From positions 155,161 to 219,160 of the forward strand of contig JALOQM010000001.1 of NCBI GenBank assembly GCA_025453495.1: 64,000 nucleotides of DNA. Reading direction: 5' to 3'. Positions 1 to 64,000 of this stretch are shown here, in pieces. Source of the DNA: Minisyncoccota bacterium. GTDB lineage: Bacteria > Patescibacteriota > Minisyncoccia > Phycocordibacterales > UBA9973. Positions within the stretch are counted from its first letter, which is position 1; each line of letters starts with the position of its first letter. Position numbers and translations under genes: made by a program. Below the pieces are notes generated by a model, which saw only the letters and a program-made list of their open reading frames with translations, had not been told where the DNA came from and made no database searches.

Positions 1-882
1 ACCAAGCTTCTTTCGCAGTATAACACCACCGTCCCTTTTTCGGCACTTTTGTCCTGTTCGACGATACGCCTCATGATGTAGGTGAAACCTACCACGTTCT
101 CCAGTAATAGTGCGATAATCAGACGTTGAATCTCCGGAGAAATCGATACCTTTTTTCAAAACTGTTTTCATTGCTGTAAACATACGTCGCATATTTTGCA
201 CGGGGATGTCTACTACTCGTTGTTCTGGATGTACGCCAGCATACCAGAGTATTTCATCAGAGTAGATATTGCCGATGCCGGCAATAACTGTCTGGTCCAT
301 AAGGGCGACTTTAATTTTTTGGTTTGGTTTTTTTGCAAGCACACTACTAAATTGCGTGAATGTAAACGCACGATCAAGTGGTTCAGGTCCGATTGCGCCA
401 AGATGCGAGGATGTGTCAATTGTGTGAGTATTCGCAAACACCAATTTGCCAAATTTTCTCGTATCAGAGAATGCAAGATGTTTGCCATTTGATAAAGAAA
501 ATAAGACATGAATAAAGCGATTGAAGGGATCTTCAAGTGGTCCTTTCTCATGAGGTTTCCAGGTGCCTGCTTTGAGTGAACTTGAAGGGTTTTTGTATGT
601 GTATTTTCCATAGAGAAGATGTCCTGTCATCTTCATGTGTATGAGCATCGTGACCTTTCCAGATAGATCGATCAAGATATTTTTTGCTCGACGTCTCACC
701 CGAAGCACCTTTTTGCCAATAATCGCATTTTTAAATGCAGCAAAATAGGCAGGATTTTTTATATCTTCATTCTTTTTGTTTGTGTGCGTCTGAAGATCAC
801 TCCAGATATCTATAATCTTGAGACCTGGGAGGACTTTTTGTAGTCCTGAAACTGTTGTGTGTACTTCTGGAAGCTCTGGCAT
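1..882 (-). CDS. mutM: Formamidopyrimidine-DNA glycosylase (Fpg/MutM), 3' end truncated by window edge
   Basis: Minus-strand translation from ATG at ~882 gives MPELPEVHTTVSGLQKVLPGLKIIDIW...HLLYGKY... and, near position 1, ...DYRTITGERGRFHLHHEAYRRTGQKCRKRDGGVILRKKLG (zinc-finger C-terminus). The open frame runs off the window start. Track ORFs 196..492 and 213..611 are out-of-frame artefacts inside this gene. Confidence 0.85.
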   Translation of the reverse strand, partial: MPELPEVHTTVSGLQKVLPGLKIIDIWSDLQTHTNKKNEDIKNPAYFAAFKNAIIGKKVLRVRRRAKNILIDLSGKVTMLIHMKMTGHLLYGKYTYKNPSSSLKAGTWKPHEKGPLEDPFNRFIHVLFSLSNGKHLAFSDTRKFGKLVFANTHTIDTSSHLGAIGPEPLDRAFTFTQFSSVLAKKPNQKIKVALMDQTVIAGIGNIYSDEILWYAGVHPEQRVVDIPVQNMRRMFTAMKTVLKKGIDFSGDSTSDYRTITGERGRFHLHHEAYRRTGQKCRKRDGGVILRKKLG

Positions 883-938
883 TTTTCTATTGTAGCAAAA
901 GCACACGCTCTAAAAGTATTTCTGCTATACTTACACTC

Positions 939-1484
939 ATGATTATTGGCATTACAGGCACTATTGGGGCAGGTAAAGGGACTGTCGCAAGGTATTTAGA
1001 AGAAAAAGGGTTCAAGAATTTTTCGGTACGGGAATTTCTTCTTGAGGAGCTTTCTAAACGCGGTCTCCCACACGATCGTGAACACATGACACCTCTTGCC
1101 AATGAACTCCGAAGGACGTACGGTCCAGCACACATTATCCAAACGTTGTATGCAAAAGCAGGGCAGTACACAGGCAACAGCATCATTGAGTCAATCCGCA
1201 ATGAAGGTGAGATACTATTCCTGAAAACAAAACCCGACTTTCATTTACTAGCTGTTGATGCTGATCAAAAAGTGCGCTACAACCGGATTGTACTCCGCGG
1301 AAGTACGACGGATGCCGTCACCTTTGAAACATTCCAGGCACAAGAAGAGAAGGAATCGAAAGGAGTAAATCCCTGGGAGCAGAACCTCAGTGTATGTATC
1401 GCCAATGCAGATGCCATTTTTGTGAATAATGGAACGTTTGATGAACTCAAATTGCAAGTAGAAAAGTACCTAGATATGCAGTGA
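939..1484 (+). CDS. P-loop kinase (dephospho-CoA kinase / nucleotide kinase-like)
   Basis: Internal start MIIGITGTIGAGKGTVARYL has a Walker A GxxxxGKGT; about 180 aa; the upstream part of track ORF 855..1484 overlaps the mutM start and is probably not translated. Confidence 0.5.
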   Translation: MIIGITGTIGAGKGTVARYLEEKGFKNFSVREFLLEELSKRGLPHDREHMTPLANELRRTYGPAHIIQTLYAKAGQYTGNSIIESIRNEGEILFLKTKPDFHLLAVDADQKVRYNRIVLRGSTTDAVTFETFQAQEEKESKGVNPWEQNLSVCIANADAIFVNNGTFDELKLQVEKYLDMQ

Positions 1485-1620
1485 CAAAAAAATTTTCAAA
1501 GTCACTTTAATTTAAAAAAGCTCTGCATTGGTCGAGAATTGAGCTAAAGGTATGTATTGTATTACGTTCTATTGTTAATTTCATAAAATAAGTAATCGCA
1601 TATTTTTGTGAAAAAAACGA

Positions 1621-2193
1621 TCATGCTTTACCTAGAATTTTGAGCGCCTCTTTTACTCGCGCACTTGTATCAGTAATTTCTGATGAAACTTCTTTGAGCG
1701 CATCGCGCGCTTCTTGTTGGGAGTAGCCGAGAGAACGGAGTGCTTCAAGTGCGTCTGTCTCTGTGCGTGTTATGACACCACTTGCGTCTTTGTGCTCAGT
1801 AAGTTTGTCACGAAGTTCAATGATTATCTTCTCGGCAGTTTTTTTGCCGATACCAGACACTTTTGTCAGGTATGAGGTGTCGCCCGAGGCAATAGCTTTT
1901 TTGAGGCTGGCAACAGAACCGACAGCGACGATGCCAAGTGCACCCTTTGGGCCGATACCCGAAACATCAAGAAGCATTTCAAAAAAAGAAAGTTCTTCAA
2001 GTGAATCAAAGCCATAGAGCTCCATGGCATTTTCTCGGACAGCAAGATAAGTGAAGAATGTTCCGCGGTCATTGTTCTTTGATCGAGTGAGTGTCTCTGG
2101 TATGGTGTACACTTTGTACCCAATACCACCGACATCAATAATAAGATATTTATCGGTACGCAAGCGTATAGTGCCGTCTAGGTAGGAAATCAT
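1621..2193 (-). CDS. ruvA: Holliday junction DNA helicase RuvA
   Basis: 190 aa; the ...LLDVSGIGPKGALGIV...VSGIGKKTAEKII... helix-hairpin-helix pair and overall RuvA layout. Confidence 0.9.
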   Translation of the reverse strand: MISYLDGTIRLRTDKYLIIDVGGIGYKVYTIPETLTRSKNNDRGTFFTYLAVRENAMELYGFDSLEELSFFEMLLDVSGIGPKGALGIVAVGSVASLKKAIASGDTSYLTKVSGIGKKTAEKIIIELRDKLTEHKDASGVITRTETDALEALRSLGYSQQEARDALKEVSSEITDTSARVKEALKILGKA

Positions 2194-2293
2194 GTATCTT
2201 AGTATATATGAAATACAGACAGTTTCCCATGGCGGTATTGATTGCGCTTTTGTCTAGTATTTGGTATGCTACTGTGCATTAATCAATTCAATT

Positions 2294-2545
2294 ATGCCAA
2301 TCACCAAATCAGCAAAAAAGGCGCTCCGTTCATCCCTTAAGAAAAAGATGGTCAATGATCGTGTCAAAAGAGCGATGAAAGATTCTATAAAGAAAGTCGC
2401 GAAGCTTGTCAAAGAAAAAAAGGCGGAGGCAAAAGAATTTGTCCCAGCTGCGTATAAAGCGATCGACAAGGCACTCAAAAAAGGTGTCATCAAGAAGAAC
2501 AACGCCGCACGGAAGAAGTCATCTGTTTCGAGGATGACTAAATAA
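2294..2545 (+). CDS. rpsT: 30S ribosomal protein S20
   Basis: MPITKSAKKALRSSLKKKMVNDRVKRAMKD... is a lysine-rich S20 signature; 83 aa from an internal ATG of track ORF 2261..2545. Confidence 0.9.
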   Translation: MPITKSAKKALRSSLKKKMVNDRVKRAMKDSIKKVAKLVKEKKAEAKEFVPAAYKAIDKALKKGVIKKNNAARKKSSVSRMTK

Positions 2546-2548
2546 CAA

Positions 2549-2579
2549 AAAGTCCCGCTTTATGCGGATTTTTTGTATG
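2549..2579 (+). terminator. Rho-independent terminator after rpsT
   Basis: Hairpin TCCCGC-TTTAT-GCGGA followed by a T-run. Confidence 0.5.
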
Positions 2580-2790
2580 ACTCCTCCACTCGTTCCTGCT
2601 TCAGCAACACTACTCACTACGAAAGAAAGCCGGTGTGGCATGAGTATTTGAATACACCAAATGGCGTATATCCGTGTTTCACAAAGACGGTCGGGCAAAA
2701 AAGAACACTGAACCGTAAAATGAGTACAGTCATAACAATAAGCGGAGCAAGATACTACAGCTTCTTTTTTGAAAATGATATACTTTTTCT

Positions 2791-3054
2791 ATGAGACACT
2801 TGTATGAATTTTATGGTACCGAATGCCCGCACTGCATCGACATGCGAACACTTGTTGAGAAACTAAAGAAAGAAGAAAAGATCGAAATTGAAAGTCTTGA
2901 GGTTTGGCACAATGATGAGAATATGAAAAAGCTCGAATCAATGGATAAAGATATGTGCGGTGGGGTGCCTTTCTTTATCAATACACAGACAAACAAATTC
3001 ATCTGTGGTGAAGCAAGTTACGAAGAGTTAAAAGCCTGGGCAAAAGGAGAATAA
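2791..3054 (+). CDS. Thioredoxin/glutaredoxin-like small redox protein
   Basis: 87 aa with a CPHC (CxxC) motif near the N-terminus; thioredoxin-fold-like length. Confidence 0.6.
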   Translation: MRHLYEFYGTECPHCIDMRTLVEKLKKEEKIEIESLEVWHNDENMKKLESMDKDMCGGVPFFINTQTNKFICGEASYEELKAWAKGE

Positions 3055-3088
3055 GACTTTTTAAAATATACAAAGTAGGCAGAAATTG

Positions 3089-3664
3089 TTAGACACTCTT
3101 TGCTGATCTCTTTTTTCTTTTTACATACCAAAGAATCATGACAAATGAGATAGTTGCTGTCGCGACCATAATACCAATGAGCGCAGTGAAACCAAATATC
3201 CCAGCGACAAAACCTCCGATAAATGCTGCGACACCTTGAAAGATGTCTTTGAGTGCTTCAAACTGCCCCCATTGATATGTCTCGACTGCATCTATTGTAT
3301 TGTCTTCAAGTTCAGCATCAAAAGCAGGGTCAGCAATTGCATTGCCAAGTGCAGCCAATACTTGCGCGATAAAGAGCGTTGTGATATTTGAGATAATAAA
3401 GTACGCTCCAATACCCACAAGCCAAATAAACCATCCGAAGGTAAGTAGCAAGAATCTATTTTTTTGACTCCATTGTAGTCGATGAATGAGCAGGGTTGAG
3501 ATACCTGAAATGATATAAAAGACCGCGACTGCGCCTGAAGCTTCAAGGATATCACCACCGATTTTTTGTACGAAGATGGCGTAAATTGGGATAATGATAC
3601 CTTCAGAGAAAGTTGATAGACCGTACGAGGAAATAAGAAGACGGAAAAAAAATTTTGATTTCAT
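3089..3664 (-). CDS. Polytopic membrane protein (MFS half-transporter-like, about 6 TM)
   Basis: 191 aa with several hydrophobic segments and a C-terminal KRKKRSAKS tail. Confidence 0.4.
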   Translation of the reverse strand: MKSKFFFRLLISSYGLSTFSEGIIIPIYAIFVQKIGGDILEASGAVAVFYIISGISTLLIHRLQWSQKNRFLLLTFGWFIWLVGIGAYFIISNITTLFIAQVLAALGNAIADPAFDAELEDNTIDAVETYQWGQFEALKDIFQGVAAFIGGFVAGIFGFTALIGIMVATATISFVMILWYVKRKKRSAKSV

Positions 3665-3825
3665 ATAAGTAGTATATATTACTTTTGCATGAGATATAAG
3701 ACATGAAATAAGATGTATAGATGCATTTTTTCATATTTTCAAATTAATACAAGTATGTTGTTGTAACGTATAGATTTTAGAATCACAAACAGTATATATT
3801 CGCAAATAAAAAAAGGAGGACAATA

Positions 3826-5076
3826 ATGCATGACCCGTATGCGGAATTTACTAAGCATGTTCTGAAAAATGGACTTGAAGTCCATTTTCAATCCTTGAAT
3901 TGTCCATGGATCAGAATAGAAATCGTCGTTCACAGTGGTGGACGAGAAGATCCAGTAGCGATACCTGGACTTGCTCACTTCGTAGAACACCTCGTTAGTC
4001 AAAATATTCCTAACAGAGAATTTAATCATGTAAGAGAGTTTTTTGAAAACTGCGGCGGTTCGGCTCATTTTGGTACCATAGACTATCTATCGACTCAATA
4101 TGGTTTCTTTATTCCAGCTGATCTCGCTATTCTCCGTGAGGTGCTCGAAATTTTTGGTTCAATGCTACTCCAAGCAAGAATTGAAAAGGACATTGAACGC
4201 GAGAGAGAAGTAATCTCACGTCAATTTAATGAAAAATATCCAATTGCCGAAATACTAGAGCTTCAAATAGATATGTACAGAACTCTCTTCAAAGGACATC
4301 GACTTGAAACATGGAATGCACCAATTGGTCGCCCGGAAGGATTTCTTTCGGCAACACAAGGTGACTTACAAAATTTCTACGATACACACTATGTTCCAGC
4401 AAATATGAGCCTAGTTATTATCAGTGGTATCAAAATTGCAGAGATGATAGCTGAACTTGAAAAGAGTCCGCTTGGAATCAAGAAAGATGGTAATCGGAAT
4501 CCAATTTCTAAGGGATGTAATAAGCCTTTAATTTCCGAGCAAAAAACAAGAACCCTAAAGTTTTCTGATTTTTCTAACCTTACGGTTAACCAAATAACAT
4601 ATAGAGTAACATGGGCTCTTCCACCTTCCTTTCACGGACAAGTCTGTAGAATTTTTAGTTTGGTTCTTGATGAGATTTTGTTTAGTGAAATTCGTGAAAA
4701 ACGAAGTCTTACCTACGATATCCATACTTCATATACGTCTTTTCAAGATATATACGAGTATACGATTGTTGGAAGAATTAATCCTGATGCCTCATCATAC
4801 ATTGAAGAACTTGTATATGAATGTATCTCGTTGGTTTCATCAAGACGTGAGTTATTTGATCGAAAATGTAAGTCACTCAAGCAGAGATGTTTTATGGTTG
4901 ATCTTGTTGGGTGGGAATTAGCTCGATTCGCAGCTGAAGATTTAATTGTCCGTCATCGAATTCTTCTAATACAGGAAGGTTTAGATGAATTGAATGGAGT
5001 GACATTTGACATGATTGTTGCATTTGCAACATTTCTTGCTTCTGCACCAAAGTACACATTTATCACGGTTCCATAA
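3826..5076 (+). CDS. M16 (pitrilysin/insulinase) family zinc peptidase
   Basis: HFVEHL inverted zinc-binding motif (HxxEH) near the N-terminus; 416 aa. Confidence 0.7.
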   Translation: MHDPYAEFTKHVLKNGLEVHFQSLNCPWIRIEIVVHSGGREDPVAIPGLAHFVEHLVSQNIPNREFNHVREFFENCGGSAHFGTIDYLSTQYGFFIPADLAILREVLEIFGSMLLQARIEKDIEREREVISRQFNEKYPIAEILELQIDMYRTLFKGHRLETWNAPIGRPEGFLSATQGDLQNFYDTHYVPANMSLVIISGIKIAEMIAELEKSPLGIKKDGNRNPISKGCNKPLISEQKTRTLKFSDFSNLTVNQITYRVTWALPPSFHGQVCRIFSLVLDEILFSEIREKRSLTYDIHTSYTSFQDIYEYTIVGRINPDASSYIEELVYECISLVSSRRELFDRKCKSLKQRCFMVDLVGWELARFAAEDLIVRHRILLIQEGLDELNGVTFDMIVAFATFLASAPKYTFITVP

Positions 5077-5095
5077 AAAAGTAATGATACAACAA

Positions 5096-5133
5096 AGACC
5101 GCCGAGGTTAAACACTCGACGGTCTCTTTTATT
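5096..5133 (+). terminator. Rho-independent terminator after the M16 peptidase gene
   Basis: GACCGCCGAG...CTCGACGGTC hairpin (one mismatch) followed by TTTTATT. Confidence 0.5.
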
Positions 5134-5134
5134 G

Positions 5135-5206
5135 TGCCCTCGCCAGGAATCGAACCTGGATCGCAAGCTCCGCAAGCTAGCATTCTATCCATTAAACTAC
5201 GAGGAC
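5135..5206 (-). tRNA. tRNA-Arg (anticodon read as GCG; one U-U mismatch in the anticodon stem)
   Basis: Minus-strand sequence GTCCTCGTAGTTTAATGGATAGAATGCTAGCTTGCGGAGCTTGCGATCCAGGTTCGATTCCTGGCGAGGGCA. Acceptor 7 bp, D-loop with GG, T-loop TTCGATT, anticodon loop TTGCGGA. CCA is not encoded. Confidence 0.7.
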
Positions 5207-5253
5207 GATTTTTTCTCGAACGGAGTTATATTAGCACAGCCTTGATTTTGAGG

Positions 5254-5805
5254 CTAGAAGCCAAGGTAGTCCATAATTTTGTGAGCTGTTGGCTCATCCC
5301 TATGCTCTTCTGGGAGATACACAGAGAGTACTTCACGTACACGAACTGGATCAGTGTCACCAAGCGGCACACTGATGAGCGGCACTACTGAACGGTTTGA
5401 CATAACAAAGAGAATACTCTCAGCTTCTTTCTCTAGAATAAAAAATGATTTCAATCTTGCGTAGGGATATTTTTCTCGTCCAAGCTCGACATCTTTTGCA
5501 GTAATTTTAAATAGGATCGTTTCAGGTGAGCGGACAGCAAGAAATCCCAAAACCAAGGCAGCAAGTATGATGAATATTGCGAAAAGATAATTTTTATAGA
5601 TGATCGCGGTAACTGCGCTTGCGACAGCAATGACACCAAGCGCCCAAAACCAGTCGACTGATCGATTTTTCTCACGATATTCTGGAGCTGACCATTCGAG
5701 TGTTGGTTTTTCTTCCATACATACTAACTGTAGCAAATCGTTTTCCGAAAGACTAGGTACTATACAAAACAAAAAGCCCGTAAGGGCTTTTTGTTTTAGT
5801 GCCAT
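5254..5805 (-). CDS. Hypothetical membrane protein
   Basis: 183-aa ORF with two adjacent TM helices (WFWALGVIAVASAVTAIIY..LFAIFIILAALVLGFLAV); the true start may be internal (MEEKPTLEW). Confidence 0.4.
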   Translation of the reverse strand: MALKQKALTGFLFCIVPSLSENDLLQLVCMEEKPTLEWSAPEYREKNRSVDWFWALGVIAVASAVTAIIYKNYLFAIFIILAALVLGFLAVRSPETILFKITAKDVELGREKYPYARLKSFFILEKEAESILFVMSNRSVVPLISVPLGDTDPVRVREVLSVYLPEEHRDEPTAHKIMDYLGF

Positions 5806-5832
5806 GTCGATAGCAACGGTCTGTAGTATACA

Positions 5833-6606
5833 CTATTCTGTTTTTTCAGGGAAGGCTAGTTTGAGATCTTCCTTTGCTTTTTCAAGAGTTATTTTGAAAT
5901 CTTGTGCTGCTTGTCTAAAACTCTCATTACGGACTTCAATGAGTGGCTTTAGTACTTCGCCACGTTTTTCGAGTGCTTTTCTATCAGCTTGTAGCTTCTC
6001 TTTTGCGGTTTTGGCGCTCGTCATGAGAACCTCCTTTACTGTTTTTGGGTCGACGCCAGCTTGACAATCAGCAACTGCCTTATCCTGTGCTGCCTGCATT
6101 GCCACTTTGAACTCACTAATCATAGTGTCTACTTCTGTTCTTTGTGATACGACAGCACTGTCGACGCTGTCACGATAGAGTGCAATCGCACTGTCGATCG
6201 CACTCTTGCGAGTTGCGAGAGCGGATGCAAATGTAGATTTAAATGTCGAAACTGCTGCTTTTTGCTCGTCAGTTGTCGCACGAGCTTCAAGCTTTGCAAA
6301 ATGCTCGTTTATATTTTCATCTCTTTCGAGACGTTTTTCTGCAAGTTTCGCATCGCGCTCTTTCCATCTGTCTTCTATTTTTATTTCATTTTGATCACGG
6401 CGTGCTTTGAGCTGTGTCTCTTGCGCATACATGCGCTCTTTTGAGTTTACGCCAAATGTTGTGACGCGTGCACAAATATTTTTTCCTTCAGGGCGTGCGC
6501 CTCCACGCGGTGGCAGTTCATTTGCAAAAGCGAGTGCTGGAGCGAGGAACTGGACTGCGACGAGGAGTGCAATAGTTTTTTTAAACATATTAGATACTAT
6601 TTTCAT
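5833..6606 (-). CDS. Secreted coiled-coil protein (signal peptide plus charged alpha-helical repeats)
   Basis: N-terminal MKIVSNMFKKTIALLVAVQFLAPALAFA signal peptide followed by a K/E/A-rich coiled-coil-like sequence. Confidence 0.5.
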   Translation of the reverse strand: MKIVSNMFKKTIALLVAVQFLAPALAFANELPPRGGARPEGKNICARVTTFGVNSKERMYAQETQLKARRDQNEIKIEDRWKERDAKLAEKRLERDENINEHFAKLEARATTDEQKAAVSTFKSTFASALATRKSAIDSAIALYRDSVDSAVVSQRTEVDTMISEFKVAMQAAQDKAVADCQAGVDPKTVKEVLMTSAKTAKEKLQADRKALEKRGEVLKPLIEVRNESFRQAAQDFKITLEKAKEDLKLAFPEKTE

Positions 6607-6904
6607 TTATCGATTGATCAAATCCAGTAGTGTCATCCGCTGGAATTTGATCCGTTTCGGATGCTGCATATTGATCTTCATTGCCGGTCGATCGGTCGAT
6701 TGCTTCAAAGAGATCGTTGACACTTCCTGTGGCTCTTGGAAGTTCTGCGTGTATTGTTGAAGTATTGTTTTCAGCCTGCCCTGTTTGTGTATCGCTACGA
6801 TTTACGGTGCCACGCGGCCCTCTGTGTATGAGGACTACAATGATGACGATAGCTATAGCAGCGATAAGAGTAAGAAGTATTTTAAATTTTGATGTCATAT
6901 GCAC
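6590..6904 (-). CDS. Small N-terminally membrane-anchored protein
   Basis: MHMTSKFKILLTLIAAIAIVIIVVLI TM anchor followed by a polar tail; overlaps the previous gene by 17 nt. Confidence 0.35.
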   Translation of the reverse strand: MHMTSKFKILLTLIAAIAIVIIVVLIHRGPRGTVNRSDTQTGQAENNTSTIHAELPRATGSVNDLFEAIDRSTGNEDQYAASETDQIPADDTTGFDQSINENSI

Positions 6905-7032
6905 ACTATTTTATAATTTGATCGATCACATTATTTCTAATAATCAGAGGTCCGACCAAGGCCCTCTTCTCTTACTGACGATTGTACCCTACACTTTATG
7001 ACAATACAAAGTTTTATTTCTGTGGTCTAATT

Positions 7033-7185
7033 TTATTGGACCTCAATGCCATTATCACGCATGCCGGCGTCACTATCAGTTTTGGTTTGTGGGACAAAAG
7101 TATTTTTCTTCTGGTTACTTTTGACCATGACAACAGCGATAGCAAAGATGATAAAGAGTATAACAATGATTATTTTTTTGATCAT
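7033..7185 (-). CDS. Small membrane protein (about 50 aa), similar N-terminal anchor to 6590..6904
   Basis: Hand translation MIKKIIIVILFIIFAIAVVMVKSNQKKNTFVPQTKTDSDAGMRDNGIEVQ*; absent from the ORF track (too short). Confidence 0.25.
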   Translation of the reverse strand: MIKKIIIVILFIIFAIAVVMVKSNQKKNTFVPQTKTDSDAGMRDNGIEVQ

Positions 7186-7214
7186 GGTTTGATTATAGTC
7201 CTCTGGTATACTAT

Positions 7215-8363
7215 GTGTCTATGCAATCTGATATATATACTGCATCTGTAGAGCTGCATGCAAAACATGGCGGCAAGCTCGAAACAAAGAGCAAAATTCC
7301 GCTTACGACAAAAGAAGCACTTTCTTTGGCATATACGCCAGGTGTGGCGGAGGTATCACGACGAATCGCGACCGATCCGTCACTCGCTCGAAGCCTTACA
7401 CTAAAAGGCAATACAATTGCGGTGGTAACTGATGGCTCAGCGATTCTCGGACTTGGTGATCTCGGACCACTTGCTGCACTACCGGTCATGGAAGGGAAGG
7501 CTGCGATTTTCAAGGAATTTGGTGGCGTAGACGCATTTCCGATTTGTCTTACTACACAAGATCCCGAAGAGATTATTGCAATAGTTAAAAATATCGCGCC
7601 GACATTTGGTGGTATCAACCTCGAAGACATTTCCGCGCCAAAATGCTTCATGATTGAGGAGCGTCTACGTGCCGAACTTCCGATCCCTGTGATGCACGAT
7701 GATCAGTGGGGAGCAGCGACAGTCACACTTTCGGCACTTATTAATGCACTTTCGCTTCGCGGACTTACCAAAGAAGAAGCACGAGTGGTTGTAAATGGTG
7801 TCGGCGCTGCTGGTGTGGCTATTGGAAGACTCCTGCATGTGTACGGTATAGTGAATACTATTTTTTGTGACAGTAAAGGGATTATTCACGCTGGTCGTAG
7901 TGATCTCACAAAAGAAAAGAAAGAATTGCTAGATGGCAGCGCTCTTTTGCTAAGTGAAGGATCGCTTGCTGATGCACTAGCTGGTGCGCATGTATTCATC
8001 GGTGTTTCAAAGGCCGGTGCTCTTACTCAGGCTATGGTTCGCACAATGGCGCTGCACCCAATCATTTTCGGTCTTGCAAATCCGACGCCCGAGATCATGC
8101 CTGATGAGGCAAAGGCAGCTGGAGCATTTATTGTTGCGACTGGGCGATCTGATTTTCCAAACCAGATTAACAATTCGCTTGTATTTCCTGGGGCATTTCA
8201 AGGTATGCTTCGGGCTGGTATTCCTCAATTTTCAAATGCTGTCTTTATCAGAATTGCAGAAGCACTCGCGCGGTCTGTCAATACTCCTTCACCAGAAAAA
8301 ATTCTGCCATCAATGTTTGATGAAGGAGTCGTTGCGTTGGTGTCTGAGACAGTACAGGGATAG
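7215..8363 (+). CDS. NAD(P)-dependent malic enzyme (short bacterial form)
   Basis: 382 aa; ...LSLAYTPGVA...VVTDGSAILGLGDLG...FGGINLEDI... motifs; an NAD-binding GVGAAG is present. Confidence 0.9.
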   Translation: MSMQSDIYTASVELHAKHGGKLETKSKIPLTTKEALSLAYTPGVAEVSRRIATDPSLARSLTLKGNTIAVVTDGSAILGLGDLGPLAALPVMEGKAAIFKEFGGVDAFPICLTTQDPEEIIAIVKNIAPTFGGINLEDISAPKCFMIEERLRAELPIPVMHDDQWGAATVTLSALINALSLRGLTKEEARVVVNGVGAAGVAIGRLLHVYGIVNTIFCDSKGIIHAGRSDLTKEKKELLDGSALLLSEGSLADALAGAHVFIGVSKAGALTQAMVRTMALHPIIFGLANPTPEIMPDEAKAAGAFIVATGRSDFPNQINNSLVFPGAFQGMLRAGIPQFSNAVFIRIAEALARSVNTPSPEKILPSMFDEGVVALVSETVQG

Positions 8364-8416
8364 TGCATTACCATAGCACTGTTGACACATATAATCTCAA
8401 ATAGCACAATATAATT

Positions 8417-9290
8417 ATGAATCAAGAAGTTGCGCCGTATAGCACAGGAGTGCTGACCGCTACGCCGGAGGTACCTGAATCTCATACACAAGAAGCGTCA
8501 CTTATGCCGCAGCTGTGCTTACGACTCTTGCCTCAAAAGTAGTGAATATGACTCACGACTCGATACTCTTATAAGAAGCAGAGATGACACAGCAGCAAAA
8601 TTGGCTAGTGTTTGGCAAATGCTCAACCTGCCACCACTCACGGAGATACCACCGAGTCTCAAGCATATTGAAGGTAAGATACATGAGATCAACGAGGAAA
8701 AAGCAACATCGAGAAACGCACTCGTGAAATTATGGCACAAGAAGAGAAACAGGCGCTCGTTAGTATGGAAGAGACACGTCTTATCAATGAGGAGATCGCC
8801 CGATTAAGAAAAAAATTTCTTTCGCTTGATAGAGAGAGGTAGTCACTCATTCTTGCTACCGGACGTATCCCATCTGGTGTCGAGCTGATTCTCCCGCGGG
8901 AAATACAGATGTCTCAGACCGAACAGGTTAAGATGTTTATCACTTGCGTACTAGAAGAGGAGCCCATCACGGAAAAAGACATTGCGGATGAGTCGGAAAC
9001 ATTTCGAGCCATGGAAGTATCTGTACGGAAAACCACCGAAGAGAATGTCGATACTGTGGTTTCACGCCTTGAAGCAGGGTCATCGGATATATTGACGGAT
9101 ATCGCCGCGCGGTGCTTTGTGAAGTTGACGAACTGCTTATAGGCTGTGAAGGAGGAAGTTGTGCTCCCGAATCGTTTTTGCAGCGTATAGAAGAACAAAA
9201 TCAAGAAACAGAAAAAGCACAGTCTGCTACAGAACAAATTGTGCAGACGTATACTCCGAACACACAATCAAATTAATTTTTTTTTCAGCA
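8417..9290 (+). pseudogene. Degraded coding region: several short mutually out-of-frame ORFs
   Basis: Only 35-80-aa ORFs in three frames (e.g. 8601..8807, 8909..9142, and a 37-aa coiled-coil ORF at ~8731). Adjacent frames continue sensible peptide across stops. No intact gene in about 0.9 kb. Confidence 0.25.
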
Positions 9291-9302
9291 CTCAACGTGC
9301 TA

Positions 9303-9755
9303 TTAGTGTGGACGTGATGTACCAAGGAGTGTCGTAAATGGGTCAATGGAGATGCCACCGGAGAAATCCCCGAAGCGTGCCCACTTCGGCGTGATCTTGA
9401 TGAATCGGATGTTTGAGTGGAGTGTTTCAATCGGCGCGGTTTTCCCTTTGAGTGTTTGTTCGAGGAGTTTGATGTATATATCCTTAGCGCCGTTCAATTC
9501 TTCTATTTCCTCCGCTATGCCGGTCATCTGAAGCGTCTGGGCAGGCTCTGTCGAATATACGACAAAGGTTACTTCAGGCTGTTCTTTTATGTTTTCGAAT
9601 TTTGTGCTATTGGTGCGGGTATTGAAGTACAGGTGCAAACCATCGTCAAATGTATAATACACAGCCGCTGACTCCATGCCGTGTGAACCGCGCGTCGATA
9701 TGACGCCGATAGTATTTTTTTTGAGAAAGTCGCGTACGTCTTCCGGGATATCCAT
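9303..9755 (-). CDS. Pyridoxamine 5'-phosphate oxidase-like FMN-binding protein (general stress protein 26-like)
   Basis: 150 aa; N-terminal ...FLKKNTIGVISTRGSHGMESAAVYYTFDDGLHLYFNT... is typical of the PNPOx-like split-barrel fold. Confidence 0.65.
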   Translation of the reverse strand: MDIPEDVRDFLKKNTIGVISTRGSHGMESAAVYYTFDDGLHLYFNTRTNSTKFENIKEQPEVTFVVYSTEPAQTLQMTGIAEEIEELNGAKDIYIKLLEQTLKGKTAPIETLHSNIRFIKITPKWARFGDFSGGISIDPFTTLLGTSRPH

Positions 9756-9906
9756 ATAGGCACATTGTACGGATCTCTATGTCAGTTGTCGAGCATACTG
9801 GTTGTTTTCGGCAAAAGTAGAGAGTATTGAGAATATGTGGTTTTCTCGTATGTGGTAATTATTGGCACGATATATACAATCTTTTTATAGTAAGCCCAGG
9901 TGTTCC

Positions 9907-10317
9907 TTAGAGCATATACTGCACATACTCTACTTCAATCTCTTTATCTTCCGCATATTGTATTTCCGATCTGACACCGAGTGAGTGCTCAAAACCAGGA
10001 AGGACGTAGAGTTTGGTGATGAGTCCAGATTGTATGACGCCTTTGTAGAAGATTTCAAATTTTGCCGCATACTCACGCGGCGCGTTATCATGATAGATAT
10101 CAAGATACGGTGTCTGATCAAATACCTGGTGGCCATCCGCTTCAAGTTCGGCAATCATATTTTTCATCACAGAGAGATTGTGCTCAAACTCATCAGTGTC
10201 GACACCAAGTACGCCCGATACCATCACAAAAGAGCCACCAAGAGCGTGCATGTTGGCAAGTGCAGTATCATGCAGGCGAGTGTAATAGTATGTGGAATTT
10301 GTATCGTATGTTTCCAT
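9907..10317 (-). CDS. Hypothetical protein, possibly nucleoside 2-deoxyribosyltransferase-like (DUF4406-like)
   Basis: 136 aa; C-terminal ...LYVLPGFEHSLGVRSEIQYA... resembles the NDT-family Glu-containing motif; lies in an AT-rich block. Confidence 0.35.
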   Translation of the reverse strand: METYDTNSTYYYTRLHDTALANMHALGGSFVMVSGVLGVDTDEFEHNLSVMKNMIAELEADGHQVFDQTPYLDIYHDNAPREYAAKFEIFYKGVIQSGLITKLYVLPGFEHSLGVRSEIQYAEDKEIEVEYVQYML

Positions 10318-10536
10318 TATGTATAAGTGTAAATAAAGTATCGAAAAATTAATTTCTTGTATGCACTAAACACATACTTACTGTATTAATTTACAAGTAA
10401 TATTGGGCATAGCAAAGTTACAACACTGTACACTAAGCATTTCTTTAAATATATTTAGTAATCACAGTATAGTGCTTTTCTATATTTAAATTATCTATTT
10501 GTCTGTCTGGAGTTTTGACTATGCTATCATGTCAAT

Positions 10537-11571
10537 ATGAAACCAATTATATTTAAAGGTAAAGATAGTTTTGCAATCGGTACACAGTTCGGCAAGATAT
10601 ACAAAAAGAATGGGTTTTCAGTTGATTGGATAACTATCAATAAAACTATCTATAGTCAGCAGTTGAAAATATATAAAAAATACTTCCCTAGTTTCTTGGA
10701 CGAACTAAGAGGTATTGCCATCGCTGGTGGATATGACCTTGATATGTTGCAGTATTCGTTCATTGGTAATTCTGTTGAATGGATGATGAGCACAAACAGA
10801 TATACGGCAACAGCATGTTCAGTCTTTGGACTAAAAAAGGGTACTGACTTGTTTGTCGGCAGAAATTATGACTGGTTGCCTGAAACAGAGAAAGTATTCT
10901 GTGTATACAAGACATACAATCCCAAGAATTATGCGCATATTTCTGTTTCAGATATGAATATCTATAAAAAAAGAATAGCGCTTACTGATCAATCATATCT
11001 CCCTGTTGATGCACTCAATGAACATGGACTATATATTGGACTGACGGCTTCAATAAATAATGATTGGGCATATGGTCTATCAAGTATGCATATGATTAAA
11101 TTAGTCGCTGAAACTTGTAAGAACGTAGCGGAGGCAGTGAGATTGTTTAAAAAAGTACCACTAAATTGTGCAAAGAACTTTTTTATTGCTGATGCTCAAG
11201 GAAATATGGTTGTTGTTGAACATTTTTCTGGGCTTAATTTAAAAATAGTAAAGCCAAAAGACGACCTCTTGATACAAACAAACCACTACAATGATCCGGA
11301 GTTTTCCAAACAAGATAAAATACTTTTGTATAGGCCGACAAATACTACATTTCTTCGCTATTATGAAATCTTGCGCGAAGTAAATTTAAGAAAAAAGACC
11401 TTCAAGCAAAAACACATCCTTGAGATTTTAAATAAAGAGGGGTCACTTCTTTTGCAAAACACACCAACGGCGCGTTCGATATGGACATTGTCATTTAATA
11501 TGACAAAAAAACAGTATGTTTTACACTATGATCTGTTTGGTAAAAAAAAGTCACTAAGATTGAAGATTTAA
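10537..11571 (+). CDS. Ntn-hydrolase family protein (peptidase C45 / acyl-CoA:6-APA acyltransferase / choloylglycine hydrolase-like)
   Basis: 344 aa; candidate nucleophile Cys in ...TATACSVFGL...; ...VGRNYDW... segment; about 30% GC. Confidence 0.5.
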   Translation: MKPIIFKGKDSFAIGTQFGKIYKKNGFSVDWITINKTIYSQQLKIYKKYFPSFLDELRGIAIAGGYDLDMLQYSFIGNSVEWMMSTNRYTATACSVFGLKKGTDLFVGRNYDWLPETEKVFCVYKTYNPKNYAHISVSDMNIYKKRIALTDQSYLPVDALNEHGLYIGLTASINNDWAYGLSSMHMIKLVAETCKNVAEAVRLFKKVPLNCAKNFFIADAQGNMVVVEHFSGLNLKIVKPKDDLLIQTNHYNDPEFSKQDKILLYRPTNTTFLRYYEILREVNLRKKTFKQKHILEILNKEGSLLLQNTPTARSIWTLSFNMTKKQYVLHYDLFGKKKSLRLKI

Positions 11572-11850
11572 AATTAGTATATTTCTCGTTTCTTTCCAAG
11601 AACGAAGAAATAGATTACTTAATGTGCGATCTGGCATCTCTTTATCATTCTCGAGAGTTCTTCAATAAGTTTTTGATACCCAAAGCTATTTAAATGTTGC
11701 CTATCTTCAACGTGGTAATTGTCTTTGTTTTTCAATACTTTCCATAGACAGATTCAGAATCTATAACAGCTACATTCATTATTTTGCAATATCTTTAATA
11801 GCATTATTGTGCTCTGTAGGATATATAAAAAATATTTTTTTATATATCAA

Positions 11851-11886
11851 AATAAAAAAAGCGCAACTCCACAAGGAGAAGCGCTT
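11851..11886 (-). terminator. Rho-independent terminator downstream of the SemiSWEET gene
   Basis: Minus strand: GCGC-TTCTCCTTGTGGAGTT-GCGC followed by T7. Confidence 0.5.
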
Positions 11887-11988
11887 TAGATCACTTTTTG
11901 CCATTGGATAGTCCAGTGAATTCAAGTTTGGCATTAATTACAGTACCCACTAAGCCAATATACCTTTGCGGAAGACAGTATGTATTAG

Positions 11989-12312
11989 CTACAGAAGTTT
12001 GACCAGTTTTTGCTTTTTGTCCTTTATGTTGTGGCTTCTTTTTACGATTTTTTTTTGGTAGTGGAAAAACTGAAAAATAATAATGAGTGATAGCACAGAG
12101 CCAGGGGTCTGTGCTATCACTAGTAACAAATCTGGTTTAGTCCAGCCATAAATACTCCAAAAACTGTAGCTGCAAAACACAGTGCAAATGAGTGGTAGAG
12201 AAAGTCCATCGCAGTTTTTTCTACGATTATTTTTGACAATCTGTGCTGGAAGACCAAGCAGAGCGATTGCTAGCGACGCAGTAGTCGCAAGAATTCCGAT
12301 TACTGTAGACAT
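11989..12312 (-). CDS. SemiSWEET / PQ-loop family small sugar transporter (3-TM)
   Basis: 107 aa with three hydrophobic helices and an LPAQIVKNNRRKNCDGLSLPL segment matching the PQ-loop consensus. Confidence 0.55.
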   Translation of the reverse strand: MSTVIGILATTASLAIALLGLPAQIVKNNRRKNCDGLSLPLICTVFCSYSFWSIYGWTKPDLLLVIAQTPGSVLSLIIIFQFFHYQKKIVKRSHNIKDKKQKLVKLL

Positions 12313-12440
12313 TAAATCCTCCTTAATTTTGATTTAGAAAGTACTACTTGACTACAAAGAAGAGTAACATAATAAGTAACAAAATTGAAGAAGCAGTTTT
12401 GACTCGTTGCTGTATTTACTGAAATATAAATTCGTTACTT

Positions 12441-12544
12441 CTTTTGATTGGATATAGTGGGTTCAGTGCCAGAGTGGTGAGGTGCTGTAAGGGTATTTCA
12501 GGGAGTTTTTGTAAGTTGAAATGAGGTACATGGGTCGGGCTCCT
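12441..12544. repeat. Intergenic repeat, family A, copy 1
   Basis: ...GGGTTCAGTGCCAGAGTGGTGAGGTGCTGTAAGGGTATTTCAGGGAGTTTTTGTAAGTTGAAATGAGGTACATGGGTCGGG...; about 80% identical to the copies at 14236, 15590 and 16150. Confidence 0.7.
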
Positions 12545-12796
12545 TTATTTAGGAAACCAACGACACACGATATCAACAACCTCGATCAATTGAATTGCTG
12601 CAATTCCGACCCCGACCACTGTTAGCCAGAAAACTTTGTTTTGAAGCTTATCGTTCTTTTCGTTTGCTTCAGATATTGTCTGATTTAGTTTTCTTATGTC
12701 TGTTACAAGCAACTCAAGACGGTTGTTTGTTGTTGCTGCAAGGTCGCGATCTATTCCATTACCAGTATTTATGATGGGAAATTCATTATCAGCCAT
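12545..12796 (-). CDS. Hypothetical protein with C-terminal TM segment
   Basis: 83-aa ORF immediately followed by repeat A1. Confidence 0.35.
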   Translation of the reverse strand: MADNEFPIINTGNGIDRDLAATTNNRLELLVTDIRKLNQTISEANEKNDKLQNKVFWLTVVGVGIAAIQLIEVVDIVCRWFPK

Positions 12797-12799
12797 ATC

Positions 12800-13186
12800 C
12801 TATTCGGTGTCAGGAAATGTTCCTGTGTATTGGTTCCCAAAATCATCCATACAAGAAACTTTCCAATCATAGTAATCATAAGAGTAAATCGTATGCTTTT
12901 CCGAAGCACTTCTTGCATACGTAGTTTCACTACCGGGGATAGCTGCGTTACCGCCTATGTATGTCCAGATACATGTTGAAGAATTACCACTCGGGATGGA
13001 GAGCGAGTATCCCTCTTTGCCGTCATAAAAAGTACCCACCAGCACACCTGTTGCCTTAATGGTGGTATTGGTTTTTACATCAATAGTCGGATTTTTGCTC
13101 TGAGAATTTCCAAGCCAATAAGCTCCACCGCCAATAATTGCGATAACGATGAGTATTATCCAAATTTGTGAACCTCGATTTTCCAT
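12800..13186 (-). CDS. Hypothetical membrane-anchored protein
   Basis: 128 aa with an N-terminal TM (IWIILIVIAIIGGGAYWL); 3-nt gap to the downstream gene. Confidence 0.4.
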   Translation of the reverse strand: MENRGSQIWIILIVIAIIGGGAYWLGNSQSKNPTIDVKTNTTIKATGVLVGTFYDGKEGYSLSIPSGNSSTCIWTYIGGNAAIPGSETTYARSASEKHTIYSYDYYDWKVSCMDDFGNQYTGTFPDTE

Positions 13187-13189
13187 TGC

Positions 13190-13343
13190 CTAATTATAAC
13201 TTAAACCTACAAACTTAGGTACTCGGGGCATGCCGATAACAGATTCTTAGTGCGGAGAGCGTCGTGTTAGAACTAACCCCCGACAAGCCCAGTAAGGTCA
13301 TTTTAGCACTATTTCAGAATCTTAATCGACGCGTCTCGTGCGG
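13190..13343. repeat. Intergenic repeat, modules B plus C
   Basis: ACTCGGGGCATGCCGATAACAGATTCTTAGTGCGG matches module B at 15545. CCCCGACAAGCCCAGTAAGGTCATTTTAGCAC...GAATCTTAATCGAC matches module C at 17128. Confidence 0.6.
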
Positions 13344-14195
13344 CTAAGATACATCCTCAAAAGAATCGTAACAACTGCGACACAGCCGAGCAATGAGATC
13401 GGAAGCAACATATTTCCCTGGCATGTTTTCAATCATCTCCGGCACTTCAAATGTATAAACTGCAAGAATGAATAAAGGATGCTCACCTTTATAAACAATT
13501 CCAACATCATTGTATGCATTACTTCTTGTTCCTGTTTTGTGAGCAACTCTGGCTTCCACGGGCAGATGAAATGGTAACCGGTAATTGATTTGTTGCATAA
13601 GTAGAATTTTAAGTGCAAGATTGCACAATTCTGAATCAAGCCCTATATGAACCGCTTCCTTCTCGTCGATTGATCCTTTTAAGAACCAATGTATCATTGC
13701 TGCCGCTTCATTCGGGGTAGTGACATTGGTCGTTTCAACTCTTGCGGGAGTATGTGCGGATGCAGAAAGATTTCCATATCTTAACAAGGTCTGATTAAAA
13801 CCAAGAGATGTAATGTATTTATTCAGCCGATCTAATCCAATCATTTCAACAATCCCACCAGTACATGCATTATCGCTAATAGCTACCATGGCGACTAGCG
13901 CATCATGCAAAGATATGACGCATGCATTAGGATCGAAATAATGAAAAATTCCTGAATTGTTATCCTGGTATTTTTTCTGAATAAAGAAATGATCGGTCAG
14001 GTTCAGTTTTCCTGCTTTAATATCAGCAAGAACGCAGGCGAGTATGAAAATCTTTCTGGTGCTTGCGGAAGGCACAATCTCATCACCAAATCTATTGAAG
14101 AATCCTCCTGTCTGAAGATTAATAAACGAGAATCCTATATGGAACGGCTGTTCGTCACACAAGTCTTTCAGTCTCTGCTCAAGGGGTTTTTCCAT
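13344..14195 (-). CDS. Class A beta-lactamase-like serine hydrolase (PBP/beta-lactamase fold)
   Basis: 283 aa with STRKIF (SxxK), AISDNAC (SDN) and AHKTGT (KTG) motifs in the canonical order and spacing. Confidence 0.65.
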   Translation of the reverse strand: MEKPLEQRLKDLCDEQPFHIGFSFINLQTGGFFNRFGDEIVPSASTRKIFILACVLADIKAGKLNLTDHFFIQKKYQDNNSGIFHYFDPNACVISLHDALVAMVAISDNACTGGIVEMIGLDRLNKYITSLGFNQTLLRYGNLSASAHTPARVETTNVTTPNEAAAMIHWFLKGSIDEKEAVHIGLDSELCNLALKILLMQQINYRLPFHLPVEARVAHKTGTRSNAYNDVGIVYKGEHPLFILAVYTFEVPEMIENMPGKYVASDLIARLCRSCYDSFEDVS

Positions 14196-14235
14196 AGTGC
14201 TAATTATATCAGAGAAGCCTTGTTATAAGGACTTC

Positions 14236-14352
14236 GTGCTAGATGTTAGATGCGGGACACTCGGGTTAAGTACCAGAGTAGCGAGACACCGTAAGGGTAT
14301 TCTGGCAGAGTTTTGAGAACTGAAACGAGGTACATGGGTCGGGGTCTACTTT
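14236..14352. repeat. Intergenic repeat, family A, copy 2
   Basis: ACTCGGGTTAAGTACCAGAGTAGCGAGACACCGTAAGGGTATTCTGGCAGAGTTTTGAGAACTGAAACGAGGTACATGGGTCGGGG. Confidence 0.7.
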
Positions 14353-15486
14353 TCAATCTTGGTATATATCTGGAATGTTTTCACCCAAAAATGATTCTAC
14401 TAATAGTTTACCGATCATAATGCCATTAGTTAGCCCATTGCCACCATTTCCGAACAATTCATAATAGCCGTTTTGTTGCGTAATAAAAGGTCTGTTACGA
14501 GTTGGATATAGCAACAGCCCTGTCCATCGGTGCGAAACGGCAAGGTTCTCTTTAGAAGGATTTTGCACAAAAGCAAGGAATCGCTCTATTATTTTTTCTT
14601 CAGCATTCAGCAGGTCTTTTTCAGAAGGATTCAAGTTGATGCTTCCATTTAAGAATAAGCGGTTTCCAATCTTGCGGACAGCAATATAATTATTCCCCGT
14701 ATTCCAAAACATTCCACCTTTATCCCATGATAAGGCAGAAATATCTTCATCTGAAAGTGGCTCCGTAACAAGCGCAAGCTCTCTTTTAATGATTCCATAA
14801 TTTTCTGTAAGATCAGTTTTATTGCTTTCAATTGCAACAACTACTTTCTTTGCATGGATGATTCCATGAGGAGTTGTTACTGTGTGTACATCAAACGATA
14901 GTGCGGGAGTTTGCTCATATACCGAAAGACCTGCTTTTTCGGCAATTTCTGCAAGTCCCCGAACAAATTTGACCGGGTGTAAAGAACAGTCGTTTGCAAC
15001 AAGAAGAGTATCTTTTTTTGGTTCAAATTGAGGTATGATTTCTCCTATAAAATTCGCATGATGTCTTGCCTGTAGTTCGTCTTGCAGCGTTGATATATCC
15101 TGTGACTCCGAAGCAACATATAAACTTCCTGATCGAGAAAAATCACAAGCGATATTATTACTCTCTATTAAAGAAACAACATACTCTCTTGCATCTATAG
15201 TTCGCTGCCATGCTTCTATGGCTTGCTCTTTTCCGAACTGCTTTTCCGCTTCAACAAAATCAATCGCGAGACCTTCAACCACCATACCGCCATTTTTTCC
15301 TGCTGATCCCGATGCGATAACATCTCTTTCGATAAGTACGGTCTTGAATCCTGCTTTTACAGAATGATATGCGGCAGAAACCCCAGTTATTCCAGCACCG
15401 ATAACAACCACGTCTGTTTCTCTATCTTGTTTGAGAGATGGACGAGAAGTGTATGGGATATCAAGCCAATAGGAGATATTTTTCAT
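14353..15486 (-). CDS. FAD-dependent oxidoreductase (DAO/glycine oxidase-like)
   Basis: 377 aa; N-terminal VVVIGAGITGVSAAY Rossmann GxGxxG. Confidence 0.7.
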   Translation of the reverse strand: MKNISYWLDIPYTSRPSLKQDRETDVVVIGAGITGVSAAYHSVKAGFKTVLIERDVIASGSAGKNGGMVVEGLAIDFVEAEKQFGKEQAIEAWQRTIDAREYVVSLIESNNIACDFSRSGSLYVASESQDISTLQDELQARHHANFIGEIIPQFEPKKDTLLVANDCSLHPVKFVRGLAEIAEKAGLSVYEQTPALSFDVHTVTTPHGIIHAKKVVVAIESNKTDLTENYGIIKRELALVTEPLSDEDISALSWDKGGMFWNTGNNYIAVRKIGNRLFLNGSINLNPSEKDLLNAEEKIIERFLAFVQNPSKENLAVSHRWTGLLLYPTRNRPFITQQNGYYELFGNGGNGLTNGIMIGKLLVESFLGENIPDIYQD

Positions 15487-15499
15487 AAATTCATTTTAG

Positions 15500-15679
15500 C
15501 TTAAATCTCGATGTTTAGTAATCGGGTCGCCCCATCCACCTAACCACTCGGGTCATGCCGATAACAGGTTTTTAGTGCGGGCGACTCGGGTTCAGTACCA
15601 GAATGGTGAGGTGTTGTAAGGGTATTTTAGCGGAGTTTTGGAGATTAGAATGAGGTGTGTGGGTCGCTAATCGATTTCT
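15500..15679. repeat. Intergenic repeat, module B fused to family A copy 3
   Basis: AATCGGGTCGCC...CCACTCGGGTCATGCCGATAACAGGTTTTTAGTGCGGGCG (module B) then ACTCGGGTTCAGTACCAGAATGGTGAGGTGTTGTAAGGGTATTTTAGCGGAGTTTTGGAGATTAGAATGAGGTGTGTGGGTCGCTAATCG (module A). Confidence 0.7.
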
Positions 15680-16096
15680 TTAAAATTCGCGATATCTTGC
15701 GTTTCCCGGATGTCCGTACAGATGGATCAGTAATTCCTTATCTGAACCAAAATGTCCTTCAGTTAAGCTAACTTCTGACGTCTTTAAATCTGCTATGATC
15801 TTCTCTAGAACGATATGCGCATCTTTCGATACAGCAAGATTATTTGAGAGGTGAGCAAATGGACAAAGGAACACATTGTTATGTTTGGTGTCTTTACAGA
15901 ATTTAAGGATTTCCTGAGCAAGTTTAGAGGCCTTTTCAGGAGTATCACCCTTCTCAACCGTGATGAATACTAGAATACAATCATGAGAGGACTGCTTCTC
16001 ATCTAAAATATCTCCATACACAATATCTTTAGGACGAGTCGAGAGACCCGTGATAACGGCACCAAAATCTTTACAGTGAAACAAAATTGATCTCAT
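15680..16096 (-). CDS. Hypothetical protein (138 aa)
   Basis: An ORF between two repeats; no motif I can assign with confidence. Confidence 0.35.
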   Translation of the reverse strand: MRSILFHCKDFGAVITGLSTRPKDIVYGDILDEKQSSHDCILVFITVEKGDTPEKASKLAQEILKFCKDTKHNNVFLCPFAHLSNNLAVSKDAHIVLEKIIADLKTSEVSLTEGHFGSDKELLIHLYGHPGNARYREF

Positions 16097-16099
16097 TGG

Positions 16100-16253
16100 T
16101 TATTTACTGCCTAATCTTATTGCTTTAGGTATGTGGGTCTGCCCCACTTGGCGGGCCATGTGGGTTAAGTACCAGGGTGGTGAGTCCGCGTAAGGGTATT
16201 TGGAAAGGGTTTTGAGAATTGAAATGAGGTATGTGGGTCGGGGCACCTTTTAT
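16100..16253. repeat. Intergenic repeat, family A, copy 4 (with GGTATGTGGGTC at both ends)
   Basis: AGGTATGTGGGTCTGCCCCACTTGGCGGGCCATGTGGGTTAAGTACCAGGGTGGTGAGTCCGCGTAAGGGTATTTGGAAAGGGTTTTGAGAATTGAAATGAGGTATGTGGGTCGGGG. Confidence 0.7.
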
Positions 16254-17015
16254 TTATTGCATAAAATCACCAAACTTCACGATATCAGCTTTTGAGCCAA
16301 GAATATGAATCTTTTCTGGTGCTACTGTTAATTGACCGAAGGGTATATTTTCTACTCCAAATTTATTTACATAATTTTCAAGAAAAAAATCTCTTTCAGT
16401 TTCATTTTCCAGCTTAGCAATAACTTCTTCCTTAGAGAGTTTAGTATTTTTTAAGATTTCATTCAGACCTTGATTTTCAATATTTTCCCTCATTTTTTCT
16501 AATTGTTCAAATGAAAGTTTCTTGCCATCTTTATAACTATTTACATCGTAAAGTATTTGCAATAAAGCATCCTTGCCTTCCTTATACACTGATGATATAT
16601 CACTATGATTAATGCTTCCATCTTCAACAATTTGAATATTTCTCGTATTAACTAATACTGGAATTAATACTTTACCGTCTGATTCATAAGCATCATTCCC
16701 ATATGCGTTATATTTTCTTGCAAAAAATACAGCATTTCTTATAGAACAACCTTCTTTTTCTTTTGAGAAGCCATTAATTAATATGTTTTGAAGATTTTTA
16801 GCATCTGTTCCATGATATACAATATCTTTTATCTTGCTTTCAGGAAAAACAGTATCTAAGTATTCAGAATATTGTTCTTTAGTACCAATCTCAGCAAGTT
16901 CAGGATGTTGTTCAAATACGAAATCAACACCTTCTTTAATTTGAAGTTTCTCGATTTTGTTTTCGCCTGAATGCACATTTTCTATTTTTGGAATATTTTG
17001 AGGGAATCCTTCCAT
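16254..17015 (-). CDS. Hypothetical protein (253 aa)
   Basis: ORF with a Glu/Lys-rich C-terminal half; first gene of the same-strand array. Confidence 0.4.
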   Translation of the reverse strand: MEGFPQNIPKIENVHSGENKIEKLQIKEGVDFVFEQHPELAEIGTKEQYSEYLDTVFPESKIKDIVYHGTDAKNLQNILINGFSKEKEGCSIRNAVFFARKYNAYGNDAYESDGKVLIPVLVNTRNIQIVEDGSINHSDISSVYKEGKDALLQILYDVNSYKDGKKLSFEQLEKMRENIENQGLNEILKNTKLSKEEVIAKLENETERDFFLENYVNKFGVENIPFGQLTVAPEKIHILGSKADIVKFGDFMQ

Positions 17016-17039
17016 GCTTCTATTTTAACTTAAATATCT

Positions 17040-17205
17040 TTTTCTAAGTAATCGGGTCGATCTACTCTCATAAGCCTATGAATCACTCCGATACTTAGTT
17101 CTTTTGGCGGGCTACTCGGGTATGGTACCCCGACCGTCAACCCCAGTAAAGCTTTTCTGACGTTTCCGAATCGACCCGGGCGATGTTTGCGGGTCGGGGT
17201 CACCT
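17040..17205. repeat. Intergenic repeat, A-type start plus module C with an 8-bp inverted repeat
   Basis: AATCGGGTCGATC...GGCGGGCTACTCGGGTATGGTACCCCGACCGTCAACCCCAGTAAAGCTTTTCTGAC...GAATCGACCCGGGCGATGTTTGCGGGTCGGGGTC; CCCCGACC and GGTCGGGG flank about 45 nt. Confidence 0.6.
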
Positions 17206-17266
17206 TTTTGAAAATGAGACTTAGGCACAGATTTTCCCCGGATCAAATGCCAACAAATGCCAATTT

Positions 17267-18016
17267 TTGAGATATAATCAGGGCATGACAGTTGGCGAAT
17301 TGGTATATCTGGAAGCACTTAAGAATGGATACAAACCCAAACTTCCCGAGGGCGTTATTTCAACGTTACAAAAGACATTGGAATCATTTCAGAGGGTCTC
17401 CGAAGATATGCGCGGACCAATACAGATGGCAGCTCAAATGGCTGAGCGCATGCAACCGCAGATAGAAACCACGAGAAAGATGGCGTTTCCTAGAATGGCT
17501 GAGTTTAGTGAATCCATTTCTAGAATCTCTTCCCTCTATGACAAAGAGGAAGAATTCGTCATCCCCGCATTTACACGACCGATTCAAGAAGTACGAATCG
17601 TGAACCCCGAGGATATCGCTATAACATCGACCAAGAGTGAGAGAGATTTTGTAATTGCCTCATATCCTCTTCCGAAGAACGCGGTATGGGAATCCCTCGA
17701 CATCCAGTTCATCGATGGGCATTTCGTTAAGGTTTCGTATCCGAACTTGGAATCAAAGAAGTTCAATTATAAGGATATGGGCTTCGTGAACATGAAGACG
17801 ACGAACCCCGATCTGAAATGGAGACTCCTCTACGCAATTGCAGAAAACGACGGAGCTTTAACTACCACGAAATGGGATAGAGGGTTCGGAAGGAACGTAA
17901 AATACGAACTCAACGAGGGACTCAAGCGATTCTTCGGTATGGCGACGAACCCCATTCCTCACTACACCAAGAGAGATGGCTACAAGCCGCTATTTTCTAT
18001 CAGACGCGAAAGATAG
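17267..18016 (+). CDS. Hypothetical protein (249 aa)
   Basis: ORF with a TATAAT-like -10 just upstream (GAGATATAATCAGGGC ATG). Confidence 0.4.
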   Translation: MRYNQGMTVGELVYLEALKNGYKPKLPEGVISTLQKTLESFQRVSEDMRGPIQMAAQMAERMQPQIETTRKMAFPRMAEFSESISRISSLYDKEEEFVIPAFTRPIQEVRIVNPEDIAITSTKSERDFVIASYPLPKNAVWESLDIQFIDGHFVKVSYPNLESKKFNYKDMGFVNMKTTNPDLKWRLLYAIAENDGALTTTKWDRGFGRNVKYELNEGLKRFFGMATNPIPHYTKRDGYKPLFSIRRER

Positions 18017-18024
18017 TCATTTGA

Positions 18025-18160
18025 TTTGCAATGACGAATAAAAGACTTTCTGTCCATACAGGCAGAAGGTCTTTTATTTTATGGCCTATTCCGTCATTCA
18101 CACTCGCTCAATGAAAATAAATTGTCATTTTGTCATTCAATGACGAGTAGATATAGGAGA
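18025..18160. promoter_or_regulatory. Cluster of AATGACG / CGTCATT repeats including a GTCATTCAATGAC palindrome (candidate operator) upstream of the ParB-methyltransferase operon
   Basis: gcAATGACGaat, cCGTCATTcac, tGTCATTttGTCATTcAATGACgag within about 130 bp. Confidence 0.4.
18041..18080 (+). terminator. Rho-independent terminator after 17267..18016
   Basis: AAAGACTTTCTG-TCCATACAGG-CAGAAGGTCTTT followed by TATTTT. Confidence 0.55.
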
Positions 18161-18190
18161 GTTTAATAAAACCCTCTCCTCAATCAACAC

Positions 18191-19486
18191 ATGGCAAAAG
18201 ACAAGATCACATGGTCGCCCGCCACTCGCAGGCTGGTAGACCTCACCAAGAACGGATACAATCCACGCAAGCTAAGCGAGAACGAACGCAGGGATTTGGA
18301 GAAGTCCGTACAAGAATTCGGCACGGTCGTCCCGATAATCCTCAACATCGGCACGCGCGCCAACACCATCATTGGCGGCGAGCAACGCGTTAAAGTATAC
18401 GCCAATCTTGGCATCGACGAAGTCGAGTGCATGGTGCCATCCCGCGAGCTGACGCTCGACGAGGAGCGCGAACTCAATCTCCGCCTTAACAAGAATACCG
18501 GCTCGTGGGACGAGGAACTCCTCAAGGACTTCGACATGAGCGTGCTTCTTGGTGTCGGCTTCGGTGACGACGAGCTTCAGAACCTCTTTGACGATGTCGA
18601 CGTAGTCGATGACGACTACAATCTCGAGAAAGCACTCAAGGAGACGATCACACCGAAAGTGAAATCGGGAGAAATCTGGGAACTCGGCAAACACCGGTTG
18701 CTTGTCGGCGACTCGACCGACGGCGAATCGGTACAGAAGCTCATGGCGGGAGACTTGGCAGACGTCGTCTACTGCGATAGCCCGTACAACATCGGCCTCG
18801 ACTACTCCAAGGGAGTCAGCAATAAAGAAAAATACCAAGGTTCATATTCCAGCAAGGACGACTCCAAGAAAGACAGCGACTTCATGACCTTCTTGGACAA
18901 GAGCATGGATGTCGCGAAATCGGTCAGCAAGAAAGATGCCCACTTCTTCTACTGGTGCGATTCTTCATACGTCGGAATGGTGCAGAGCTTGTATGGCAAG
19001 CACAAGATAGATGCGAAGCGCGTCTGTCTCTGGATCAAGAACAACCAAAACCCGACGCACAAGATCGCCTTCAACAAAGTGTACGAGCCATGCGTGTATG
19101 GCACGATCGGCAAGCCGTACCTGAACACAGGAATGCACAATGCCAACGAGATACTTAATCAGGAAGTGACGACTGGCAATCAAGTCCATGACGAGATACT
19201 CGACATGATCGATATCTGGATCGAGAAGCGCGACAGTGCCCAGTCATATCAGCACCCGACACAGAAACCCGTAACCCTCAACGAGAAGCCACTCAAGCGA
19301 TGCAGCGCACCGCTCCACATTGTCTTTTCCGGATTTGCCGGAAGCGGCAGTGACCTGATCGCCTGCGAGGAACTCGGTCGTGCGTGGCGCGGAGTCGAGA
19401 AGGATCTCATATTCGCAACCATTGTGATCGACCGATGGGAGAAATTTACCAACCAGAAAGCAGTGAAAATCCATGAAGGTAACTAA
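18191..19486 (+). CDS. ParB-like nuclease N-terminal domain fused to an N4/N6 DNA methyltransferase (beta-class)
   Basis: 431 aa; N-terminal ParB/Srx-like segment (...GYNPRKLSENERRDLEKSVQEFG...); methyltransferase motif IV DSPYN, HPTQKP, and motif I FAGSGS; 55% GC versus about 40% in flanking DNA. Confidence 0.75.
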   Translation: MAKDKITWSPATRRLVDLTKNGYNPRKLSENERRDLEKSVQEFGTVVPIILNIGTRANTIIGGEQRVKVYANLGIDEVECMVPSRELTLDEERELNLRLNKNTGSWDEELLKDFDMSVLLGVGFGDDELQNLFDDVDVVDDDYNLEKALKETITPKVKSGEIWELGKHRLLVGDSTDGESVQKLMAGDLADVVYCDSPYNIGLDYSKGVSNKEKYQGSYSSKDDSKKDSDFMTFLDKSMDVAKSVSKKDAHFFYWCDSSYVGMVQSLYGKHKIDAKRVCLWIKNNQNPTHKIAFNKVYEPCVYGTIGKPYLNTGMHNANEILNQEVTTGNQVHDEILDMIDIWIEKRDSAQSYQHPTQKPVTLNEKPLKRCSAPLHIVFSGFAGSGSDLIACEELGRAWRGVEKDLIFATIVIDRWEKFTNQKAVKIHEGN

Positions 19487-20222
19487 CGGAGACATCTTCA
19501 AAGTCGGCGACCACATCATCGCCTGCGGCGACTCGCTCGACAGAGCATTCGTCGGCAAGGTCATCGGTCATAACAAGGTGCGAGCGGTCGTCAGTGATCC
19601 TCCCTATGGGATTGCGTATGTCGAGAACAAGCAGGGATTGGCGAAGATCAGCGCGGATGAAACGAAGGTAATCGCCAACGACCATCTCCAGAGTGAGGAG
19701 GAATACGAGAACTTCACGCGCGGATATCTCGGCGCGGTCATTCCGTACCTTACGGAATACAACGCCGTGTATATCTTCAATGCTGATGCAATGTTCCCGA
19801 GTCTTCGCGCAGGCATGAAAGTGGCGGGCTTCTACTACAGCCAGATGATCATCTGGCTCAAGAACCAGCCCGTCATGAGTCGCAAGGACTACTTGGCAAT
19901 GTACGAACTCATCGCCTACGGCTGGTTCGGCAAGCACAAGATGGAGCGATCAAAGGCGCGGAATGTGATCTACCATCCAAGACCGACAAAATCGAGACTG
20001 CACCCGACGCAAAAGCCGGTGGGACTTCTGCGGAAGATCATTCCGAACTCCACGAAAGTCGGCGACGTCGTCTACGATCCCTTCCTCGGAAGCGGATCAA
20101 CTGCCGTTGCCTGTGAGCACTTAGGTCGAAAGTGCATCGGCATCGAACTTGATGAGGCGTATGTGGCAATTGCGCTCAAGCGGCTCGAGAAGCTCACTGG
20201 CGAAAAGGCTGTGAAGGTATAA
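19473..20222 (+). CDS. DNA methyltransferase (N6-adenine/N4-cytosine, beta-class)
   Basis: 249 aa; SDPPYG (motif IV), HPTQKP, FLGSGST (motif I); overlaps the upstream gene by 14 nt. Confidence 0.8.
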   Translation: MKVTNGDIFKVGDHIIACGDSLDRAFVGKVIGHNKVRAVVSDPPYGIAYVENKQGLAKISADETKVIANDHLQSEEEYENFTRGYLGAVIPYLTEYNAVYIFNADAMFPSLRAGMKVAGFYYSQMIIWLKNQPVMSRKDYLAMYELIAYGWFGKHKMERSKARNVIYHPRPTKSRLHPTQKPVGLLRKIIPNSTKVGDVVYDPFLGSGSTAVACEHLGRKCIGIELDEAYVAIALKRLEKLTGEKAVKV

Positions 20223-20226
20223 CCGT

Positions 20227-20601
20227 ATGCAGGGAGACGATTTTTCCAAGGATCCGTACAAGAAGCAGGTCTACGAAACCTACGCTCTTTGGAAGTCCCT
20301 CCCGTCATTTCTCAAAGGACAGCCGAGAGTCGCGCTTGAGAAGTTTGGCATTGAAGAAGAAGCGGTGTTTGAGCTGCTCTCGATAAAGACACAGCTTGAT
20401 TTCTCAAAGCGATACAACGTCGATACGGGCACGCTCAGTGACTGGAACAAGCGACTTGAAAAAGACGGACTTTCCAAAGACCTGAATGCATGGGCGCGCA
20501 AGCTCACGCCGAACGTCATCTTCGCTCTCTACAAGAACATCATCAAAGGCGGCCGGGCGCATGAAGTGCGAGCGTGGTTTGAGATCGTAGAACATCACTA
20601 A
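20227..20601 (+). CDS. Hypothetical protein (124 aa), translationally coupled
   Basis: Starts 5 nt after the methyltransferase stop; no recognisable motif. Confidence 0.4.
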   Translation: MQGDDFSKDPYKKQVYETYALWKSLPSFLKGQPRVALEKFGIEEEAVFELLSIKTQLDFSKRYNVDTGTLSDWNKRLEKDGLSKDLNAWARKLTPNVIFALYKNIIKGGRAHEVRAWFEIVEHH

Positions 20602-20602
20602 C

Positions 20603-20800
20603 ATGGAACCAATACAACTTGAAGAAATAAATACCATTCTCTCGGACACCCTCCGCAAGGTCGTGAACCGGGAGATATCGCTCAAGCAAGCATCCATGAT
20701 TGCCAAGCTTGCGATGACGCTCTCGAGAAACATCGCCAATACCGAGCTGAAGGATCGGGTCGAATTCCTCGAAAGCATGCTGCAAAAAACACGCATATGA
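20603..20800 (+). CDS. Hypothetical small protein (65 aa)
   Basis: Coupled start/stop with both neighbours. Confidence 0.35.
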   Translation: MEPIQLEEINTILSDTLRKVVNREISLKQASMIAKLAMTLSRNIANTELKDRVEFLESMLQKTRI

Positions 20801-22284
20801 AAAATCTGAATAACATTATTAAGAGATCGAACCTGACGCCGCTTGAGCGAGTTACCATGCTTGTCCATAACGGAGAGCATAGGCAGAAAACGGGTAAAGA
20901 TATGCTCTCGGAAGCAGAACTCAACACCCTCACCCAAGGATGGGCGGCTCGGCTCGGGCAAGCGAATGAATACAATAAATACTTGGAGATTGCTAAGCTT
21001 GAGAACTCGATGCGGATCGATGCGACGATGTTCTCATACCGCGCGGAGCTATCCTTGGTCAGGCATCAGCGATTGCTTTCGTACTGCCTGACCGAGCCGG
21101 AGCGAATGAAAAAATTGATCAATGACGACATAATGGATGGACTCGAGGAAGAAGAGTGTTTGCGGTTCGCGCTCGCTCACACATATCTCGAGTACGGCTC
21201 TGTGTTGCACCTTTTCACTTTCTTCAATCTCCCGAGAGAGATACGAGAGGATCTCGCTCTTTTGGATGACTCTGTTGCGTACAGCAATCAATATCTAGGT
21301 GATGAAGTACAGCTTTATGAAATGTTCAATGCCAGAAAGGTCAATAATGAAGACAAAGATACACTCGTCGACATCATCTTCTCGCGCATATACTACGAAG
21401 GCATCAACAAAATGCGCGGTGAAGGCACTGAGCGGGACGCTTTTATCCTTGGTGGCTACTTTGCGGAATTTCCGCTGAGCGAAGCGATATACAAAACTGC
21501 TCGTGATCTAGGTATCAAGTGTAAGAACCGGGATGAGGAGGAAATATTGGATGATATTGAGTCGTATGCCAAGGAAAAAGCCGTGACTATGGAGCATCTG
21601 ATCAAGGAATCACTGCGCTCGTGGCTTGATGATGGACTATTCACTAAGCAGTTTGCGCCAATCTTCATGAATGGTGGTTTCGATACAGTAAACGGCATTA
21701 CCAGGAAGAACCACAAAAAACTGTTTGAGATTTGGTATGCGGAGCTAGAAAAATCCAAGAGATATTTCAATACTCTTTTCCGTATGCAGAAACTTAAACG
21801 AGAAGAAGCAGAAATAACCGTCCTTGGAGAAACAAAAACTGTAGAGAAACTCACTGGGGAAAGTTTGTATACATGCCAAGAGGATTTGGAATTTGTACGA
21901 GAATACAAAAAGCAAGTCTATATGATTCTGCCGTTTTCAAATCTCGCTTTGTTTATTGAGAAGCATACCAAGCCAATCCAGAAGTACACGACGCTCTGTC
22001 AGTTTAGGAAGCTCGGGAAGAGAGCATCGGATACCTTTGATGCTAATTTCACGGAAGAATATGACAAGCTTATTGAGTCGTATCGGGAAGAAATGACGCT
22101 TCTCAATCACGAACTTGCGAAGTTGACCGATGTGGCAACTGAACATCTATCTGCAAAAGCCGAGGAAGATTTCAGATGCGCTATTCAGATCTGGAACGGC
22201 AGTTTTCGTTTTGATCTCAGAGAAGCCGACGACAAAGCCGACATTATTGAGAAGTATGAGAGGGATTTCAGGAAGGTTATGTAG
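20797..22284 (+). CDS. Hypothetical protein (495 aa), last gene of the methyltransferase operon
   Basis: ATGA overlap with the upstream ORF; no Walker A or other motif identified. Confidence 0.45.
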   Translation: MKNLNNIIKRSNLTPLERVTMLVHNGEHRQKTGKDMLSEAELNTLTQGWAARLGQANEYNKYLEIAKLENSMRIDATMFSYRAELSLVRHQRLLSYCLTEPERMKKLINDDIMDGLEEEECLRFALAHTYLEYGSVLHLFTFFNLPREIREDLALLDDSVAYSNQYLGDEVQLYEMFNARKVNNEDKDTLVDIIFSRIYYEGINKMRGEGTERDAFILGGYFAEFPLSEAIYKTARDLGIKCKNRDEEEILDDIESYAKEKAVTMEHLIKESLRSWLDDGLFTKQFAPIFMNGGFDTVNGITRKNHKKLFEIWYAELEKSKRYFNTLFRMQKLKREEAEITVLGETKTVEKLTGESLYTCQEDLEFVREYKKQVYMILPFSNLALFIEKHTKPIQKYTTLCQFRKLGKRASDTFDANFTEEYDKLIESYREEMTLLNHELAKLTDVATEHLSAKAEEDFRCAIQIWNGSFRFDLREADDKADIIEKYERDFRKVM

Positions 22285-22295
22285 AATCCAGATTC

Positions 22296-22715
22296 TTATC
22301 CAATTACAATATTTTCTCCATTACCAAATTCCATTTCTTTATACATAATCTCGCCTGATTCATTCTTCTTATAAGGAAGTGTGGCGGAAATTACTTTATT
22401 TTCAGCATCCTCCAGATGAATAGAAATTGCACCATCAGTATTTCCTGCATATAGATTCGCATTAAAAGCAATACCGAAAGCATGTAAATCATGTTCTTGC
22501 TTTTTTACTTGGAAACTCTGCATGAGAGAATCAATGACTTCTTTTGGGGTGGGATGTTTTTCTAAAAAATCATTTTCAACGGCAACTATTTCATCTTTTG
22601 AGTTTAAATACATACCGAACGGATAAAATTCACCATGTTGGATTAGCATTTTCTGAGCAAAAGGAACTAGAGCGTTTAGTAACTTATCAAGTTGTGTGCG
22701 TTCTTTTTCATTCAT
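22296..22715 (-). CDS. Candidate immunity protein for the RHS toxin
   Basis: 139-aa ORF overlapping the stop of the 2042-aa toxin gene by 4 nt, the typical toxin/immunity arrangement. Confidence 0.45.
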   Translation of the reverse strand: MNEKERTQLDKLLNALVPFAQKMLIQHGEFYPFGMYLNSKDEIVAVENDFLEKHPTPKEVIDSLMQSFQVKKQEHDLHAFGIAFNANLYAGNTDGAISIHLEDAENKVISATLPYKKNESGEIMYKEMEFGNGENIVIG

Positions 22716-22718
22716 GTT

Positions 22719-25700
22719 TTATTCACTTGTGCCAGAAAGGGCATTACCAATATTTTTCAATGTCGACTTTACACCTCCTAATGCGTTTTGCAAAGGGCCT
22801 GAGAGACGAGTATCCGGGCGAACGTGTAAATCAAGACTATAGTTTGCGTCTTTCGCATAACTTACAAAATCTTTCATTTGGTTTGTGTAATTCAGACGTG
22901 CAACATTTTTAACTTCCATGAGAGATTTTTTTGAGTGATCCAATCCATCGGGTATACGATAGCTAGCAGTTCCAGTAGCGGATTCTATTCTTTCAGTATT
23001 TTTTACAATACCGCTGGCAAGTTCGCCCGCTCTTCCTTTCGCTGCATTTTCGGCAATATCACCTAATACTTTACCTTTTGGCACTTCTCCTGCGGTAACA
23101 GCGCCAAGTATTGCCATAGGATAGTTTCCTTGCTTTGCATCAGTAATAGCTTGAGAAAGTCCGTATTGGCCAACAGGCGTTGTAAGTGATTGCAAGAATG
23201 ATGTAATTTGTGGAGCATTCATTGCGATATACGCCGCAGCAAAAATAAGTTCTCCTGCAAATTTACCACTTGCATCGCTCATCGTAATCGGATTATTCCT
23301 TCCGTATGAATAGCTGTTCAGTGACTGCGGATCGCTCAGGATACTCGTCATATCCCTGCCCGACAGTGCTTTTGTCGGTTTTTCGTCACCAATAGTTAAA
23401 AATACCGGATCCTGAGAAATAAACTTCCCAACATTCCCCTTGTAGTAACGCGCATTCAAGTAATCGAGTCCTGTATCGTTGTCATGAATCTGCCCCACAT
23501 ACTTTCTCTGTTCATTATACGCCCCAGACGAGATGCGGGATTCGCCGAATGGGTAATAATCGAGTTGCTGAGAAATTGCACCTGAGGCGTCAGTGACGGC
23601 GGTAGTTGAACCGAGGTGATCGGTATGGATATAATACGGCGTCACTGTGACCGTCGGATTAGTAACAGTTTCGATCGTGGCGACAAGGGTGCTTCCTGCA
23701 TAGACTTGCTTGGTCTTCTTCGTACCGTCATCGTTGTAATACTTGTTCGGGTATGAGATGTCAGTCGTGCCTGTAACATAGCGGACGCGGTTACCTTCGT
23801 GGTCGTACCAGTAGTTTGCGGTCACTGAGCCGTCAGTACTCGAAACAAGCTGATCGCGGTAGTTCCAGGTATGCGTGAACGTGCCGTCTGACGTCAGATT
23901 GCCGTCATTGTCGTACGTGCGAGTAATACTGTTAATTTTTGTCGCAGCATGCGGATTCGCATACCCGGTGCCGGCATAGACGTATGCGCCCGCTGGACCA
24001 GAGAGCAGATTGCCGAGCGCATCGTAAGCGAATGAATGCGTGTAGTCACCGCCGCTTGCCGTGCCGGTAATGACAGCGTCAGTCAGACGATAGAGTGCGT
24101 CATATGAATACGTAGCGGTCTTTGCAGTATCAGTATCGGATGCATCATCAAGTTCGGTGATATTGCCGACCGGATCATACACATATGCGAAATCCTGCAC
24201 ATGACGGGTCGAATTCGTCGTCAAACGATTGGTTAGGCGGTAGAGCGCTGAAGCAGCATAGGTGTTCATCGTCGTCACGCCGTTCGCATCATTCTGCGTC
24301 TGGACCTGATCCGTCGGACTGTAGTCGAAGTTAGTAATGAGCGCAGTGAACGTGCGCGCAGACGGTTCCCTACGATCAACTGATTCGAGCAAACCGGCAG
24401 TATTGTAGGTGTAGCGAATCTCGGACATATCGGGATAGACGACTGAGGATATATTCCCCTGTCGATCGTAGAACGTGGACGTCGTATAGGTGTTTCCGTT
24501 GATGACCTTGATTTCGTTGACGACCGTGCCTCTCGAATTGTAGAGGTAGGATGTGTCCGCTCCGAGAAGCATGGTCACTGAGCAGAGTTTGCCCGTACCA
24601 TTCGTGCAGCTTGAGTACGAATACGCAATATCCGTGTCGGTGGTTGCAGTGTTGTCTTCCGAAGTGACCTGATTGACGTCGTTATAGGCGTAGTTTGTCG
24701 TCAGTGCGTTCGGACTTACTGTCTGAATAATGTTTCCTGCATCGTCATACGTATATGTCCATATGCCATAGGTTGCATCAGACACAGCGTGCGTGTCTTG
24801 CGCAGTCAGACGACGATCGAGGCCGTCATACGTGAAATTGCGGACGTTCCCGAGCGCATCGGTTATCTTCGTAAGTTTGCCGTTCAAATTCCATTCGTAG
24901 TTCGTGGTATAAGCGCTTGCAGTCGCATAGAATTCGTCGACAGCGGACAAGTTCTCATATGCGTCGTGATAATAACGCTTCATGTTTCCTGCTGGATCAG
25001 TGACAGTGGTCATCCAGTCGTCGTAGGCATTCGTCGTCGTACCAACTGCGTTCGTCGATGTGAGTACGCGACCAATTGGGTCATATGCGTACGTAGTGTA
25101 GAGCGCCGTAGTGGTTGTCGGTGATGTACGAGCAGTACCCGTGCTTGTATAGCGGAGTGATTCTTTCAAGGTCTTGCCGCGAGCATCATATGCCTTATCG
25201 CTCACGTTGAAAGTATTTGATGCTTCCGCTTCTTTGCGCTCCTGGATCAGGCGACCGAGGCCGTCGAAGTACTGATAGGTATCTGCCGTTGTCGAGGTGT
25301 CGAGATAGTCGGTGCGCTGTACTTTTACCGCACCGGAAGTGTCGGTATATGCATATGCCGTTTTTGCAACTGGAGAATACGGTGAAGTACTATCGGGAAT
25401 TTTTTCAGTGAGCACGCGATCAAGGCCGTCATAAACAGTTTGGTAGACGAAGCTGTTCTGATCGGTCACCTGCTTCGGCTTGCCGAGCGAGTAGTCATAG
25501 ACATACTGCGTCGTATGTGAGAGCGGGTCGGTAACAGTTGTTGGGTAGAGATTATAGGTATCGTATGAATACGAGGTTACCTTTCCACGCGGATCGGTAT
25601 CAGAAGTGACAAGACCATATGAGTTATACGCTTTCTGACTATTAATGTAGGTTGTCGACGCTTTCCAATCTTCAACCTTAGTCTGATTACCTTTGTTTAC

Positions 25701-28700
25701 CGATCCATATGAAAGCGTATCGTAATAGTATTTCGACTCTTTGACGGTGGTGGAAGATGCGTCAGTCACTGTGCTGATCTTTGGCACCACCACTCGGGTC
25801 GTCGTGTTTGCCGCATACACATTTGTCGTGGTGCGCTTGTCGGAACCGGTATCAGTGAATGAGCCGTCTGATGCCACTGCATTTACCCTACCCCATTCGG
25901 TCTTCGTCAGGAGCGAGCCGTCCGTGTTGTCATAGGTATATTCGGTCGCAGTATCGGCATGATCTGAATCGCCATCATACGTCAGCACAGTCTGGCGCGC
26001 GAGCTTCACGAAATCGTGGTCAGTGCCGATGTTGTAGTGATCCCACTTATTGACCGTCAGGCGATAGAGATTGTTCGAGCTGTCACGTTCTTCGACACGG
26101 TACGGCTGACCTATTTTTGCAGGGATATCGTTGTATTCACCGTTTGATGTATCAGTGCCATTACCCTGGTGGTAAAAGGTCTTCGTGACATTGCCGACTT
26201 CATCGGTTGTCGTGACGATATTGAAGCCAGCGAGCGTTCTATGTCCGTCTGAGTAGTACTGATACTTGCCGTCCTGATACGAGTACTGTCTCGTTCCGGT
26301 CGTGCCGAATGCGTCGTTCGTCGTGATGTCTTTGACGACTGTTATGGACTGGGACGGACTTCGGGTTATCGGATTCTTGTCATTAATAGGCTGTTCCTTA
26401 TATGTAATGGACATCGAGCCGCCCGCAGGAGCAGTAATGGTTGAAAGATAATCGGATTTTGAACCGGTATTGAGCCAGACGGCATTTGGGTTCGTGATGT
26501 TTGTACTGTTGTTATAGGCAAATATCCAGTCTGGTAGTCCGTCGTTATTTAGATCAGAAAGTCTTGTGTCATAATCAAATCCTACCTGATTTCCATTTGG
26601 ATAGGTTGGCATGGTCCAGCTTGCAAGTAGCCAACCTGTCCCAGTACTAAGCCAAACCTTGTTAGGATTGATAGTGTTTGTGTTGTTGTTATAAGCATTT
26701 ATCCAATCTGGCAGATTATCTCCATTAATATCTGTAAGCTGGGTATCGTAGGCAAATCCGACATGATTACCATTTGTGTATGTAGGCATGGTCCAAGAAA
26801 CTGCTGTCCACCCAATTCCTGTATTCAGCCAGACAGTATTTGGACTGGCTGCTGTTGGGGAATTGTTGTCATATCCATGAATAAAGTCAACAAGACCATC
26901 GGCGTTTACGTCAATAAGTTTGTTCGTATAATGAAATCCAACCTGATTGCCTGTTAGATAAGTCGGCATCGTCCAACTTGCTGATGTCCAGCCAGAGCCG
27001 GTATTCAACCATACTGCATTCGGATTCGTGGTACTCGTATTATTATTAAAGGCATAAATAAAATCTGGAAGAATATCTCCGTTTATATCCACGAGTTGCG
27101 TGTTTGTATGAAACCCGACCTGATTGCCGCTTGGATATAGCGGCATGTTCCACGATGCGTTCGACCAGCCCGATCCAGTGTTAAGCCAGACCGTATTTGG
27201 GTTTACTGTGCTTGTATTGTTGTTGTAAGCATAGATCCAGTCAGGTAAACCATCTCCATTGAGATCGATCAACTGCGTATTTACTGTATGAAAACCTACC
27301 TGGTTACCACTTGGATAAGTCGGTATAGTCCATGATGCTGATGACCAACCCGATCCATTATTGAGCCAGACCGCATTCGGATTCGCGGTGCTTGTATTGT
27401 TATTATAAGCATAGATCCAATCGGGTAGACCATCGCCATTGAGATCAATCAACTGGGTATTCAAAGTATGAAAGCCCACTTGCCCGCCAGTTGGAAATGT
27501 CGGAAACGTCCATGACGCGAGCGACCAGCCAGATCCGGTATTAAGCCACACAGCGTTTGGATTCGTGGTGCTCGTATTGTTATTGAGCGCATACACGAAG
27601 TCCGGCAAATTATCACCGTTTACATCCACAAGCTGCGTTGCGGAAGCGAACCCTACTTGTCGGAGGTCCGGATAGACAGGCATCGTCCATGACGCGAGCG
27701 ACCATTCATCATCCACAGTCTGATAATCGAATGACATCGCCGGGAGTACCGTCGGCGTGCCGCTTTCGTCATAACCCGTTTCGGTAATTGAAGAAAGGAG
27801 CGAACGATTCTGGTTGTGTCCAGGTAGGTATACAAGGTCGTACTTGCGAGTATTTGTACCGTTAATTTTTGCAACAATGCTCGTAACAAGCGAAGCCGGA
27901 GCGACTGAGAAAGCAGGATTATAGACAGTCACGACATCGGGGCGCGAGCCTAACGTAAAGTCGATTTCGAAAATTCCGTCAGTGGTTCCAAAACCAGTGT
28001 AAAAAATCTTCGATGGATAAATCTGCCCTGCGCTTTTGGTATATTCATAGCGGACGAAGTTATCATTCGTATCGCGCGTCTCTTCAAGCATCCACTTATA
28101 GATATTTCCCGAGTTGTCTTGGCGAGCTTGGGCGTTTGCACCGAAGGTATATTTCACACCCTTTTTATCGGTTACCACCCATCCGTTGGAGACGCGTTCG
28201 TATCGCAAGAAATCTCCCTTTTCAGAACGAGGTGCGTAAAGATTTGATCCGAGCGGAACAAGCTCCCCAGAGAGAGATGACGAAAACACATCGCCTGTCG
28301 TATAGAGGTCTTCCGTACCGGTGCGATTGACGCGCTCGATGTATGGAATATTGACGGACCAGCCGTAGCCGACGACAGAGTCGTTAACTTGATTCTCGCT
28401 ATTGTACATAAGCGAGAGATCAGGCGTCATGTCATTTCTGCCTGGTGGAACCTGAATCTTGTAGGTATGGACGAATGCCCCTGTCAGGTTGTCGATTTCA
28501 GGAGAAAGCAATCCTTTTGAATCCTGCGGCGGAAGCGGATCAGGATCTACTTCTGGCGCTTGAGGGGCTGGCGGCTCTATCGGCGGAGCTGCTTGCTGGT
28601 TTTCTTCAGAAACCTGAGTTTCAGTTTCTTCGCTAACGGTTGGCGTCTCAGTCTGTACTTCTGGCTCAGGAGTTATAACAGTTTCCTGAGTTGCTTCCGT

Positions 28701-28847
28701 ATTCGCTGTTTCTTCAGCGAATACGGTCAGGACAGGAGAAAAAAAGATTGAAAATACAAGAACGCATACCGCCAGCTTCCTAAAAAGACCGGATGCTGAT
28801 AATGGGTTTTTTGCGATATGCATATATTGTTTTTCTTGTTTTAACAA
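22719..28847 (-). CDS. Giant secreted SpvB-domain / FG-GAP beta-propeller / RHS (YD-repeat) polymorphic toxin (Tc-toxin TcB-TcC-like fusion) with a variable C-terminal tip
   Basis: 2042 aa. Signal peptide, then a Pro/Glu-rich linker, then an SpvB-like region (...GYGWSVNIPYIERVNRTGTEDLYTTGDVF...). About eight repeats of VDxNGDxLPDxxYAYNNNTSTxNPNAVWLNTGSGW (FG-GAP-like). Many YD repeats (YTYDALGN, YAYDPIGR, FTYDGLDRR, YTYDDAGN...). An RHS-core-like DYYPFGESR...YYKGNVGKFISQDP...NNPITMSDASGKF. A C-terminal domain of about 200 aa containing IPDGLDH...EVKNV, a possible PD-(D/E)xK motif. Confidence 0.85.
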   Translation of the reverse strand: MLKQEKQYMHIAKNPLSASGLFRKLAVCVLVFSIFFSPVLTVFAEETANTEATQETVITPEPEVQTETPTVSEETETQVSEENQQAAPPIEPPAPQAPEVDPDPLPPQDSKGLLSPEIDNLTGAFVHTYKIQVPPGRNDMTPDLSLMYNSENQVNDSVVGYGWSVNIPYIERVNRTGTEDLYTTGDVFSSSLSGELVPLGSNLYAPRSEKGDFLRYERVSNGWVVTDKKGVKYTFGANAQARQDNSGNIYKWMLEETRDTNDNFVRYEYTKSAGQIYPSKIFYTGFGTTDGIFEIDFTLGSRPDVVTVYNPAFSVAPASLVTSIVAKINGTNTRKYDLVYLPGHNQNRSLLSSITETGYDESGTPTVLPAMSFDYQTVDDEWSLASWTMPVYPDLRQVGFASATQLVDVNGDNLPDFVYALNNNTSTTNPNAVWLNTGSGWSLASWTFPTFPTGGQVGFHTLNTQLIDLNGDGLPDWIYAYNNNTSTANPNAVWLNNGSGWSSASWTIPTYPSGNQVGFHTVNTQLIDLNGDGLPDWIYAYNNNTSTVNPNTVWLNTGSGWSNASWNMPLYPSGNQVGFHTNTQLVDINGDILPDFIYAFNNNTSTTNPNAVWLNTGSGWTSASWTMPTYLTGNQVGFHYTNKLIDVNADGLVDFIHGYDNNSPTAASPNTVWLNTGIGWTAVSWTMPTYTNGNHVGFAYDTQLTDINGDNLPDWINAYNNNTNTINPNKVWLSTGTGWLLASWTMPTYPNGNQVGFDYDTRLSDLNNDGLPDWIFAYNNSTNITNPNAVWLNTGSKSDYLSTITAPAGGSMSITYKEQPINDKNPITRSPSQSITVVKDITTNDAFGTTGTRQYSYQDGKYQYYSDGHRTLAGFNIVTTTDEVGNVTKTFYHQGNGTDTSNGEYNDIPAKIGQPYRVEERDSSNNLYRLTVNKWDHYNIGTDHDFVKLARQTVLTYDGDSDHADTATEYTYDNTDGSLLTKTEWGRVNAVASDGSFTDTGSDKRTTTNVYAANTTTRVVVPKISTVTDASSTTVKESKYYYDTLSYGSVNKGNQTKVEDWKASTTYINSQKAYNSYGLVTSDTDPRGKVTSYSYDTYNLYPTTVTDPLSHTTQYVYDYSLGKPKQVTDQNSFVYQTVYDGLDRVLTEKIPDSTSPYSPVAKTAYAYTDTSGAVKVQRTDYLDTSTTADTYQYFDGLGRLIQERKEAEASNTFNVSDKAYDARGKTLKESLRYTSTGTARTSPTTTTALYTTYAYDPIGRVLTSTNAVGTTTNAYDDWMTTVTDPAGNMKRYYHDAYENLSAVDEFYATASAYTTNYEWNLNGKLTKITDALGNVRNFTYDGLDRRLTAQDTHAVSDATYGIWTYTYDDAGNIIQTVSPNALTTNYAYNDVNQVTSEDNTATTDTDIAYSYSSCTNGTGKLCSVTMLLGADTSYLYNSRGTVVNEIKVINGNTYTTSTFYDRQGNISSVVYPDMSEIRYTYNTAGLLESVDRREPSARTFTALITNFDYSPTDQVQTQNDANGVTTMNTYAASALYRLTNRLTTNSTRHVQDFAYVYDPVGNITELDDASDTDTAKTATYSYDALYRLTDAVITGTASGGDYTHSFAYDALGNLLSGPAGAYVYAGTGYANPHAATKINSITRTYDNDGNLTSDGTFTHTWNYRDQLVSSTDGSVTANYWYDHEGNRVRYVTGTTDISYPNKYYNDDGTKKTKQVYAGSTLVATIETVTNPTVTVTPYYIHTDHLGSTTAVTDASGAISQQLDYYPFGESRISSGAYNEQRKYVGQIHDNDTGLDYLNARYYKGNVGKFISQDPVFLTIGDEKPTKALSGRDMTSILSDPQSLNSYSYGRNNPITMSDASGKFAGELIFAAAYIAMNAPQITSFLQSLTTPVGQYGLSQAITDAKQGNYPMAILGAVTAGEVPKGKVLGDIAENAAKGRAGELASGIVKNTERIESATGTASYRIPDGLDHSKKSLMEVKNVARLNYTNQMKDFVSYAKDANYSLDLHVRPDTRLSGPLQNALGGVKSTLKNIGNALSGTSE

Positions 28848-28961
28848 TCTTAATAATATGACTTGATTCTATATGTTAGACGCCAAAAGTAAACTGATCA
28901 GTCGACTCGAGTATATACATAAGTTCTAAAGGAAAACTAAAGTTTATGTGAAGTCCGACTC

Positions 28962-29765
28962 TTATTTTTCCTCTGCCTTATTGAGTATCAGGGAAATCAT
29001 CGCGAGCGGAACCTCATAATCACGAAGTTCAAGAATATATGGCGTCTCCTTTCCATCCTTGAAAATATGGAGGCCGTCTGAGCGAAGCTCAAGCGAACCG
29101 ATCTTCTTAAACGGGAATGAGAACTGCTTGCGATAACCAAGATAGCCGACGCGCTGATTCGTGATATAGAACACGCCAGAATCCTCCTTGTCCATGATCT
29201 CCTTGGAGACGCTTTGTACGCCTATCGATCCGACGCGGTATCGCACGCCTTTCATGATCTTTATCGAACCAGTAAAGCCGCCGTAGTTCACGCGCGTGGT
29301 GACTTTCTTGCGCTTCATCATGTCTGCGGCAATAGCCCAATGAAGTACCTCGTCTTCTTTGAACACGACATTCAGTTCAGCTTGCGCGTTTTCGATTGTC
29401 GGCAATATGCCCTTGTCTACGAGCGCAAGCGTATAATACTTGTTGAAATTGTCTTGGTTGAAGGCGATGTCGCTTTTCGTGAGACTGAAATGGTTGAGCA
29501 ATTTCTCAAGCGCATTCTTTTCGTCATCAGTGATCCGCTTGTCTGAACCCATAGCGGTAAAAACAGAAGCGACCGAGGTCTTATGGATTGCTTTCACATC
29601 GTCATCAGACAAACCAAACTCCTTTTGCATTTCCATGAGTTTCTCGCTTTCATCGAAGGTCAGTTCACTATCGGCAAGGAACGCTGTCATTGACTCTTGA
29701 TACTTCTTGAGTCCATCCCGTTTCTTTAGGTACCGTTTAACAAATCCGGGTAGATGTAGTTTCAT
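28962..29765 (-). CDS. Hypothetical protein (267 aa) upstream of the RHS toxin gene on the same strand
   Basis: ORF; 3-nt gap to the upstream membrane protein gene. Confidence 0.4.
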   Translation of the reverse strand: MKLHLPGFVKRYLKKRDGLKKYQESMTAFLADSELTFDESEKLMEMQKEFGLSDDDVKAIHKTSVASVFTAMGSDKRITDDEKNALEKLLNHFSLTKSDIAFNQDNFNKYYTLALVDKGILPTIENAQAELNVVFKEDEVLHWAIAADMMKRKKVTTRVNYGGFTGSIKIMKGVRYRVGSIGVQSVSKEIMDKEDSGVFYITNQRVGYLGYRKQFSFPFKKIGSLELRSDGLHIFKDGKETPYILELRDYEVPLAMISLILNKAEEK

Positions 29766-29767
29766 GG

Positions 29768-30385
29768 CTAGTTTATCTCTTCAACCTTAACCTCCCAATT
29801 TATTCCGCTGATAACCCGGATGTAATAACGGCCCGGAGCGATATTGCGGTATGTTGTCTGTCCTTCTCCTTGTTCGGATCCTTCGGTTGAGATGGAAAGA
29901 CCAGGTCCAATATAGCCGCCGTTTTCCTTTTCTAGGCTTATGCTCGAGAAACTGCCGACTGTTGAACCGGTAGTCGTTGCAGTAACGCGTACTTTCTTGC
30001 CCGTGATATTGAAAGACTCGGAATCTTGATTGCCTTTGCCTTTGAGTGAATACACTTCCGTGAAGACTTCCTCTTGAGGTGCGGATTTTTCGCTCGTTCC
30101 AGATTGAGAATCAATTACTTGGCGGGCTTCATCTATTGAACCTGATACGATTAGGCCTCCAATGATGAGAATGGCCGCGATGACGAATCGCGCCATGCCG
30201 GAGAAATTGATCTTGAGATATTTCTTGGTGAGCGTGTTGACGATTGGCAATAAAATGACTCCGGCGATGACGACGGCGACATGACCACTCGCAAGACCTG
30301 CGATGATAGTAAGTACGCCAAGGACCCAGAGAACAATTGAACCTGCTGAGACTGATTTAACGGTCTCGTTGTTTTCGTTATGCAT
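29768..30385 (-). CDS. Hypothetical membrane protein (205 aa)
   Basis: Two to three N-terminal TM helices, then an S/T/G-rich extracellular segment. Confidence 0.4.
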   Translation of the reverse strand: MHNENNETVKSVSAGSIVLWVLGVLTIIAGLASGHVAVVIAGVILLPIVNTLTKKYLKINFSGMARFVIAAILIIGGLIVSGSIDEARQVIDSQSGTSEKSAPQEEVFTEVYSLKGKGNQDSESFNITGKKVRVTATTTGSTVGSFSSISLEKENGGYIGPGLSISTEGSEQGEGQTTYRNIAPGRYYIRVISGINWEVKVEEIN

Positions 30386-30708
30386 ATTTTTCTAGCGGGT
30401 TTTTAATTTGGCGGGAATAACAAAAGACTCCCCGCCATCGCGATGGAAACCTTTCGGCCCCACCCGTACCCGTTTCCAGGTACGACCCGCTAGAGTGACT
30501 CTGACGAGGAGTCTTTTATTCTCTAGCGGGATTTTCGACCATATCCTTGGCGCAAACCAAGGGGTTAGGTCTCCTATTAAGTTGTAAAGCGATTATACCC
30601 TTTTTATAGGGTCGTCGCATCCTAGCTCGGATTAGGGAGTTTGTGTAGCGTACTTACCAACAAAGTGGATTAAGCGGACTGGACTTCGTAGGCCTTCTGA
30701 GTCATCCA
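30386..30708. ncRNA. GC-rich highly structured intergenic region (candidate cis-regulatory RNA or ncRNA)
   Basis: Three copies of TCTAGCGGG (two direct, one inverted as ACCCGCTAGAG), giving two mutually exclusive 10-bp pairings, one followed by ATTTT. A further 10-bp pairing AAAAGACTCC/GGAGTCTTTT. Local hairpins GGCGGG..CCCGCC, GTACC..GGTAC, CCTTGG..CCAAGG. Much higher GC than the flanks. Confidence 0.4.
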
Positions 30709-31035
30709 TTGGGTGTGGATGATATCGAGGCGATCATAGACGCCGCCAAGCATTTCAAATACGAGGAAACCGAAACTGCCTATGCCTTTAATCGAATCTC
30801 GCAACTTGCTGACTCGAAATCAAATCTGAAACGAGCGATCAAAGAGCGCGTTCGGCTTTTGTATGCCGCGTATATCTCTTTGGCTTCCTTTATTCCCGAC
30901 GAGGATGTCGACTACATGCTTGGGTTATACGGAAGGCGTACACAAAAGCGATCCGCTAGAATTGTGGCGCGGGTGATGAAAGAGATGGAGGTGCTTGAAA
31001 AAGAAATTCGGAAGTTTAATCCTTTATCTAATTAA
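30709..31035 (+). CDS. Hypothetical protein (108 aa)
   Basis: ORF downstream of the structured region. Confidence 0.35.
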   Translation: MGVDDIEAIIDAAKHFKYEETETAYAFNRISQLADSKSNLKRAIKERVRLLYAAYISLASFIPDEDVDYMLGLYGRRTQKRSARIVARVMKEMEVLEKEIRKFNPLSN

Positions 31036-31060
31036 AATTTGAAATTAATACTCCTTCATT

Positions 31061-31945
31061 TTATATTCCCAAATCACCAAGGGCATCCTCCAGTAAAGGA
31101 ATGATGTCTTTGAAATACACCCTTAACTTTTTTAGGTCGTTAGCGCCATTTGCTCTTCTTTTAATATTTTCCCATTCTTTACGTAGTAAGTACTCATCTC
31201 CAGATAGATTGGTGAGGTTAAAAGACATCTTATCTATGATGTAACTTTTTTCTATTTTCTTATTTAGAAATATTACAGGATAATTTGAATCATCCCAGAA
31301 AAGGAGTTCGTAGGCTGTCGCCACCCCTTTCGAGCCGTTTACTCCCATAACAACTTCAGACCCCTGCGCAAAAAATCTATGTTCAAAATCCTCCCACATT
31401 GCTGGGGTAAATGATTTTGAATCCATTTCTTGCAAGAGTACATTTTCTATAAAGGATGAGAGAGTTTGATAAGCAAAAGTCACTAGTTTTTCGTCTCTTT
31501 TATCATCGGGATTTTTATCTGCGTGAAATAGATTATTTCTGACTTCATACCAGAACTCCACAACATTCATAAAGTCATTCTCGTCAGCAATTTTACCTTG
31601 ATTATCTAGACCGGCTCTGTGATGATAACTCGCATTATTCCACCAACCATTTCCAGTTGTCATCGGTTCTCTTTGTAGGTAGTTGATGAGGTCTATCAAT
31701 CTTTCTTTGTAATCTGGCTCACCATTTATAAAAGCAGTCCATCTTGCTTGATATGTCTCATCGTTTTTGAAATGTTGTATATACGAGCGTTCTTTTGTAT
31801 TCCCAGAAGCTACCTCGATGTCTTGTTTGGAATATTTATATTTTTTCAAAAAAGCTTCAAAGGCGAGATACTCAAAAACATATCGAGAAAAATAATCTTC
31901 TTTCGCCTTTTCGTGCCAATTTCTTATAAGGGAGATATCTGTCAT
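31061..31945 (-). CDS. HEPN-like (Rx4H) domain protein, possible Abi-type defence protein
   Basis: Probable start MTDISLIRNWHEK; ...EVRNNLFHADKN... matches the HEPN R-x4-H motif; AT-rich. Confidence 0.4.
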   Translation of the reverse strand: MTDISLIRNWHEKAKEDYFSRYVFEYLAFEAFLKKYKYSKQDIEVASGNTKERSYIQHFKNDETYQARWTAFINGEPDYKERLIDLINYLQREPMTTGNGWWNNASYHHRAGLDNQGKIADENDFMNVVEFWYEVRNNLFHADKNPDDKRDEKLVTFAYQTLSSFIENVLLQEMDSKSFTPAMWEDFEHRFFAQGSEVVMGVNGSKGVATAYELLFWDDSNYPVIFLNKKIEKSYIIDKMSFNLTNLSGDEYLLRKEWENIKRRANGANDLKKLRVYFKDIIPLLEDALGDLGI

Positions 31946-32169
31946 GTAAGTTGATCGCTTTAAGCATTCGCAAGGCAACTATATCATGCGTAGACAGGAC
32001 TAAAAAGACGATGGAATTTCTTGATTTTTAGGCATTTCGGTTACCAACAGCTACCACTCGGGACGCTCTGGACTCCTAAAAGGCATTGCGTCATTCATGT
32101 AGGTGTATGAACTATACACAAACACAAGCGCCATTAGGGACGACGGCCAAAGTAGTCGTTCCAATCAAA

Positions 32170-33438
32170 ATGAAATACTGCCTTTATGCGAGAAAGTCGA
32201 CAGAGTCGGAAGAGCGGCAGGTACTCAGTATCGACAGTCAAATCAAGGAGATGCTCCAATTAGCAGAGCGCGAAGGACTTGAGATCGTGACGATGAAGCG
32301 CGAAAGCCACTCTGCCAAGGAAACAGGCCAGCGGCCGGTCTTCAACGAGATAATACAGGAACTACATCAAGGAAAGTTCAACGGTATCCTGACATGGGCA
32401 CCAGATCGCATAAGCAGAAATGCTGGCGACCTGGGCAAGATCGTCGACCTCATGGATGCAGGAAAATTACACCAGATACGCACCTTCGGACAGACGTTCG
32501 GCAACAATCCAAATGAGAAATTCCTGCTCATGATTTTAGGCTCGCAGGCCAAGCTCGAAAACGACAACCGAGGCATTAATGTCAAACGTGGGCTGCGAAC
32601 CCGGGTAGAGATGGGCTTATGGCCGGGCATGGCACCGCTCGGCTACCTAAATCAGAAGATGCTCGACAGGAAGTGCCAGATCGCCGTCGATCCCGACCGC
32701 GCCCCGATCGTTCGCAAAATGTTCGAAAAAGTAGCATATGAAGGATGGAGTGGACGGAAGGTCTACAACTGGCTTAGATTTGATCTGAACTTCCATACCA
32801 GAGGCAACAGGCCGCTGACGCTCTCGGGAGTGTATCGAATATTCAATATGCCAATCTATTACGGACCATTTGAATACCCGAGAGACTCCGGCAATTGGTA
32901 CGACGGCAAGCATGAGCCGATCATAACTAAGGAGTTATATGAAAAAGCGCAGGAACAGCTCAAACGTGACAAGATCGTCCGAGAGAATCGAGAGTTTGCA
33001 TTCACTAAGCTATTTACCTGCGGTATGTGTGGCTCAGGCATATCGGCACAGGAGAAATACAAGGAACTGAAAGATGGCACGAATGCCAAGTACGTCTACT
33101 ACTCATGCTCGAAAGCGCGAGACCGAAACTGCAAAAACAAGTATATTCGTGAGGAAGAACTGATCGAGGAGCTACTTAAGATCATCGACAAACTAAACAT
33201 TAATGAATTAGGGATGAGAATGAAGCTTGAGGAGGAAATCAAGCGATTCAATAGACTTCAGAGGCTTGCAACGAAAGGAACGCCCAAGTACAACATCAAC
33301 GAAGATGACGTGAATACAAGAGAGTATGCCAAGTATGTGCTACGAGAAGGAACGCCACTTGAGAAGCGAGAGTTGATGGGTCATCTGAGGAGTAGACTGT
33401 TGCTGAAGGACAAGAAGATTACGCTACTTGATCAATAA
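32170..33438 (+). CDS. Large serine recombinase (resolvase/invertase N-domain, recombinase domain and zinc ribbon)
   Basis: Internal start MKYCLYARKSTESEERQ (catalytic Ser region); ...RISRN...; GINVKRGLRTRVEMG; Cys cluster CGMCGS...YYSCSK; C-terminal coiled coil. Upstream 32050-32075 carries TACCACTCGGGACGC. Confidence 0.85.
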   Translation: MKYCLYARKSTESEERQVLSIDSQIKEMLQLAEREGLEIVTMKRESHSAKETGQRPVFNEIIQELHQGKFNGILTWAPDRISRNAGDLGKIVDLMDAGKLHQIRTFGQTFGNNPNEKFLLMILGSQAKLENDNRGINVKRGLRTRVEMGLWPGMAPLGYLNQKMLDRKCQIAVDPDRAPIVRKMFEKVAYEGWSGRKVYNWLRFDLNFHTRGNRPLTLSGVYRIFNMPIYYGPFEYPRDSGNWYDGKHEPIITKELYEKAQEQLKRDKIVRENREFAFTKLFTCGMCGSGISAQEKYKELKDGTNAKYVYYSCSKARDRNCKNKYIREEELIEELLKIIDKLNINELGMRMKLEEEIKRFNRLQRLATKGTPKYNINEDDVNTREYAKYVLREGTPLEKRELMGHLRSRLLLKDKKITLLDQ

Positions 33439-34420
33439 AATAAGCTTTAAACTCATCCGAGTAGAAGGTAAATTCATTGTAGCTCTCAGCAAACTTTTTA
33501 TTTGTAACATACACGTCCATTGGTTGAGCGTTTGTGTCTATAACAACACAATTAGCTTGATTATTTGTAATAAATGGGAGCTTTCTGCTGTTCCATGCAT
33601 CATATGCAAGGTGTTCTGAATCCGCATTACCAAAGAGTGTAAGCTTGGGCTTAAGCACATCAAGAAAATCATATGACCTGTCTGATTTTCGTCCATGGTG
33701 AGGAGCGATAAGTACGTCAATATCTTTTACATCATCACTATGGTTTTTGAGAATATGATCCCATGTTTTATCGTGGGAATCTCCAGCAAGAAGAATTTTG
33801 CCACCCTTTGAACGGTACAAGATGACATAGGAAGAATCATTATAATCCTCTGCGTCATTTCCTTCTTCAACCAACTTCTTAGTCGGAGATAGGATATATA
33901 ATCCGTCGCCACCACCTTTGCCATTCTCATCATGATTATAATGATGACCTCTTGACCCAGAATAAAGAACGAGTCGTCGAGGGTCACTTTGCGGGTTTTC
34001 ATCACGCATCTTCTTGTAAAACTCCCAATCTTCTGGATCATAAGGGCTACCTTCTTCAAATTCCTTTTCGCATGTATTGTCTGTATCCCAAAAGTTCTGA
34101 GGTTTAAAAATATCAAATAAGACCTTGATCCCTGACATATGATCCATGTCGGGGTGTGTCAAAATAAATCTAAAAACTTTATCCACGCCAAATTCCTTTA
34201 AGTATCTTATTGGATTTACGGGCAATGACTTCTGATTGAAATTACCAGAAACACTTAGTGTTTCAACAACTGCCTCTCTAACGATTTTTTTGAGCTCGTA
34301 GTTCTTTTCATCAGCAATTGCGCTACCGTTACAGATATCGAAAACACTTACATGTCCTGAGGGGTGTTGAATAATCGAGCAATCACCATTCTTAACATTT
34401 AAAAAGTGAAATACTCCCAT
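33419..34420 (-). CDS. Metallo-beta-lactamase-fold protein of the ComEC/Rec2 C-terminal-domain type
   Basis: 333 aa; N-terminal ...FLNVKNGDCSIIQHPSG...; THPDMDHMSG (HxHxDH-like) and LIAPHHGRKSD are typical of ComEC-type metallo-beta-lactamase domains. Confidence 0.6.
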   Translation of the reverse strand: MGVFHFLNVKNGDCSIIQHPSGHVSVFDICNGSAIADEKNYELKKIVREAVVETLSVSGNFNQKSLPVNPIRYLKEFGVDKVFRFILTHPDMDHMSGIKVLFDIFKPQNFWDTDNTCEKEFEEGSPYDPEDWEFYKKMRDENPQSDPRRLVLYSGSRGHHYNHDENGKGGGDGLYILSPTKKLVEEGNDAEDYNDSSYVILYRSKGGKILLAGDSHDKTWDHILKNHSDDVKDIDVLIAPHHGRKSDRSYDFLDVLKPKLTLFGNADSEHLAYDAWNSRKLPFITNNQANCVVIDTNAQPMDVYVTNKKFAESYNEFTFYSDEFKAYFIDQVA

Positions 34421-34425
34421 AGTTT

Positions 34426-35121
34426 TTATTTACCTACATATTCTTGAAAAAGAGAGCGAGCGTATCTCTTTCCGTGATTATGAATTAGTTTTTTATTCAA
34501 AAGCATCAGGAACAGATACGCCAGTGCCATGGCAAGTGAAAGATAGTATGCCGCATGGATGTCTTTAACTAGAGAGAATACAAACATGTTTATAATAGAG
34601 ACAAATACAGAAATAACCGAACATCCGATCAAGTTTCTTATAAACCCGTATTCAATATTTCTCGACAGCAATAGTCGACCATCTTTCAGCGAATGACGAA
34701 TAAGCGTTACTGCTTCAGCAATCGCTTTTCTTGCCTCGGTTTCGTTTCGGATCTCTTCATCGGGAATAAAAATTTGGATGTTATAGTCAACCTTTATTTT
34801 GTCATGAATTTTTTGCTTGAATTGTAGCGTGTACTCACTGTTAGAATGTAAGAGAAAATCTGTTGTGGGCATTCTAGTCTCATCTCGACTAAACCAAGTT
34901 GACTCATAGAGGTCTTTACCTATAGATCTTCCAATAAATGAAAGTAGTATTAGAAAGACAACGGGGGTGGATATGTCGCCGACCCAGCTCACTCCAAAAA
35001 TTAGTTTGAAGAAACCAGACAAATGGTCGTTGAGGAAAAAGAAATAAAGAACTAGAAAAGGAAAGGATGCGAGTATTGCAGGAAGGATTCTTGCCTGAAT
35101 TGTATATTGGTTGAGTTTCAT
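34426..35121 (-). CDS. Hypothetical polytopic membrane protein (231 aa)
   Basis: Two N-terminal and two C-terminal TM segments; lies between the two metallo-beta-lactamase-fold genes with 3-5-nt gaps. Confidence 0.4.
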   Translation of the reverse strand: MKLNQYTIQARILPAILASFPFLVLYFFFLNDHLSGFFKLIFGVSWVGDISTPVVFLILLSFIGRSIGKDLYESTWFSRDETRMPTTDFLLHSNSEYTLQFKQKIHDKIKVDYNIQIFIPDEEIRNETEARKAIAEAVTLIRHSLKDGRLLLSRNIEYGFIRNLIGCSVISVFVSIINMFVFSLVKDIHAAYYLSLAMALAYLFLMLLNKKLIHNHGKRYARSLFQEYVGK

Positions 35122-35123
35122 AT

Positions 35124-36179
35124 TTATTCTTCTACATAATCATGGAATGGCTCCTGTACTGCAGGACCCCATCCTTGTCGGGTGGGAGCGAGATGTGGAT
35201 GACAAAGCGTCATATTTTTAGTTACATATACAAGTGCGCCATACTTTTTGAGTCCGTTGATGACCTTCTTCGATGGGTGTTTATCTGAGTTTTGAGGCGC
35301 AGAAATCGAAGCTATTACTCCGTTTATCCTTTTGAGAACTTTACTACTCATATTTCGCTTACTGCCATGATGAGGAACATCGAGCAGATTTAGTCCTGTG
35401 AGAACTATACCCTTGGTGTCTGCGTAGTCTGCAGCCAGATGGAGTGCCGTTTTACCTGCATCTCCAGTGAAAAGGATCTTATGTCCGTCTATGTTCAAAA
35501 AGACAATTGCACTTGAATTATTTTCTGCGGAGGTTGAATCCGTGTCATCATCAAGAAGATCGATGTGGATAAAATCCTGAATTTTCTTTGCAACGGTCTC
35601 GATCGCTCTTACAGCGGGCGCTAAAAATCCCAAGGCGGCAACAGGCTCTGGGGTAGAACGGAAATGAGCAAGAAGACCCTGATAATATTCCTTCGATGGA
35701 CCAAGTACGTGCAGTGCATCATTGAATCCAGTAACACCCTGAAACGGTTCAACGATTTGGACACCTTTCTTCTTTGCAATTGCCTCAAGATCACTCGCAT
35801 GTTGCAGAGCTTTTTCCAATTTATCACTCAAGCCAGAGGATGTGATACGCCCGTTAACGAAATGCTTTTTAATATCTTCTGCATGTTCCCATGGCCTGTG
35901 CATAGCTAGAGTAGTTACATTGAGTTTTTCTAGGACAACAGTGAGTCCAGACGCGTGATCGGCATCAGGATGGGTACAGAATACAACGTCGACAATTTCT
36001 GTGCCGTAGTATGTTTTGATGTGATTAACAAGTGTCTCTCCAGACTCTTTTGTTCCTCCGTCGATTACGATAACAGTTTGCTCTGTTCTTGGGCCTGTCA
36101 GGTTTCCGAAGCGAAGTGCGATAGCGTCGCCTCCTTTTTCTCCTTCTCCTACAGGAATGTAGTCAATTTCATAAGCCAT
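35124..36179 (-). CDS. Metallo-beta-lactamase-fold protein of the ComEC/Rec2 C-terminal-domain type (paralogue of 33419..34420)
   Basis: 351 aa; VIDGGTKESGE...VDVVFCTHPDADHASGL...LLDVPHHGSKRNMSS. Confidence 0.6.
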   Translation of the reverse strand: MAYEIDYIPVGEGEKGGDAIALRFGNLTGPRTEQTVIVIDGGTKESGETLVNHIKTYYGTEIVDVVFCTHPDADHASGLTVVLEKLNVTTLAMHRPWEHAEDIKKHFVNGRITSSGLSDKLEKALQHASDLEAIAKKKGVQIVEPFQGVTGFNDALHVLGPSKEYYQGLLAHFRSTPEPVAALGFLAPAVRAIETVAKKIQDFIHIDLLDDDTDSTSAENNSSAIVFLNIDGHKILFTGDAGKTALHLAADYADTKGIVLTGLNLLDVPHHGSKRNMSSKVLKRINGVIASISAPQNSDKHPSKKVINGLKKYGALVYVTKNMTLCHPHLAPTRQGWGPAVQEPFHDYVEE

Positions 36180-36191
36180 ATAAAGTTAGTG

Positions 36192-36812
36192 CTAAAATTT
36201 TGGTAATACTGACACGACAACTCCTTGGATATGAAAATCATCCGTAAGAATTATTGGCTGATGAGTGGGGTTTGTCGATTTTGGCTTCAGCATTACAAAA
36301 TCACCTTGAGGATGATACTCCTTAACGGTAGCGTCATCATCTATAAGAGCTACGACTTTTTGACCAGGATCAGCTGAGGACTGTTGCTTCACCAGAAGCA
36401 AGTCTCCGTCGTTGATGCCAGCTTTATTCATAGAGTCGCCATTTGCACGAAGTAGGAAGTACTTTGATCCTGGCTTCACCATACTTACAGAAACTGGGAT
36501 CATAGCTTCGACATTTTCTTCGGCAAGCATAGGCGCGCCACAGGATACACTTCCAATCAAGGGAAGCGAGATGGTTCGGGCCACGATACCTTCTCTTAGG
36601 TCTTTAATGAACTGAAGGGTGCCGTCGGTCTTTTTCTTTAGAAATCCTCCAGACTCAAGTTCTTCGAGAAGCAACATCGCTGATCGAGGAGACTTATAAT
36701 CCAAAGCATCCATCAGCTTTCTGACAGAGGGAACCTTTCCGAAATGCATCACGTTGTTGCGGATGAACTTCAGGGCTTCACGTGCTTTTTGGCTTAACTC
36801 TTTGTCACTCAT
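36192..36812 (-). CDS. lexA: LexA-type repressor (wHTH plus S24 peptidase)
   Basis: 206 aa; C-terminal GDSM (Ser nucleophile) and a downstream Lys (VKEYHP); N-terminal HTH. Confidence 0.8.
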   Translation of the reverse strand: MSDKELSQKAREALKFIRNNVMHFGKVPSVRKLMDALDYKSPRSAMLLLEELESGGFLKKKTDGTLQFIKDLREGIVARTISLPLIGSVSCGAPMLAEENVEAMIPVSVSMVKPGSKYFLLRANGDSMNKAGINDGDLLLVKQQSSADPGQKVVALIDDDATVKEYHPQGDFVMLKPKSTNPTHQPIILTDDFHIQGVVVSVLPKF

Positions 36813-36830
36813 GATACAAAGTGTATCATA
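36811..36830. promoter_or_regulatory. Perfect 7-3-7 palindrome TGATACA-AAG-TGTATCA overlapping the lexA start codon (candidate LexA box)
   Basis: Seen directly; TTGACT (-35-like) about 35 nt upstream on the coding strand. Confidence 0.4.
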
Positions 36831-36960
36831 CTGTATACTTAAAAGTCAATAACGTAAAAGAGCGACACTGATCGCTCTTTTTGCTACAACCATGAAGCCT
36901 TGTGGGTCGCGCTACCTCCTTAGGCAGTCGGGATACAAAACTAACAGGTTGTCAATGCGG

Positions 36961-37048
36961 AGGAGGTGAGATTCGAACTCACGGACCACGTAAATGGTCT
37001 CCTGTTTTCAAGACAGGTGCCTTCAACCACTCAGCCACTCCTCCGTAT
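36961..37048 (-). tRNA. tRNA-Ser (anticodon TGA), class II with long variable arm
   Basis: Minus strand GGAGGAGTGGCTGAGTGGTTGAAGGCACCTGTCTTGAAAACAGGAGACCATTTACGTGGTCCGTGAGTTCGAATCTCACCTCCTCCG. Confidence 0.85.
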
Positions 37049-37113
37049 AGGCAGAGCTTAACAGAAAACCCCCTTGAAATCAAAGCTGATTTCAAGGGGG
37101 TTTTCTTAGGGGT

Positions 37114-37377
37114 TTATTTTGTCACTTTTTCGACGTCATGTTCAAGCTTCTTTGCAGTGCCTTTCAGATCATGTTTTATATCTTTGATCTGCTTTTTTGC
37201 AATGTAAAAGAGGTAAAAAATATCAAGAATCGCAAATGTATTTAGTATAAGAAGTGCGATAAACCAGACTTTATGTGAACGCTTTGCTGCTGTCCAGAGG
37301 GCATAGCCTTTCCATGGGAGTACCCACAAAATGATGAGCAAGGAAATAAGGGGACCGTATTGCATTAATGTATTCAT
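37114..37377 (-). CDS. Small membrane protein (87 aa)
   Basis: Internal start MNTLMQYGPLISLLIILWVLPWKGYALW... The upstream part of track ORF 37114..37815 lies antisense to ruvX and is likely spurious. Confidence 0.45.
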   Translation of the reverse strand: MNTLMQYGPLISLLIILWVLPWKGYALWTAAKRSHKVWFIALLILNTFAILDIFYLFYIAKKQIKDIKHDLKGTAKKLEHDVEKVTK

Positions 37378-37435
37378 GTCGACATGATAACAAAGGTAAG
37401 CACATAAGACAATAAAAGAAAACCTATGGTATTGT

Positions 37436-37867
37436 TTGTATATGCGACACCTCGGTATCGATTTTGGCTCAAAGCGGGTAGGTCTTGCGCTCTCAGATGA
37501 GAACGGTATGCTCGCATTTCCGCAGTCTATTTTGCAAAATGATCTGACACTTGTAGAACATATCACTACTTTGTGTAGAGATGCACATGTCGGTGAAATT
37601 GTCATTGGCGAATCTCTTGATAGTTCCGGTAGACCAAATCCGATCATGCAGGACGTGAAAGCATTTGCTGTAAAGATCGGGAAGGCGACTGGACTACCTA
37701 TAGTCTTCCAAAAAGAATACATGACCTCACTTGAGGCAAGGCGGCCGATCGATGGCAAAAAGGCATTGGTCGCGCGCAAGGAAAAGATCGAGCAGACACT
37801 GGCCGCTGACGCCAAAGCCGCCGCATTGATCCTGCAAAGGTATCTAGATAAAGTACATTTTGACTAA
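37436..37867 (+). CDS. ruvX: RuvC-like Holliday junction resolvase-like protein YqgF/RuvX (pre-16S rRNA nuclease)
   Basis: LGIDFGSKRVGLALSDENGMLAFP... N-terminus and overall size of about 140 aa. Confidence 0.8.
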   Translation: MYMRHLGIDFGSKRVGLALSDENGMLAFPQSILQNDLTLVEHITTLCRDAHVGEIVIGESLDSSGRPNPIMQDVKAFAVKIGKATGLPIVFQKEYMTSLEARRPIDGKKALVARKEKIEQTLAADAKAAALILQRYLDKVHFD

Positions 37868-37885
37868 TCGCTAACACCTATTTCA

Positions 37886-38209
37886 ATGATCACCATAGAT
37901 GACTTCGCAAAAATAGAAATAAAGCTCGGGACAATTATCGAAGCTGATTTTGTGCCTGATGCAGATAAATTGCTTCGACTTAAGATAGATTTCGGTACTG
38001 AAGTACGCCAGATTGTCTCTGGTATCCGTGAGTATTATCCTGACCCATCGGCACTCATCGGCAAACAGATTCCGGTGCTTACCAATCTCGAACCGCGGAT
38101 GATCAAAGGACTTGAATCAAACGGCATGATTGTCGCCGCAGGTGATGAAGATGATTTCACACTGCTCGAATCGACGAAGAAGGTGACGAACGGCACTGCC
38201 GTCAGATAA
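37886..38209 (+). CDS. tRNA-binding protein (CsaA/Trbp111, EMAP-like OB fold)
   Basis: 107 aa; IEIKLGTIIEADFVPDADKLLRLKIDFG...GMIVAAG. Confidence 0.75.
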   Translation: MITIDDFAKIEIKLGTIIEADFVPDADKLLRLKIDFGTEVRQIVSGIREYYPDPSALIGKQIPVLTNLEPRMIKGLESNGMIVAAGDEDDFTLLESTKKVTNGTAVR

Positions 38210-38213
38210 TCCA

Positions 38214-38810
38214 ATGAAAGAATTTCTCAACAAGAGAAAAGAGGCGCTCTTCAGGTGGAGCGAGCGGCATGTCCAAGGGCCGCATGGCAAGTGGTGGCTT
38301 GCCGGCATTTCATTCGCGGAATCTTCTTTCTTTCCGATTCCACCCGACCTATTTTTGATCGGGATGCTCATGGGCAAAGACCGTTCGCGCTGGGCGCGGT
38401 ATGCACTCATCACTACTATCGCTTCAGTCGCCGGCGGACTCTTTGGCTATCTAATCGGCTATCTTTTTTTCTCGCTTATTGGTGCGAAAATTGTTGCATT
38501 GTATGGACTTGAATCTGCTGTGGCGCATGTGCGCACGCTCTATGCCGACAATGCGTTTTTTGCCATTCTTGTTGCAGGTTTTACTCCCATACCGTATAAG
38601 GTATTTACTATTGCAGCGGGACTGTTTCATATACATCTCCCGATATTCATTATTGCTTCGCTCCTTGGGCGTGGTGGGAGATTTTTTATTGTCAGTTTCC
38701 TTATGCGGCGTTATGGTGGCAAGCTCGGTGAGCTTGTCTATCGGTATTTCAACTTATTCTCGCTTATAGTTGTCGCACTCATTGTCCTTGGTTTCTACTT
38801 TCTTGTCTGA
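38214..38810 (+). CDS. DedA/YqaA-family membrane protein
   Basis: FAESSFFPIPPDLFLIGM matches the DedA signature; several TM segments. Confidence 0.55.
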   Translation: MKEFLNKRKEALFRWSERHVQGPHGKWWLAGISFAESSFFPIPPDLFLIGMLMGKDRSRWARYALITTIASVAGGLFGYLIGYLFFSLIGAKIVALYGLESAVAHVRTLYADNAFFAILVAGFTPIPYKVFTIAAGLFHIHLPIFIIASLLGRGGRFFIVSFLMRRYGGKLGELVYRYFNLFSLIVVALIVLGFYFLV

Positions 38811-38843
38811 CGCAAGACTTTCTGTGGTGTATACTTAGAACAT

Positions 38844-39788
38844 ATGCGCCATATGTTGTACACAAAAGAATTTATCGCACGGAAACTCTCCCGCGCTTCG
38901 ACACTTGGTCTTGATCTTTCTGATGGGGCGATACACTACCTCTCGCTCAAAAAGGCAAAGCATGGCTTAGCTATACGTACGTACGGCACGACCGCTCTCT
39001 CTGACGCTGTATATGCACATGGCTTCATCAAAGATGCGCCCAAACTCCTCTCAATACTCAAACTAATCAAGAAGAAAACCACTATCCGTTATGTCCGCGC
39101 GTCTATTCCAGAAGAACAAGTCTATGTAGTTGATATGACACTCCCGATTGCGGACAAGAAAAAAGTCATCGAAAAGATTACTGCACGTCTTATCGACATA
39201 TTGCCAGCATTCTTTGATGACATGCTTATTAATTATGAGATTCTCTCTGAAGATAAGGAATCATTTCATCTAAACGTCGCGATTGCCAAGAAAACATTTG
39301 TGCATGAGTATCTCAAGCTCCTTTCCGATGCAGGATTTTCTGTCGTCTCACTTGCATTTCGCACAGCAGCGACTACGCATGCACTCATTGGCAAAAAAGA
39401 TACTGAGTCAAAACTCATTGTTTCGCTTGAGCAGACAAAGCTTTGTGTTTTTGGAGTAGTAAGTGGAATTGTGTTTGCAAGCATTGTCTCTGAACTCGAT
39501 TCGCCAAGAAACTTCCATCTTATCAAAGAGAAAATTGATCGTGTCTATGTCGAGTGGACCCGTGCGCAGCCTGGTCAGCAGTTTGGCCCAGTATTGCTTG
39601 TGGGTCAGACTGCGCACGAAGGAGGACTTCTAGAGTATCTTTCGGTATCACTCAAGCTTCCGATAGTGCTTGCAAACGTCTGGGAGAATGTCAGTACATT
39701 TGATCACTACATTCCTGAGATTCCGCGTAATCTTTCGCTTGGCTATCATGCGGCGATTGGTCTTGCGCTTGCTGATTTTGAGAAATAA
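38844..39788 (+). CDS. Actin-like ATPase, type IV pilus PilM-like (or FtsA-like)
   Basis: 314 aa; ...LGLDLSDGAIHYLSLKK... N-terminus; PilM-like size. Confidence 0.4.
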   Translation: MRHMLYTKEFIARKLSRASTLGLDLSDGAIHYLSLKKAKHGLAIRTYGTTALSDAVYAHGFIKDAPKLLSILKLIKKKTTIRYVRASIPEEQVYVVDMTLPIADKKKVIEKITARLIDILPAFFDDMLINYEILSEDKESFHLNVAIAKKTFVHEYLKLLSDAGFSVVSLAFRTAATTHALIGKKDTESKLIVSLEQTKLCVFGVVSGIVFASIVSELDSPRNFHLIKEKIDRVYVEWTRAQPGQQFGPVLLVGQTAHEGGLLEYLSVSLKLPIVLANVWENVSTFDHYIPEIPRNLSLGYHAAIGLALADFEK

Positions 39789-39828
39789 GCACTGCGTGTT
39801 ACTATTTTTGCGTTCTTAGAGAACGACT

Positions 39829-39900
39829 GTCCTCGTAGTTCAATGGATAGAACGAGGGACTTCTAATCCCTAAATCTAGGTTCGATTCCTAGCGAGGGCA
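39829..39900 (+). tRNA. tRNA-Arg (anticodon TCT)
   Basis: GTCCTCGTAGTTCAATGGATAGAACGAGGGACTTCTAATCCCTAAATCTAGGTTCGATTCCTAGCGAGGGCA; anticodon stem AGGGA/TCCCT, loop CTTCTAA. Confidence 0.85.
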
Positions 39901-40017
39901 CAGAGGTGCAAAAAGCAAGATAGTTTTGCTTGCAGGCACCAGTGTGAGCCAAGGCAATGATTTTGTTTTAGTAGGCTTACAGAAATGATACAGTACAGTA
40001 GTTTGCAAAAATAATAT

Positions 40018-40090
40018 GCGCGATTAGCTCAGTTGGTAGAGCAATCCGTTTACACCGGAAAGGTCGGGGGTTCAAGTCCCTCATCGCGCA
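40018..40090 (+). tRNA. tRNA-Val (anticodon TAC)
   Basis: GCGCGATTAGCTCAGTTGGTAGAGCAATCCGTTTACACCGGAAAGGTCGGGGGTTCAAGTCCCTCATCGCGCA. Confidence 0.85.
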
Positions 40091-40094
40091 CACT

Positions 40095-40628
40095 ATGAGT
40101 TTTTTGTATCATTATATTCCCAAAAAAGTTGAGGGTACTATTTTATATCCCCTGAACCTACTCAAGGAGAAGTATCCAGAATTGTCTGTCATGTATGTAA
40201 AGAAATATGTCGGACGTGAAGAAATTATGGAGCAGCGTTTACTAATCCTTGATTGCCTGTGGAACGATGTATTGCACTTTACCGCAGTGCATCCAAAAGA
40301 TTTAAAACAGGCACTGGTAGAAGCAGGACAGCCAGAGACGTTCATGATGTCATTTTATCAGATTGATCCAATGGTACTCGATCCAAAAAATACTATTATC
40401 TATTTGAATACACAGACACGAAAAGAAGACAGCATGCTTGAGCAAAATTTCGTTTCGTATACTCCAAAAGAACTTGCTCAGTACTCCTTTTTGCCAGAAA
40501 GAACAAAAGCATACTATGTTTATATGTATCAACATGAACATGCATTACCGCTTATGTATAAATGGGTTCCGCATATTCTATACAAAGGTACTTTAGATAT
40601 TTCAAATGCAGTAGTTGTCACTGTATAA
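40095..40628 (+). CDS. Hypothetical protein (177 aa)
   Basis: ORF starting 5 nt after tRNA-Val. Confidence 0.4.
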   Translation: MSFLYHYIPKKVEGTILYPLNLLKEKYPELSVMYVKKYVGREEIMEQRLLILDCLWNDVLHFTAVHPKDLKQALVEAGQPETFMMSFYQIDPMVLDPKNTIIYLNTQTRKEDSMLEQNFVSYTPKELAQYSFLPERTKAYYVYMYQHEHALPLMYKWVPHILYKGTLDISNAVVVTV

Positions 40629-40629
40629 C

Positions 40630-41364
40630 ATGCAAACAATCTCTATCCTCTACGAAAATGAACACCTCCTCGTCATCGACAAACCGAGTGGGCTTGTGGT
40701 GCATGCCGACGGCAAGACGGACGAGCTGACGCTTGTCGATTGGTTACTTCAGAAATATCCAGAGATAAAAGATATTGGTGAGCCAATGGAAACTACCAAT
40801 CAGAAGACAGGCGAGAAGGTTACTATTGTCCGCCCCGGGATTGTGCATCGTATCGATCGAGATACATCAGGTTGTCTGGTGATCGCAAAAAACCAGGAGA
40901 TGTACTTGTTCTTGAAAAGACAATTTCAAGAAAGAAAGATAGATAAGACGTACAAGGCTATTGTCTGGGGATGTGTGAAGAATGACACCGGTAAGATCAC
41001 CGCACCGATCGGCAGGAGTGGATCTGATTTCCGCAAGTGGACCGCCCAGCGTGGCGCGCGTGGAGAGCTTCGGGAAGCAGTGACTGAGTACAAAGTGCTC
41101 GATCGCTTCGAGCGAGGTAGTCATGCATTCTCTTTTGTCGAGGTCTGTCCAAAGACCGGACGCACACACCAGATCCGCGTGCATTTCAAATATCTCAATC
41201 ATCCGATACTTTGCGATACGCTCTATGCAGAGAAACTACCATGCGTACTTGGTATTGGGAGACTTGCCCTACATGCAGCAATGATTTCTTTTACGAATCT
41301 ACAAGGAGAGAATATCACTGTTGAAGCGCCGCTGCCAGATGATTTTGTCCGTGCGTTGAAATAG
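40630..41364 (+). CDS. RluA-family pseudouridine synthase
   Basis: ...VHRIDRDTSGCLVIAKN... (catalytic Asp motif); likely start MQTISILYENEHLLVIDKP. Confidence 0.8.
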   Translation: MQTISILYENEHLLVIDKPSGLVVHADGKTDELTLVDWLLQKYPEIKDIGEPMETTNQKTGEKVTIVRPGIVHRIDRDTSGCLVIAKNQEMYLFLKRQFQERKIDKTYKAIVWGCVKNDTGKITAPIGRSGSDFRKWTAQRGARGELREAVTEYKVLDRFERGSHAFSFVEVCPKTGRTHQIRVHFKYLNHPILCDTLYAEKLPCVLGIGRLALHAAMISFTNLQGENITVEAPLPDDFVRALK

Positions 41365-41774
41365 TGCACGACGATACACATATTTTTTCTCATTACTTCT
41401 TTATTTATTTTTTTACCATTGCTTGTATTTGATCTTGCTACGTTCTACATAGATAGTTCATCAAAAGTTTTACAAAATCAAAACTCATGAAAACGACACA
41501 GTGAGGCGACTTCTCTGGGTTGCTCTTGGTGGAGGGAAGAGGAATTGATGGGACGAGAGCACATTGTCTTGTCCTATCTGAAATCTAATCTATGTATGTG
41601 TACTTGGATACTTTTCTGATACGGTACTATTTCTTCACAACGATTCAGTGTGGACGATTTCGATCCTGCAAAGTAGAGGTGAAACAGATTACTTTAAAGT
41701 AATATTTGATATGATAACTGGACTTGCAGTAGCTCTTGAATATACTTCTATACCCGATTGGTGATTTTCCTTGA

Positions 41775-41806
41775 CCGGAGTTCTGTAGCAAGACTTCGGT
41801 TTTTTA
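41775..41806 (+). terminator. Orphan rho-independent terminator in a 500-nt intergenic spacer (possible 3' end of an sRNA)
   Basis: CCGGAGT-TCTGTAGCAAG-ACTTCGG followed by TTTTTT; there is no + strand gene for about 430 nt upstream. Confidence 0.35.
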
Positions 41807-41877
41807 TATTGACTTCTTGTTTTTGTACTGCATAATAGTTTCAGTTTAACCAACACTGCTCTTGGAGGGGCAACATC

Positions 41878-42558
41878 ATGAAACAGTTCTTTTTTATTAC
41901 AGTTTTCGTAATCACGCCATTTTTCGTTCTCACGACAGAAGCACAAAATGTAAAAAAATCGGGGAAAGAAAAAAAGCCGAAGTATGAAATTGTCGGCAAG
42001 GTTGTTGGATACAGCAATCAAGCATATGCACATTTTTTTTCCGGCACTATCATCGTGCAAACGACGCATGGCAATGACACAGTAGAAAGTTGTGGTGATC
42101 GTGATATTTTAATTCTTTGCCGCAACAGCAACGGTGACATTACCAGTTATTTCACCATCGGCGGCCCTGGGAAAGATACCGTCTGCTGTATGACTAGCAG
42201 TCACACAGATACCCTTCTCATAGCTGGCGGATACTCTGATACTGCCAAGATTGCTGATTCTCAGTGTATTGCGAGAAGCGGTATGGATGCATTCCTTGTT
42301 CGCGTGACGAAATCGGGAAAGGTGCTCTGGATGCAGACATGGGGTGCGAGCGGCGATGATTGTTGTACCTGGGTGTGGCGTCCTGGAAAAGACGTAGAGA
42401 CACGTGTACGCTACGAAGCGAAAGAAAACGAGGATATTCACGTTGTCAGCTCGGTTTTCTACACTGCTCCGTCTGACGGGGTGTACATTTTCACCCTGCG
42501 GTTCAATCATGTCGGTCGCCTGATTTCTGATACTGACAGGATTTTTCCCACATTCTAA
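41878..42558 (+). CDS. Secreted hypothetical protein (signal peptide; Cys-rich)
   Basis: MKQFFFITVFVITPFFVLTTEAQ signal peptide; preceded by TTGACT-18-TAATAG promoter-like elements. Confidence 0.45.
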   Translation: MKQFFFITVFVITPFFVLTTEAQNVKKSGKEKKPKYEIVGKVVGYSNQAYAHFFSGTIIVQTTHGNDTVESCGDRDILILCRNSNGDITSYFTIGGPGKDTVCCMTSSHTDTLLIAGGYSDTAKIADSQCIARSGMDAFLVRVTKSGKVLWMQTWGASGDDCCTWVWRPGKDVETRVRYEAKENEDIHVVSSVFYTAPSDGVYIFTLRFNHVGRLISDTDRIFPTF

Positions 42559-42653
42559 TACAACGCTCGGGTGCAGAAACAATGCCAGGCTTCATTATAG
42601 GAGCCTGGCATTTTCGTTGCATGGGCAAAAATTGTGTGGTAGTATCGTCGCGT

Positions 42654-43055
42654 ATGACAAAGACAGCAATGAAACTCACTCCAGTCGAAATGGATGCACG
42701 CAAGAATCTCGGCTTCCGCTCGGGCGATACCGTCCGTGTCTGGTCAAAGATTCTCGAAAAGGGCAAGACTCGCCTACAGGCATTTGAAGGTCTCGTCCTT
42801 TCTCGCAAGCATGGTACGACTGGTACCAATGCGATGTTTACCATCCGCAAGGTATCAAACGCAGTCGGTGTTGAGCGTATTTTTCCACTCTACTCTCCAA
42901 ATATCGATAAGATTGAGATCGTAAAGAAGTCCAAGGCTCGTCGCTCTAAGCTCTACTACATAAGGACAAAGGCGACAAAAGACATCCGTCGCAAGATCAA
43001 GAAAGCATCATTCGACACTGGAGAACCAAAAGAAAAAATAGAAACAGAAGCATAA
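42654..43055 (+). CDS. rplS: 50S ribosomal protein L19
   Basis: Internal start MTKTAMKLTPVEMDARKNLGFRSGDTVRVWSKILEKGKTRLQAFEGLVL... Confidence 0.85.
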   Translation: MTKTAMKLTPVEMDARKNLGFRSGDTVRVWSKILEKGKTRLQAFEGLVLSRKHGTTGTNAMFTIRKVSNAVGVERIFPLYSPNIDKIEIVKKSKARRSKLYYIRTKATKDIRRKIKKASFDTGEPKEKIETEA

Positions 43056-43060
43056 AAAAC

Positions 43061-43090
43061 AAATCCCGCCTTTTGGTGGGATTTGTTTTT
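43061..43090 (+). terminator. Rho-independent terminator after rplS
   Basis: AAATCCCGCC-TTTT-GGTGGGATTT followed by GTTTTT. Confidence 0.5.
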
Positions 43091-43104
43091 GATATACTTT
43101 TTGT

Positions 43105-43473
43105 ATGGATATAGAACTTACAAAGAAAAAATGCCAGCCGTGTGAAAAGAAGGGGAGTAAGCCATTTGATCAAGTAGAAGCCGAGCGATATGTCGCCGAA
43201 GTCCCTGGATGGGAACTCTCTCAAGTGCATTCAGAAGGACAGGCTACACCTGTCTTGAAAATTTCTCGGACATTCGAATTCAAAGATTTCATTGGCTCGA
43301 TGGATTTTATAAATGCAGTTGCTGATATTGCTGAAGCCGAAGGACACCATCCAGATATATACATTTTTTATAACAAAGTGCGACTTGAATTATATACACA
43401 TGCGATCGACGGATTGTCGGAGAATGATTTCATTGTTGCGGCAAAGATACATAGGATCATGCAGTTTCACTAG
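43105..43473 (+). CDS. Pterin-4a-carbinolamine dehydratase (PCD/DCoH)-like protein
   Basis: ...EAEGHHPDIYIFYNKVRLELYTHAIDGLS... matches the PCD signature (E-x3-HHP...Y...H-x3-GLS). Confidence 0.65.
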   Translation: MDIELTKKKCQPCEKKGSKPFDQVEAERYVAEVPGWELSQVHSEGQATPVLKISRTFEFKDFIGSMDFINAVADIAEAEGHHPDIYIFYNKVRLELYTHAIDGLSENDFIVAAKIHRIMQFH

Positions 43474-43522
43474 ACTTTACTTGCGTATTTGCTATAACTA
43501 AAACGTCTTTTTAAGACGATAT

Positions 43523-43595
43523 GGTGCCTATAGTGTAATGGTTAGCACTGGAGTCTGTGGATCTCCCAGTTCGGGTTCAAATCCCGATAGGCACC
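43523..43595 (+). tRNA. tRNA-His (anticodon GTG) with encoded G-1
   Basis: G-GTGCCTATAGTGTAATGGTTAGCACTGGAGTCTGTGGATCTCCCAGTTCGGGTTCAAATCCCGATAGGCAC-C; G-1 opposite discriminator C. Confidence 0.8.
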
Positions 43596-43679
43596 CACGA
43601 GTCAGCAGCCGGTTTTGCGACCGACACGGCTGAAATAGGTAGAGTTTTGGTTCTCGACCGCTTAGGGTAATTTATCAAA

Positions 43680-44318
43680 ATGGAACAATCAATCATCGAG
43701 TATCTTAAAGAAAAATATTCGCCTAGAGCCATTATTCTTGCTGGATCACGTGCAATAGGAAAGGAAACAGAAGACAGTGATTGGGATATATTTGTTTTTG
43801 CTGAAAAAGATTATCCCGACGGTTATTTTGTTTGGAATAATCAGCTGCTCGACATAACAATTCATAGCTGGCCGAAACCCGACAATTGGGTTTTTACGAT
43901 TCCGTTTGGTCCGCTTTGGCCAGTTAAAGTTCTGTATGACGATACTCAAGGAGTATTTGATCAGATACTCAAACGCACTAAAGATGTGTATGAACTTGGT
44001 CCACTTGTAACCTATTCTAATGGGTGTCGAGAACGTCTTGATAAGTTAGAGCGTTGGAAAGGCAAAATTGGAAAATACAAAACTAATTCCGAAGTTCAAT
44101 TTTATTACGCCGGGATTATTTTTGAGTTTGCTATCCGTGTATGGTTCGAACAGCAGAATATATGGCCACTTACTCCTTCGCTTGCAGTTCCGTACATCCG
44201 GGAGAAAGACTCTAAATTTGCTGACATGATCAGTTCTTTTGTAAATCAGAAAGGCGAGAGTCTGGTTCTTCTCACTAATGAAATTGTGAACCATCTGCGG
44301 TCTCTCAGAAAAGAATAA
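43680..44318 (+). CDS. Nucleotidyltransferase (KNTase / minimal nucleotidyltransferase-like) protein
   Basis: ...LAGSRAIGKETEDSDWDIFVF... matches the GS-x9-13-DxD signature of pol-beta-type nucleotidyltransferases; 212 aa with a helical C-terminal domain. Confidence 0.55.
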   Translation: MEQSIIEYLKEKYSPRAIILAGSRAIGKETEDSDWDIFVFAEKDYPDGYFVWNNQLLDITIHSWPKPDNWVFTIPFGPLWPVKVLYDDTQGVFDQILKRTKDVYELGPLVTYSNGCRERLDKLERWKGKIGKYKTNSEVQFYYAGIIFEFAIRVWFEQQNIWPLTPSLAVPYIREKDSKFADMISSFVNQKGESLVLLTNEIVNHLRSLRKE

Positions 44319-44320
44319 CC

Positions 44321-44728
44321 ATGAATTCGATTGCCCATGTAGAAATCAATGTCAGAAATCTAAGAATATCGACTTCATTCTGGTCTGATTTTCTCGCTAC
44401 TCTTGGTTGGAAACAGTTCGATGTCGGCCATTCTTCGGTTTCCGGTTTTGAAGCCCCTGATGGAACACATTTGTTTCTTGTTCAAACAGAGGAGCGTTTC
44501 TTAAGCTCAGGTTTTCATCGAAAGAATATTGGCCTGAATCATGTCGCGTTCAGAGTAGACGCTCCAGAAAAAGTGGATGCATTTGCTGATTTCTTAAAAG
44601 AGAAAAGTATCCCGGTTCTGTATGGAGGTCCAAAAGAGTATTCGTCTGAATACAGCAGGGAACACTACTACGCAGTTTTCTTTGAAGATCCGGATCGGAT
44701 TAAAGTCGAGGTTGTTTTCTATAAGTAA
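44321..44728 (+). CDS. Glyoxalase/bleomycin-resistance/VOC family protein
   Basis: 135 aa; MNSIAHVEINVRNL...GLNHVAFRVD...YAVFFEDPDRIKVEVVF are paired beta-alpha-beta-beta-beta modules. Confidence 0.6.
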   Translation: MNSIAHVEINVRNLRISTSFWSDFLATLGWKQFDVGHSSVSGFEAPDGTHLFLVQTEERFLSSGFHRKNIGLNHVAFRVDAPEKVDAFADFLKEKSIPVLYGGPKEYSSEYSREHYYAVFFEDPDRIKVEVVFYK

Positions 44729-44729
44729 A

Positions 44730-45005
44730 TTAATCTGCCAAGGTAATTTTCTTTTCGGTCACCAATAATTTGTTTCTTAAGTTTTCCAAAAGTTCTCGCT
44801 TCTCGTGGATTGTGCCTTCTTTCAGTAGGTACTTCGCATACATCCGAATATCAACTTCTTTCTCCTTCAGTTTCTTCTCGTCTTTGATTCTAAACACGCT
44901 TGATCGTAATTTATTGTGTCTTGCCCCAAGTTGATTAAAATGTAACGTGCTCTCCTTTAAGGGCCAGAAAAGCCTGTATTTACAGGATGGTTTATTTGTA
45001 TCCAA
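44730..45005 (-). pseudogene. Remnant of a serine recombinase gene (C-terminal about 40 aa retained)
   Basis: C-terminus [38 protein letters not shown] aligns with the C-terminus of the 32170..33438 recombinase ([39 protein letters not shown]); no catalytic domain upstream. Confidence 0.5.
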
Positions 45006-45095
45006 GGTTTAACCTTAGAATGTATGCTTTTTAAGTAATGTAATTATTTATTAATAAACACTGATCTTTATCTTCAGTACGTTATACTTATCTTT

Positions 45096-46595
45096 ATGAA
45101 ACCGATTGATGAACTAAAAAGGCGTTTGCTTGAGATAGCGCATCTCTCTTCTGCACTTGCACTCTTACACTGGGATCAGGAAGTCCATATGCCAAAAAAG
45201 GGTGGTGCGTCCCGAGCACTCGTGATTGCAGAGCTGACTGGTCTTATCCATCAGAAGCTTGTCGCGCTTGATGTTGATCGCGTGCTGACTAAGCTCCAGC
45301 TAGCAGTAAAAAAGGGAACACTCAAAGGAAAAGACAAAGTCATTGTCCTTGAGACGGCACGTACTTTTGAACGAGAGCGGAAACTCCCTGAGGCTTTTGT
45401 GCGCGACATGGCAGAAACAATATCCAAAGCACAATCGGTATGGGCTACCGCTCGAGCACAAAACAATTTCACCTTGTTCCGTCCATGGCTTGAAAAGATA
45501 GTTGCGCTCAAGCGAAAAGAAGCGACATACGTTGGCTACCGTGCATCACCGTATGATGCACTGCTTGATGCATTTGAACCCGACATGACCACACAAGAGG
45601 CAGCACGTATACTGCATGATCTCAAAGATTTTCTCGTGTCATTTCTCAAAGAACTTCAGAGTCGTCCTCAAGCTGCGAAACAACGTCTTTCTCTAAAAGC
45701 TACATTTCCAATTGCAGAGCAAAAAAAGTTCAATGCAGTGCTCGCAAGTGAAATCGGATTTGATCTTGCTGCTGGTGTGATTGAGGAGAGTACGCATCCG
45801 TTTACGACAAATTTCCATCCGCATGATGTGCGTTTCACGACGCGGTATCGTACCGACGATATTATACACGCCATTGGTTCGACTATACATGAGGCGGGAC
45901 ACGGTCTCTATGAGCAAGGTCTTCCAGCGGAGCATTTTGGTACACCACTTGCAGAGGCGGTATCGCTCGGTGTTCATGAATCACAGTCACGTATGTGGGA
46001 AAATATGATTGGCAAGAGTAAGCCATTCTGGAGGTATTTTTATCCGAAGCTCAAAAAGCAATTTCCAGAAGCATTTGGGAAGATTACACTAGAAGATTTT
46101 TATCATGCGATCAACCGCGTCACGCCATCACTTATCCGCACTGAAGCAGATGAAGTCACGTACAACTTGCACATTATCATCCGCTTTGAAATCGAAAAGG
46201 AGCTTATCGAAGGGAGTATTGCTGTCCGTGACGTTCCTCTGATCTGGCAATCAAAAGTCAAAGAATATCTCGGAATCTCCGTGAAGGACGACGCGCATGG
46301 AGCGCTTCAGGACGTCCACTGGTCTGCGGGGCTCTTTGGGTATTTCCCGACGTATACATTTGGCAATCTCTATGCAGCACAGTTCTTTGCGGCTATGGAG
46401 CGAGAGCTTCCTGTAACAGCGCTTCTTGCAAAGGGTACATTTGGTCCAGTGCGCGAGTGGCTTAGGAAGCATATCCATTCACATGGAAAGCGCTATACCG
46501 CCGGAGCACTTGTGAAAAAAGTGACAGGTGAACCTCTCAATAGTCGTTACTTTGCTGACTATTTAAAGAAAAAATATAGAGACATTAAAAAGTAA
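45096..46595 (+). CDS. M32 family carboxypeptidase (Taq carboxypeptidase-like)
   Basis: 499 aa; HEAGHGLYEQG (HExxH) and a downstream HESQS; M32 layout. Confidence 0.8.
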   Translation: MKPIDELKRRLLEIAHLSSALALLHWDQEVHMPKKGGASRALVIAELTGLIHQKLVALDVDRVLTKLQLAVKKGTLKGKDKVIVLETARTFERERKLPEAFVRDMAETISKAQSVWATARAQNNFTLFRPWLEKIVALKRKEATYVGYRASPYDALLDAFEPDMTTQEAARILHDLKDFLVSFLKELQSRPQAAKQRLSLKATFPIAEQKKFNAVLASEIGFDLAAGVIEESTHPFTTNFHPHDVRFTTRYRTDDIIHAIGSTIHEAGHGLYEQGLPAEHFGTPLAEAVSLGVHESQSRMWENMIGKSKPFWRYFYPKLKKQFPEAFGKITLEDFYHAINRVTPSLIRTEADEVTYNLHIIIRFEIEKELIEGSIAVRDVPLIWQSKVKEYLGISVKDDAHGALQDVHWSAGLFGYFPTYTFGNLYAAQFFAAMERELPVTALLAKGTFGPVREWLRKHIHSHGKRYTAGALVKKVTGEPLNSRYFADYLKKKYRDIKK

Positions 46596-46635
46596 CTATC
46601 TTAGTAAGATTGTTAGATTGTCTCATGAGAAAACA

Positions 46636-46664
46636 AAAACGCCACATAGGCGTTTTTGTTTTCT
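46636..46664 (+). terminator. Rho-independent terminator after the carboxypeptidase gene
   Basis: AAAACGCC-ACATAG-GCGTTTTTGTTTT. Confidence 0.55.
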
Positions 46665-46717
46665 AGACCCCGTGGTATAGTGTGACCGGCTAAAAACTTC
46701 ATTCACTAACTAAACAA

Positions 46718-47449
46718 ATGCTCATGATAGCACTGTATTTTTTGCTGGCGCACTGGTTTTTATCATTGTTCTGCCAGACATTTTTTCTGCACCGGTATGC
46801 ATCACACAAGATGTTTACTATGAAGAGAGGGACAGAGCGATTCTTCTATTTCCTCACTTTTCTTTTTCAAGGATCATCATTTCTCAATCCTCGAGCATAC
46901 GCACTCATGCATCGCATGCATCACGAGTATAGTGATACAGAAAAAGATCCACATCCGCCACATTTAGTAAAAGATATTTGGCGACTTATGCTTCGGACAC
47001 GAGATATCTATAGTGATTTTGTGTCCCGTCGAGTACTTCCAGAAAACCAGTTTGATGGGGACTATCCAGAATGGCCCGCGCTTGATTCTTTTGGGAATCG
47101 CTGGAGCGTCCGGATCGGTTTTGGGGTATTGTACATTGTGCTGTATTGCTTTTTTGTAGAAGAATGGTGGCTCTTTTTTCTTTTGCCTATCCATTTTCTC
47201 ATGGGTCCTATCCATGGAGCAATCGTTAATTGGTGCGGACATAAATACGGCTACGCCAATTACAACAATGAAGATAAGTCAAAGAATACTTTTCCTATTG
47301 AACTGTTTCTGATGGGGGAACTTTTCCAAAACAACCACCATAAGTTTCCCAAAAAAGGAAATTTCGCAGTTCGTTGGTTTGAATTTGATCCAACATGGCC
47401 AATAATCAAGTTACTGGATTGGTGTGGAGTAATTAGGTTGAAAACATAA
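46718..47449 (+). CDS. Membrane fatty-acid (acyl-lipid/acyl-CoA) desaturase family protein
   Basis: His boxes HRYASH, HRMHHEY and a C-terminal QNNHH; several TM segments. Confidence 0.65.
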   Translation: MLMIALYFLLAHWFLSLFCQTFFLHRYASHKMFTMKRGTERFFYFLTFLFQGSSFLNPRAYALMHRMHHEYSDTEKDPHPPHLVKDIWRLMLRTRDIYSDFVSRRVLPENQFDGDYPEWPALDSFGNRWSVRIGFGVLYIVLYCFFVEEWWLFFLLPIHFLMGPIHGAIVNWCGHKYGYANYNNEDKSKNTFPIELFLMGELFQNNHHKFPKKGNFAVRWFEFDPTWPIIKLLDWCGVIRLKT

Positions 47450-47460
47450 AAGATAATAAA

Positions 47461-47489
47461 AACACTATGGCAGTGCCCTAGTGTTTTTT
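47461..47489 (+). terminator. Rho-independent terminator after the desaturase gene
   Basis: AACACTA-TGGCAGTGCCC-TAGTGTT followed by TTTTTC. Confidence 0.5.
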
Positions 47490-47540
47490 CTTGAGTGAAG
47501 AATGTAACAAGTGTTTGCAGCAGATAGTTTGGTATACTAT

Positions 47541-48101
47541 ATGTCTATGTTATATACAGGAAAAGGCGACAGTGGTACAACAAAACTCTTCAACACTCCT
47601 TCAGGCGAGCGGTTGCCAAAAACACATCCAGTTTTTGAAGCGCTTGGCACTGTAGATGAACTTGTGGCGCAACTCGGTCTTCTAAAAGTCGGCTTGCGCT
47701 CTACTGATCTTATGATCGGAGAAGTCAGAGCAGATATCGTGACGCATAACGTACAAGAAGCATTGTTTACTCTGCAGGCGGAGCTTGCAGGAGCAGGTAT
47801 GTCGATTGCCGAAGAGCGTGTAACTGAGCTTGGAGCGCTTGTTGATGAGATTGAGAACTTACTACCCCCTATAAAGACTTTTTTTATCGCTGGCGCTACC
47901 GAGCTTTCGGCACAAGCAGATGTTTGTCGTACTATTTCTCGACGCATGGAGCGCACAGTACTGCATGCTGTTTCGGCTGGAATCAAAGTATCTCCAGCCT
48001 CACTTGCGTATGCAAATCGTCTTTCAAGTCTCCTCTATGCCATTGCGCGCTTCTCTAGCTATAGTGCTGGTGTCGATGAAGCTCCGCCATCATATACGTA
48101 G
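47541..48101 (+). CDS. ATP:cob(I)alamin adenosyltransferase, PduO/MMAB type
   Basis: N-terminal YTGKGDSGTT motif; about 185 aa; internal start of track ORF 47511..48101. Confidence 0.7.
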   Translation: MSMLYTGKGDSGTTKLFNTPSGERLPKTHPVFEALGTVDELVAQLGLLKVGLRSTDLMIGEVRADIVTHNVQEALFTLQAELAGAGMSIAEERVTELGALVDEIENLLPPIKTFFIAGATELSAQADVCRTISRRMERTVLHAVSAGIKVSPASLAYANRLSSLLYAIARFSSYSAGVDEAPPSYT

Positions 48102-48110
48102 CCTTCTACT

Positions 48111-48602
48111 ATGTTTAAGGAAGACTTACTCGCAGTCAAGAAACTTCATACTGACGGTCATCTGCATTGGCGGATTGTCTGGCGTGTATCTATCCTCCTT
48201 CTTTACTCCATTGTCTTTCTTGGTATTGCGTCTTACCACTTTTTTGCTGATACTCTCAATTTCTTTATAGCGTCTGGTCTCTACTCTATTGGCTTCTTGC
48301 TCGGCTTTTTTTTGGTTTCAAAAATGTTTCGTATTCACTGGGACAAAGAACGTGCACTCGTTATCGCAAGTGGCATGAATTTTTTTGGGTTCTTCATACT
48401 TCTCCTATATGCGGCACTTCGCTATTGGTCAAATAATGTTGTTGATTATCTCTTGCATCCTGATGCTGCAAGAGTTCCAGGTCTGACATTTTGTTTTGTT
48501 GCAGGAATCATGCTCGGGAGATTTTTCTATACAGTGATAGCAATTAGAAGGGTACACAGTGATAGTTGGGTTACACACAAGTATAAAATTGACAATATTT
48601 GA
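48111..48602 (+). CDS. Hypothetical membrane protein (4 TM)
   Basis: 163-aa hydrophobic ORF. Confidence 0.35.
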   Translation: MFKEDLLAVKKLHTDGHLHWRIVWRVSILLLYSIVFLGIASYHFFADTLNFFIASGLYSIGFLLGFFLVSKMFRIHWDKERALVIASGMNFFGFFILLLYAALRYWSNNVVDYLLHPDAARVPGLTFCFVAGIMLGRFFYTVIAIRRVHSDSWVTHKYKIDNI

Positions 48603-48665
48603 TATACATGTTATTTATAAATTTATGATCTTTTAAACTAAATATTCACCATAAAACGACAGAAC

Positions 48666-49187
48666 ATGTTAAAACTCGCAATAATTGCCACAGGCGGTCA
48701 AATGGTTATTCCTGGTAGAGATATGGTTGCACCGCCTGATCTCATTACAGACCAAAGTTTCAAATCACGACTCAATGACTATATTTTGAGAGCCGATTAC
48801 ATGCCAGCTGCTCGTCCTGAAGCAGGCATACTCAAGCGCCCATCAATTATTGAAGTGTTTGAAAAAGGTGTTACTCTCGAAGACATCTTTGATTTAGCAC
48901 GAACTAAAACTGGTGTAGCGTTGTATGATGTACTTGGTCTTTGTCTTGTGCTCGAAGCTGAGATTGAGTTCCTGTTTGCCAATATACCTGAAAAAGGCAA
49001 TAAGCTGATTGCTCTCAAAGAACATAGGAAAAAATCTAAGAATTCTGAAATTCTCATATCGCCTTCTCTGTGCTGGTTTGAACTCAACAATGATGAAAAA
49101 AAGATTAATGCTATTGTTTTCAACTATAGCCACCTTACACAAGAATTATTCAAGCCCGGTAGTCGTCTTATCTTTTTTCACGATTGA
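48666..49187 (+). CDS. Hypothetical protein (173 aa)
   Basis: ORF with a downstream terminator. Confidence 0.35.
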   Translation: MLKLAIIATGGQMVIPGRDMVAPPDLITDQSFKSRLNDYILRADYMPAARPEAGILKRPSIIEVFEKGVTLEDIFDLARTKTGVALYDVLGLCLVLEAEIEFLFANIPEKGNKLIALKEHRKKSKNSEILISPSLCWFELNNDEKKINAIVFNYSHLTQELFKPGSRLIFFHD

Positions 49188-49210
49188 ATAGATAGATGTT
49201 ATTTTTTTTA

Positions 49211-49245
49211 GAACGCGCCCTCTGATTCAGGCGCGTTCTTTTATT
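49211..49245 (+). terminator. Rho-independent terminator
   Basis: GAACGCGCC-CTCTGATTCA-GGCGCGTTC followed by TTTTATTTC. Confidence 0.55.
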
Positions 49246-49281
49246 TCTTTTTCTATTCTTTCTATCTATAATACGAATGTC

Positions 49282-50160
49282 ATGATGACACTAAAGCAGA
49301 TACTAATTACTGAACCTTCTCCGGAGTATGAGCTGATTGACTCAGGCGACGGCAAAAAACTCGAGCGGTACGGACGTTTTGTTTTTTCGCGTCCTGATCC
49401 ACAAGTACTCTGGTCAAGATGTCTTCCAGTCTCTGTGTGGCGCAACGCCGATCTTGAATTTGTCCGGAAAGGAAAAGAAACGAAGTGGAATGTCGCAGCG
49501 CACGTCCCGAAAGAGTGGCCAATACATTTTTGTGGAGTCACTATGCTTATCCGCCCCACAAGCTTCAAGCACACCGGAGTATTCCCTGAGCAGGAGGGGA
49601 ACTGGCAGTGGATTCGTGAGTGTATCAGAGCAGTGAAGCAACCAGTGCGAGTCTTGAATCTCTTTGGTTACACTGGTGGAGCGACGCTTGTCGCAGCTTT
49701 GGCTGGTGCTGAAGTGACGCATGTAGACGGCTCTAAAGCTGCAATTGCTTGGGCACGCGAAAATGCCGCTCTGTCTGGTCTTTCTGAAGCCCCGATTCGT
49801 TGGATGCTTGATGATGTCAAAGTATTTCTCAAAAAAGAACTAAAGCGTGGTAAACGCTACGACGGCATCATTATGGATCCACCGACTTTTGGCTATGGAC
49901 CAAAAAAGGAACTCTGGAAGATTGAAGAAGATTTCATGGAGCTTCTCGCGCTTACTCGCCAGATACTTACCGATACTCCACTTTTTGTGCTTGCAAGTGG
50001 CTATGCTTCTGGCTATTCTCCAGTGACGTATGGTAATTGTTTTGAAATAACTTTTTCTGATCTTGGTGGCAGTATCACAGCTGGAGAGCTTGCACTGCGA
50101 GAATCGTCTTCCGGACGATTGCTCCCGGCGGGTATTTTTGCAAGGTGGTCTCGTGAGTAA
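49282..50160 (+). CDS. Class I SAM-dependent rRNA methyltransferase (RlmI/RlmK/YccW-like)
   Basis: ...LNLFGYTGGATL... (motif I-like) and ...IIMDPPTFGYG... (DPPxF motif IV); 292 aa. Confidence 0.65.
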   Translation: MMTLKQILITEPSPEYELIDSGDGKKLERYGRFVFSRPDPQVLWSRCLPVSVWRNADLEFVRKGKETKWNVAAHVPKEWPIHFCGVTMLIRPTSFKHTGVFPEQEGNWQWIRECIRAVKQPVRVLNLFGYTGGATLVAALAGAEVTHVDGSKAAIAWARENAALSGLSEAPIRWMLDDVKVFLKKELKRGKRYDGIIMDPPTFGYGPKKELWKIEEDFMELLALTRQILTDTPLFVLASGYASGYSPVTYGNCFEITFSDLGGSITAGELALRESSSGRLLPAGIFARWSRE

Positions 50161-50161
50161 T

Positions 50162-50662
50162 ATGCTATACTTTCCCCGTATGAAGAAAGAAAAAAAGAAA
50201 AGCGCTCAAACAGCGCGGTCAATTATTTATATAATTCTTATCGTTGTCCTTATCGGTGGCCTTGCATATCTTGGCTTTCGGTCAAAGGAGAACGGTGCTA
50301 TGCAAGGTATGGTAACGCTTGAAAATGGTTTGCAGTATGAGATCACAAAAGAAGGTAGTGGTCCTGGGATTAAAAGTGGTGAAGTTGCGGTAGTGAACTA
50401 TACTGGTCGTCTTGAAGACGGTACAGTATTTGATTCAAATGTTGACCCAGCATTTGGACACACAGTTGTGTTTGAATTCGTCATCGACGAGGGTGCGGTT
50501 ATCAAGGGTTGGGATATCGGTGTCAAAGGTATGAAAGTTGGTGAGAAGCGCACACTTGTACTTCCTCCAGAGCTTGGCTACGGTTCTAGCTCGATTGGTC
50601 TAATTCCTCCGAATGCAACACTTATTTTTGATGTCGAACTTCTTGAGATCAAACAAGATTAA
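50162..50662 (+). CDS. FKBP-type peptidyl-prolyl cis-trans isomerase with N-terminal membrane anchor
   Basis: Internal start MLYFPRMKKEKKK; TM segment; FKBP domain ...GVKSGEVAVVNYTGRLEDGTVFDS...IKGWDIGVKGMKVGEKRTLVLPPELGYG...LIFDVELLEI. Confidence 0.8.
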   Translation: MLYFPRMKKEKKKSAQTARSIIYIILIVVLIGGLAYLGFRSKENGAMQGMVTLENGLQYEITKEGSGPGIKSGEVAVVNYTGRLEDGTVFDSNVDPAFGHTVVFEFVIDEGAVIKGWDIGVKGMKVGEKRTLVLPPELGYGSSSIGLIPPNATLIFDVELLEIKQD

Positions 50663-50689
50663 TAATAACAGATAGACTCTACATACTAT

Positions 50690-51484
50690 ATGGAACAATT
50701 TTTTGGAGGAAAAAAATTTGCAAAGTCACTCATCATACTCGCAAGTGTGATCTCAGTGTTCTTTGTAGTAAAAATAGTCTCGACTATCAGAGAATACAAA
50801 TATATCGGCCAAGACGTACTTTCAAATCGTACTATTACAGTCGAGGGTAAAGGTGAAGAATTTGCAATTCCAGATATCGCGACGATTTCGTTTGGTGCGC
50901 AGCAAGACGGTGCTACTGTAGTTGAAGCACAGAAAGAAGTAACTAGAAAAATTGATGCAGCGCTCGCTGTTATCACTGCTGCAAATATTGCAGAAAAAGA
51001 TATCAAGACTGTTGAGTATAGTGCAGTGCCGAGATATGAAATACAGCCGCCATGTCTTAACTATTTCTGCCCAAGTCGTGACCAGAAGATTATCGGCTAT
51101 ACAGTTAATCAGACTATTTCCGTAAAGGTTCGTGATACAGAGAAAGTCAGTGCTCTTCTTGATGGTCTTGCTAAGGCAGAAGTGACAAATATCTCTGGTC
51201 CGGATTTTAGTGTTGATGATGAAGATGCTATGCGCGCAAAAGCCCGTGCGAAGGCTATCGATGACGCAAAAGCGAAAGCAACGGTGCTTTCTAAGCAGCT
51301 TGGCGTTAAACTAGTTCGCATTGCGAATTTCAGTGAGTCTGGCAACTATCCAATATACTATGCAAAATCAGCGGTTGGTATGGGTGCGAGTATGGAAGTT
51401 GCGACAGCAATGCCAACACCAGCACTTCCAGTGGGAGAGAACAAGATTACTTCAAACGTGACTATTACCTACGAGATCAGATAA
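50690..51484 (+). CDS. SIMPL-domain (DUF541) protein, N-terminal TM anchor
   Basis: 264 aa; ...ITVEGKGEEFAIPDIATISFGAQ... at the N-terminus and ...ITSNVTITYEI at the C-terminus are typical of SIMPL/BP26-like proteins. Confidence 0.5.
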   Translation: MEQFFGGKKFAKSLIILASVISVFFVVKIVSTIREYKYIGQDVLSNRTITVEGKGEEFAIPDIATISFGAQQDGATVVEAQKEVTRKIDAALAVITAANIAEKDIKTVEYSAVPRYEIQPPCLNYFCPSRDQKIIGYTVNQTISVKVRDTEKVSALLDGLAKAEVTNISGPDFSVDDEDAMRAKARAKAIDDAKAKATVLSKQLGVKLVRIANFSESGNYPIYYAKSAVGMGASMEVATAMPTPALPVGENKITSNVTITYEIR

Positions 51485-51496
51485 CGGAGTATATAT

Positions 51497-51524
51497 AAAA
51501 AAGCCCCACTTATGGGGCTTTTTT
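51497..51524 (+). terminator. Rho-independent terminator after the SIMPL gene
   Basis: AAAAAGCCCCACTTATGGGGCTTTTTT. Confidence 0.65.
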
Positions 51525-51622
51525 ATATATACATTGACTTCACTACATTGAAATGATACTCTGCAAGCAAGCCCCGCGGGGTGTTTTTTAATAAGAGTAG
51601 TATTTCCGCGGCGATTAACATC

Positions 51623-51805
51623 ATGAAAATCACTGAATACATAAAAGATACAAAAGGAGAACTTAAGCATGTCAATTGGCCGACACGGTCGCAAACAGTG
51701 ATCTTCACTGTTGTCGTCATTATTCTTTCGCTTGTATTAGCCTATGCGCTTGGGCTTTTTGACTTTGCATTTGCGCAAATTTGGCAGAAGATAATTGGCT
51801 ACTAA
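51623..51805 (+). CDS. secE: Preprotein translocase subunit SecE
   Basis: 60 aa: MKITEYIKDTKGELKHVNWPTRSQTVIFTVVVIILSLVLAYALGLFD...; immediately upstream of nusG. A second hairpin (CCCCGCGGGG followed by Ts) lies in the leader at ~51568. Confidence 0.8.
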   Translation: MKITEYIKDTKGELKHVNWPTRSQTVIFTVVVIILSLVLAYALGLFDFAFAQIWQKIIGY

Positions 51806-51813
51806 TCACATAT

Positions 51814-52359
51814 ATGTCAAAACAAGAAACTACAGGAGCACGTAATTGGTACGCGATTCATACCTATGCAGGATATGAAAATGCTGTTCTTCGTAATCTC
51901 AAGCAGCGTATCGATTCTCTTGGTATGAATGACAAGATTTTTAATGTCGTTGTACCAACAGAAAAGAAGATCAAGATCAAAGGCGGCAAGCGCACTGAAT
52001 CAGAAGAAAAAATCTATCCTGGCTACGTGCTTGTCGATATGGTTGTCACCGATGATTCTTGGTACGTCGTTCGTAATACACCGCGCGTCACGGGATTCGT
52101 CGGCGCAGGAGTCAATCCTGTCCCGCTTGCTAAAGAAGAAGTAGATTTCCTTTTCAAGCGCATGGAGCATGATACTGCCAAGCACAATATCGAGCTTGAA
52201 GTTGGAGAGACAATCATCATTAACGATGGTCCATTCAAAGATCTTGAAGGGAAGGTAGACGAAGTTGATTCTGATCGTGGTAAGGTTAAAGTGCTTGTGT
52301 CGATGTTTGGACGCGAGACACCAGTGGAGCTCGACTTCCTCCAAGTCAGAAAACTCTAA
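51814..52359 (+). CDS. nusG: Transcription termination/antitermination factor NusG
   Basis: Internal start MSKQETTGARNWYAIHTYAGYEN (NGN domain); C-terminal KOW ...GETIIINDGPFKDLEGKVDEVD... Confidence 0.85.
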   Translation: MSKQETTGARNWYAIHTYAGYENAVLRNLKQRIDSLGMNDKIFNVVVPTEKKIKIKGGKRTESEEKIYPGYVLVDMVVTDDSWYVVRNTPRVTGFVGAGVNPVPLAKEEVDFLFKRMEHDTAKHNIELEVGETIIINDGPFKDLEGKVDEVDSDRGKVKVLVSMFGRETPVELDFLQVRKL

Positions 52360-52465
52360 AAGACATAATTGCGTACTTTGGGTTTATTTGGTAATCTGTC
52401 GACACTGTTACTAGTTTCTGGCTTCTACTTAAACCCTAACAGCAAAAAGCTAAAAGCAAATTTAT

Positions 52466-52891
52466 ATGGCAGCTAAAAAAATAACAAAAAAGATCAAATT
52501 ACAGATCGCAGCCGGTAAGGCGACACCTGCTCCACCACTTGGTCCTGCACTCGGTCAGGCTGGTATCAATATCGGCGAGTTCGTTACCAAATTCAACGCC
52601 GCGACATCGAGCATGATGGGAGATACCGTTTCTGTAGTCATCTCTGTGTTTGAAGACAGAACATATGATTTCCAGATCAAGACACCACCGACAACTGGTC
52701 TCATCCTCAAAGCAGCAGGTGTTGAGAAAGGTTCTGGTAAGGTGCCAGCAAAGGCTGGCTCGATCACTAAAGGTAAGCTCAAGGAAATCGCTGAAAAGAA
52801 AATGCCTGATTTGAATGCTAACGATATCGAAGCAGCCATGAAGATTGTCGCAGGATCTGCTAAATCAATGGGAATCGAAATCAAAGACTAA
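52466..52891 (+). CDS. rplK: 50S ribosomal protein L11
   Basis: [45 protein letters not shown]... Confidence 0.9.
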
Positions 52892-52903
52892 TCACTAATA
52901 CAA

Positions 52904-52927
52904 AAACCGCCATACGGCGGTTTTTGT
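52904..52927 (+). terminator. Rho-independent terminator after rplK
   Basis: AAAACCGCC-ATAC-GGCGGTTTTTG. Confidence 0.6.
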
Positions 52928-52988
52928 ATTGCTCGACGGATGCGTCCTCCCGTGGTAATCTCTGAGCAGAAACCAATCAAAACTGAAA

Positions 52989-53807
52989 ATGAAAGCAGCC
53001 AGTACCACCAACAGCCAGATCAAGTCGCTTGTCAGCACTGGTCGTGCAATGTTCGATATGCCGGTCACCGACATGGTTGAGCAAGCAATCCCATACTTCC
53101 TGCAATTAACACAGGAAGATGAAGCAAGGAGGATGCAATGGCTTGTTGACCTTTCAGGCGACAGGCATGATCCTGATGACGGTCTCGTCGAAAAGAACGG
53201 CGAGGGGACTGATGACCGAAAATTCTTTTTCCATTACCGACCCCACATCGAGCACATAATCCACGCAAACGGCGGGAATACTGTAAAGTACGGAAAGTAC
53301 ATCAGTCTTCTTTCGGAAATTTACCGGCAGTGTGAACACACGTTCCAGGGAATTATTGGCGGTATCGATGAAGCATTACCCGGCTATCGATTGCTGGAAA
53401 AGTACATGAAGCTGAAGCCAGGAGAGCGCGGAGTGCTCCGTTTGCTTTTTTACAAACCGGGCAACCGCATCCTTGCCAAGGCGCATACCGACCGCAATTT
53501 CGGCACACTGCATATCCATGAATCATATCCGGGATTGTATCTTGATGATGACAAGGAGTGCTTTAAGGTAGAGCGGGACAAGTCACTCGTCTTTTTCGGG
53601 GAAAAAGCGAGCATTGAAACAGATGGGGCACTCAAGCCTTCCATTCATTATGTGGAAGCCACAACATCGGAGTGGCGCTGGTCGGTGGTGTATTTTGCGC
53701 ATATCGAGTGCCGGCTTAGCCAGCACGAGATCGAAGCTATCGTGAAAAAGAAAAAAACCGAGTTTTCATACCCAAATCACGGTAACGAGACGCATTGCCC
53801 AAGGTAA
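52989..53807 (+). CDS. Hypothetical protein, possibly 2OG-Fe(II) oxygenase-like
   Basis: 272 aa; candidate HxD...H triad (AHTDRN ... SIHYVEA); about 50% GC, well above neighbouring genes; sits where rplA would be expected. Confidence 0.3.
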   Translation: MKAASTTNSQIKSLVSTGRAMFDMPVTDMVEQAIPYFLQLTQEDEARRMQWLVDLSGDRHDPDDGLVEKNGEGTDDRKFFFHYRPHIEHIIHANGGNTVKYGKYISLLSEIYRQCEHTFQGIIGGIDEALPGYRLLEKYMKLKPGERGVLRLLFYKPGNRILAKAHTDRNFGTLHIHESYPGLYLDDDKECFKVERDKSLVFFGEKASIETDGALKPSIHYVEATTSEWRWSVVYFAHIECRLSQHEIEAIVKKKKTEFSYPNHGNETHCPR

Positions 53808-53882
53808 CTGCCATCGGCATTAGCCGAAGTTGCTCTATGGGTTGGGCGGTAAAAAGGATTTTTTGAAAAAGAAATCCTTTTT

Positions 53883-54365
53883 TTATTTCTCCAAAACAAC
53901 ATACGAATACGGTACGCCTGTTTTTTCGTCTATTAGTTTTTCTTCAGAAATCACTTTTTTGAAATCACTGTAGTCAGGGAAAAATACATCAGCCTCTTTG
54001 TGATCATCTATGATCGTAAGATAGAGACGATCAGCTATATTGATCGACTGGCGGTATATTTCCGCGCCACCGATGATGAAAATAGCAGTGCCGGATTCTC
54101 TTGCTTTTGCGAGCGCTTCATCGAGTGAATGCGCCACGATGACACCTTCTGGCGGAGTAAAATCGCTATTTCTTGTGATCACGATATTGTGGCGGTCGGG
54201 GAGTGTCCGTCCGATTGATTCAAATGTTTTTCGCCCCACGATGATCACATTGCCGGTCGTGAGCGCGCGAAAGCGCTTCAAATCAGCACTGATGCGATAG
54301 AGAAGCTCATTCTTAGAGCCAAGCCCGCGATCACTCTTTTGTATGGCGGCGATTAGCGCGATCAT
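53883..54365 (-). CDS. folA: Dihydrofolate reductase
   Basis: 160 aa; [52 protein letters not shown]... Confidence 0.9.
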   Translation of the reverse strand: MIALIAAIQKSDRGLGSKNELLYRISADLKRFRALTTGNVIIVGRKTFESIGRTLPDRHNIVITRNSDFTPPEGVIVAHSLDEALAKARESGTAIFIIGGAEIYRQSINIADRLYLTIIDDHKEADVFFPDYSDFKKVISEEKLIDEKTGVPYSYVVLEK

Positions 54366-55330
54366 CAGACGGCGATCGGTGCTTTGATGGCATCGTGCGG
54401 ATTGTAGTCGACCAGTTCGAAATCATCGATCGTGAAATCTTCGATGTTCTTGATAGCAGGATTGATCTTCATTGTTGGCATCGGACGGATGTCATTTTCG
54501 CGGGCAAGCTGCGTTGCTACCTGATCGAGATGATTGAGGTACAGGTGCACGTCGCCGCCGGTCCAGACGAACTCTCCCGGCACAAGTCCGGTCACTTGCG
54601 CGATCATCATGGTCAAGAGGGCATACGAAGCGATATTAAATGGAACACCGAGAAATGTATCGCATGAGCGTTGATAGAGTTGGCAAGATAATTTCCCATC
54701 TGCGACATAAAATTGGAAGAGACAGTGGCATGGCGGAAGTCCTGCTTTTGCCATCTCATCTATATCAGCAACATTCCATGCAGAGACGATTATGCGACGA
54801 GAGTCAGGAGACTTCTTGATCTGTTCGATGACCTGCGCGAGCTGATCGATATGCGCGCCGTTTGGCGCGGGCCAGTTGCGCCACTGGTAGCCATAGATGG
54901 GACCAAGGTTCCCATACTCTTTTGCGAAGACAGCATCTGATACTATTTTTTCTACGAATTCTTTGATACCAGACTGCCATTCTGGAGAATCAGATTTTGG
55001 CACAGGTATATTGTTTTTGACCAGATACGCTTTGTATGGCCACTCGTCCCAGATATGCACATTATTGTCGGCAAGATACTTGAGATTGCTATCACCACGG
55101 ACAAACCAGATAAGCTCATGGATGATTGCTTTGATCGGTACTTTTTTTGTAGTGAGAAGTGGGAAGCCGTCGGCGAGATTAAACCGCATCTGGTAACCAA
55201 AGACGCTTTTTGTTCCGGTACCTGTACGATCAGTTTTGGTTGCGCCTTCACTCATGATGTGTTTGAGGAGTGCGAGATAGGTTGTATCAACGTGTGTTTT
55301 TTGCATACTTTTATTATATGTCCTTTTCAT
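54365..55330 (-). CDS. thyA: Thymidylate synthase (ThyA)
   Basis: ...[20 protein letters not shown]... and ...[42 protein letters not shown]... (catalytic Cys); overlaps folA by 1 nt. Confidence 0.9.
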
Positions 55331-55485
55331 TCAATACCCAACATATAGCATCTGTATGCGATCGTGCATAAATAGTTATATTTTGGATGTTGCTGTAATG
55401 TGCTACAATAGCACTATAGCAATCCATACTACTCTCATGATTTAACTTTCTTCCGCCACATTTTTATTACTCATCTAACCCGGCA

Positions 55486-56679
55486 ATGCCGTCTACTTAC
55501 ATGAAAGATACACAGATACAAAAACTCATCAAGGCGGAAGCAAAAAGACAAAAAAACGTTATCAATCTCATCGCATCTGAGAACTACGTTTCCAAAGATG
55601 TACTGACCGCACTTGGCTCAGAACTTACAAATAAATACGCCGAAGGCTATCCTGGTCGCAGATACTATGGCGGTAATGAAATCGTCGACAAGGTAGAACT
55701 CCTCTGTATTTCGCGCGCGCTCAAACTATTTAAATTAAAACCAACCGAGTGGCACGTGAACGCACAACTTCTCTCTGGTTCGCCAGCGAACTTCGCACTT
55801 TACTCTGCGCTCGTGCCAATCGGTGGGAAAATTATGGGCATGAAGCTCTCCTCCGGCGGCCACCTTACACATGGCCACCCATTGTCGATGACTGGAAAAC
55901 TGTGGAAACCAATACAGTTTGAACTTGATTCGCAGAGAGAAATTATTGATTACGATGCACTTTTAAAAATTGCGATAAAAGAAAAGCCAGATATGATTGT
56001 CGCAGGATTTACTGCGTATCCGCGTATCGTTGATTTCAAAAAGTTTCGTAAGATAGCAGATGCATGTGGTGCATTGCTCCATGTCGATATGGCACACTTT
56101 TCTGGGCTTGTTGCGGGTGGACAGTATCCATCGCCATTTCCATATGCTGATACTGTCATGACAACGACACACAAGAGCCTCCGCGGTCCACGTCAAGCAC
56201 TTGTCTTTGTCCGCAAAGATGCGCGAGAATTTGATAAGAAACTCGACAAGATGGTTATCCCAGGCCTCTTTGGTGGACCACATGAGAATAATATTGCTGC
56301 TGTCGCTGTTGCACTCAAAGAAGCTGATTCACCAGTATTCAAGAAATATGCAAAACAAGTCATCCAGAACGCTAAGACACTCGCCAAAGAATTACAGAAA
56401 CGTGGCTGGCGCATTATCTCTGGTGGTACAGATTCTCATCTCATTCTTGTGGATACTTGGATGCAAGGTGCTGGTGTTTCTGGTAAAGAGGCGAGTATAA
56501 GACTCGAAAAAGCCGGTATTATCGTGAATATGAATACAATTCCTGGTGATACACGTTCAGTTATGGATCCGTCGGGTATTCGTCTTGGTACCTGTGCAGA
56601 GACGACTCGTGGCAAGAAAGAGAAGGATATGCTAAAGATTGCCGAGAAAATAGATACGGCACTCCGCGCGAAAAAATAA
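55486..56679 (+). CDS. glyA: Serine hydroxymethyltransferase
   Basis: ...GGHLTHGHPLS... and ...TTTHKSLRGPR... (PLP lysine); 397 aa. Confidence 0.9.
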   Translation: MPSTYMKDTQIQKLIKAEAKRQKNVINLIASENYVSKDVLTALGSELTNKYAEGYPGRRYYGGNEIVDKVELLCISRALKLFKLKPTEWHVNAQLLSGSPANFALYSALVPIGGKIMGMKLSSGGHLTHGHPLSMTGKLWKPIQFELDSQREIIDYDALLKIAIKEKPDMIVAGFTAYPRIVDFKKFRKIADACGALLHVDMAHFSGLVAGGQYPSPFPYADTVMTTTHKSLRGPRQALVFVRKDAREFDKKLDKMVIPGLFGGPHENNIAAVAVALKEADSPVFKKYAKQVIQNAKTLAKELQKRGWRIISGGTDSHLILVDTWMQGAGVSGKEASIRLEKAGIIVNMNTIPGDTRSVMDPSGIRLGTCAETTRGKKEKDMLKIAEKIDTALRAKK

Positions 56680-57089
56680 TGAAAATTTTTATCTGTTCTA
56701 GTAAACATTTCTACCCACATGTCGCTCCTATTAAGGAGGCGCTTGAGAAAGCAGATCACGTTATCACACTTCCCAACAGTTACGATAATCCTACGAAAGA
56801 ATTTGAAATGAAAGATAGTGGACAAGAAGTGCATAGTGTCTGGAAGGGTGAAATGCTCAAGCTTCAGAGCATGAAAGTTGCAGCCAATGACGCGATTCTT
56901 GTTTTAAATATGGAAAAAAATGGTCAGCAGAATTACATTGGTGGAGCCACCTTTCTTGAAATTTTCAAAGCGTTTGAGCTTGGTAAAAAAATCTTTTTGT
57001 ATAATCCGATTCCCGAAAATATACTAAAAGATGAATTATGCGGCATGAACCCTACTGTTATTAATGGTAATTTAGAGCTGATACTATGA
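56679..57089 (+). CDS. Nucleoside 2-deoxyribosyltransferase-like protein
   Basis: 136 aa; MKIFICSS... N-terminus and ...YIGGATFLEIFKAFELGKKIFLY... Rossmann-like NDT layout; overlaps the next gene by 4 nt. Confidence 0.45.
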   Translation: MKIFICSSKHFYPHVAPIKEALEKADHVITLPNSYDNPTKEFEMKDSGQEVHSVWKGEMLKLQSMKVAANDAILVLNMEKNGQQNYIGGATFLEIFKAFELGKKIFLYNPIPENILKDELCGMNPTVINGNLELIL

Positions 57090-57496
57090 AAATCTATTTT
57101 GCAGGGTCGATACGAGGAGGTAGAGATGATGCAGCACTGTATGCAGAGATTATCAAGCTACTTGCTAATTATGGTGAGGTGTTGACGGAACACATTGGTC
57201 TTAAGGATCTTTCATCTTTGGGTGAAGAGCGAACTCCTCAAGACATTTACGAACGCGATATGGATTGGTTGCTTGGTGCCGATGTCCTCGTCGCTGAAGT
57301 GACGACGACGAGTCTCGGTGTAGGGTATGAAATCGGAGAAGCAGTTGCAGTCGGTAAGCGTATTATGTGTTTGTATCGCGAGCAGGAAGGTAAAAAATTG
57401 TCAGCGATGATCGATGGTAATCCAGAGCTCAAAGTCGTGCGCTACGAAGAAGTAAAAGAGCTCAAGAATGTCTTTGATTCATTTTTTAATAAATAA
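57086..57496 (+). CDS. 2'-deoxynucleoside 5'-phosphate N-hydrolase (DNPH1/Rcl)-like N-deoxyribosyltransferase-family protein
   Basis: MKIYFAGSIRGGRDD... N-terminus and ...VLVAEVTTTSLGVGYEIGEA... match the Rcl/DNPH1 signature. Confidence 0.65.
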   Translation: MKIYFAGSIRGGRDDAALYAEIIKLLANYGEVLTEHIGLKDLSSLGEERTPQDIYERDMDWLLGADVLVAEVTTTSLGVGYEIGEAVAVGKRIMCLYREQEGKKLSAMIDGNPELKVVRYEEVKELKNVFDSFFNK

Positions 57497-57501
57497 TTTT
57501 T

Positions 57502-58191
57502 ATGAAAAAAGGGAAACTCATAGTCATCGACGGGACAGACGGATGCGGTAAGGCGACACAAGCTGCGCTTTTAGTCAGTCTTCTTAAAAAAGAAGGATAT
57601 AAAGTAAAAACAATAGATTTTCCTCGTTACTATGATAATTTTTTTGGAAAATTAATTGGTGAATGTCTGGCGGGTAAGCATGGTAATTTTCTTGCCGTCG
57701 ATTCGCATATTGCATCTGTATTATATGCAGCCGACCGATTTGAATCAGGTGCAATCATAAAGAAGTGGGTCGAACAAGGATATATAGTTGTTACTGATCG
57801 ATACGTCAGCTCAAGTCAAATTCATCAAGCAGCAAAAATTAAGAATAAAAAAGAAAGAAAAAAGTTTCTTGATTGGCTAGACCAAATGGAATATGAAGTA
57901 TTTAAGATTCCTAAGCCAGATATGGTTATGTACCTTGATGTCTCAGTAGAGCTGAGTCAAAAGTTAATGAGAAACAAGGATCAGGCCTACAAGAAGAGAT
58001 ATCTCGAGGGGTCTTTTGATCAGGCAGAAAATGATATAAAGCACCTAACTGATTCAAAGAAAAATTCACGCGATTTGATTCGTGAGTATGGCTGGGTGCA
58101 GATTGATTGCACAAGTAGAGGCAAGATGTTATCAAGAGAAGATATTGCGGAGAAAATCTACGCAAAAATAAAGCCGCTAGTGAAGAAATAA
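57502..58191 (+). CDS. tmk: Thymidylate kinase
   Basis: MKKGKLIVIDGTDGCGKATQ (P-loop) ...VVTDRY... LID region. Confidence 0.9.
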   Translation: MKKGKLIVIDGTDGCGKATQAALLVSLLKKEGYKVKTIDFPRYYDNFFGKLIGECLAGKHGNFLAVDSHIASVLYAADRFESGAIIKKWVEQGYIVVTDRYVSSSQIHQAAKIKNKKERKKFLDWLDQMEYEVFKIPKPDMVMYLDVSVELSQKLMRNKDQAYKKRYLEGSFDQAENDIKHLTDSKKNSRDLIREYGWVQIDCTSRGKMLSREDIAEKIYAKIKPLVKK

Positions 58192-59879
58192 TGTCAATTA
58201 CCAACCAACTCAAAACAATAATCATAGAACTTTTGACCGAACTCGGGATTGAAAATCCGAGCGTATCCTTTGAGCATCCGACCGAGCTTGTGCATGGTGA
58301 CTATTCGACGAATGTCGCGATGGTATATGCCAAAGAACTCAAGAAAAATCCTCGTGTACTTGCAGAAGAGGTCAAGAAATACATACAGAATCAGAAACCA
58401 GATACGATTGAGAATATAGAAATCGCTGGTCCAGGGTTTATTAATTTCTTTCTCTCAAAGCAGTTTTTTGTCGATAGTTTGAAGCACATTATTCGCGAAG
58501 GTGATCAGTTTGGTAGCAATCAAGATGGCGCTGGGAAGAAAGTACTAGTCGAGTATTCGTCACCAAATATCGCAAAACCCTTTACCGTTGGCCATTTACG
58601 CTCGACGATTATCGGTGACGCGGTCGCGAATTTGCTTGCTTTTAGCGGCTATACGGTTATTCGTGACAATCATCTTGGCGATTGGGGGACACAGTTTGGC
58701 AAACTGATTGTCGCGATCAAGAAGTGGGGAGATTTTGAGGCAATCAAAAAAAGCCAAACACCGATCAAAGAGCTCGTCGATTTGTATGTGAAATTCCATG
58801 ATGAGGCAGAAAAAGACGCTTCACTTGAGGATGAAGGACGCGCATGGTTTACCAAGCTCGAACAAGGCGACAGTGACGCGCGTGCGCTGTGGCAGATGTG
58901 TGTCGCACTTTCGATGCAAGAATTTGATCGTATCTATGCACGGCTTCGTGTGAGTGCATTTGATACTGCTCTTGGTGAGAGTTTTTTTGAAGATAAGATG
59001 GCTGCGGTGCTTGTTGATGTAAAAGCAACAAATATTGCCAAAGAATCCGAAGGCGCATATCTTATCTTTTTTGACGAAGAAAAGACGAAATTACCACCAC
59101 TTATGCTCACTAAGAAAGACGGTTCATCGCTCTACGCCCTTCGCGATCTTGCCGCTGATCGCTATCGCAGAGAGACATATGGTACTGATATCACAATCAT
59201 CAATGAAGTCGGTGCTGAGCAGTCGCAGTATTTCCGTCAGATATTTGAAGCAGAAGAACTGCTCGGGTATTTCCCGAAGTCACAGCGCGTGCATATCGGA
59301 CATGGGCTCTATCGCTTTGCGGAAGGGAAGATGTCGACACGCAAAGGCAATGTCATTTGGCTTGATGATATATTGAACGAAGCAGAAAAGCGCGCTGGTG
59401 AACTCAATGAAGCAACAAAGACTGATGTCGCACTCGCGGCGATTAAGTTCAATGATCTCAAACGTGAAGCAATCAAAGATATTGTCTTTGATTGGGATGA
59501 AATACTCAACCTCCATGGCGACACTGGACCGTATCTGCAGTATGCGCATGCACGTTGTGTATCAGTGCTTGAGAAAGCACGTGAGTCGCTTATTGAGCCG
59601 GTTGCAACAGATACACTACAGCAAGCAGGGTCAGTAGAGAAACTTGTCTATCGTTTTCCGGAAATAGTCTCTCGTGCGACTAGTGAGTATGCACCGCATT
59701 ACATTGCGACGTATCTCATCGAGCTTGCGCATGCGTTTTCTACTTACTATGCTGAGACAAAAATTGTTGATCCTGAAGATCATCTTTCTCCGTATAAAGT
59801 CGGTCTCACAAAGGCAGTCAAAATAGTTTTAAAAAATGGGCTGTCTCTCCTTGGTATTCCGACACCAGAGAAGATGTAA
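58191..59879 (+). CDS. argS: Arginyl-tRNA synthetase
   Basis: 562 aa; ...SSPNIAKPFTVGHLRSTIIGDAV... (HIGH-type motif) and C-terminal DALR anticodon-binding region. Confidence 0.9.
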   Translation: MSITNQLKTIIIELLTELGIENPSVSFEHPTELVHGDYSTNVAMVYAKELKKNPRVLAEEVKKYIQNQKPDTIENIEIAGPGFINFFLSKQFFVDSLKHIIREGDQFGSNQDGAGKKVLVEYSSPNIAKPFTVGHLRSTIIGDAVANLLAFSGYTVIRDNHLGDWGTQFGKLIVAIKKWGDFEAIKKSQTPIKELVDLYVKFHDEAEKDASLEDEGRAWFTKLEQGDSDARALWQMCVALSMQEFDRIYARLRVSAFDTALGESFFEDKMAAVLVDVKATNIAKESEGAYLIFFDEEKTKLPPLMLTKKDGSSLYALRDLAADRYRRETYGTDITIINEVGAEQSQYFRQIFEAEELLGYFPKSQRVHIGHGLYRFAEGKMSTRKGNVIWLDDILNEAEKRAGELNEATKTDVALAAIKFNDLKREAIKDIVFDWDEILNLHGDTGPYLQYAHARCVSVLEKARESLIEPVATDTLQQAGSVEKLVYRFPEIVSRATSEYAPHYIATYLIELAHAFSTYYAETKIVDPEDHLSPYKVGLTKAVKIVLKNGLSLLGIPTPEKM

Positions 59880-60533
59880 ATGAAAAAAAAGAAAGTAATA
59901 ATTTTTGATATGGATGGAGTGCTTTTTGACTCTATACCATTTGCGGAGAAATATTTCCTTGAGAGGCACCCCGGGGTTACATCGAAAATGTATAGAGAGC
60001 TTTCCTCTGGAAATTATCTTGAAGAAGTTAAAAAATATTCTAATTTCAAAAAAAACTACACGCCGGAAGATGAAAAAAAATCAGCTGAATGGTATACGGA
60101 ACAGAAAAAAAGAACTCCTTTATTTAAAGGTATTGAAGAGTTATTAGCAGACTTGCATGCCAAAAGTTACATACTTGCACTAAATACGAGTGCGTATAAA
60201 GAGAAGTGTCTCCCACTCCTTATTCATTCAAGAATTGAGCAAATGTTTGATTTTATTGGAACTGCAGAAGTCGCCAAAACAAAGGTTGAAAAATTCAATT
60301 TAATTCTACGTAAATATAAAGTTGGGAAAGAGGATATCGTTTTTGTAACTGATTCCTTAGGAGATCTTAAGGAGGCGTATATATCACATATTCCCACAAT
60401 TGCTGTTACCTGGGGTGTTCATGACAGAAAGCATTTTCTTGATCCACAATATTCAAATTTGATCAAAATTGTGGATACGGTTGAAGATTTGAGAGATACT
60501 ATCTTTGGTGTTTTTGCGTTAGAAAAAATATAG
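59880..60533 (+). CDS. HAD-superfamily hydrolase (beta-phosphoglucomutase-like)
   Basis: VIIFDMDGVLFDS (DxDG motif I); 217 aa. Confidence 0.8.
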   Translation: MKKKKVIIFDMDGVLFDSIPFAEKYFLERHPGVTSKMYRELSSGNYLEEVKKYSNFKKNYTPEDEKKSAEWYTEQKKRTPLFKGIEELLADLHAKSYILALNTSAYKEKCLPLLIHSRIEQMFDFIGTAEVAKTKVEKFNLILRKYKVGKEDIVFVTDSLGDLKEAYISHIPTIAVTWGVHDRKHFLDPQYSNLIKIVDTVEDLRDTIFGVFALEKI

Positions 60534-60544
60534 CTTGCAAATTC

Positions 60545-60820
60545 TCTCATGCACGCTAGTATGAGGGTACAAGCGACGACGAGGGTATCACCTCGTCTGC
60601 CCGCGCCAAAAGCGGGTAAAGCTTCGGGAAGAACTGTCCGCCGACGCCAAAGCTTCGGCGAGACACAATAGACCCCGACGGGTAAGCCCGTTAGCGCTGT
60701 AAATAAGCATCCGCCTATGCGAAAGCTACAGCGTGATAAAACAAGGTGGTACCGCGGGATGAAACTCGCCCTTGGATTATGATGGTTATCGTAATTCGTG
60801 GGCGATTTTTATTTTTTTTA
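60545..60820 (+). promoter_or_regulatory. T-box riboswitch leader (Ile-specific, specifier AUC) with intrinsic terminator, upstream of ileS
   Basis: Hairpin GACGAGG-GTATCAC-CCTCGTC with AUC followed by a purine in the loop (~60578-60598). Conserved T-box sequence AAGGTGGTACCGCGG at ~60743-60757. Terminator CTCGCCC...GGGCGA followed by T10 (~60765-60820). Confidence 0.6.
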
Positions 60821-60823
60821 TAT

Positions 60824-63800
60824 ATGGAAAACAAACAAAATCAAACAGACAAATCAACAACAGCACTTCGTTCCGCTGACGCAAAATCCGCTATGGCTGA
60901 CAGGGAGGAAGCAATATTGAAGCTTTGGGAGGAAAAAGATATTTTTACAAAGACTCTTGAAAAAGAATCACCAAAAGGAGAATTCGTTTTCTACGAAGGA
61001 CCACCAACTGCAAATGGCAAGCCAGGCATTCATCATCTCGAAGGTCGTGCCTTTAAAGATGCGATCCCGCGCTACAAGACAATGCAAGGGTATCACGTGC
61101 GTCGCAAAGGTGGCTGGGATACGCATGGTCTACCAGTGGAACTTCAAGTCGAAAAGAAGCTCGGATTGAAATCGAAAAAAGAGATTGAAGCCTATGGTAT
61201 TGCGAAGTTTAACCAGGAATGTAAAGAGAGCGTTTGGGAATATCGCGACATCTGGGAGAAATTTACGACTCGTATCGGGTATTGGGTGGATCAGAAAGAT
61301 CCATATGTAACCTATGACAATGGATATATTGAATCCTTGTGGAGTGTGCTTGCGCATGTCGAGAAAAAAGAACTTCTCTATAAGGATTACAAAGTGGTGC
61401 CGTGGTGTCCTCGCTGTGGCACTGCGCTTTCTTCACACGAGCTCGCGCAGGGTTATGAAGATGTGAAGGATTTGTCTGTGTATGTGAAGTTTAAAGTCGC
61501 TGGACAAGAGAATACCTATTTGCTTGCATGGACGACGACACCATGGACATTGCCTGGCAACGTCGCGCTTGCGGTGGGTAAGGATGTTGAATATGTTGTT
61601 GTTCAGCATATTGGCACAACTGTTTTTACTACCGATGATGGAAATTACAAACCTCCTACTTTAGAGAAACTAATTTTATCAAAAGATGTCTTTGTAAAAG
61701 AAGATAAAAAGGTTAATCCTACCGACCCACAAAGTAAAAAGTATTTTTTTGGTGATCTCAATAATATTTATGAAATTGTTGGTGAACATAAAGGAAGTGA
61801 TCTCATAGGTTTCTCATATATACCACTCTATCCATTTCTCAAAGACAATCTGCCTGAAAGCGAAAAAGCCAAGCTCGATCGCGCATTCAAAATCTATACT
61901 GCTGATTTTGTCACGACGACGGACGGCACTGGTATTGTGCATATTGCGCCAATGTACGGCAATGACGACTTCGATCTTGGGACAAAAGAAGGGCTCCCGA
62001 AATACCACATCGTAAACGAAGATGGCACATTTAAGTCGGAGACGGGATTTCTTACTGGACAATTTGTAAAGGAAGAAACTGTTGCAGTTTCTGTAATCAA
62101 AGATCTTGCGTCACGTGATCTCCTTTTCAAAAAAGAAAAATACGAGCACAGCTATCCGCATTGCTGGCGTTGTAAGACACCGCTTATCTACTACGCTCGT
62201 GATTCGTGGTATATTCGCATGTCATCACTCAAGAATACGCTTGTAGAAGAAAACAAGTCGATCAATTGGGAGCCTGCGCATATACAAGACGGTCGTTTCG
62301 GTGAGTGGTTGAAGGACATAAAAGATTGGGCTATTTCACGTGAACGCTACTGGGGTACACCGCTTCCGATTTGGGAAACTCTAGATCGAAGTGAGCGTAT
62401 TGTTGTCGATTCGCTCGAGACACTTAAAAAGTATGTCAAAAAATCAGGTAATACCTACTTTGTCATGCGGCACGGTGAATCTGAGAACAATCTCACACGG
62501 ACGATTTCTGTCGTTGCTGATGCGCCCGATCATCTGACTGAGAATGGAAGAGTGCAAGTGCGTACATCAGCAAAGCAGTTGCAGCAAGAAGGATTTGATC
62601 TTATTATCGCATCACCATTTGTACGCACGAGAGAAACAGCAGCAATTATGGCAGAAGTACTTGGTATTCCAAATGAATCAGTTGTCATTGATGAACGTCT
62701 CAGCGAAATGAATCCAGGTGACTTTGGTGGTACAACATGGAAGGAATATCACGAACGTATCCCAAAGACAGTAGAGAATTTCAAAACAGCGCTTCCTGGT
62801 GGTGAATCATATCAACAAGTAAAACAGCGTATTGGTGAAATGTTGTATGGTCTTGAAGAAAAATATCAAAATAAAAAGATACTGTTGGTTACCCATGGAA
62901 GTCCTTTTTGGACACTGTCTGCAGTGATCAATGGACATACTCCACAACAAGTTATTGACATGCTTGCAATGGATGATGAATTGCGTTTTATTAAAAATGC
63001 AGAACATAGAAAACTAGATTTTGCTCCATTGCCACACAATGCGGAGTATGAGCTTGATCTGCATCGTCCTTTCATTGATGACATCGTGCTTGTAAAAGAT
63101 GGTAAAGAGTATCACCGTGTAAAGGAGGTAATGGATGTGTGGTTTGATTCAGGTGCTATGCCGTTTGCACAAGACCATTATCCTTTTGCAAATAAAGAAT
63201 GGGTAGAAGGTCCAGGGTATCCAGCAGACTTTATATCTGAAGGTGTTGATCAGACACGTGGATGGTTTTATACACTGCACGCTGTCGGTATCCTTATGGG
63301 CAGAGGATATGCGTATAAAAATGTCATCTGTCTCGGACATATTCTCGATGCAGAAGGCAAGAAAATGTCTAAGTCACTCGGAAATGTTGTCGATCCGTGG
63401 ATTATGATGGACAAATACGGTGTCGATACACTGCGTCTGTGGATGTACTCAGTCAATCAACCAGGTGATTCAAAGAATTTCGATGAGCGGACAGTTGCGG
63501 AACTCCACAACAAAATTTTTAACCTGCTATATAATGTCGTTTCATTTTATGAGCTCTATCGTGATACATCTCTTGAGGATACGGCCTTGTCGACATCAGT
63601 GCATGTGCTTGATAGATGGATCACGGCACGTCTTGATGAGCTCACCGAAAAAGTAACAAAAAATCTTGACGCATTTAAACTCCTTGAACCAGTGCGCGAA
63701 ATCCGCACGTTCATCGATGATCTTTCAACATGGTATGTCCGCCGTTCACGTGATCGTATGAAAGATGGCGATACGGCAGCAAAGCAGACACTGTATGCTG

Positions 63801-64000
63801 TGCTCAAAAAACTCATCATGATTATGGCGCCGTTTGCCCCATTTGCCACAGAAGACCTCTGGCAGAAACTAAAGACTACAAACGACGTCGAAAGTGTGCA
63901 TTTGGCAAAGTGGCCTGATACAACTGAGTTTTCTCAAGAAGAGATAGCTCGTATGCAAGAAGTCCGTATGGTTGTCTCAAGTGGTCTTGAAGCACGACAA
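60824..64000 (+). CDS. ileS: Isoleucyl-tRNA synthetase, 3' end beyond window; carries an in-frame inserted domain of about 190 aa resembling a histidine phosphatase (PGAM superfamily)
   Basis: MENKQNQ...PPTANGKPGIHHLEGRA (HIGH)...WAISRERYWGTPLPIWE ... [..NTYFVMRHGESENNLTRTI...LLVTHGSPFW...] ...DLHRPFIDDI...DVWFDSG...GKKMSKSLGN (KMSKS). Single open frame with no stops; start is approximate to within 1 nt. Confidence 0.85.
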   Translation, partial: MENKQNQTDKSTTALRSADAKSAMADREEAILKLWEEKDIFTKTLEKESPKGEFVFYEGPPTANGKPGIHHLEGRAFKDAIPRYKTMQGYHVRRKGGWDTHGLPVELQVEKKLGLKSKKEIEAYGIAKFNQECKESVWEYRDIWEKFTTRIGYWVDQKDPYVTYDNGYIESLWSVLAHVEKKELLYKDYKVVPWCPRCGTALSSHELAQGYEDVKDLSVYVKFKVAGQENTYLLAWTTTPWTLPGNVALAVGKDVEYVVVQHIGTTVFTTDDGNYKPPTLEKLILSKDVFVKEDKKVNPTDPQSKKYFFGDLNNIYEIVGEHKGSDLIGFSYIPLYPFLKDNLPESEKAKLDRAFKIYTADFVTTTDGTGIVHIAPMYGNDDFDLGTKEGLPKYHIVNEDGTFKSETGFLTGQFVKEETVAVSVIKDLASRDLLFKKEKYEHSYPHCWRCKTPLIYYARDSWYIRMSSLKNTLVEENKSINWEPAHIQDGRFGEWLKDIKDWAISRERYWGTPLPIWETLDRSERIVVDSLETLKKYVKKSGNTYFVMRHGESENNLTRTISVVADAPDHLTENGRVQVRTSAKQLQQEGFDLIIASPFVRTRETAAIMAEVLGIPNESVVIDERLSEMNPGDFGGTTWKEYHERIPKTVENFKTALPGGESYQQVKQRIGEMLYGLEEKYQNKKILLVTHGSPFWTLSAVINGHTPQQVIDMLAMDDELRFIKNAEHRKLDFAPLPHNAEYELDLHRPFIDDIVLVKDGKEYHRVKEVMDVWFDSGAMPFAQDHYPFANKEWVEGPGYPADFISEGVDQTRGWFYTLHAVGILMGRGYAYKNVICLGHILDAEGKKMSKSLGNVVDPWIMMDKYGVDTLRLWMYSVNQPGDSKNFDERTVAELHNKIFNLLYNVVSFYELYRDTSLEDTALSTSVHVLDRWITARLDELTEKVTKNLDAFKLLEPVREIRTFIDDLSTWYVRRSRDRMKDGDTAAKQTLYAVLKKLIMIMAPFAPFATEDLWQKLKTTNDVESVHLAKWPDTTEFSQEEIARMQEVRMVVSSGLEARQ

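Follow-up and report, generated by a model that had tools for sequence, protein, structure and literature searches.

The 64,000-nucleotide stretch of DNA analyzed here (the window) contains an island anchored at a tRNA-Ser gene. It is likely, judging from comparison with related sequences, that this island arose as elements sharing two end modules, referred to here as D3 and D6, integrated in a site-specific manner. The only recognizable recombinase of the element family is a large serine recombinase, which we infer to be its integrase, and cassettes that carry no recombinase gene would have been moved by it in trans. The underlying system appears to be undescribed so far: a description of such a system in Patescibacteria/CPR was not found in the literature searched, although coverage of that literature was incomplete and the result is absence of evidence only. 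A first-pass annotation of the sequence had pointed to a 9-mer upstream of the recombinase gene and had suggested that junction repeats with the same core are substrates of this enzyme, in a cassette system driven by a serine recombinase rather than a tyrosine-integrase integron. The clue was coincidental and the hypothesis that it prompted largely right in outline. Comparative support for the serine-recombinase cassette system comes from the element ends, the lack of an attC fold, and searches in which no tyrosine integrase was found, with catalysis by the serine recombinase presumed.

The element and its neighboring units

The recombinase-bearing element spans 19,850 bp (17107–36956, + strand), and its backbone and both of its junctions are common to loci L043–L050, L052, L054, and L056–L069. 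Its left end (17107–17201, + strand), delimited by junction comparison, consists of the core GCGG (17107–17110) and D3f, the form that D3 takes in elements with a recombinase (TACTCGGGTATGGTACCC...GGGTCGGGG). D3f then runs into ...TTTTTGAAAATGAGAC, the same as in relatives, and the backbone follows with genes for a 243-aa protein, a ParB-methylase, a methylase, and 124-, 65-, and 495-aa proteins. After the 495-aa protein come an Rhs toxin cargo, which in the window is a 2042-aa SpvB/RHS/Tox-REase-7 toxin, the LOOT RNA, the recombinase, MBL-fold and LexA-like genes, and finally D6. The LOOT RNA (RF03000; 30446–30571, − strand) scored 81.5 bits against a gathering threshold of 46.4 and is present in most of the scanned relatives of the element family. 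Genes at 34.4–36.1 kb (231-aa, MBL-fold) recur in L054, a related contig from a viral catalogue, and are then followed in the window by the LexA-like gene.

The right end (36900–36956, + strand) is a true D6 copy of the recombinase-element type (GTGGGTCGC..AGTCGGGATACAAAACTAACAGGTT..), occupying the 57 nt downstream of tRNA-Ser. The integration target is an intact tRNA-Ser(tga) gene (36957–37044, − strand), and the GCGG read on the + strand at 36957–36960 is both tRNA nt 71–74 (CCGC) and the common core.

To the left of the element, at 12448–17106, are five units (a–e) of 574–1325 bp, all annotated on the − strand, that have the same ends as the recombinase element and no recombinase. Unit a (12448–13251) is made up of D3a (12454–12543, with a degenerate core), genes for 83-aa and 128-aa proteins, and a D6 copy (13218–13251). 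Unit b (13252–14251) has a degenerate, tRNA-Ser-like D3b, whose core GCGG is at 13252, and a class A beta-lactamase-like gene (13344–14195). Unit c (14252–15576) combines D3c (14252–14347), an FAD oxidoreductase gene (14353–15486), and D6 (15523–15576), and unit d (15577–16150) combines D3d (15577–15671) with a gene for a 138-aa protein with a tRNA-Thr_ED domain. Unit e (16151–17106) consists of D3e (16151–16245), a gene for a 253-aa protein with weak, sub-threshold similarity to ADP-ribosyltransferases, and D6 (17050–17106). Units c, d, and e have intact GCGG cores and a full D3, with a D6 that is clear in c and e and weak in d, and each holds one gene that ends a few nucleotides from D3. Overall, the region from 12.3 to 17.3 kb carries seven unrelated minus-strand genes separated by spacers of 155–250 nt, each spacer with two modules.

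The junction modules

The D6 module is about 55 nt long and reads ..GGGTCGC..(C)ACTCGGGTCA.GCCGATA..GTT....., and D3 is about 97 nt long and reads GCGGGC.ACTCGGGTTCAGTACCAG...GTAAGGGTATT...GAGGTATGTGGGTCGGGG. Four D3 copies in the window are clear and two are degenerate. In our reading of the alignments, D3 is a diverged look-alike of antisense tRNA-Ser that covers the T-arm, variable-arm, and anticodon-loop regions. In unit b, the likeness to the tRNA-Ser flank continues into the tRNA acceptor and T arm (p ≤ 0.002). As a D6 copy also lies downstream of the tRNA-Ser gene itself, D3 takes the position beside D6 that the antisense tRNA-Ser would occupy. Across 37 D3 junctions, conservation starts exactly at GCGG, with a pairwise identity of 0.32 in the 20 nt to its left and 0.80 to its right. 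What lies to the left is D6 or unrelated host DNA, often with a terminator hairpin.

No hairpin was found when the modules were folded as single-stranded DNA (z-scores of −1.2 to +1.6, both strands), and an alignment of 34 module copies gave no consensus structure (alifold energies of −3 and −1 kcal/mol). There was no relevant Rfam match at E ≤ 5 in 12000–17600 and none at the D3 sites of 15 loci, and ARAGORN made no tRNA call at D3. Several other identities for the repeats were considered and set aside. The attC/integron reading fails on both counts, as there is no hairpin on either strand and no IntI; with no fold and no tyrosine recombinase in the window, the junction repeats are not attC sites. 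A structured RNA at D3 found neither an Rfam match nor a consensus fold, and a small GGTG/CACC hairpin was inconsistent across copies. A coding role for D3 was weighed as well: its consensus has one open frame, but in our reading indels of 1 nt and the pattern of variation speak against translation. Finally, D3 was rejected as a displaced fragment of a host tRNA, since its sequence stays identical from one host context to another and it thus travels with the element. By eye, a weak dyad (TACCA/TGGTA, at sites of the recombinase type) can be made out around GCGG; it was not used as evidence.

Junctions and distribution in other genomes

Elements with the same backbone and a recombinase that is 75–95% identical recur from genome to genome. 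Without exception, they begin with GCGG+D3 beside unrelated DNA and end with D6+GCGG fused to a tRNA-Ser gene, the anticodon of which differs between genomes. In related genomes with the recombinase, the repeats are present, and at element ends, and the lack of repeats that the first-pass annotation had named as part of a refutation is thus not what is seen. The backbone is constant in the contexts of three homologues. For example, the order in the closest relatives, L043–L050, is a 250-aa protein, a ParB-methylase, a methylase, 124-, 64-, and 495-aa proteins, 265- and 206-aa proteins on the other strand, the LOOT RNA, variable cargo, the recombinase, and further genes. Uncharacterized backbone proteins include those of 265/267, 205/206, and 124 aa.

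The right junction could be compared for one element, with an identical recombinase protein, in four genomic contexts. The sequence is identical up to ...GTTCTTAGT (the shared stretch is also written ...ACCAGGTTCTTAGT), continues with GCGGAG, and then enters differing tRNA-Ser genes (two contexts with anticodon gga, and one each with cga and gct) with differing host flanks. The same right-end arrangement with tRNA-Ser is seen in L052, whose recombinase is 78% identical, and in four of the 11 IMG/VR relatives, with tRNA-Ser as the sole tRNA type present. For the left junction, an identical 249-aa backbone protein occurs in at least four contexts; the sequence is the same in all of them from GCGGTGTACTCGGGTATGG... 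(D3) to the right, and the DNA on the left side of GCGG is unrelated. All of these left contexts begin the shared sequence at GCGGTGTACTCGGGTATGGTACC, a D3 variant; they come from short metagenome contigs, where mis-joining at repeats is possible in principle. The constancy of the right and left ends across contexts identifies D3 and D6 as the ends of the element and GCGG as the common core. Consequently, a circular form would carry D6-GCGG-D3, as is seen at every internal array junction. No circular attP junction was present in the loci compared, and exact-protein look-ups for an empty site or strain polymorphism returned only one other strain, with the same arrangement.

The D3 core pattern has exact matches in 21 species-representative genomes and 14 metagenome contigs, and the genomes include Saccharibacteria, Paceibacteria, Nomurabacteria, Taylorbacteria, and Parcubacteria. 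D3 patterns were absent from IMG/VR. A profile search revealed same-orientation arrays of two or three D3 copies in many loci. In at least 11 loci, D3 lies 0.5–2.2 kb downstream of a co-oriented tRNA-Ser gene with any anticodon, and many tRNA-Ser genes have a D6 immediately at their 3' end. A single-gene cassette for a 230-aa protein, with D3 and D6, is 79–84% identical in three genomes; in two of these it is located beside tRNA-Ser(cga) and tRNA-Ser(tga), respectively. In the syntenic relative L009, a single 148-aa cassette lies between D3 and the same tRNA-Ser, and L059 has recombinase-less units beside a recombinase unit, as in the window. For the majority of D3 arrays, the 8 kb of flank examined contain no recombinase.

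The large serine recombinase

The recombinase gene (32107–33438, + strand) encodes a 443-aa protein with Resolvase, Recombinase, and Zn_ribbon_recom domains and a YARKST catalytic-serine motif. The start at 32107 is the one called in the source metagenome, and there is an alternative ATG at 32170. The Resolvase domain (PF00239, E = 2.3e-19) has the Y-x-R-x-S motif in CLYARKSTESEERQ, at residues 25–38, and the Recombinase domain (PF07508, E = 5.8e-14) and zinc ribbon (PF13408, E = 1.4e-9) are C-terminal to the catalytic domain. The best NCBIfam match was CcrB, with 123 bits against an equivalog cut-off of 900, followed by CcrA with 64.5 bits (cut-off 700) and CcrC with 61.9 (cut-off 900), and the protein is not a Ccr equivalog. 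More than 120 protein clusters are 75–95% identical to it, and those with a named source come from different Patescibacteria lineages. At least 10 independent contexts link the family to tRNA-Ser. Three remoter relatives (57–60% identity) have no tRNA-Ser within 9 kb downstream.

A tyrosine recombinase domain (Phage_integrase) was not found in the approximately 40 open reading frames of the window. Among the families listed (the best 25 per Pfam scan), there was no tyrosine recombinase for 205 neighboring open reading frames and no recurrent tyrosine integrase beside 31 arrays. Profile searches of Pfam, PHROGs, NCBIfam, and PDB for a hidden recombinase among the backbone proteins were empty, and the predicted folds of the 243-aa and 495-aa backbone proteins had no PDB match and no recombinase fold.

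The 9-mer and the recombinase leader

The flagged 9-mer, CCACTCGGG, is at 32054–32062 on the + strand, 45 nt 5' of the called recombinase start and 108 nt 5' of the alternative ATG. It is held in a 161-nt gap between a minus-strand gene (31061–31945) and the recombinase gene. Within this gap, a non-coding leader (32040–32106, + strand) aligns across five diverged elements. Three blocks in it are conserved: GTTACCAAC (32040–32048, + strand; consensus GTTAYCAAC), GGGACGCTCTGGACTCCTA (32060–78, + strand; consensus GGGAYGCTCTRGACTCCTA), and TTGCGTCAT (32086–94, + strand). The leader contains a GGGACGCTCTGGACTCC block, and after the blocks comes an N-terminal extension that varies by in-frame indels only. 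The leader block is single-copy in the window. The leader is probably regulatory; scans of the leader and junctions for consensus promoters gave nothing above background. In the distant recombinase homologues L026 and L036, where a conserved upstream motif was sought, the gene directly follows another open reading frame and there is no leader. The leader sequence GGGACGC resembles GGGTCGC of the right arm, a 7-nt resemblance that is too short to interpret.

The 9-mer falls in a variable stretch of this leader, and its position in homologous leaders reads GGCTCGTGGG, AGCTCTCGGG, CCTACTTGGG, or GGAAGTGGG. The six bases before GGG are CCACTC in the window and GGCTCG, AGCTCT, CCTACT, and GGAAGT in four other elements, and identity between the 9-mer and an end-module box is consequently confined to this genome. 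There are four exact copies of CCACTCGGG in the window, all on the + strand, where 0.06 are expected from shuffles, but the 9-mer was selected post hoc and the shuffle expectation overstates the surprise. As many as 70 G+C-rich 9-mers (about 35 reverse-complement pairs) reach at least four copies in the window. Besides 32054, the copy at 15544 is the sole one within a junction module, and those at 12987 and 25790 are inside coding sequence. The 7-mer ACTCGGG occurs 11 times in the window against 3.5 expected. Smith-Waterman comparison of 31979–32169 with every junction module and the tRNA-Ser flank found nothing past a 9-10-mer (best p approximately 0.06), and the 32054 site has those 9–10 nt in common with one junction module only. 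The attachment sites lie at 17107, which is 15 kb to its left, and at 36957, which is 4.9 kb to its right. On this comparison, the 9-mer at 32054 does not belong to the junction-repeat family, and its match to an end-module box is due to chance.

The first-pass annotation had placed the motif just upstream of the recombinase gene, and that location holds; its membership in the repeat family does not, in the lack of any extended similarity to the modules. The same core was said to open the modules at 13218, 14258, 15545, 15590, and 17110. These coordinates are right to within a few bases, but the full 9-mer is present only at 15544, and the modules at 13218, 14258, 15590, and 17110 have only the 7-mer ACTCGGG in common with the 32054 site. 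The other end motif noted then, GTGGGTCGC, was correctly recognized near tRNA-Ser, where it is part of the D6 copy at the right end of the element, but it lies at 36902–36910 rather than at about 36880 and is 47 nt from the 3' end of tRNA-Ser rather than 80 nt from the gene. A second copy of GTGGGTCGC is found at 15659.

Discussion

In the mechanism that we propose, the circular form would join the two end modules into an attP of the form D6-GCGG-D3, and attB would be the 3' end of any tRNA-Ser gene, with GCGG (tRNA nt 71–74, CCGC) as the shared core. The serine recombinase would perform the reaction between attP (D6-GCGG-D3) and attB (flank-GCGG-tRNA). After integration, the tRNA would still be intact and would now be trailed by D6, and D3 would lie at the far end beside the displaced host flank. 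Recognition of attB may depend mainly on the invariant acceptor/T-arm half, which would account for the wide host range and for the fact that every isoacceptor is used. Elements that arrive later would recombine with the junction on the tRNA side. The substrates and products of that reaction are of the same kind, and the reaction would thus be reversible without a directionality factor. Units a–e, which have no recombinase, were presumably mobilized in trans, like psiSCC beside SCCmec. Junction comparison delimits the exchange site only to the 4-nt shared core GCGG, and the exchange itself is predicted to fall within it.

Of the alternatives, the least credible is that 32040–32080 is the recombinase's own attachment or recombination site and that the CCACTCGGG core lets it pair with the junction repeats. 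It would account for the exact 9-mer in common with the module at 15544, rare as that is by shuffling, and for the conservation of the surrounding region among elements, but the likeness ends after 9–10 nt, the CCACTC part is different in all four homologous leaders, the conserved leader block has no second copy in the window, and of the four 9-mer copies, two fall within genes. The site is also internal to an element whose ends map to 17107 and 36956, and these mapped junctions already contradict the idea of an attachment site beside the recombinase gene, as put forward in the first-pass annotation. It is also highly improbable that D3 encodes a functional RNA or acts as a cis-regulatory one, such as a tRNA-like punctuation of transcripts, rather than being a recombination site. 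While its high conservation across the phylum, its likeness to tRNA-Ser, and its place between co-oriented genes would suit such a role, neither strand has a stable or conserved fold (single-sequence z about 0), no Rfam family or ARAGORN call matches it, and its conservation begins exactly at the GCGG junction.

Two further readings accept the modules as recombination sites or their remains and question which enzyme acts on which DNA. For canonical large serine recombinases, an attP of about 50 bp that lacks arm repeats is enough, and attP x attR is not a reaction that they carry out. The conserved ends here are about 150 nt, with three co-varying direct boxes, and tandem arrays are found as well; both features are more typical of tyrosine integrases. 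Conservation over about 150 nt where about 50 bp should suffice keeps an alternative with a tyrosine recombinase or an accessory factor alive. D3 and D6 might, for instance, be the substrates of another recombinase encoded elsewhere (e.g., a tyrosine integrase or an Xer-like enzyme), with the serine recombinase as a passenger or in some other role. The hallmarks of tyrosine integrases include tRNA-gene targeting, attP arms that are long and carry direct repeats, and arrays in tandem, arm-type sites are established for lambda-type integrases, and most arrays are without a serine recombinase within 8 kb. We nevertheless find this reading improbable: the constant-ended element moves between genomes with the serine recombinase and no detectable tyrosine recombinase, the recombinase family is tied to tRNA-Ser in its independent contexts (at least 10), and no tyrosine integrase is recurrent beside the 31 arrays among the families listed. 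More weight, though still well on the unlikely side, goes to the reading that the recombinase integrates full-length elements only and that the small units at 12448–17106 are deletion remnants of old insertions. Units a and b, with a degenerate core or a degenerate D3, fit this reading, as does the fact that canonical serine integrases do not target attR. However, units c, d, and e keep an intact GCGG and a full D3, with D6 clear in c and e and weak in d, and each has a single gene ending a few nucleotides from D3. One single-gene unit has the same boundaries in three genomes at different tRNA-Ser isoacceptors, and elsewhere, small units are often found in arrays of two or three.

The closest analogue is the composite islands of SCCmec and the Ccr recombinases. 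There too, elements enter the 3' end of one conserved gene by means of a large serine recombinase, each unit is flanked by short direct repeats, and tandem composite islands include units without a recombinase bounded by the same repeats, as units a–e are here. In SCCmec composite islands, these are psiSCC units, which are thought to be mobilized in trans. In contrast to SCC, the target here is the tRNA-Ser 3' end rather than rlmH (orfX), a single recombinase gene that scores below the Ccr equivalog cut-offs takes the place of ccrAB, units are as small as single genes of 0.6–1.3 kb, the ends are about 150 nt and mimic the target, and the hosts are Patescibacteria rather than Staphylococcus. 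The islands in tRNA and tmRNA genes catalogued by Islander, and the tycheposons, also leave a targeted tRNA gene intact with tRNA-like sequence at the distal end, and their tandem arrays and cargo-only units likewise form variable islands. However, those elements use tyrosine integrases, none of which was detected on the element here, and they restore the tRNA with a copied 3' fragment, whereas exchange here would take place in the last 4 nt. With regard to the Islander signature, the tRNA-Ser here is intact, and the distal D3 is tRNA-Ser-like but element-borne, being neither a displaced host fragment nor a sequence that rebuilds the gene. In the tycheposon study, a tyrosine recombinase was present in 910 of 937 elements, and according to the Islander paper (2014), only tyrosine integrases were known to target tDNAs and serine integrases were not.

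Integrons resemble the island only in the look of their arrays of mostly single, co-oriented, unrelated genes, split by a repeat family and with one fixed anchor. Here, however, no IntI or other tyrosine recombinase was found, the anchor is a tRNA gene instead of attI, and the repeats are about 80% conserved in sequence and do not fold, whereas attC sites are hairpins conserved in structure and not in sequence. With the large serine integrases of phages (phiC31, Bxb1, A118, and TP901-1), the recombinase has in common its domain architecture, its catalytic motif, and a very short shared core. It differs from them in that its gene is not adjacent to the attachment site, its target is a tRNA gene common to the phylum, the arms are long and conserved, tandem arrays occur, and the protein is 75–95% identical across distant lineages.

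More broadly, the island may be one instance of a phylum-wide, integron-like system of gene capture, built on a conserved serine recombinase that docks at any tRNA-Ser 3' end. In such a system, attP would mimic the whole tRNA-Ser, single-gene cassettes would be captured, stacked, and exchanged in trans, and accessory or directionality factors that read the three co-varying direct boxes would perhaps be supplied by the LOOT RNA and by the backbone proteins of 243 aa (encoded beside D3) and 495 aa. We put this forward tentatively, as somewhat more doubtful than not. If true, it would define a serine integrase family specific for tRNA genes and extend tRNA-gene targeting to serine integrases. The proposed attP/attB pair would be of interest for genome engineering, as it belongs to a compact 443-aa serine integrase with a target conserved across bacteria, and the orphan LOOT RNA motif gains a genomic context. 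Patescibacteria have tiny genomes in which few mobile elements have been characterized, and the 3' end of tRNA-Ser would be a single, easily recognized hotspot. The signature GCGG + D3 ... D6 + GCGG-tRNA-Ser could delimit mobile DNA in metagenome-assembled genomes of the phylum. The genes stacked at this hotspot include defense genes, toxins, methylases, and resistance-like genes, among them the class A beta-lactamase-like cassette found here.

Backbone and cargo genes

Two of the backbone proteins, constant across the related elements, resisted assignment to known families. The gene for a 243-aa protein (17285-18016, + strand) directly adjoins the left end module, D3, in the window and in all related elements. 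Structure prediction was confident for its C-terminal domain (residues ~125-243) and poor for the N-terminal half, and no known family or fold was matched. This protein is a candidate for an accessory or directionality role. A second conserved protein, of 495 aa (20797-22284, + strand), had zero matches in sequence searches of Pfam, PHROGs, NCBIfam, and PDB. Structure prediction for this protein was confident (pLDDT 88.8, pTM 0.80) and gave a largely helical fold, which matched none of the solved structures (Foldseek best E=0.12, TM<=0.12).

The cargo of the window element is a 2042-aa protein with SpvB, RHS-repeat, and TEN_YD-shell regions (22296-28847, - strand), which ends in a C-terminal Tox-REase-7 domain and whose gene contains tandem repeats of ~180 nt at 26461-27704. 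Going by position alone, a 139-aa ORF downstream of this gene could be an immunity gene. Related recombinase elements (L052 7163-8609; L064 ~12549) contain bAvd and RVT_1 genes that resemble those of diversity-generating retroelements. Further cargo in these elements comprises Shedu (SduA_C), an aminoglycoside phosphotransferase (APH), and a Transposase_mut gene.

Element boundary and the neighboring cassettes

The gene that closes the element on the right (36192-36850, - strand) encodes a LexA-like repressor with LexA_DNA_bind and Peptidase_S24 domains, and the short palindromes GATACAAAGTGTATC and ATACTGTATAC overlap its start region. Together, the gene and the palindromes suggest that the element is under DNA-damage control. 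Immediately past the 5' side of tRNA-Ser, the integration target, is a perfect 20-nt inverted repeat (AGAAAACCCCCTTGAAATCA / TGATTTCAAGGGGGTTTTCT, 37063-37106), which is probably a bidirectional terminator.

To the left of the element, recombinase-less unit b contains a class A beta-lactamase-family gene (13344-14195, - strand; PF13354, E=5e-44), a resistance-like gene on an apparent mobile cassette in a Patescibacteria genome. The degenerate module of this unit (13252-13343, + strand) starts with GCGGAGAGCGTCGTGTTAGAACTAAC, which resembles the 3' half of an antisense tRNA-Ser more than it does D3, and the module may be a relic, inside the array, of an earlier tRNA-Ser-side junction.

Structured RNAs associated with the elements

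Immediately left of D3 in locus L011, a ~130-nt RNA is predicted (3230-3365, + strand), which was called by neither ARAGORN nor Rfam. Both its 5' and 3' ends are tRNA-Ser-like, a terminator then follows, and the fold calculated for this copy is very strong (-54.5 kcal/mol, z=-5.7). At the sequence level, the TTCGAATCC-containing stretch of L011 has similar counterparts upstream of D3 in L008, L009, L014, L020, and L031.

Among the loci scanned, the orphan motif LOOT RNA (RF03000) was present in the window (30446-30571, - strand) and in six related element loci (L024 644-765, L043 6640-6772, L052 2091-2227, L056 9924-10044, L071 6275-6396, and L074 9702-9823). It is antisense to the recombinase gene in every locus holding both, and in the closest relatives it lies directly past a conserved 265/206-aa gene pair. 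The LOOT RNA motif thereby gains genomic context.

Follow-up and report, generated by a model that had tools for sequence, protein, structure and literature searches.

A tRNA-His gene in a 64,000-nt stretch of DNA from a Minisyncoccota bacterium, referred to here as the window, is followed by an islet of two genes on its own strand and a short open reading frame on the opposite one, and the question raised by this locus is where these genes came from and why they lie next to a tRNA gene. A preliminary description, made from the letters and their open reading frames, had noted this order of genes, which ARAGORN and the list of ORFs reproduced, and had interpreted it as the scar of an earlier integration at a tRNA gene by a recombinase of the family of another one encoded in the window. 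The evidence given below makes it quite probable that an integrative element, mobilised by a large serine recombinase (LSR) from a clade found in the Patescibacteria (CPR), has decayed here and that the region 43597-45095 is its tRNA-proximal stub. The features under discussion are collected in Table 1.

Table 1. Features of the islet at tRNA-His and of the intact-recombinase locus, in coordinates of the window.
Feature	Position	Strand	Content or basis
Intact paralogous LSR, reference for the remnant	32170-33438	+	Pfam Resolvase, Recombinase, Zn_ribbon_recom
Intact-integrase locus, same layout as the islet	33419-37044	-	tRNA-Ser(TGA) at 36957-37044 and four same-strand cargo genes
tRNA-His (anticodon GTG)	43524-43596	+	ARAGORN; Rfam tRNA, 59 bits
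Conserved junction after tRNA-His	43597-43665	+	contains GGTTTTGCGACCGACAC at 43611-43627
Cargo gene 1, nucleotidyltransferase, 212 aa	43680-44318	+	Pfam Polbeta, NTP_transf_2
Cargo gene 2, single-domain VOC/glyoxalase fold, 135 aa	44321-44728	+	Pfam PF00903
91-aa ORF carrying the LSR tail	45005-44730	-	opposite strand to both cargo genes
LSR 3' remnant, 71 codons and native stop	44730-44945	-	BLASTP, shuffles, relatives
Truncation junction: 20 non-homologous codons (5' end of the open frame) and 90-nt AT-rich spacer	44946-45095	-	

The 91-aa ORF aligns with residues 370-449 of the intact LSR (450-aa ORF, 32086-33438; LSR residues are numbered throughout from the TTG at 32086). BLASTP comparison gave an E value of 1e-14; identity is 41% across 80 aa and rises to 61% in the final 41 aa. 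The Smith-Waterman score was 140, compared with 35.2 ± 5.7 (maximum 69) in 2000 shuffles (z=18.5). These values confirm the earlier observation that the ORF matches the C-terminus of the recombinase. A comparison with shuffled controls had been proposed for both protein and DNA; its outcome is clear for the protein and marginal for the DNA, with a local score of 33 against a shuffle maximum of 32. The remnant must therefore be regarded as an old, diverged member of the family and not as a recent copy of the intact gene. Aligned by codons, remnant and intact gene share 60% of the nucleotides in the matching block and 39% of those at third positions. The closest relatives of the remnant are 63-86% identical to it, and an alignment of 13 tails includes nine invariant columns, the YAK motif among them.

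Recombinase homology begins at codon 21 of the ORF (about 44945) and comprises the last 72 of its 91 codons. Pfam analysis located neither the catalytic domain nor the recombinase (PF07508) or zinc-ribbon (PF13408) domains in the ORF, and a search of 44700-45200 in all frames, and of the rest of the window, recovered no LSR sequence upstream of residue ~370 other than the intact paralogue. The truncation junction, whose spacer extends to a divergent M32 carboxypeptidase gene, is likewise devoid of LSR similarity in every frame. Compared with its closest relatives, the remnant has moreover lost nine codons in frame (IIDREIERH). The surviving 71-codon tail cannot recombine DNA, and therefore the islet is fixed in place. 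An AlphaFold2 (AF2) model of the remnant alone had a mean pLDDT of 59, with values below 50 for the N-terminal 48 residues, too low for a fold search. Two other arrangements were considered and rejected: an integrase gene split by an insert, its 5' half lying at the distal end, as no N-terminal LSR fragment exists elsewhere in the window, and an attP located at the conserved YAKYLLKEG motif of the recombinase ORF, as synonymous sites there are freely substituted.

The order tRNA-His, variable same-strand cargo and 5'-truncated LSR tail was found in three further metagenomic locus types, so that the comparative genomics proposed in the preliminary description supported its reading of the locus. 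In locus L028 tRNA-His and the junction are followed by the tail with only a terminator and no cargo; in L029/L030 the cargo is the Shedu protein SduA, and in L023/L024/L025 it is a 334-aa protein. A tail with a PD-Lambda-3-like cargo is present in L031/L032, and the same tail-plus-cargo layout in L033, on contigs that stop before any tRNA. On the tRNA side L028 shares its gene order with the window (pseudouridine synthase, L19, Pterin_4a, tRNA-His, junction and remnant); it lacks both cargo genes of the window, and its other flank is not homologous to that of the window and has a DEAD-box helicase in place of the M32 gene. L023 and L029 share the tRNA-side flank with the window and carry different cargo, and the position of tRNA-His is the same in L023, L028 and L029/L030. 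Truncation at the 5' end occurred at a different point in each tail, and these points form a nested series (LSR residues 291, 326, 337, 346, ~370 and 381, the last being 404 by tblastn); every truncated tail retains the native stop codon, and the longer remnants in L029 and L033 retain part of the zinc ribbon.

All tRNA-His-type copies (6/6) are truncated. No intact member of this subclade was present among 5.8 billion proteins or in IMG/VR, where the search for an intact close relative gave nothing closer than 54%; only L142, which is frameshifted, was found. In L142 and in another locus, L027, a full-length LSR gene is interrupted where a single base has changed within a homopolymer run. Both splits lie near the recombinase/zinc-ribbon boundary, and programmed frameshifting was considered and rejected, because the positions differ and the runs are plain homopolymers (C7; A4); these shifts are ordinary mutations or sequencing errors. 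A search for synteny in reference genomes through the M32 carboxypeptidase gene identified best relatives of only ~60% identity, with tRNA-His not nearby. L072 and L024 are 100% identical over 323 nt and then diverge sharply within the remnant at what looks like a recombination breakpoint, although L072 has a coverage of 1x and may be chimeric.

The intact LSR of the window, which includes the Resolvase, Recombinase and zinc-ribbon domains followed by a C-terminal tail, shows how the complete arrangement looks. Its nearest solved structure is that of SPbeta YokA/SprA (3e-12), and its top NCBIfam match, CcrB, is far under the cut-off. At its locus the cargo, consisting of a LexA-like repressor, an MBL-fold PDC-M48B-like protein, a 231-aa protein and a second MBL-fold protein, abuts the LSR stop codon, and the IMG/VR relatives that are 72-78% identical to the enzyme all adjoin tRNA-Ser(TGA). 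Among 69 full-length relatives on IMG/VR contigs, tRNA genes are 22 times as dense downstream of the LSR as upstream of it (0.88 and 0.04 per 10 kb, respectively), and in 18/18 loci the first tRNA downstream is convergent with it. These 18 loci have the same layout, at tRNAs for Ser, Asp, Gln, Glu, Arg, Trp and Asn, as do the LSR of the window at tRNA-Ser and L026 at tRNA-Met, the LSR genes at all of these being full-length or frameshifted. The procedure by which proviruses are called in IMG/VR may favour edges with an integrase and a tRNA, but it would yield neither the orientation rule nor the motif described below. Defence genes are abundant around these LSRs and include type I R-M, CBASS, Shedu, PDC-M48B and PD-Lambda-3.

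The segment between tRNA-His and the cargo, in which GACC lies 23 nt past the end of the tRNA, is kept in L028, L029/L030 and L056 despite differing host flanks, and can be considered a putative element-derived attL half. In L056 the intact tRNA-His is followed by 130 nt, a 19-nt direct copy of the tRNA 3' end and then the conserved junction. Direct comparison of the tRNA-His and tRNA-Ser junctions of the window was abandoned, as they have only GCGACC[G/C]ACA..GGCT in common (E~1), and the usable form of the comparison is a positional one: GACC occurs at +18 to +24 after 14/24 LSR-linked tRNAs and after 1/21 controls (Fisher p=1.3e-4). A related junction accompanies the LSR and cargo in L079, where an intact tRNA is absent, an arrangement that is attP-like. 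When metagenome contigs were scanned with an 18-mer of the junction, 33 of the 34 matches occurred by chance in unrelated genes and only that in L056 was real; the same scan of viral contigs gave 0 matches. The junction does not appear to be a structured RNA, as it matched no Rfam family and its folding energy was no better than that of shuffles in 3/4 copies. The recurring layout, the directional linkage to tRNA genes, the GACC motif and the equivalent layout of the tRNA-Ser paralogue together support the proposal that the islet is the scar of an integration by this family at a tRNA gene.

A partial duplication of the tRNA-His 3' end, which had been predicted, was not found: neither such a copy nor a flanking direct repeat is present in 43400-45300 or in the rest of the window, and a search for other att-type repeats around the islet was negative. 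As direct-repeat searches reaching 10 kb also failed to identify an attR at 19 LSR-tRNA loci whose LSR gene is full-length, tRNA duplication is not a valid test for a serine integrase; the missing repeat fits serine-integrase chemistry, and hence is not diagnostic here. Neither an attL/attR pair nor an empty site or an excised form turned up, and integration at the tRNA is therefore inferred solely from its context. Base composition does not clearly set the islet apart from its host, its G+C content being 0.399 compared with 0.430 for the window, at the 18th percentile of windows of the same size.

Full-length members of the clade show, in order, the tRNA 3' end, a junction of ~65 nt with GACC ~20 nt past the tRNA, and a cargo of zero to several accessory genes on the strand of the tRNA, often with functions in anti-phage defence; the LSR gene lies on the opposite strand with its end flush against the cargo, and more genes, again often for defence, follow on its 5' side. 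The crossover may have taken place at or near the 3' end of tRNA-His, which anchors the islet and is presumed to be the attachment-site gene. A deletion at this locus would then have taken the first ~370 LSR codons, with the catalytic serine domain, the recombinase domain and the zinc ribbon, and all LSR-distal sequence including the other attachment site, leaving the nucleotidyltransferase and VOC genes as the accessory cargo of the element.

The start of the VOC gene is 3 nt after the stop of the nucleotidyltransferase gene, and both probably form one transcription unit downstream of tRNA-His. A scan of the islet found no sigma-70-like promoter, a kind of scan that is uninformative for this phylum. 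The nucleotidyltransferase scored above the cut-offs of the Pfam models given in Table 1, generic nucleotidyltransferase models matching its N-terminal 60 residues only, and G22-S23 and D34-x-D36 of the GS...DxD motif are invariant in 23 homologues. Its AF2 model (pLDDT 95) has two domains, a pol-beta nucleotidyltransferase domain and a helical C-terminal one, and Foldseek matched it to ANT(4') structures with a TM score of up to 0.72 (6un8/6nmk), which agrees with the KNTase-like fold that had been assigned. The two-domain architecture and the GS...DxD motif are shared with ANT(4')-Ia and ANT(4')-IIb, but identity to ANT(4') is only 13-15%, the protein has 212 aa as opposed to ~253 aa, and no resistance-family model was reached, the sole NCBIfam match being MntA (29 bits, cut-off 60); a phmmer search against the PDB gave nothing below E=0.1. 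Homologues of this gene occur as single genes in varied Patescibacteria contexts, one of them between dnaJ and a tRNA synthetase gene. The suggestion that the enzyme is potentially drug-modifying is consequently unsupported, given the low identity, the lack of a matching resistance model and the presence of homologues among housekeeping genes. The assignment of the second gene to the glyoxalase/bleomycin-resistance fold, on the other hand, was correct: PF00903 matches with 38.5 bits (cut-off 20.6) and covers residues 4-131. The nearest solved relative of this protein is 3ct8, a 'putative glyoxalase' (4e-25), and its family, with 1364 homologues, is broad and uncharacterised. The NCBIfam models of FosA/FosB gave 17-23 bits against cut-offs of 171-305, and PADLOC had no match to the VOC protein. 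A conserved pairing of the two genes was discarded, as nucleotidyltransferase homologues of 54-62% identity had no adjoining VOC gene in the two contexts examined. An MNT-HEPN (type VII) toxin-antitoxin system was also discarded, the MntA score being below the cut-off, the neighbour being a VOC and not a HEPN protein, and the nucleotidyltransferase having an extra 150-aa helical domain. With identity to ANT(4') so low and the pairing not kept among homologues, the data demonstrate no function in drug resistance or defence for these genes, and any role ascribed to the cargo is inferred.

The tail itself could be more than debris. We consider it unlikely that the remnant is a retained, selected small ORF, that is, a domesticated coiled-coil/tail module of the integrase, and equally doubt that tail stubs are kept across Patescibacteria at tRNA-linked defence slots as a selected protein or DNA module. 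Such a stub might hinder the integration or excision of incoming related elements through the coiled-coil/tail that controls LSR synapsis, or might serve as a fixed homology arm for the exchange of cargo beside the tRNA. Each of the six remnants has an uninterrupted frame as far as its native stop, with dN of 0.07-0.19 and saturated dS, and the remnants of the window and L028 are 83% identical in amino acids and 75% in nucleotides, values comparable to those of the flanking core genes (67-92%); a low dN/dS can, however, predate the truncation and stem from the time spent on mobile elements. In L031, moreover, ~48 conserved LSR codons precede any possible start, and therefore their conservation cannot stem from translation of the stub. 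A profile search gave 1168 homologues, and among the best 150 only 7 were full-length (425-564 aa), the rest being mostly of 75-250 aa and several of ~90 aa lying on Patescibacteria contigs of 17-114 kb; yet many of the short database matches may be fragments from short contigs, and the shared 'MREE...' start can be an effect of gene callers at a conserved I/L/V codon. Selection for the stub would also agree with the lack of an intact member of the tRNA-His subclade and with the abrupt end of the L072/L024 identity inside the remnant, the latter subject to the possible chimerism of L072. What weighs against it is that all truncation points differ, that start codon and ribosome-binding site are not conserved, that the copy in the window has an internal deletion, that the stub is modelled with low confidence, and that a decay series is seen in the frameshifted full-length relatives.

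That the nucleotidyltransferase and VOC genes are a functional cassette and the point of the islet, either for antibiotic resistance (an aminoglycoside/lincosamide-type adenylyltransferase with a fosfomycin/bleomycin-type VOC protein) or as a new anti-phage defence pair, also seems improbable. The top structural matches (ANT(4'), LinB, AadA and the Hailong defence enzyme HalB), the conserved catalytic motif, the 3-nt gap between the genes, the defence systems that fill the same slot in related loci and weak PADLOC PDC-S09 and Fos-model matches are in its favour, but they have to be set against the unconserved pairing, the distance from ANT(4'), the scores of the Fos and MntA models below their cut-offs, and the broad, uncharacterised family of a VOC protein that PADLOC did not recognise. 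It is very unlikely that the islet was brought by another mechanism, such as a tyrosine-integrase element at the tRNA-His 3' end, with the LSR fragment as a passenger or older neighbour. The tRNA 3' copy in L056 is the classic signature of such elements, and therefore other elements do use tRNA-His; the islet, though, has neither a tyrosine integrase nor a direct repeat, its cargo occupies exactly the slot between junction and LSR stop of full-length LSR loci, and the LSR-family motif is present in its junction. The idea that the 91-aa ORF is spurious and resembles the recombinase only by chance or through low complexity could draw on the marginal similarity of the DNA and on the lysine- and glutamate-rich nature of the region, but its probability is negligible: it was already refuted by the BLASTP value, by the shuffles, 0/2000 of which came near the observed protein score, and by the close homologues, some with the zinc ribbon attached, and the profile search recovered full-length LSRs.

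Read as the stub of a decayed LSR element, the islet is ordinary genome decay of a known kind, the grounded element. As in cryptic (grounded) prophages and tRNA islets that preserve 'moron' or defence genes beside an integrase pseudogene, it lies directly 3' of a tRNA, only a fragment of its integrase survives, accessory genes persist between integrase and attachment site, and the cargo at the same site varies among relatives; classical grounded elements, however, have tyrosine integrases and a direct repeat of the tRNA 3' end, whereas the islet has an LSR and no repeat. The unusual part is the tRNA linkage of the LSR clade. The intact paralogue has its domain plan in common with the recombinases of phiC31, Bxb1 and A118/LI, SPbeta SprA (YokA) and CcrA/B of SCCmec, but known large serine integrases mostly target protein-coding or intergenic sites, whereas the genes of the Patescibacteria clade systematically adjoin tRNA genes. 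Serine integrases are not usually seen as enzymes that target tRNA genes; in a survey of integrative elements, the use of tRNA genes was predicted for only 14/297 serine integrases, and its authors described this behaviour as previously unreported and in need of experimental proof (PMC7192596). The serine recombinase of phiRSM, a filamentous phage of Ralstonia solanacearum, has an attP/attB core that is the 3' end of tRNA-Ser (PMC3816273). That enzyme is of the small resolvase/invertase type, without the recombinase and zinc-ribbon domains, and has a 13-nt identical core, whereas the Patescibacteria enzymes are LSRs of ~420-450 aa for which a core repeat is not detectable. What is unusual is thus a Patescibacteria clade of compact LSRs that lie tail-to-tail with many tRNA genes and are associated with a junction motif and a slot for defence genes.

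The small accessory locus is explained as the fixed remains of a mobile element, which calls for caution before its cargo is named as resistance genes. If the linkage is confirmed experimentally, the clade would represent a tRNA-specific branch of the serine integrases and a possible source of integration tools with conserved target sites, and it would be a main route for defence genes to enter the ultra-small CPR genomes and become fixed there.

By an exact search with the 91-aa ORF the window was traced to the 211-kb JGI metagenome contig Ga0392395_0000052, from a CPR/Patescibacteria bacterium. The islet beside the tRNA-His gene is set among ordinary genes, which code for ribosomal protein L19, pterin-4a-carbinolamine dehydratase (Pterin_4a), the tRNA-His itself and, farther along, an M32 carboxypeptidase. 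The preliminary description had placed a nucleotidyltransferase (NTase), a VOC protein and the C-terminal tail of a recombinase next to this tRNA; the arrangement is real and all genes were located, as listed in the table. The 91-codon ORF matches the C-terminus of a 450-aa ORF at 32086-33438 that carries all three large serine recombinase (LSR) domains (residues are numbered from the TTG at 32086, though the likely start codon is the ATG at 32170). The recombinase-like part comprises codons 21-91 only, and nine codons are missing in frame relative to the nearest relatives. The pairwise alignment proposed earlier held at the protein level (E=1e-14, z=18.5, a score approached by 0 of 2000 shuffles), but the DNA match was marginal, with 39% identity at third codon positions. 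Going by these alignments, the two genes are old relatives without recent duplication. A tblastn search with the whole recombinase as query found no further LSR fragments in the window, and no good fold was predicted for the remnant by itself.

Features of the tRNA-His islet and cargo of loci with the same architecture (L numbers denote metagenome contig loci)
Feature or locus	Position	Strand	Remarks
tRNA-His(GTG)	43524-43596		
pol-beta-type nucleotidyltransferase (NTase), 212 aa	43680-44318		GS...DxD motif
VOC/glyoxalase-fold protein, 135 aa	44321-44728		
91-codon ORF, LSR C-terminal remnant	45005-44730	minus	protein alignment to intact paralogue
L028			no cargo between tRNA-His and LSR tail; terminator hairpin only
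L029/L030			Shedu nuclease between tRNA-His and LSR tail
L023/L024/L025			334-aa protein between tRNA-His and LSR tail
L031/L032			PD-Lambda-3-like protein before LSR tail; contig stops short of any tRNA
L033			cargo of unknown kind before LSR tail; contig stops short of any tRNA
Intact paralogue at tRNA-Ser(TGA)			LexA-like repressor, two MBL-fold proteins (candidate defence family PDC-M48B), one unknown

In a database search the remnant matched 13 proteins, each of them short, and their contigs repeat the islet pattern. The cargo lies on the strand of the tRNA, and the opposite-strand LSR tail finishes a few bases from the cargo end. The residue at which the LSR-like part starts differs by locus (291, 326, 337, 346, about 370 in the window, and 381, or 404 by tblastn), and the native stop is reached in every tail locus. 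The comparison of genomes that had been recommended for this locus showed that L028 is syntenic with the window at 70-90% nucleotide identity (pseudouridine synthase, L19, Pterin_4a, tRNA-His, remnant) and has no cargo, while the other loci carry different cargo. Since L028 is without the NTase and VOC genes, and the gene past its remnant also differs from that of the window, both cargo genes are a variable insert in a slot that runs from the junction at the tRNA to the stop codon of the recombinase. Two loci from the same aquifer well, L072 (600-1050) and L024 (631-1100), share 323 nt at 100% identity, which take in the flank upstream and codons 1-73 of the remnant, and diverge sharply afterwards, L072 having a terminator directly past the stop; either tail and cargo were swapped together by homologous exchange, or this mosaic is a chimera (coverage is 1x).

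A sequence of about 65 nt past the tRNA-His is kept in the window, L028, L029/L030 and L056, with different genes on the far side of the tRNA; it belongs to no known RNA family and its folding is not unusually good. The motif GACC, found at +23 after the tRNA-His of the window, occurs 18-24 nt past the tRNA end in 14 of 24 LSR-linked tRNAs of eight specificities versus 1 of 21 others in the same data (Fisher p=1.3e-4). At L079 a related junction adjoins a recombinase with CBASS cargo and is preceded only by a degenerate copy, about 35 nt long, of a tRNA-Ser 3' end without the tRNA, which would be the expected look of an element-borne attP. We infer an element-derived attL half-site in the junction, with crossover at or near the tRNA 3' end. 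The partial tRNA-His duplication that had been predicted is absent, an uninformative test because at 19 LSR-tRNA loci where the LSR gene is full-length the tRNA end was likewise not directly repeated within 10 kb. The lack of a repeat is expected, since serine recombinases require just a 2-bp overlap. The Hainich groundwater contig L056 (1-1210), syntenic with window positions 43105-43670, has an intact tRNA-His followed by 130 nt, a direct repeat of 19 nt from the tRNA 3' end (AAATCCCGATAGGTACCCA), the conserved junction and a cargo ORF unlike that of the window; the arrangement resembles a scar left by another insertion at tRNA-His, probably of the tyrosine-integrase type.

The intact paralogue repeats the layout at tRNA-Ser(TGA), with four cargo genes on the strand of the tRNA, and an equal layout with CBASS cargo is found at tRNA-Met in L026. 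When IMG/VR was scanned with an alignment of full-length LSR relatives, 69 loci were recovered (45-87% identity), in which tRNA density was 22 times higher downstream than upstream of the LSR (23 in 260 kb vs 2 in 498 kb). The nearest tRNA downstream was on the strand opposite the LSR in 18 of 18 loci, at a distance of 120 nt to 5.6 kb, and for the closest relatives of the intact paralogue (72-78% identical) it was tRNA-Ser(TGA) in all cases. Type I restriction-modification and CBASS defence systems and an SF1 helicase are the neighbours of the LSR in these loci.

The window region 31061-37044 holds the three-domain LSR gene, without frameshift, adjoining tRNA-Ser(TGA), together with a 305-aa HEPN-like protein (weak DzbB match), a 231-aa unknown and, by the tRNA, the LexA-like S24 repressor; its two MBL-fold proteins match PDC-M48B, a candidate system in PADLOC, at 1e-34 and 2e-86, and the region may be a still-mobile defence island. 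A giant ORF of 2042 aa (22719-28847, minus strand) lies a few kb away. On several 'viral' contigs of IMG/VR the family is present with two LSR genes: 3300014208_000734 (L075, L107), where each LSR is by its own tRNA (tRNA-Ser(TGA) and tRNA-Arg(GCG)), 3300000970_000154, 3300014205_009253, 3300042286_000458, 3300032737_000190 and 3300009873_002614. At L073 (9914-12578) two LSR genes stand tail to tail with 38 nt between them. Since the flanks hold genes for type I R-M, CBASS and helicases instead of clear phage structural genes, such contigs may be defence islands instead of prophages.

The description of the NTase as KNTase-like was borne out by its predicted structure (pLDDT 95), whose closest fold is that of the ANT(4') kanamycin nucleotidyltransferases (TM up to 0.72), followed by LinB and, more weakly, Hailong HalB and AadA, all at 11-16% identity; nevertheless, the protein reaches no resistance model, nor any toxin-antitoxin model. 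The GS...DxD motif is unchanged across 23 homologues. Homologues with 41-62% identity occur singly, in varied Patescibacteria contexts. One of them lies between dnaJ and a tRNA synthetase gene, and a 54%-identical one (L070, 5858-6648) is the first gene past tRNA-Ser(TGA), with DUF87/TraG-like genes in the same region; in neither of these two contexts is there an adjacent VOC gene. The position of the L070 homologue suggests that tRNA-linked elements carry members of the NTase family recurrently. For the VOC protein, which is part of a large family without characterised function, the closest solved structure is a structural-genomics 'putative glyoxalase'. By analogy with the slot they occupy, a defence or detoxification role for both proteins is plausible.

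The simplest reading of the remnant is a deletion that would have removed the 5' ~370 LSR codons and everything distal, leaving the tRNA-proximal cargo in place. Other inactivation stages are represented by L142, a full-length LSR from the same subclade as the remnant in which a run of C has gained one base, and by L027, disrupted by an additional A. Single-base homopolymer length changes split full-length LSR genes at L142 1360-1480 (C7) and at L027 800-930 and L026 7880-8030 (A4 or A5); these could be pseudogenes or sequencing errors or, speculatively, phase-variable switches.

Truncation affects each of the six tRNA-His-type copies, yet all have open reading frames, as they would if selection acted on the recombinase stub itself, a reading that we regard as unlikely. 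Pairwise dN of the remnant is low (0.07-0.19, synonymous sites being saturated), the remnant of the syntenic window/L028 pair is conserved to the same degree as real genes, and no intact member of the tRNA-His subclade was found by the database search with the remnant or in IMG/VR. A profile search returned >1000 LSR-tail homologues, seven of the best 150 having full LSR length and most others 75-250 aa, and some tail homologues of about 90 aa sit on long Patescibacteria contigs. Survivorship can account for all of this: active elements are gained and lost, those immobilised together with useful cargo are retained, and conservation of the remnant sequence would date to the mobile phase. At L031 conserved LSR codons lie upstream of any start codon, and conservation there is therefore argued to be historical. 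Many LSR-tail homologues of ~90-96 aa (among them the proteins P0107, P0126, P0150, P0151 and P0161), mutually <50% identical and encoded on Patescibacteria contigs of 17-114 kb, typically begin 'MREE(E/D)L...'; that they are called at so uniform a length may be due to the gene caller or may reflect a genuine form that recurs.

The proposal that the islet is an integration scar of the LSR family at a tRNA gene is thus supported by the recurrent tail loci, the LSR-tRNA linkage and the GACC motif. tRNA genes are classic sites of tyrosine integrases. In a survey of integrative elements tRNA use was found for 44.5% of tyrosine integrases and for 14 of 297 serine integrases, the latter described as previously unreported and in need of proof (PMC7192596). 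The recombinase of phage phiRSM, which uses a tRNA-Ser 3' end (PMC3816273), is a small serine recombinase, whereas the intact one of the window, by tRNA-Ser(TGA), is large; for CPR bacteria, no publication describing serine recombinases located at tRNA genes was found. The islet is an ordinary grounded mobile-element stub, and its modest interest lies in the tRNA-linked clade of large serine recombinases to which it belongs and in the fact that the recombinase tail has survived repeatedly.

Follow-up and report, generated by a model that had tools for sequence, protein, structure and literature searches.

Among the described systems closest to the locus considered here, the LOG/PpnN nucleotide 5'-monophosphate nucleosidases are functional analogues with a Rossmann-like fold and a GT-x-x-E-type motif, and they hydrolyze nucleoside monophosphates (NMPs) to the free base and ribose 5-phosphate. 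MilB-type enzymes (MilB, BcmB, and BlsM; CMP and hydroxymethyl-CMP N-glycosidases) come from antibiotic biosynthesis clusters and not from housekeeping loci. In the nucleoside 2-deoxyribosyltransferases (NDTs), the general-acid Asp and the 5'-OH ligands are represented by Asp92 and Asn123 of the L. leichmannii enzyme. DNPH1, also called Rcl, is a 2'-deoxynucleoside 5'-phosphate N-hydrolase (5-hydroxymethyl-dUMP N-hydrolase) whose reaction yields deoxyribose 5-phosphate (dR5P); in the human enzyme, Tyr24, Asp80, and Glu104 form the catalytic triad, Ser98 and Ser128' bind the phosphate at positions that are Asp and Asn in NDTs, Arg30, Glu55, His56, Ile29, and Ile76 serve as base-recognition or water-activating residues, and Asp73 is the salt-bridge partner of Arg30 (PMC10603095).

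A clear relative of this human nucleotide-pool "sanitiser" is packed among the thymidine-nucleotide synthesis genes of an ultra-small (CPR) bacterium, in a window of 64,000 nucleotides (the whole stretch of DNA that was analyzed). Two adjacent genes are of interest: ORF2, which is of the already known DNPH1 kind, and ORF1, which belongs to an already known superfamily as an uncharacterized variant.

Layout of the thymidylate locus and of related islands

The module spans positions 53883–58191 and holds six genes, not the seven counted in a first-pass annotation, with folA and thyA divergent from a plus-strand unit of glyA, ORF1, ORF2, and tmk that continues through argS to a HAD phosphatase gene (Table 1). 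From glyA through the phosphatase gene, stop and start codons overlap or nearly abut: the glyA stop and ORF1 start share TAATG, ORF1 and ORF2 overlap by 4 bp (ATGA), both as read at the junctions, tmk starts 5 nt past the end of ORF2, and the tmk stop and argS start overlap by 1 nt at base 58191. Similarly, base 54365 is common to the folA start and the thyA stop codon. Promoters for both directions presumably lie in the divergent intergenic region, in which no consensus sigma-70 site was called and a promoter scan returned nothing above chance. The argS gene has no obvious functional link to the dTMP genes, although it sits in the same tightly packed unit; because it shares their transcription unit, CPR operons can be said to mix unrelated functions. 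The HAD-IA phosphatase, which found only sub-threshold matches in NCBIfam, including phosphoglycolate phosphatase and pyrimidine 5'-nucleotidases, is a possible nucleotidase.

Table 1. Features of the locus and a putative third NDT-fold gene, with positions in the window
Feature	Position	Strand	Size	Assignment and basis
folA	53883..54365	-	160 aa	Dihydrofolate reductase; PF00186 (DHFR_1), E 8e-49, full-length match
thyA	54365..55330	-		Thymidylate synthase; PF00303 (Thymidylat_synt), E 8e-121
thyA-glyA divergent intergenic region	55331..55485		155 bp	Sequence reading
glyA	55486..56679	+		Serine hydroxymethyltransferase; PF00464 (SHMT), E 3e-153
ORF1	56679..57089	+	136 aa	Divergent NDT superfamily member
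ORF2	57086..57496	+	136 aa	DNPH1/Rcl orthologue; PF05014, E 1.6e-15
tmk	57502..58191	+	229 aa	dTMP kinase; PF02223 (Thymidylate_kin), E 6e-22
argS	58191..59879	+		Arginyl-tRNA synthetase; three ArgRS Pfam domains
HAD-IA phosphatase	59880..60533	+		HAD_2, E 1e-19; directly 3' of argS
Putative third NDT-fold gene	9907..10317	-	136 aa	DUF4406-like

All four thymidylate enzymes are confident family members, and the profiles confirm the earlier assignment of GlyA, ThyA, and FolA to dTMP synthesis and of Tmk to its phosphorylation; the first three supply a complete thymidylate cycle (dUMP to dTMP) and Tmk the next phosphorylation. ThyA, of 321 aa as the longest open reading frame and 313 aa according to gene callers, is of the canonical, long L. 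casei/Enterococcus type, matching E. coli thymidylate synthase (2tsc) at E 8e-110 in a search of PDB sequences and aligning across the full length of the 315–316 aa Enterococcus and L. casei enzymes (3uwl, 1lca), while Tmk scores 89.7 against TIGR00041 (cut-off 83.25). No dut, dcd, thymidine kinase, or nucleoside phosphorylase appears among the window's genes in their precomputed Pfam annotation, which lends no support to the salvage route suggested by the first-pass annotation. Within the window, no source of 5-hydroxymethyl-dUMP (hmdUMP) was seen.

Only a few related lineages link ORF1 to dTMP genes: thyA, glyA, or tmk lies near ORF1 in 4 of 80 loci from other species, and none of four other DNPH1 loci examined shows such linkage, their neighbors being unrelated (e.g., BipA, SecG, and ribosomal proteins). 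A glyA-ORF1-tmk core with varying flanks recurs in the relatives' loci L012, L013, and L063, and these islands carry additional pool-sanitizing or pyrimidine genes; L012 comprises comEB, a MazG-like gene, folA, thyA, glyA, ORF1, tmk, DNPH1, dut, and argS, L063 comprises dcd, folA, thyA, glyA, ORF1, tmk, dut, and argS, and L013 is described by ORF1, CYTH, NUDIX, tmk, NUDIX, and dut. In place of tmk, the Nomurabacteria MAG locus L010 has one uninterrupted gene (L010:6458-7462) in which Thymidylate_kin (residues 11–187) is fused to Nuc_deoxyrib_tr (residues 201–297), that is, a Tmk-DNPH1 fusion. All four of these loci also place argS after the module. An unassigned 2OG-oxygenase-like gene adjoins the module in the window and has no counterpart in the loci of the relatives.

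ORF2 and ORF1 within the NDT superfamily

Judged by its sequence, ORF2 is unambiguously a DNPH1/Rcl orthologue, as its signature had led the first-pass annotation to propose. It matches rat Rcl (2khz) at E 7.7e-38 over query residues 2–134 and human DNPH1 chains at E of about 1e-35, and it aligns with rat Rcl end to end, with 55% identity over the whole alignment. In an alignment of 23 homologues including rat Rcl, residues Y4, I9, R10, E35, H36, I54, D58, S76, E82, and S106, which correspond in order to human Y24, I29, R30, E55, H56, I76, D80, S98, E104, and S128, are conserved, and all key DNPH1 residues but one are invariant, namely the catalytic triad (Y4, D58, and E82), the phosphate-binding serines (S76 and S106), and R10, E35, H36, I9, and I54. 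The exception is the position of human D73, which is Asp in most bacterial DNPH1 homologues and Pro51 in ORF2. The Glu-His helical element, the isoleucines that sandwich the base, and the two serines that bind phosphate are all present, and the protein keeps nearly every residue with which human DNPH1 recognizes and cleaves 5-hydroxymethyl-dUMP, the putative substrate of ORF2. Length and domain organization are those of the rat and human enzymes; ORF2 differs from them in lacking the eukaryotic N- and C-terminal tails, in a "shielding loop" two residues shorter, in the Pro noted above, and in being embedded in a thyA/tmk operon (or, in one relative, fused to Tmk). Nucleoside swapping, which had been suggested for this gene, does not suit an enzyme kind that hydrolyzes nucleoside 5'-monophosphates and is not a transferase.

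ORF1, by contrast with ORF2, was not recovered by the profile search that the first-pass annotation had recommended for both genes: it found no match in Pfam, NCBIfam, or PDB sequences, and PF05014 did not match it even at E ≤ 10, short of the family gathering score. Its predicted structure (pLDDT 96) shows an alpha/beta fold of the flavodoxin type, built on five parallel strands, for which NDTs are the best match and rank at the top by two methods, and every Foldseek match to the model at E ≤ 1e-3 is an NDT or YtoQ. Among 70 distant relatives, 33 match PF05014 at E ≤ 0.01 (best 1e-7). One relative, P0339, reaches 30.1 bits where the cut-off is 28.8. On the basis of this modeled fold and transitive homology, ORF1 is a divergent, uncharacterized member of the NDT superfamily, so that the earlier claim of two overlapping superfamily genes between glyA and tmk holds for both. 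Because both belong to this superfamily, the outcome that had been named as fatal to the claim, membership of an unrelated Rossmann family such as TIR or LOG, did not materialize. A TIR domain was rejected for ORF1 (none of the 70 family members matches a TIR Pfam model, and there is no defense context), as was a LOG/SLOG domain (neither the PGGxGTxxE motif nor a PF03641 match was found, and none of the 70 matches a LOG Pfam model).

Of the catalytic Glu and phosphate-binding Ser/Arg that the first-pass annotation had proposed to look for, ORF2 has the Glu (E82) and both serines (S76 and S106), and ORF1 has the Glu. This Glu94, in a GGATFLE motif, never varies among close family members, is conserved at 90% or more in the broad family, and aligns with E88 of Chroococcidiopsis thermalis NDT (CtNDT) and with the nucleophile of DNPH1 where the helix after beta-4 begins, which puts an invariant Glu at the nucleophile position. 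The beta-1 Tyr that lies under the 2'-deoxyribose (Tyr7 in NDT, Tyr24 in DNPH1) is absent from ORF1, where the position is Phe4 in the close family and variable but hydrophobic in the broad family; the Gly/Ser-Ser that follows beta-1 is nearer to DNPH1 (GS) than to NDT (GP). Conserved D71, N77, N109, D118, and E119 are candidates for the general-acid Asp and the 5'-OH ligands, but at an hhalign probability of 6.6% the alignment there is too weak to place any of them with confidence. The invariant set (S8, K9, Y12, P32, N33, H52, W55, K56, N77, D118, and E119) is particular to ORF1. Compared with the short type-II NDTs (CtNDT 8pqp/8rh3, Desulfotalea 7o62, and Bacillus psychrosaccharolyticus 6evs), to which its identity is only 10–21%, ORF1 further differs in lacking a PF05014 match, in having Phe in place of CtNDT Tyr7, and in a six-residue insertion (K-x-G-x-x-N-Y) before the GG-x-T-x-x-E motif. 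No sequence similarity to MilB, BcmB, or BlsM is detectable, and the phosphate-binding Arg23 and Ser97 of MilB have no clear counterpart; likewise, neither the Pfam model of YtoQ (Bacillus, PDB 8of6; Nuc_deoxyri_tr3) nor that of DUF4406/PA1492-like proteins (1t1j) matches ORF1.

About 1,300 clusters make up the ORF1 family, and almost all of them come from CPR bacteria or DPANN archaea. The family is exceptionally conserved, with a mean identity of about 59–61% within and between the two domains alike, and it behaves as a single-copy, housekeeping-type gene without defense-island neighbors. Pfam-defined fusions join it to MazG, NUDIX, NTPase_I-T (ITPase-like), a CobU-like kinase (Tmk/CobU-like), and an RNase T exonuclease. 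In another relative, P0274, an HD-like C-terminal region is apparent by eye only, with no Pfam match. Recurrent neighbors across 80 species are a clamp-loader AAA+ protein, NUDIX, Tmk, dNK, NDK, MGMT, UvdE, and topoisomerase I, with PfkB-family kinases and NDK as occasional ones, and homologues on huge viral contigs adjoin a Pol III alpha PHP fragment.

Proposed role and alternative explanations

With moderate confidence, the locus may be read as a compact pyrimidine-deoxynucleotide operon in a Paceibacteria (CPR) genome, one that would both make dTMP and control the quality of the monophosphate pool. ORF2 would cut the N-glycosidic bond in aberrant dNMPs, of which 5-hydroxymethyl-dUMP, the human substrate, is the likeliest, to give free base and deoxyribose 5-phosphate before Tmk could pass the aberrant nucleotide on to dNTPs and DNA. 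Glu94 would let ORF1 act by the same double-displacement mechanism on the glycosidic bond of some other nucleotide or nucleoside, cleaving it or possibly transferring it; a (d)NMP made by house-cleaning NTP pyrophosphatases is the likeliest candidate. It may accept ribo-substrates, as MilB does, because Phe and not Tyr occupies the site through which NDT and DNPH1 impose 2'-deoxy specificity. Tentatively, ORF1 could be an unrecognized nucleotide N-glycosidase (or an N-ribosyl or deoxyribosyl transferase) with a specificity unlike that of DNPH1, exchanged between domains and core to a nucleotide economy that in ultra-small symbionts depends on scavenging, where it would clear a class of damaged, modified, or ribo-contaminating NMPs released by MazG/NUDIX/ITPase-type enzymes. 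Filters of this kind are plausible for organisms whose DNA is made mostly of scavenged nucleotides, and the handling of noncanonical nucleotides, the second option of the first-pass annotation, is favored by the hmdUMP residues kept in ORF2 and by the fusions of ORF1 relatives to house-cleaning NTP pyrophosphatases.

The adjacency itself might be largely incidental, a product of long mixed operons in a streamlined CPR genome in which ORF1 and DNPH1 serve general nucleotide turnover without any particular link to thymidylate; the presence of argS and the HAD gene in the same unit, the differing ORF1 neighbors in 76 of 80 species loci, and the unrelated DNPH1 neighbors in four other genomes speak for this account, which is nevertheless doubtful in view of the glyA-ORF1-tmk core that recurs despite differing surroundings, the Tmk-DNPH1 gene fusion, and the entry of dut, dcd, comEB, and MazG into the same island in relatives. 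A genuine nucleoside 2'-deoxyribosyltransferase, whose base swapping (the swapping route of the first-pass annotation) would feed salvage where deoxynucleotides cannot be made de novo, is an unlikely identity for ORF1, given Phe4 at the place of the NDT Tyr, the DNPH1-like residues after beta-1, the lack of a thymidine/deoxynucleoside kinase or phosphorylase in the window to use the products, and fusion partners (MazG, NUDIX, and ITPase-like) that release nucleoside monophosphates and not nucleosides.

Nucleoside-based carbon metabolism is a known trait of CPR and DPANN organisms, and both glycosidases could on that account be catabolic, turning scavenged (d)NMPs into (deoxy)ribose 5-phosphate for carbon and energy and into bases for phosphoribosyltransferase salvage, with no sanitizing function. 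The chemistry would be the same as in the sanitizing model, DNPH1 yielding dR5P (PMC10603095), and PfkB-family kinases and NDK do occasionally lie beside ORF1; however, the window's precomputed Pfam annotation has no deoC, deoB, or RuBisCO-pathway gene, ORF2 keeps the residues specific to the hydroxymethyl-uracil base, and a site beside biosynthetic thyA and tmk speaks against bulk catabolism, which together leave this explanation distinctly improbable. Least credible, and very improbable indeed, is that ORF1 is not a nucleotide glycosidase at all but a TIR-like or SLOG-like NAD+/nucleotide-binding or signaling domain, or a non-catalytic partner, against which stand the contrasting Pfam counts among its 70 relatives, the exclusively NDT or YtoQ Foldseek matches, and the single-copy, housekeeping-type character of the family.

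The third NDT-like gene reported by the first-pass annotation may have an NDT-like fold of the DUF4406 (PF14359)/PA1492-like kind, but it is encoded by the minus strand, and on the plus strand a stop codon interrupts the frame; it is nearly an orphan in surroundings without nucleotide context and is probably unrelated to the dTMP module.

The thymidylate gene cluster

The interval 53883-58191, to which the first-pass annotation had assigned seven genes, holds six according to the ORF listing and Pfam: folA and thyA on the minus strand and, divergently, glyA, ORF1, ORF2, and tmk, where ORF1 and ORF2 denote the two genes inserted between glyA and tmk (table). A 155-bp spacer separates thyA-folA from the glyA-side unit, in which glyA and ORF1 join through TAATG, ORF1 and ORF2 through ATGA, ORF2 and tmk across a 5-nt gap, and tmk and argS through a 1-nt overlap; these overlapping or abutting junctions are consistent with one translationally coupled unit divergent from thyA-folA. 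Shuffled controls had more promoter-like sites than the real sequence, and terminator-like sites lay about 2 sd above the shuffled expectation with no interpretable one among them.

Table. Coordinates of the features discussed (window positions unless a locus is named)
Feature	Position	Strand	Observation
folA	53883-54365	-	DHFR_1, 8e-49 (Pfam)
thyA	54365-55330	-	Thymidylat_synt, 8e-121 (Pfam)
glyA	55486-56679	+	SHMT, 3e-153 (Pfam)
ORF1	56679-57089	+	136 aa; no Pfam match
ORF2	57086-57496	+	136 aa; Nuc_deoxyrib_tr, 1.6e-15 (Pfam)
tmk	57502-58191	+	Thymidylate_kin, 6e-22 (Pfam); TIGR00041 also passed
argS	58191-59879	+	three ArgRS domains (Pfam)
HAD-IA phosphatase	59880-60533	+	HAD_2, 1e-19 (Pfam)
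2OG-like gene	52989-53807	+	272 aa; borderline 2OG-Fe(II) oxygenase match (Pfam), E 7e-5, 23.5 bits vs cut-off 23
Third NDT-like gene	9907-10317	-	sub-threshold DUF4406 match (Pfam)
Isoleucyl-tRNA synthetase	60746-64000, past window end	+	1,211 aa on full contig
Mobile or foreign segment (likely)	17267-36812		GC up to 0.47-0.51 at 18-26 kb
ParB-N6/N4 methyltransferase genes	18191-20222		inside segment
RHS/YD-repeat toxin	22719-28847	-	2,042 aa; Tox-REase-7 end; inside segment
Serine recombinase	32086-33438		inside segment
LexA-like repressor	36192-36812		inside segment
LOOT RNA (RF03000)	30446-30571	-	full-length match, 81.5 bits vs gathering score 46.4
Tmk-DNPH1 fusion gene	L010:6458-7462		334 aa
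ORF1-family gene	L092:5001-5420		IMG/VR contig, 504 kb, putative huge phage
ORF1-family gene	L093:4899-5504		IMG/VR contig, 416 kb, putative huge phage

Judged by its sequence, ThyA is a canonical thymidylate synthase (TS) in the long form known from L. casei and Enterococcus. It matches E. coli TS at 8e-110, can be aligned with 3uwl and 1lca from end to end, and retains the PCH motif with the active-site cysteine as well as the Asn of FNIASY. Because of these canonical features and the overlapping folA, a hydroxymethylase role for ThyA is disfavoured. The HAD-IA phosphatase, last in the operon, could be a candidate nucleotidase of the module; its NCBIfam matches are all sub-threshold, and phosphoglycolate phosphatases are among them along with pyrimidine 5'-nucleotidases of the YjjG and other types. 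Between rplK and folA lies a 2OG-like gene whose location beside the thymidylate genes is suggestive, and nothing was found in support of a link; as a source of hydroxymethyl-uracil it was set aside, given its borderline Pfam match, the lack of a PDB relative, and the absence of a homologue from all 80 related loci sampled.

ORF2 and ORF1 as members of the NDT superfamily

DNPH1 acts by double displacement through a glycosyl-Glu intermediate, releasing the base and deoxyribose 5-phosphate; in humans it is studied as a cancer target (PARP-inhibitor sensitisation), and its physiological role has been recognised only recently. The close match of one inserted gene to the DNPH1/Rcl signature, noted earlier, was borne out, and ORF2 is assigned by sequence to the DNPH1 family. 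Its residues 2-134 match rat Rcl (2khz) with E 7.7e-38, and human DNPH1 chains score about 1e-35. Residue roles were taken from structural work on human DNPH1 in complex with 5-hydroxymethyl-dUMP (hmdUMP) (PMC10603095) and were read from an alignment of ORF2, 21 bacterial homologues, and rat Rcl. Invariant there are the catalytic Y4, D58, and E82 (human Y24, D80, and E104), the water-activating and base-reading pair E35 and H36 (E55, H56), R10 (R30), the base-sandwiching I9 and I54 (I29, I76), and the phosphate- and hydroxymethyl-coordinating serines S76 and S106 (S98, S128'). Among the residues with assigned roles only one departs from the human enzyme: Pro51 takes the place of D73, and the loop around it has two residues fewer. 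Homologues of ORF2 form more than 7,400 clusters in Patescibacteria, Bacteroidota, and others, and already carry the labels "nucleoside 2-deoxyribosyltransferase" or "2'-deoxynucleoside 5'-phosphate N-hydrolase"; DNPH1, like the dTMP genes, is therefore of a known kind.

The window derives from a Candidatus Pacebacteria (CPR/Patescibacteria) metagenome-assembled genome, and the ORF1 protein is the same as NCBI entry MUD00_01185, encoded on a 251-kb contig. Searches with ORF1 in Pfam (to E = 10), in NCBIfam, and in the PDB, by phmmer and with a profile of its close family, were uninformative, yielding no match or spurious cytochrome-oxidase IV matches only. Its relatives number 1,723 at 90% clustering; almost every one of the 120 best listed has 136 aa, and these share 65-77% identity and carry no annotation. 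In an exhaustive HMMER scan, 1,307 clusters at 50% identity were found. Sequence bridges and the predicted fold nevertheless identify ORF1 as a divergent protein of the nucleoside 2-deoxyribosyltransferase (NDT) superfamily. A very confident AlphaFold2 model from 35 sequences (pLDDT 96.1, pTM 0.88) retrieved through Foldseek only NDTs or YtoQ among its 15 matches with E <= 1e-3, and PF05014 (Nuc_deoxyrib_tr) matched 33 of 70 more distant family members at E <= 0.01. The first-pass placement of both inserted genes in this family thus held outright for ORF2 and, for ORF1, as a divergent member that differs from classical NDTs in two respects: it stays below the HMM threshold and has no Tyr on beta-1. 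ORF1 has Phe at position 4; the Tyr at the equivalent position of NDT and DNPH1 disfavours a 2'-OH, and the CMP hydrolase MilB has Phe (PMC10603095).

The catalytic Glu sought in both inserted genes was found, as E82 of ORF2 and as Glu94 of ORF1. In the broad ORF1-family profile the conserved Glu aligns with E88 of Chroococcidiopsis NDT, which PDB titles give as the mutated residue (E88A, E88Q), the wild type being ribosylated. The hhalign alignment of ORF1 with DNPH1 is colinear and not significant (probability 6.6%), and served, backed by the broad-profile alignment, only for residue correspondence; in it Glu94 falls on the DNPH1 nucleophile. Family invariants include S8, K9, Y12, P32, N33, H52, W55, K56, N77, Y86, the G88-G89-x-T91-x-x-E94 motif, N109, D118, and E119.

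Within the NDT superfamily, ORF1 defines a hitherto unannotated subfamily centred on CPR and DPANN, of which no description was found in literature on CPR/DPANN/Patescibacteria deoxyribosyltransferases or YtoQ. Mean ORF1 identity in the sampled loci, chosen as best matches and hence biased, is 61.1% within bacteria, 61.0% within archaea, and 58.7% between domains. This unusual conservation (56679-57089, loci L008-L087) suggests inter-domain transfer and/or extreme constraint. The viral collection adds minor support, with only two homologues, both on contigs exceeding 400 kb. On each contig a Pol III alpha PHP-domain fragment immediately precedes the homologue and a YqeY-like gene follows it; on one of them, an "active DUF488-N3a" gene adjoins the homologue.

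Genomic context and proposed function

The 80 loci sampled each come from a different species; going by record title, 35 are bacterial and 45 archaeal. In only four of them does glyA-ORF1-tmk-argS occur opposite thyA, all from related Nomurabacteria and Paceibacterota MAGs, with folA in three; the dTMP linkage is not general, and the claim is confined to one lineage. Genes in these four were named from Pfam, and dut from a sequence motif. L012 carries comEB (dCMP deaminase), a MazG-like gene, folA, thyA, glyA, ORF1, tmk, DNPH1, dut, and argS; L063 carries dcd, folA, thyA, glyA, ORF1, tmk, dut, and argS; in L013, CYTH and two NUDIX genes are inserted between ORF1, tmk, and dut. In L010 (Candidatus Nomurabacteria MAG JAPLXR010000007.1), a single uninterrupted gene, at the position held by tmk and DNPH1 in the window, encodes a divergent thymidylate kinase domain (11-187) fused to a complete DNPH1 domain (201-297). 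No bacterial DNPH1 within a thymidylate operon or fused to Tmk was found described in the literature searched.

In other loci the genes immediately beside ORF1 vary, with clamp-loader/RFC AAA+, NUDIX, Tmk, dNK, NDK, MGMT, UvdE, topoisomerase I, and PfkB kinases recurring. Relatives also fuse the ORF1-like domain to MazG (P0268), NUDIX (P0384), an ITPase-like NTPase_I-T (DUF84) domain (P0338), a CobU-like P-loop kinase (P0256), an RNase T-type exonuclease (P0282), and, by eye only, an HD-like region (P0274). The extensions of other long relatives, P0254, P0258, P0259, P0276, and P0298, had no Pfam match. Two such domains stand in tandem in P0288 and P0268, fitting the two-subunit active sites of the superfamily.

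GlyA, ThyA, and FolA close the thymidylate cycle, and Tmk commits dTMP to the triphosphate pool. The most economical reading is that ORF2, which keeps the determinants for a hydroxymethyl-uracil substrate, would clear hmdUMP or similar aberrant dNMPs ahead of phosphorylation by Tmk; the Tmk-DNPH1 fusion and the dut, MazG, and NUDIX genes in the relatives' islands argue for this role. ORF1 may be a second nucleotide N-glycosidase with a specificity other than that of DNPH1, possibly ribose-tolerant, as proposed from the shared fold and nucleophile and from repeated fusion or adjacency to enzymes converting non-canonical NTPs to NMPs. The combined model of dTMP synthesis with nucleotide-pool quality control, whose substrates are all inferred, is given roughly an even chance.

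That the gene packing is essentially incidental appears somewhat improbable; the neighbours of DNPH1 in four other genomes are unrelated and include no nucleotide genes, while the Tmk-DNPH1 fusion points to a functional tie. A true deoxyribosyltransferase is an unlikely identity for ORF1, which shares the NDT fold and aligned Glu and lacks the beta-1 Tyr of classical NDTs. The salvage route raised in the first-pass annotation gained no ground, as neither a thymidine kinase nor a nucleoside phosphorylase, nor dut or dcd, appears in the precomputed Pfam annotations within the window; a catabolic role, for which DNPH1 chemistry would supply a sugar phosphate, is considered quite unlikely. A TIR/SLOG-like role for ORF1 is highly improbable, since TIR or LOG models, the families named as its possible alternative affiliation, match none of the 70 distant members.

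The reliance of CPR and DPANN organisms on scavenged nucleotides is central to their biology yet poorly resolved. If the model is true, a bacterial DNPH1 guarding the pre-Tmk step against hmdUMP or similar nucleotides would make this an ancient cross-domain strategy, extending beyond animals, on the basis of the same recognition residues, the thymidylate operon, and the Tmk fusion in a relative. ORF1 offers a testable lead for about 1,300 unannotated sequence clusters confined to CPR and DPANN; even an ordinary function would improve the annotation of a widespread "hypothetical protein". The finding as a whole is a good testable annotation lead and no surprise.

Other features of the window

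The third, weaker NDT-like gene noted earlier is probably NDT-like in fold and lies on the minus strand. It has only two other homologues, and a DUF4406-type G-F-E-x-S-x-G-x-x-S-E motif was recognised by eye. It was rejected as part of the module, since it is separated from it by 46 kb, lies on the opposite strand, is a near-orphan, and is flanked by unrelated neighbours (a peptidase C45/AAT-family protein and a PNPOx-like protein); nothing connects it to the module.

Beyond the HAD phosphatase gene lies the isoleucyl-tRNA synthetase gene; in the precomputed Pfam annotations, an inserted His_Phos_1 (histidine-phosphatase) domain separates two tRNA-synt_1 segments of its product. Far upstream, a likely mobile or foreign segment contains methyltransferase, toxin, recombinase, and repressor genes, and the LOOT RNA lies just upstream of two small genes of membrane or unknown type.
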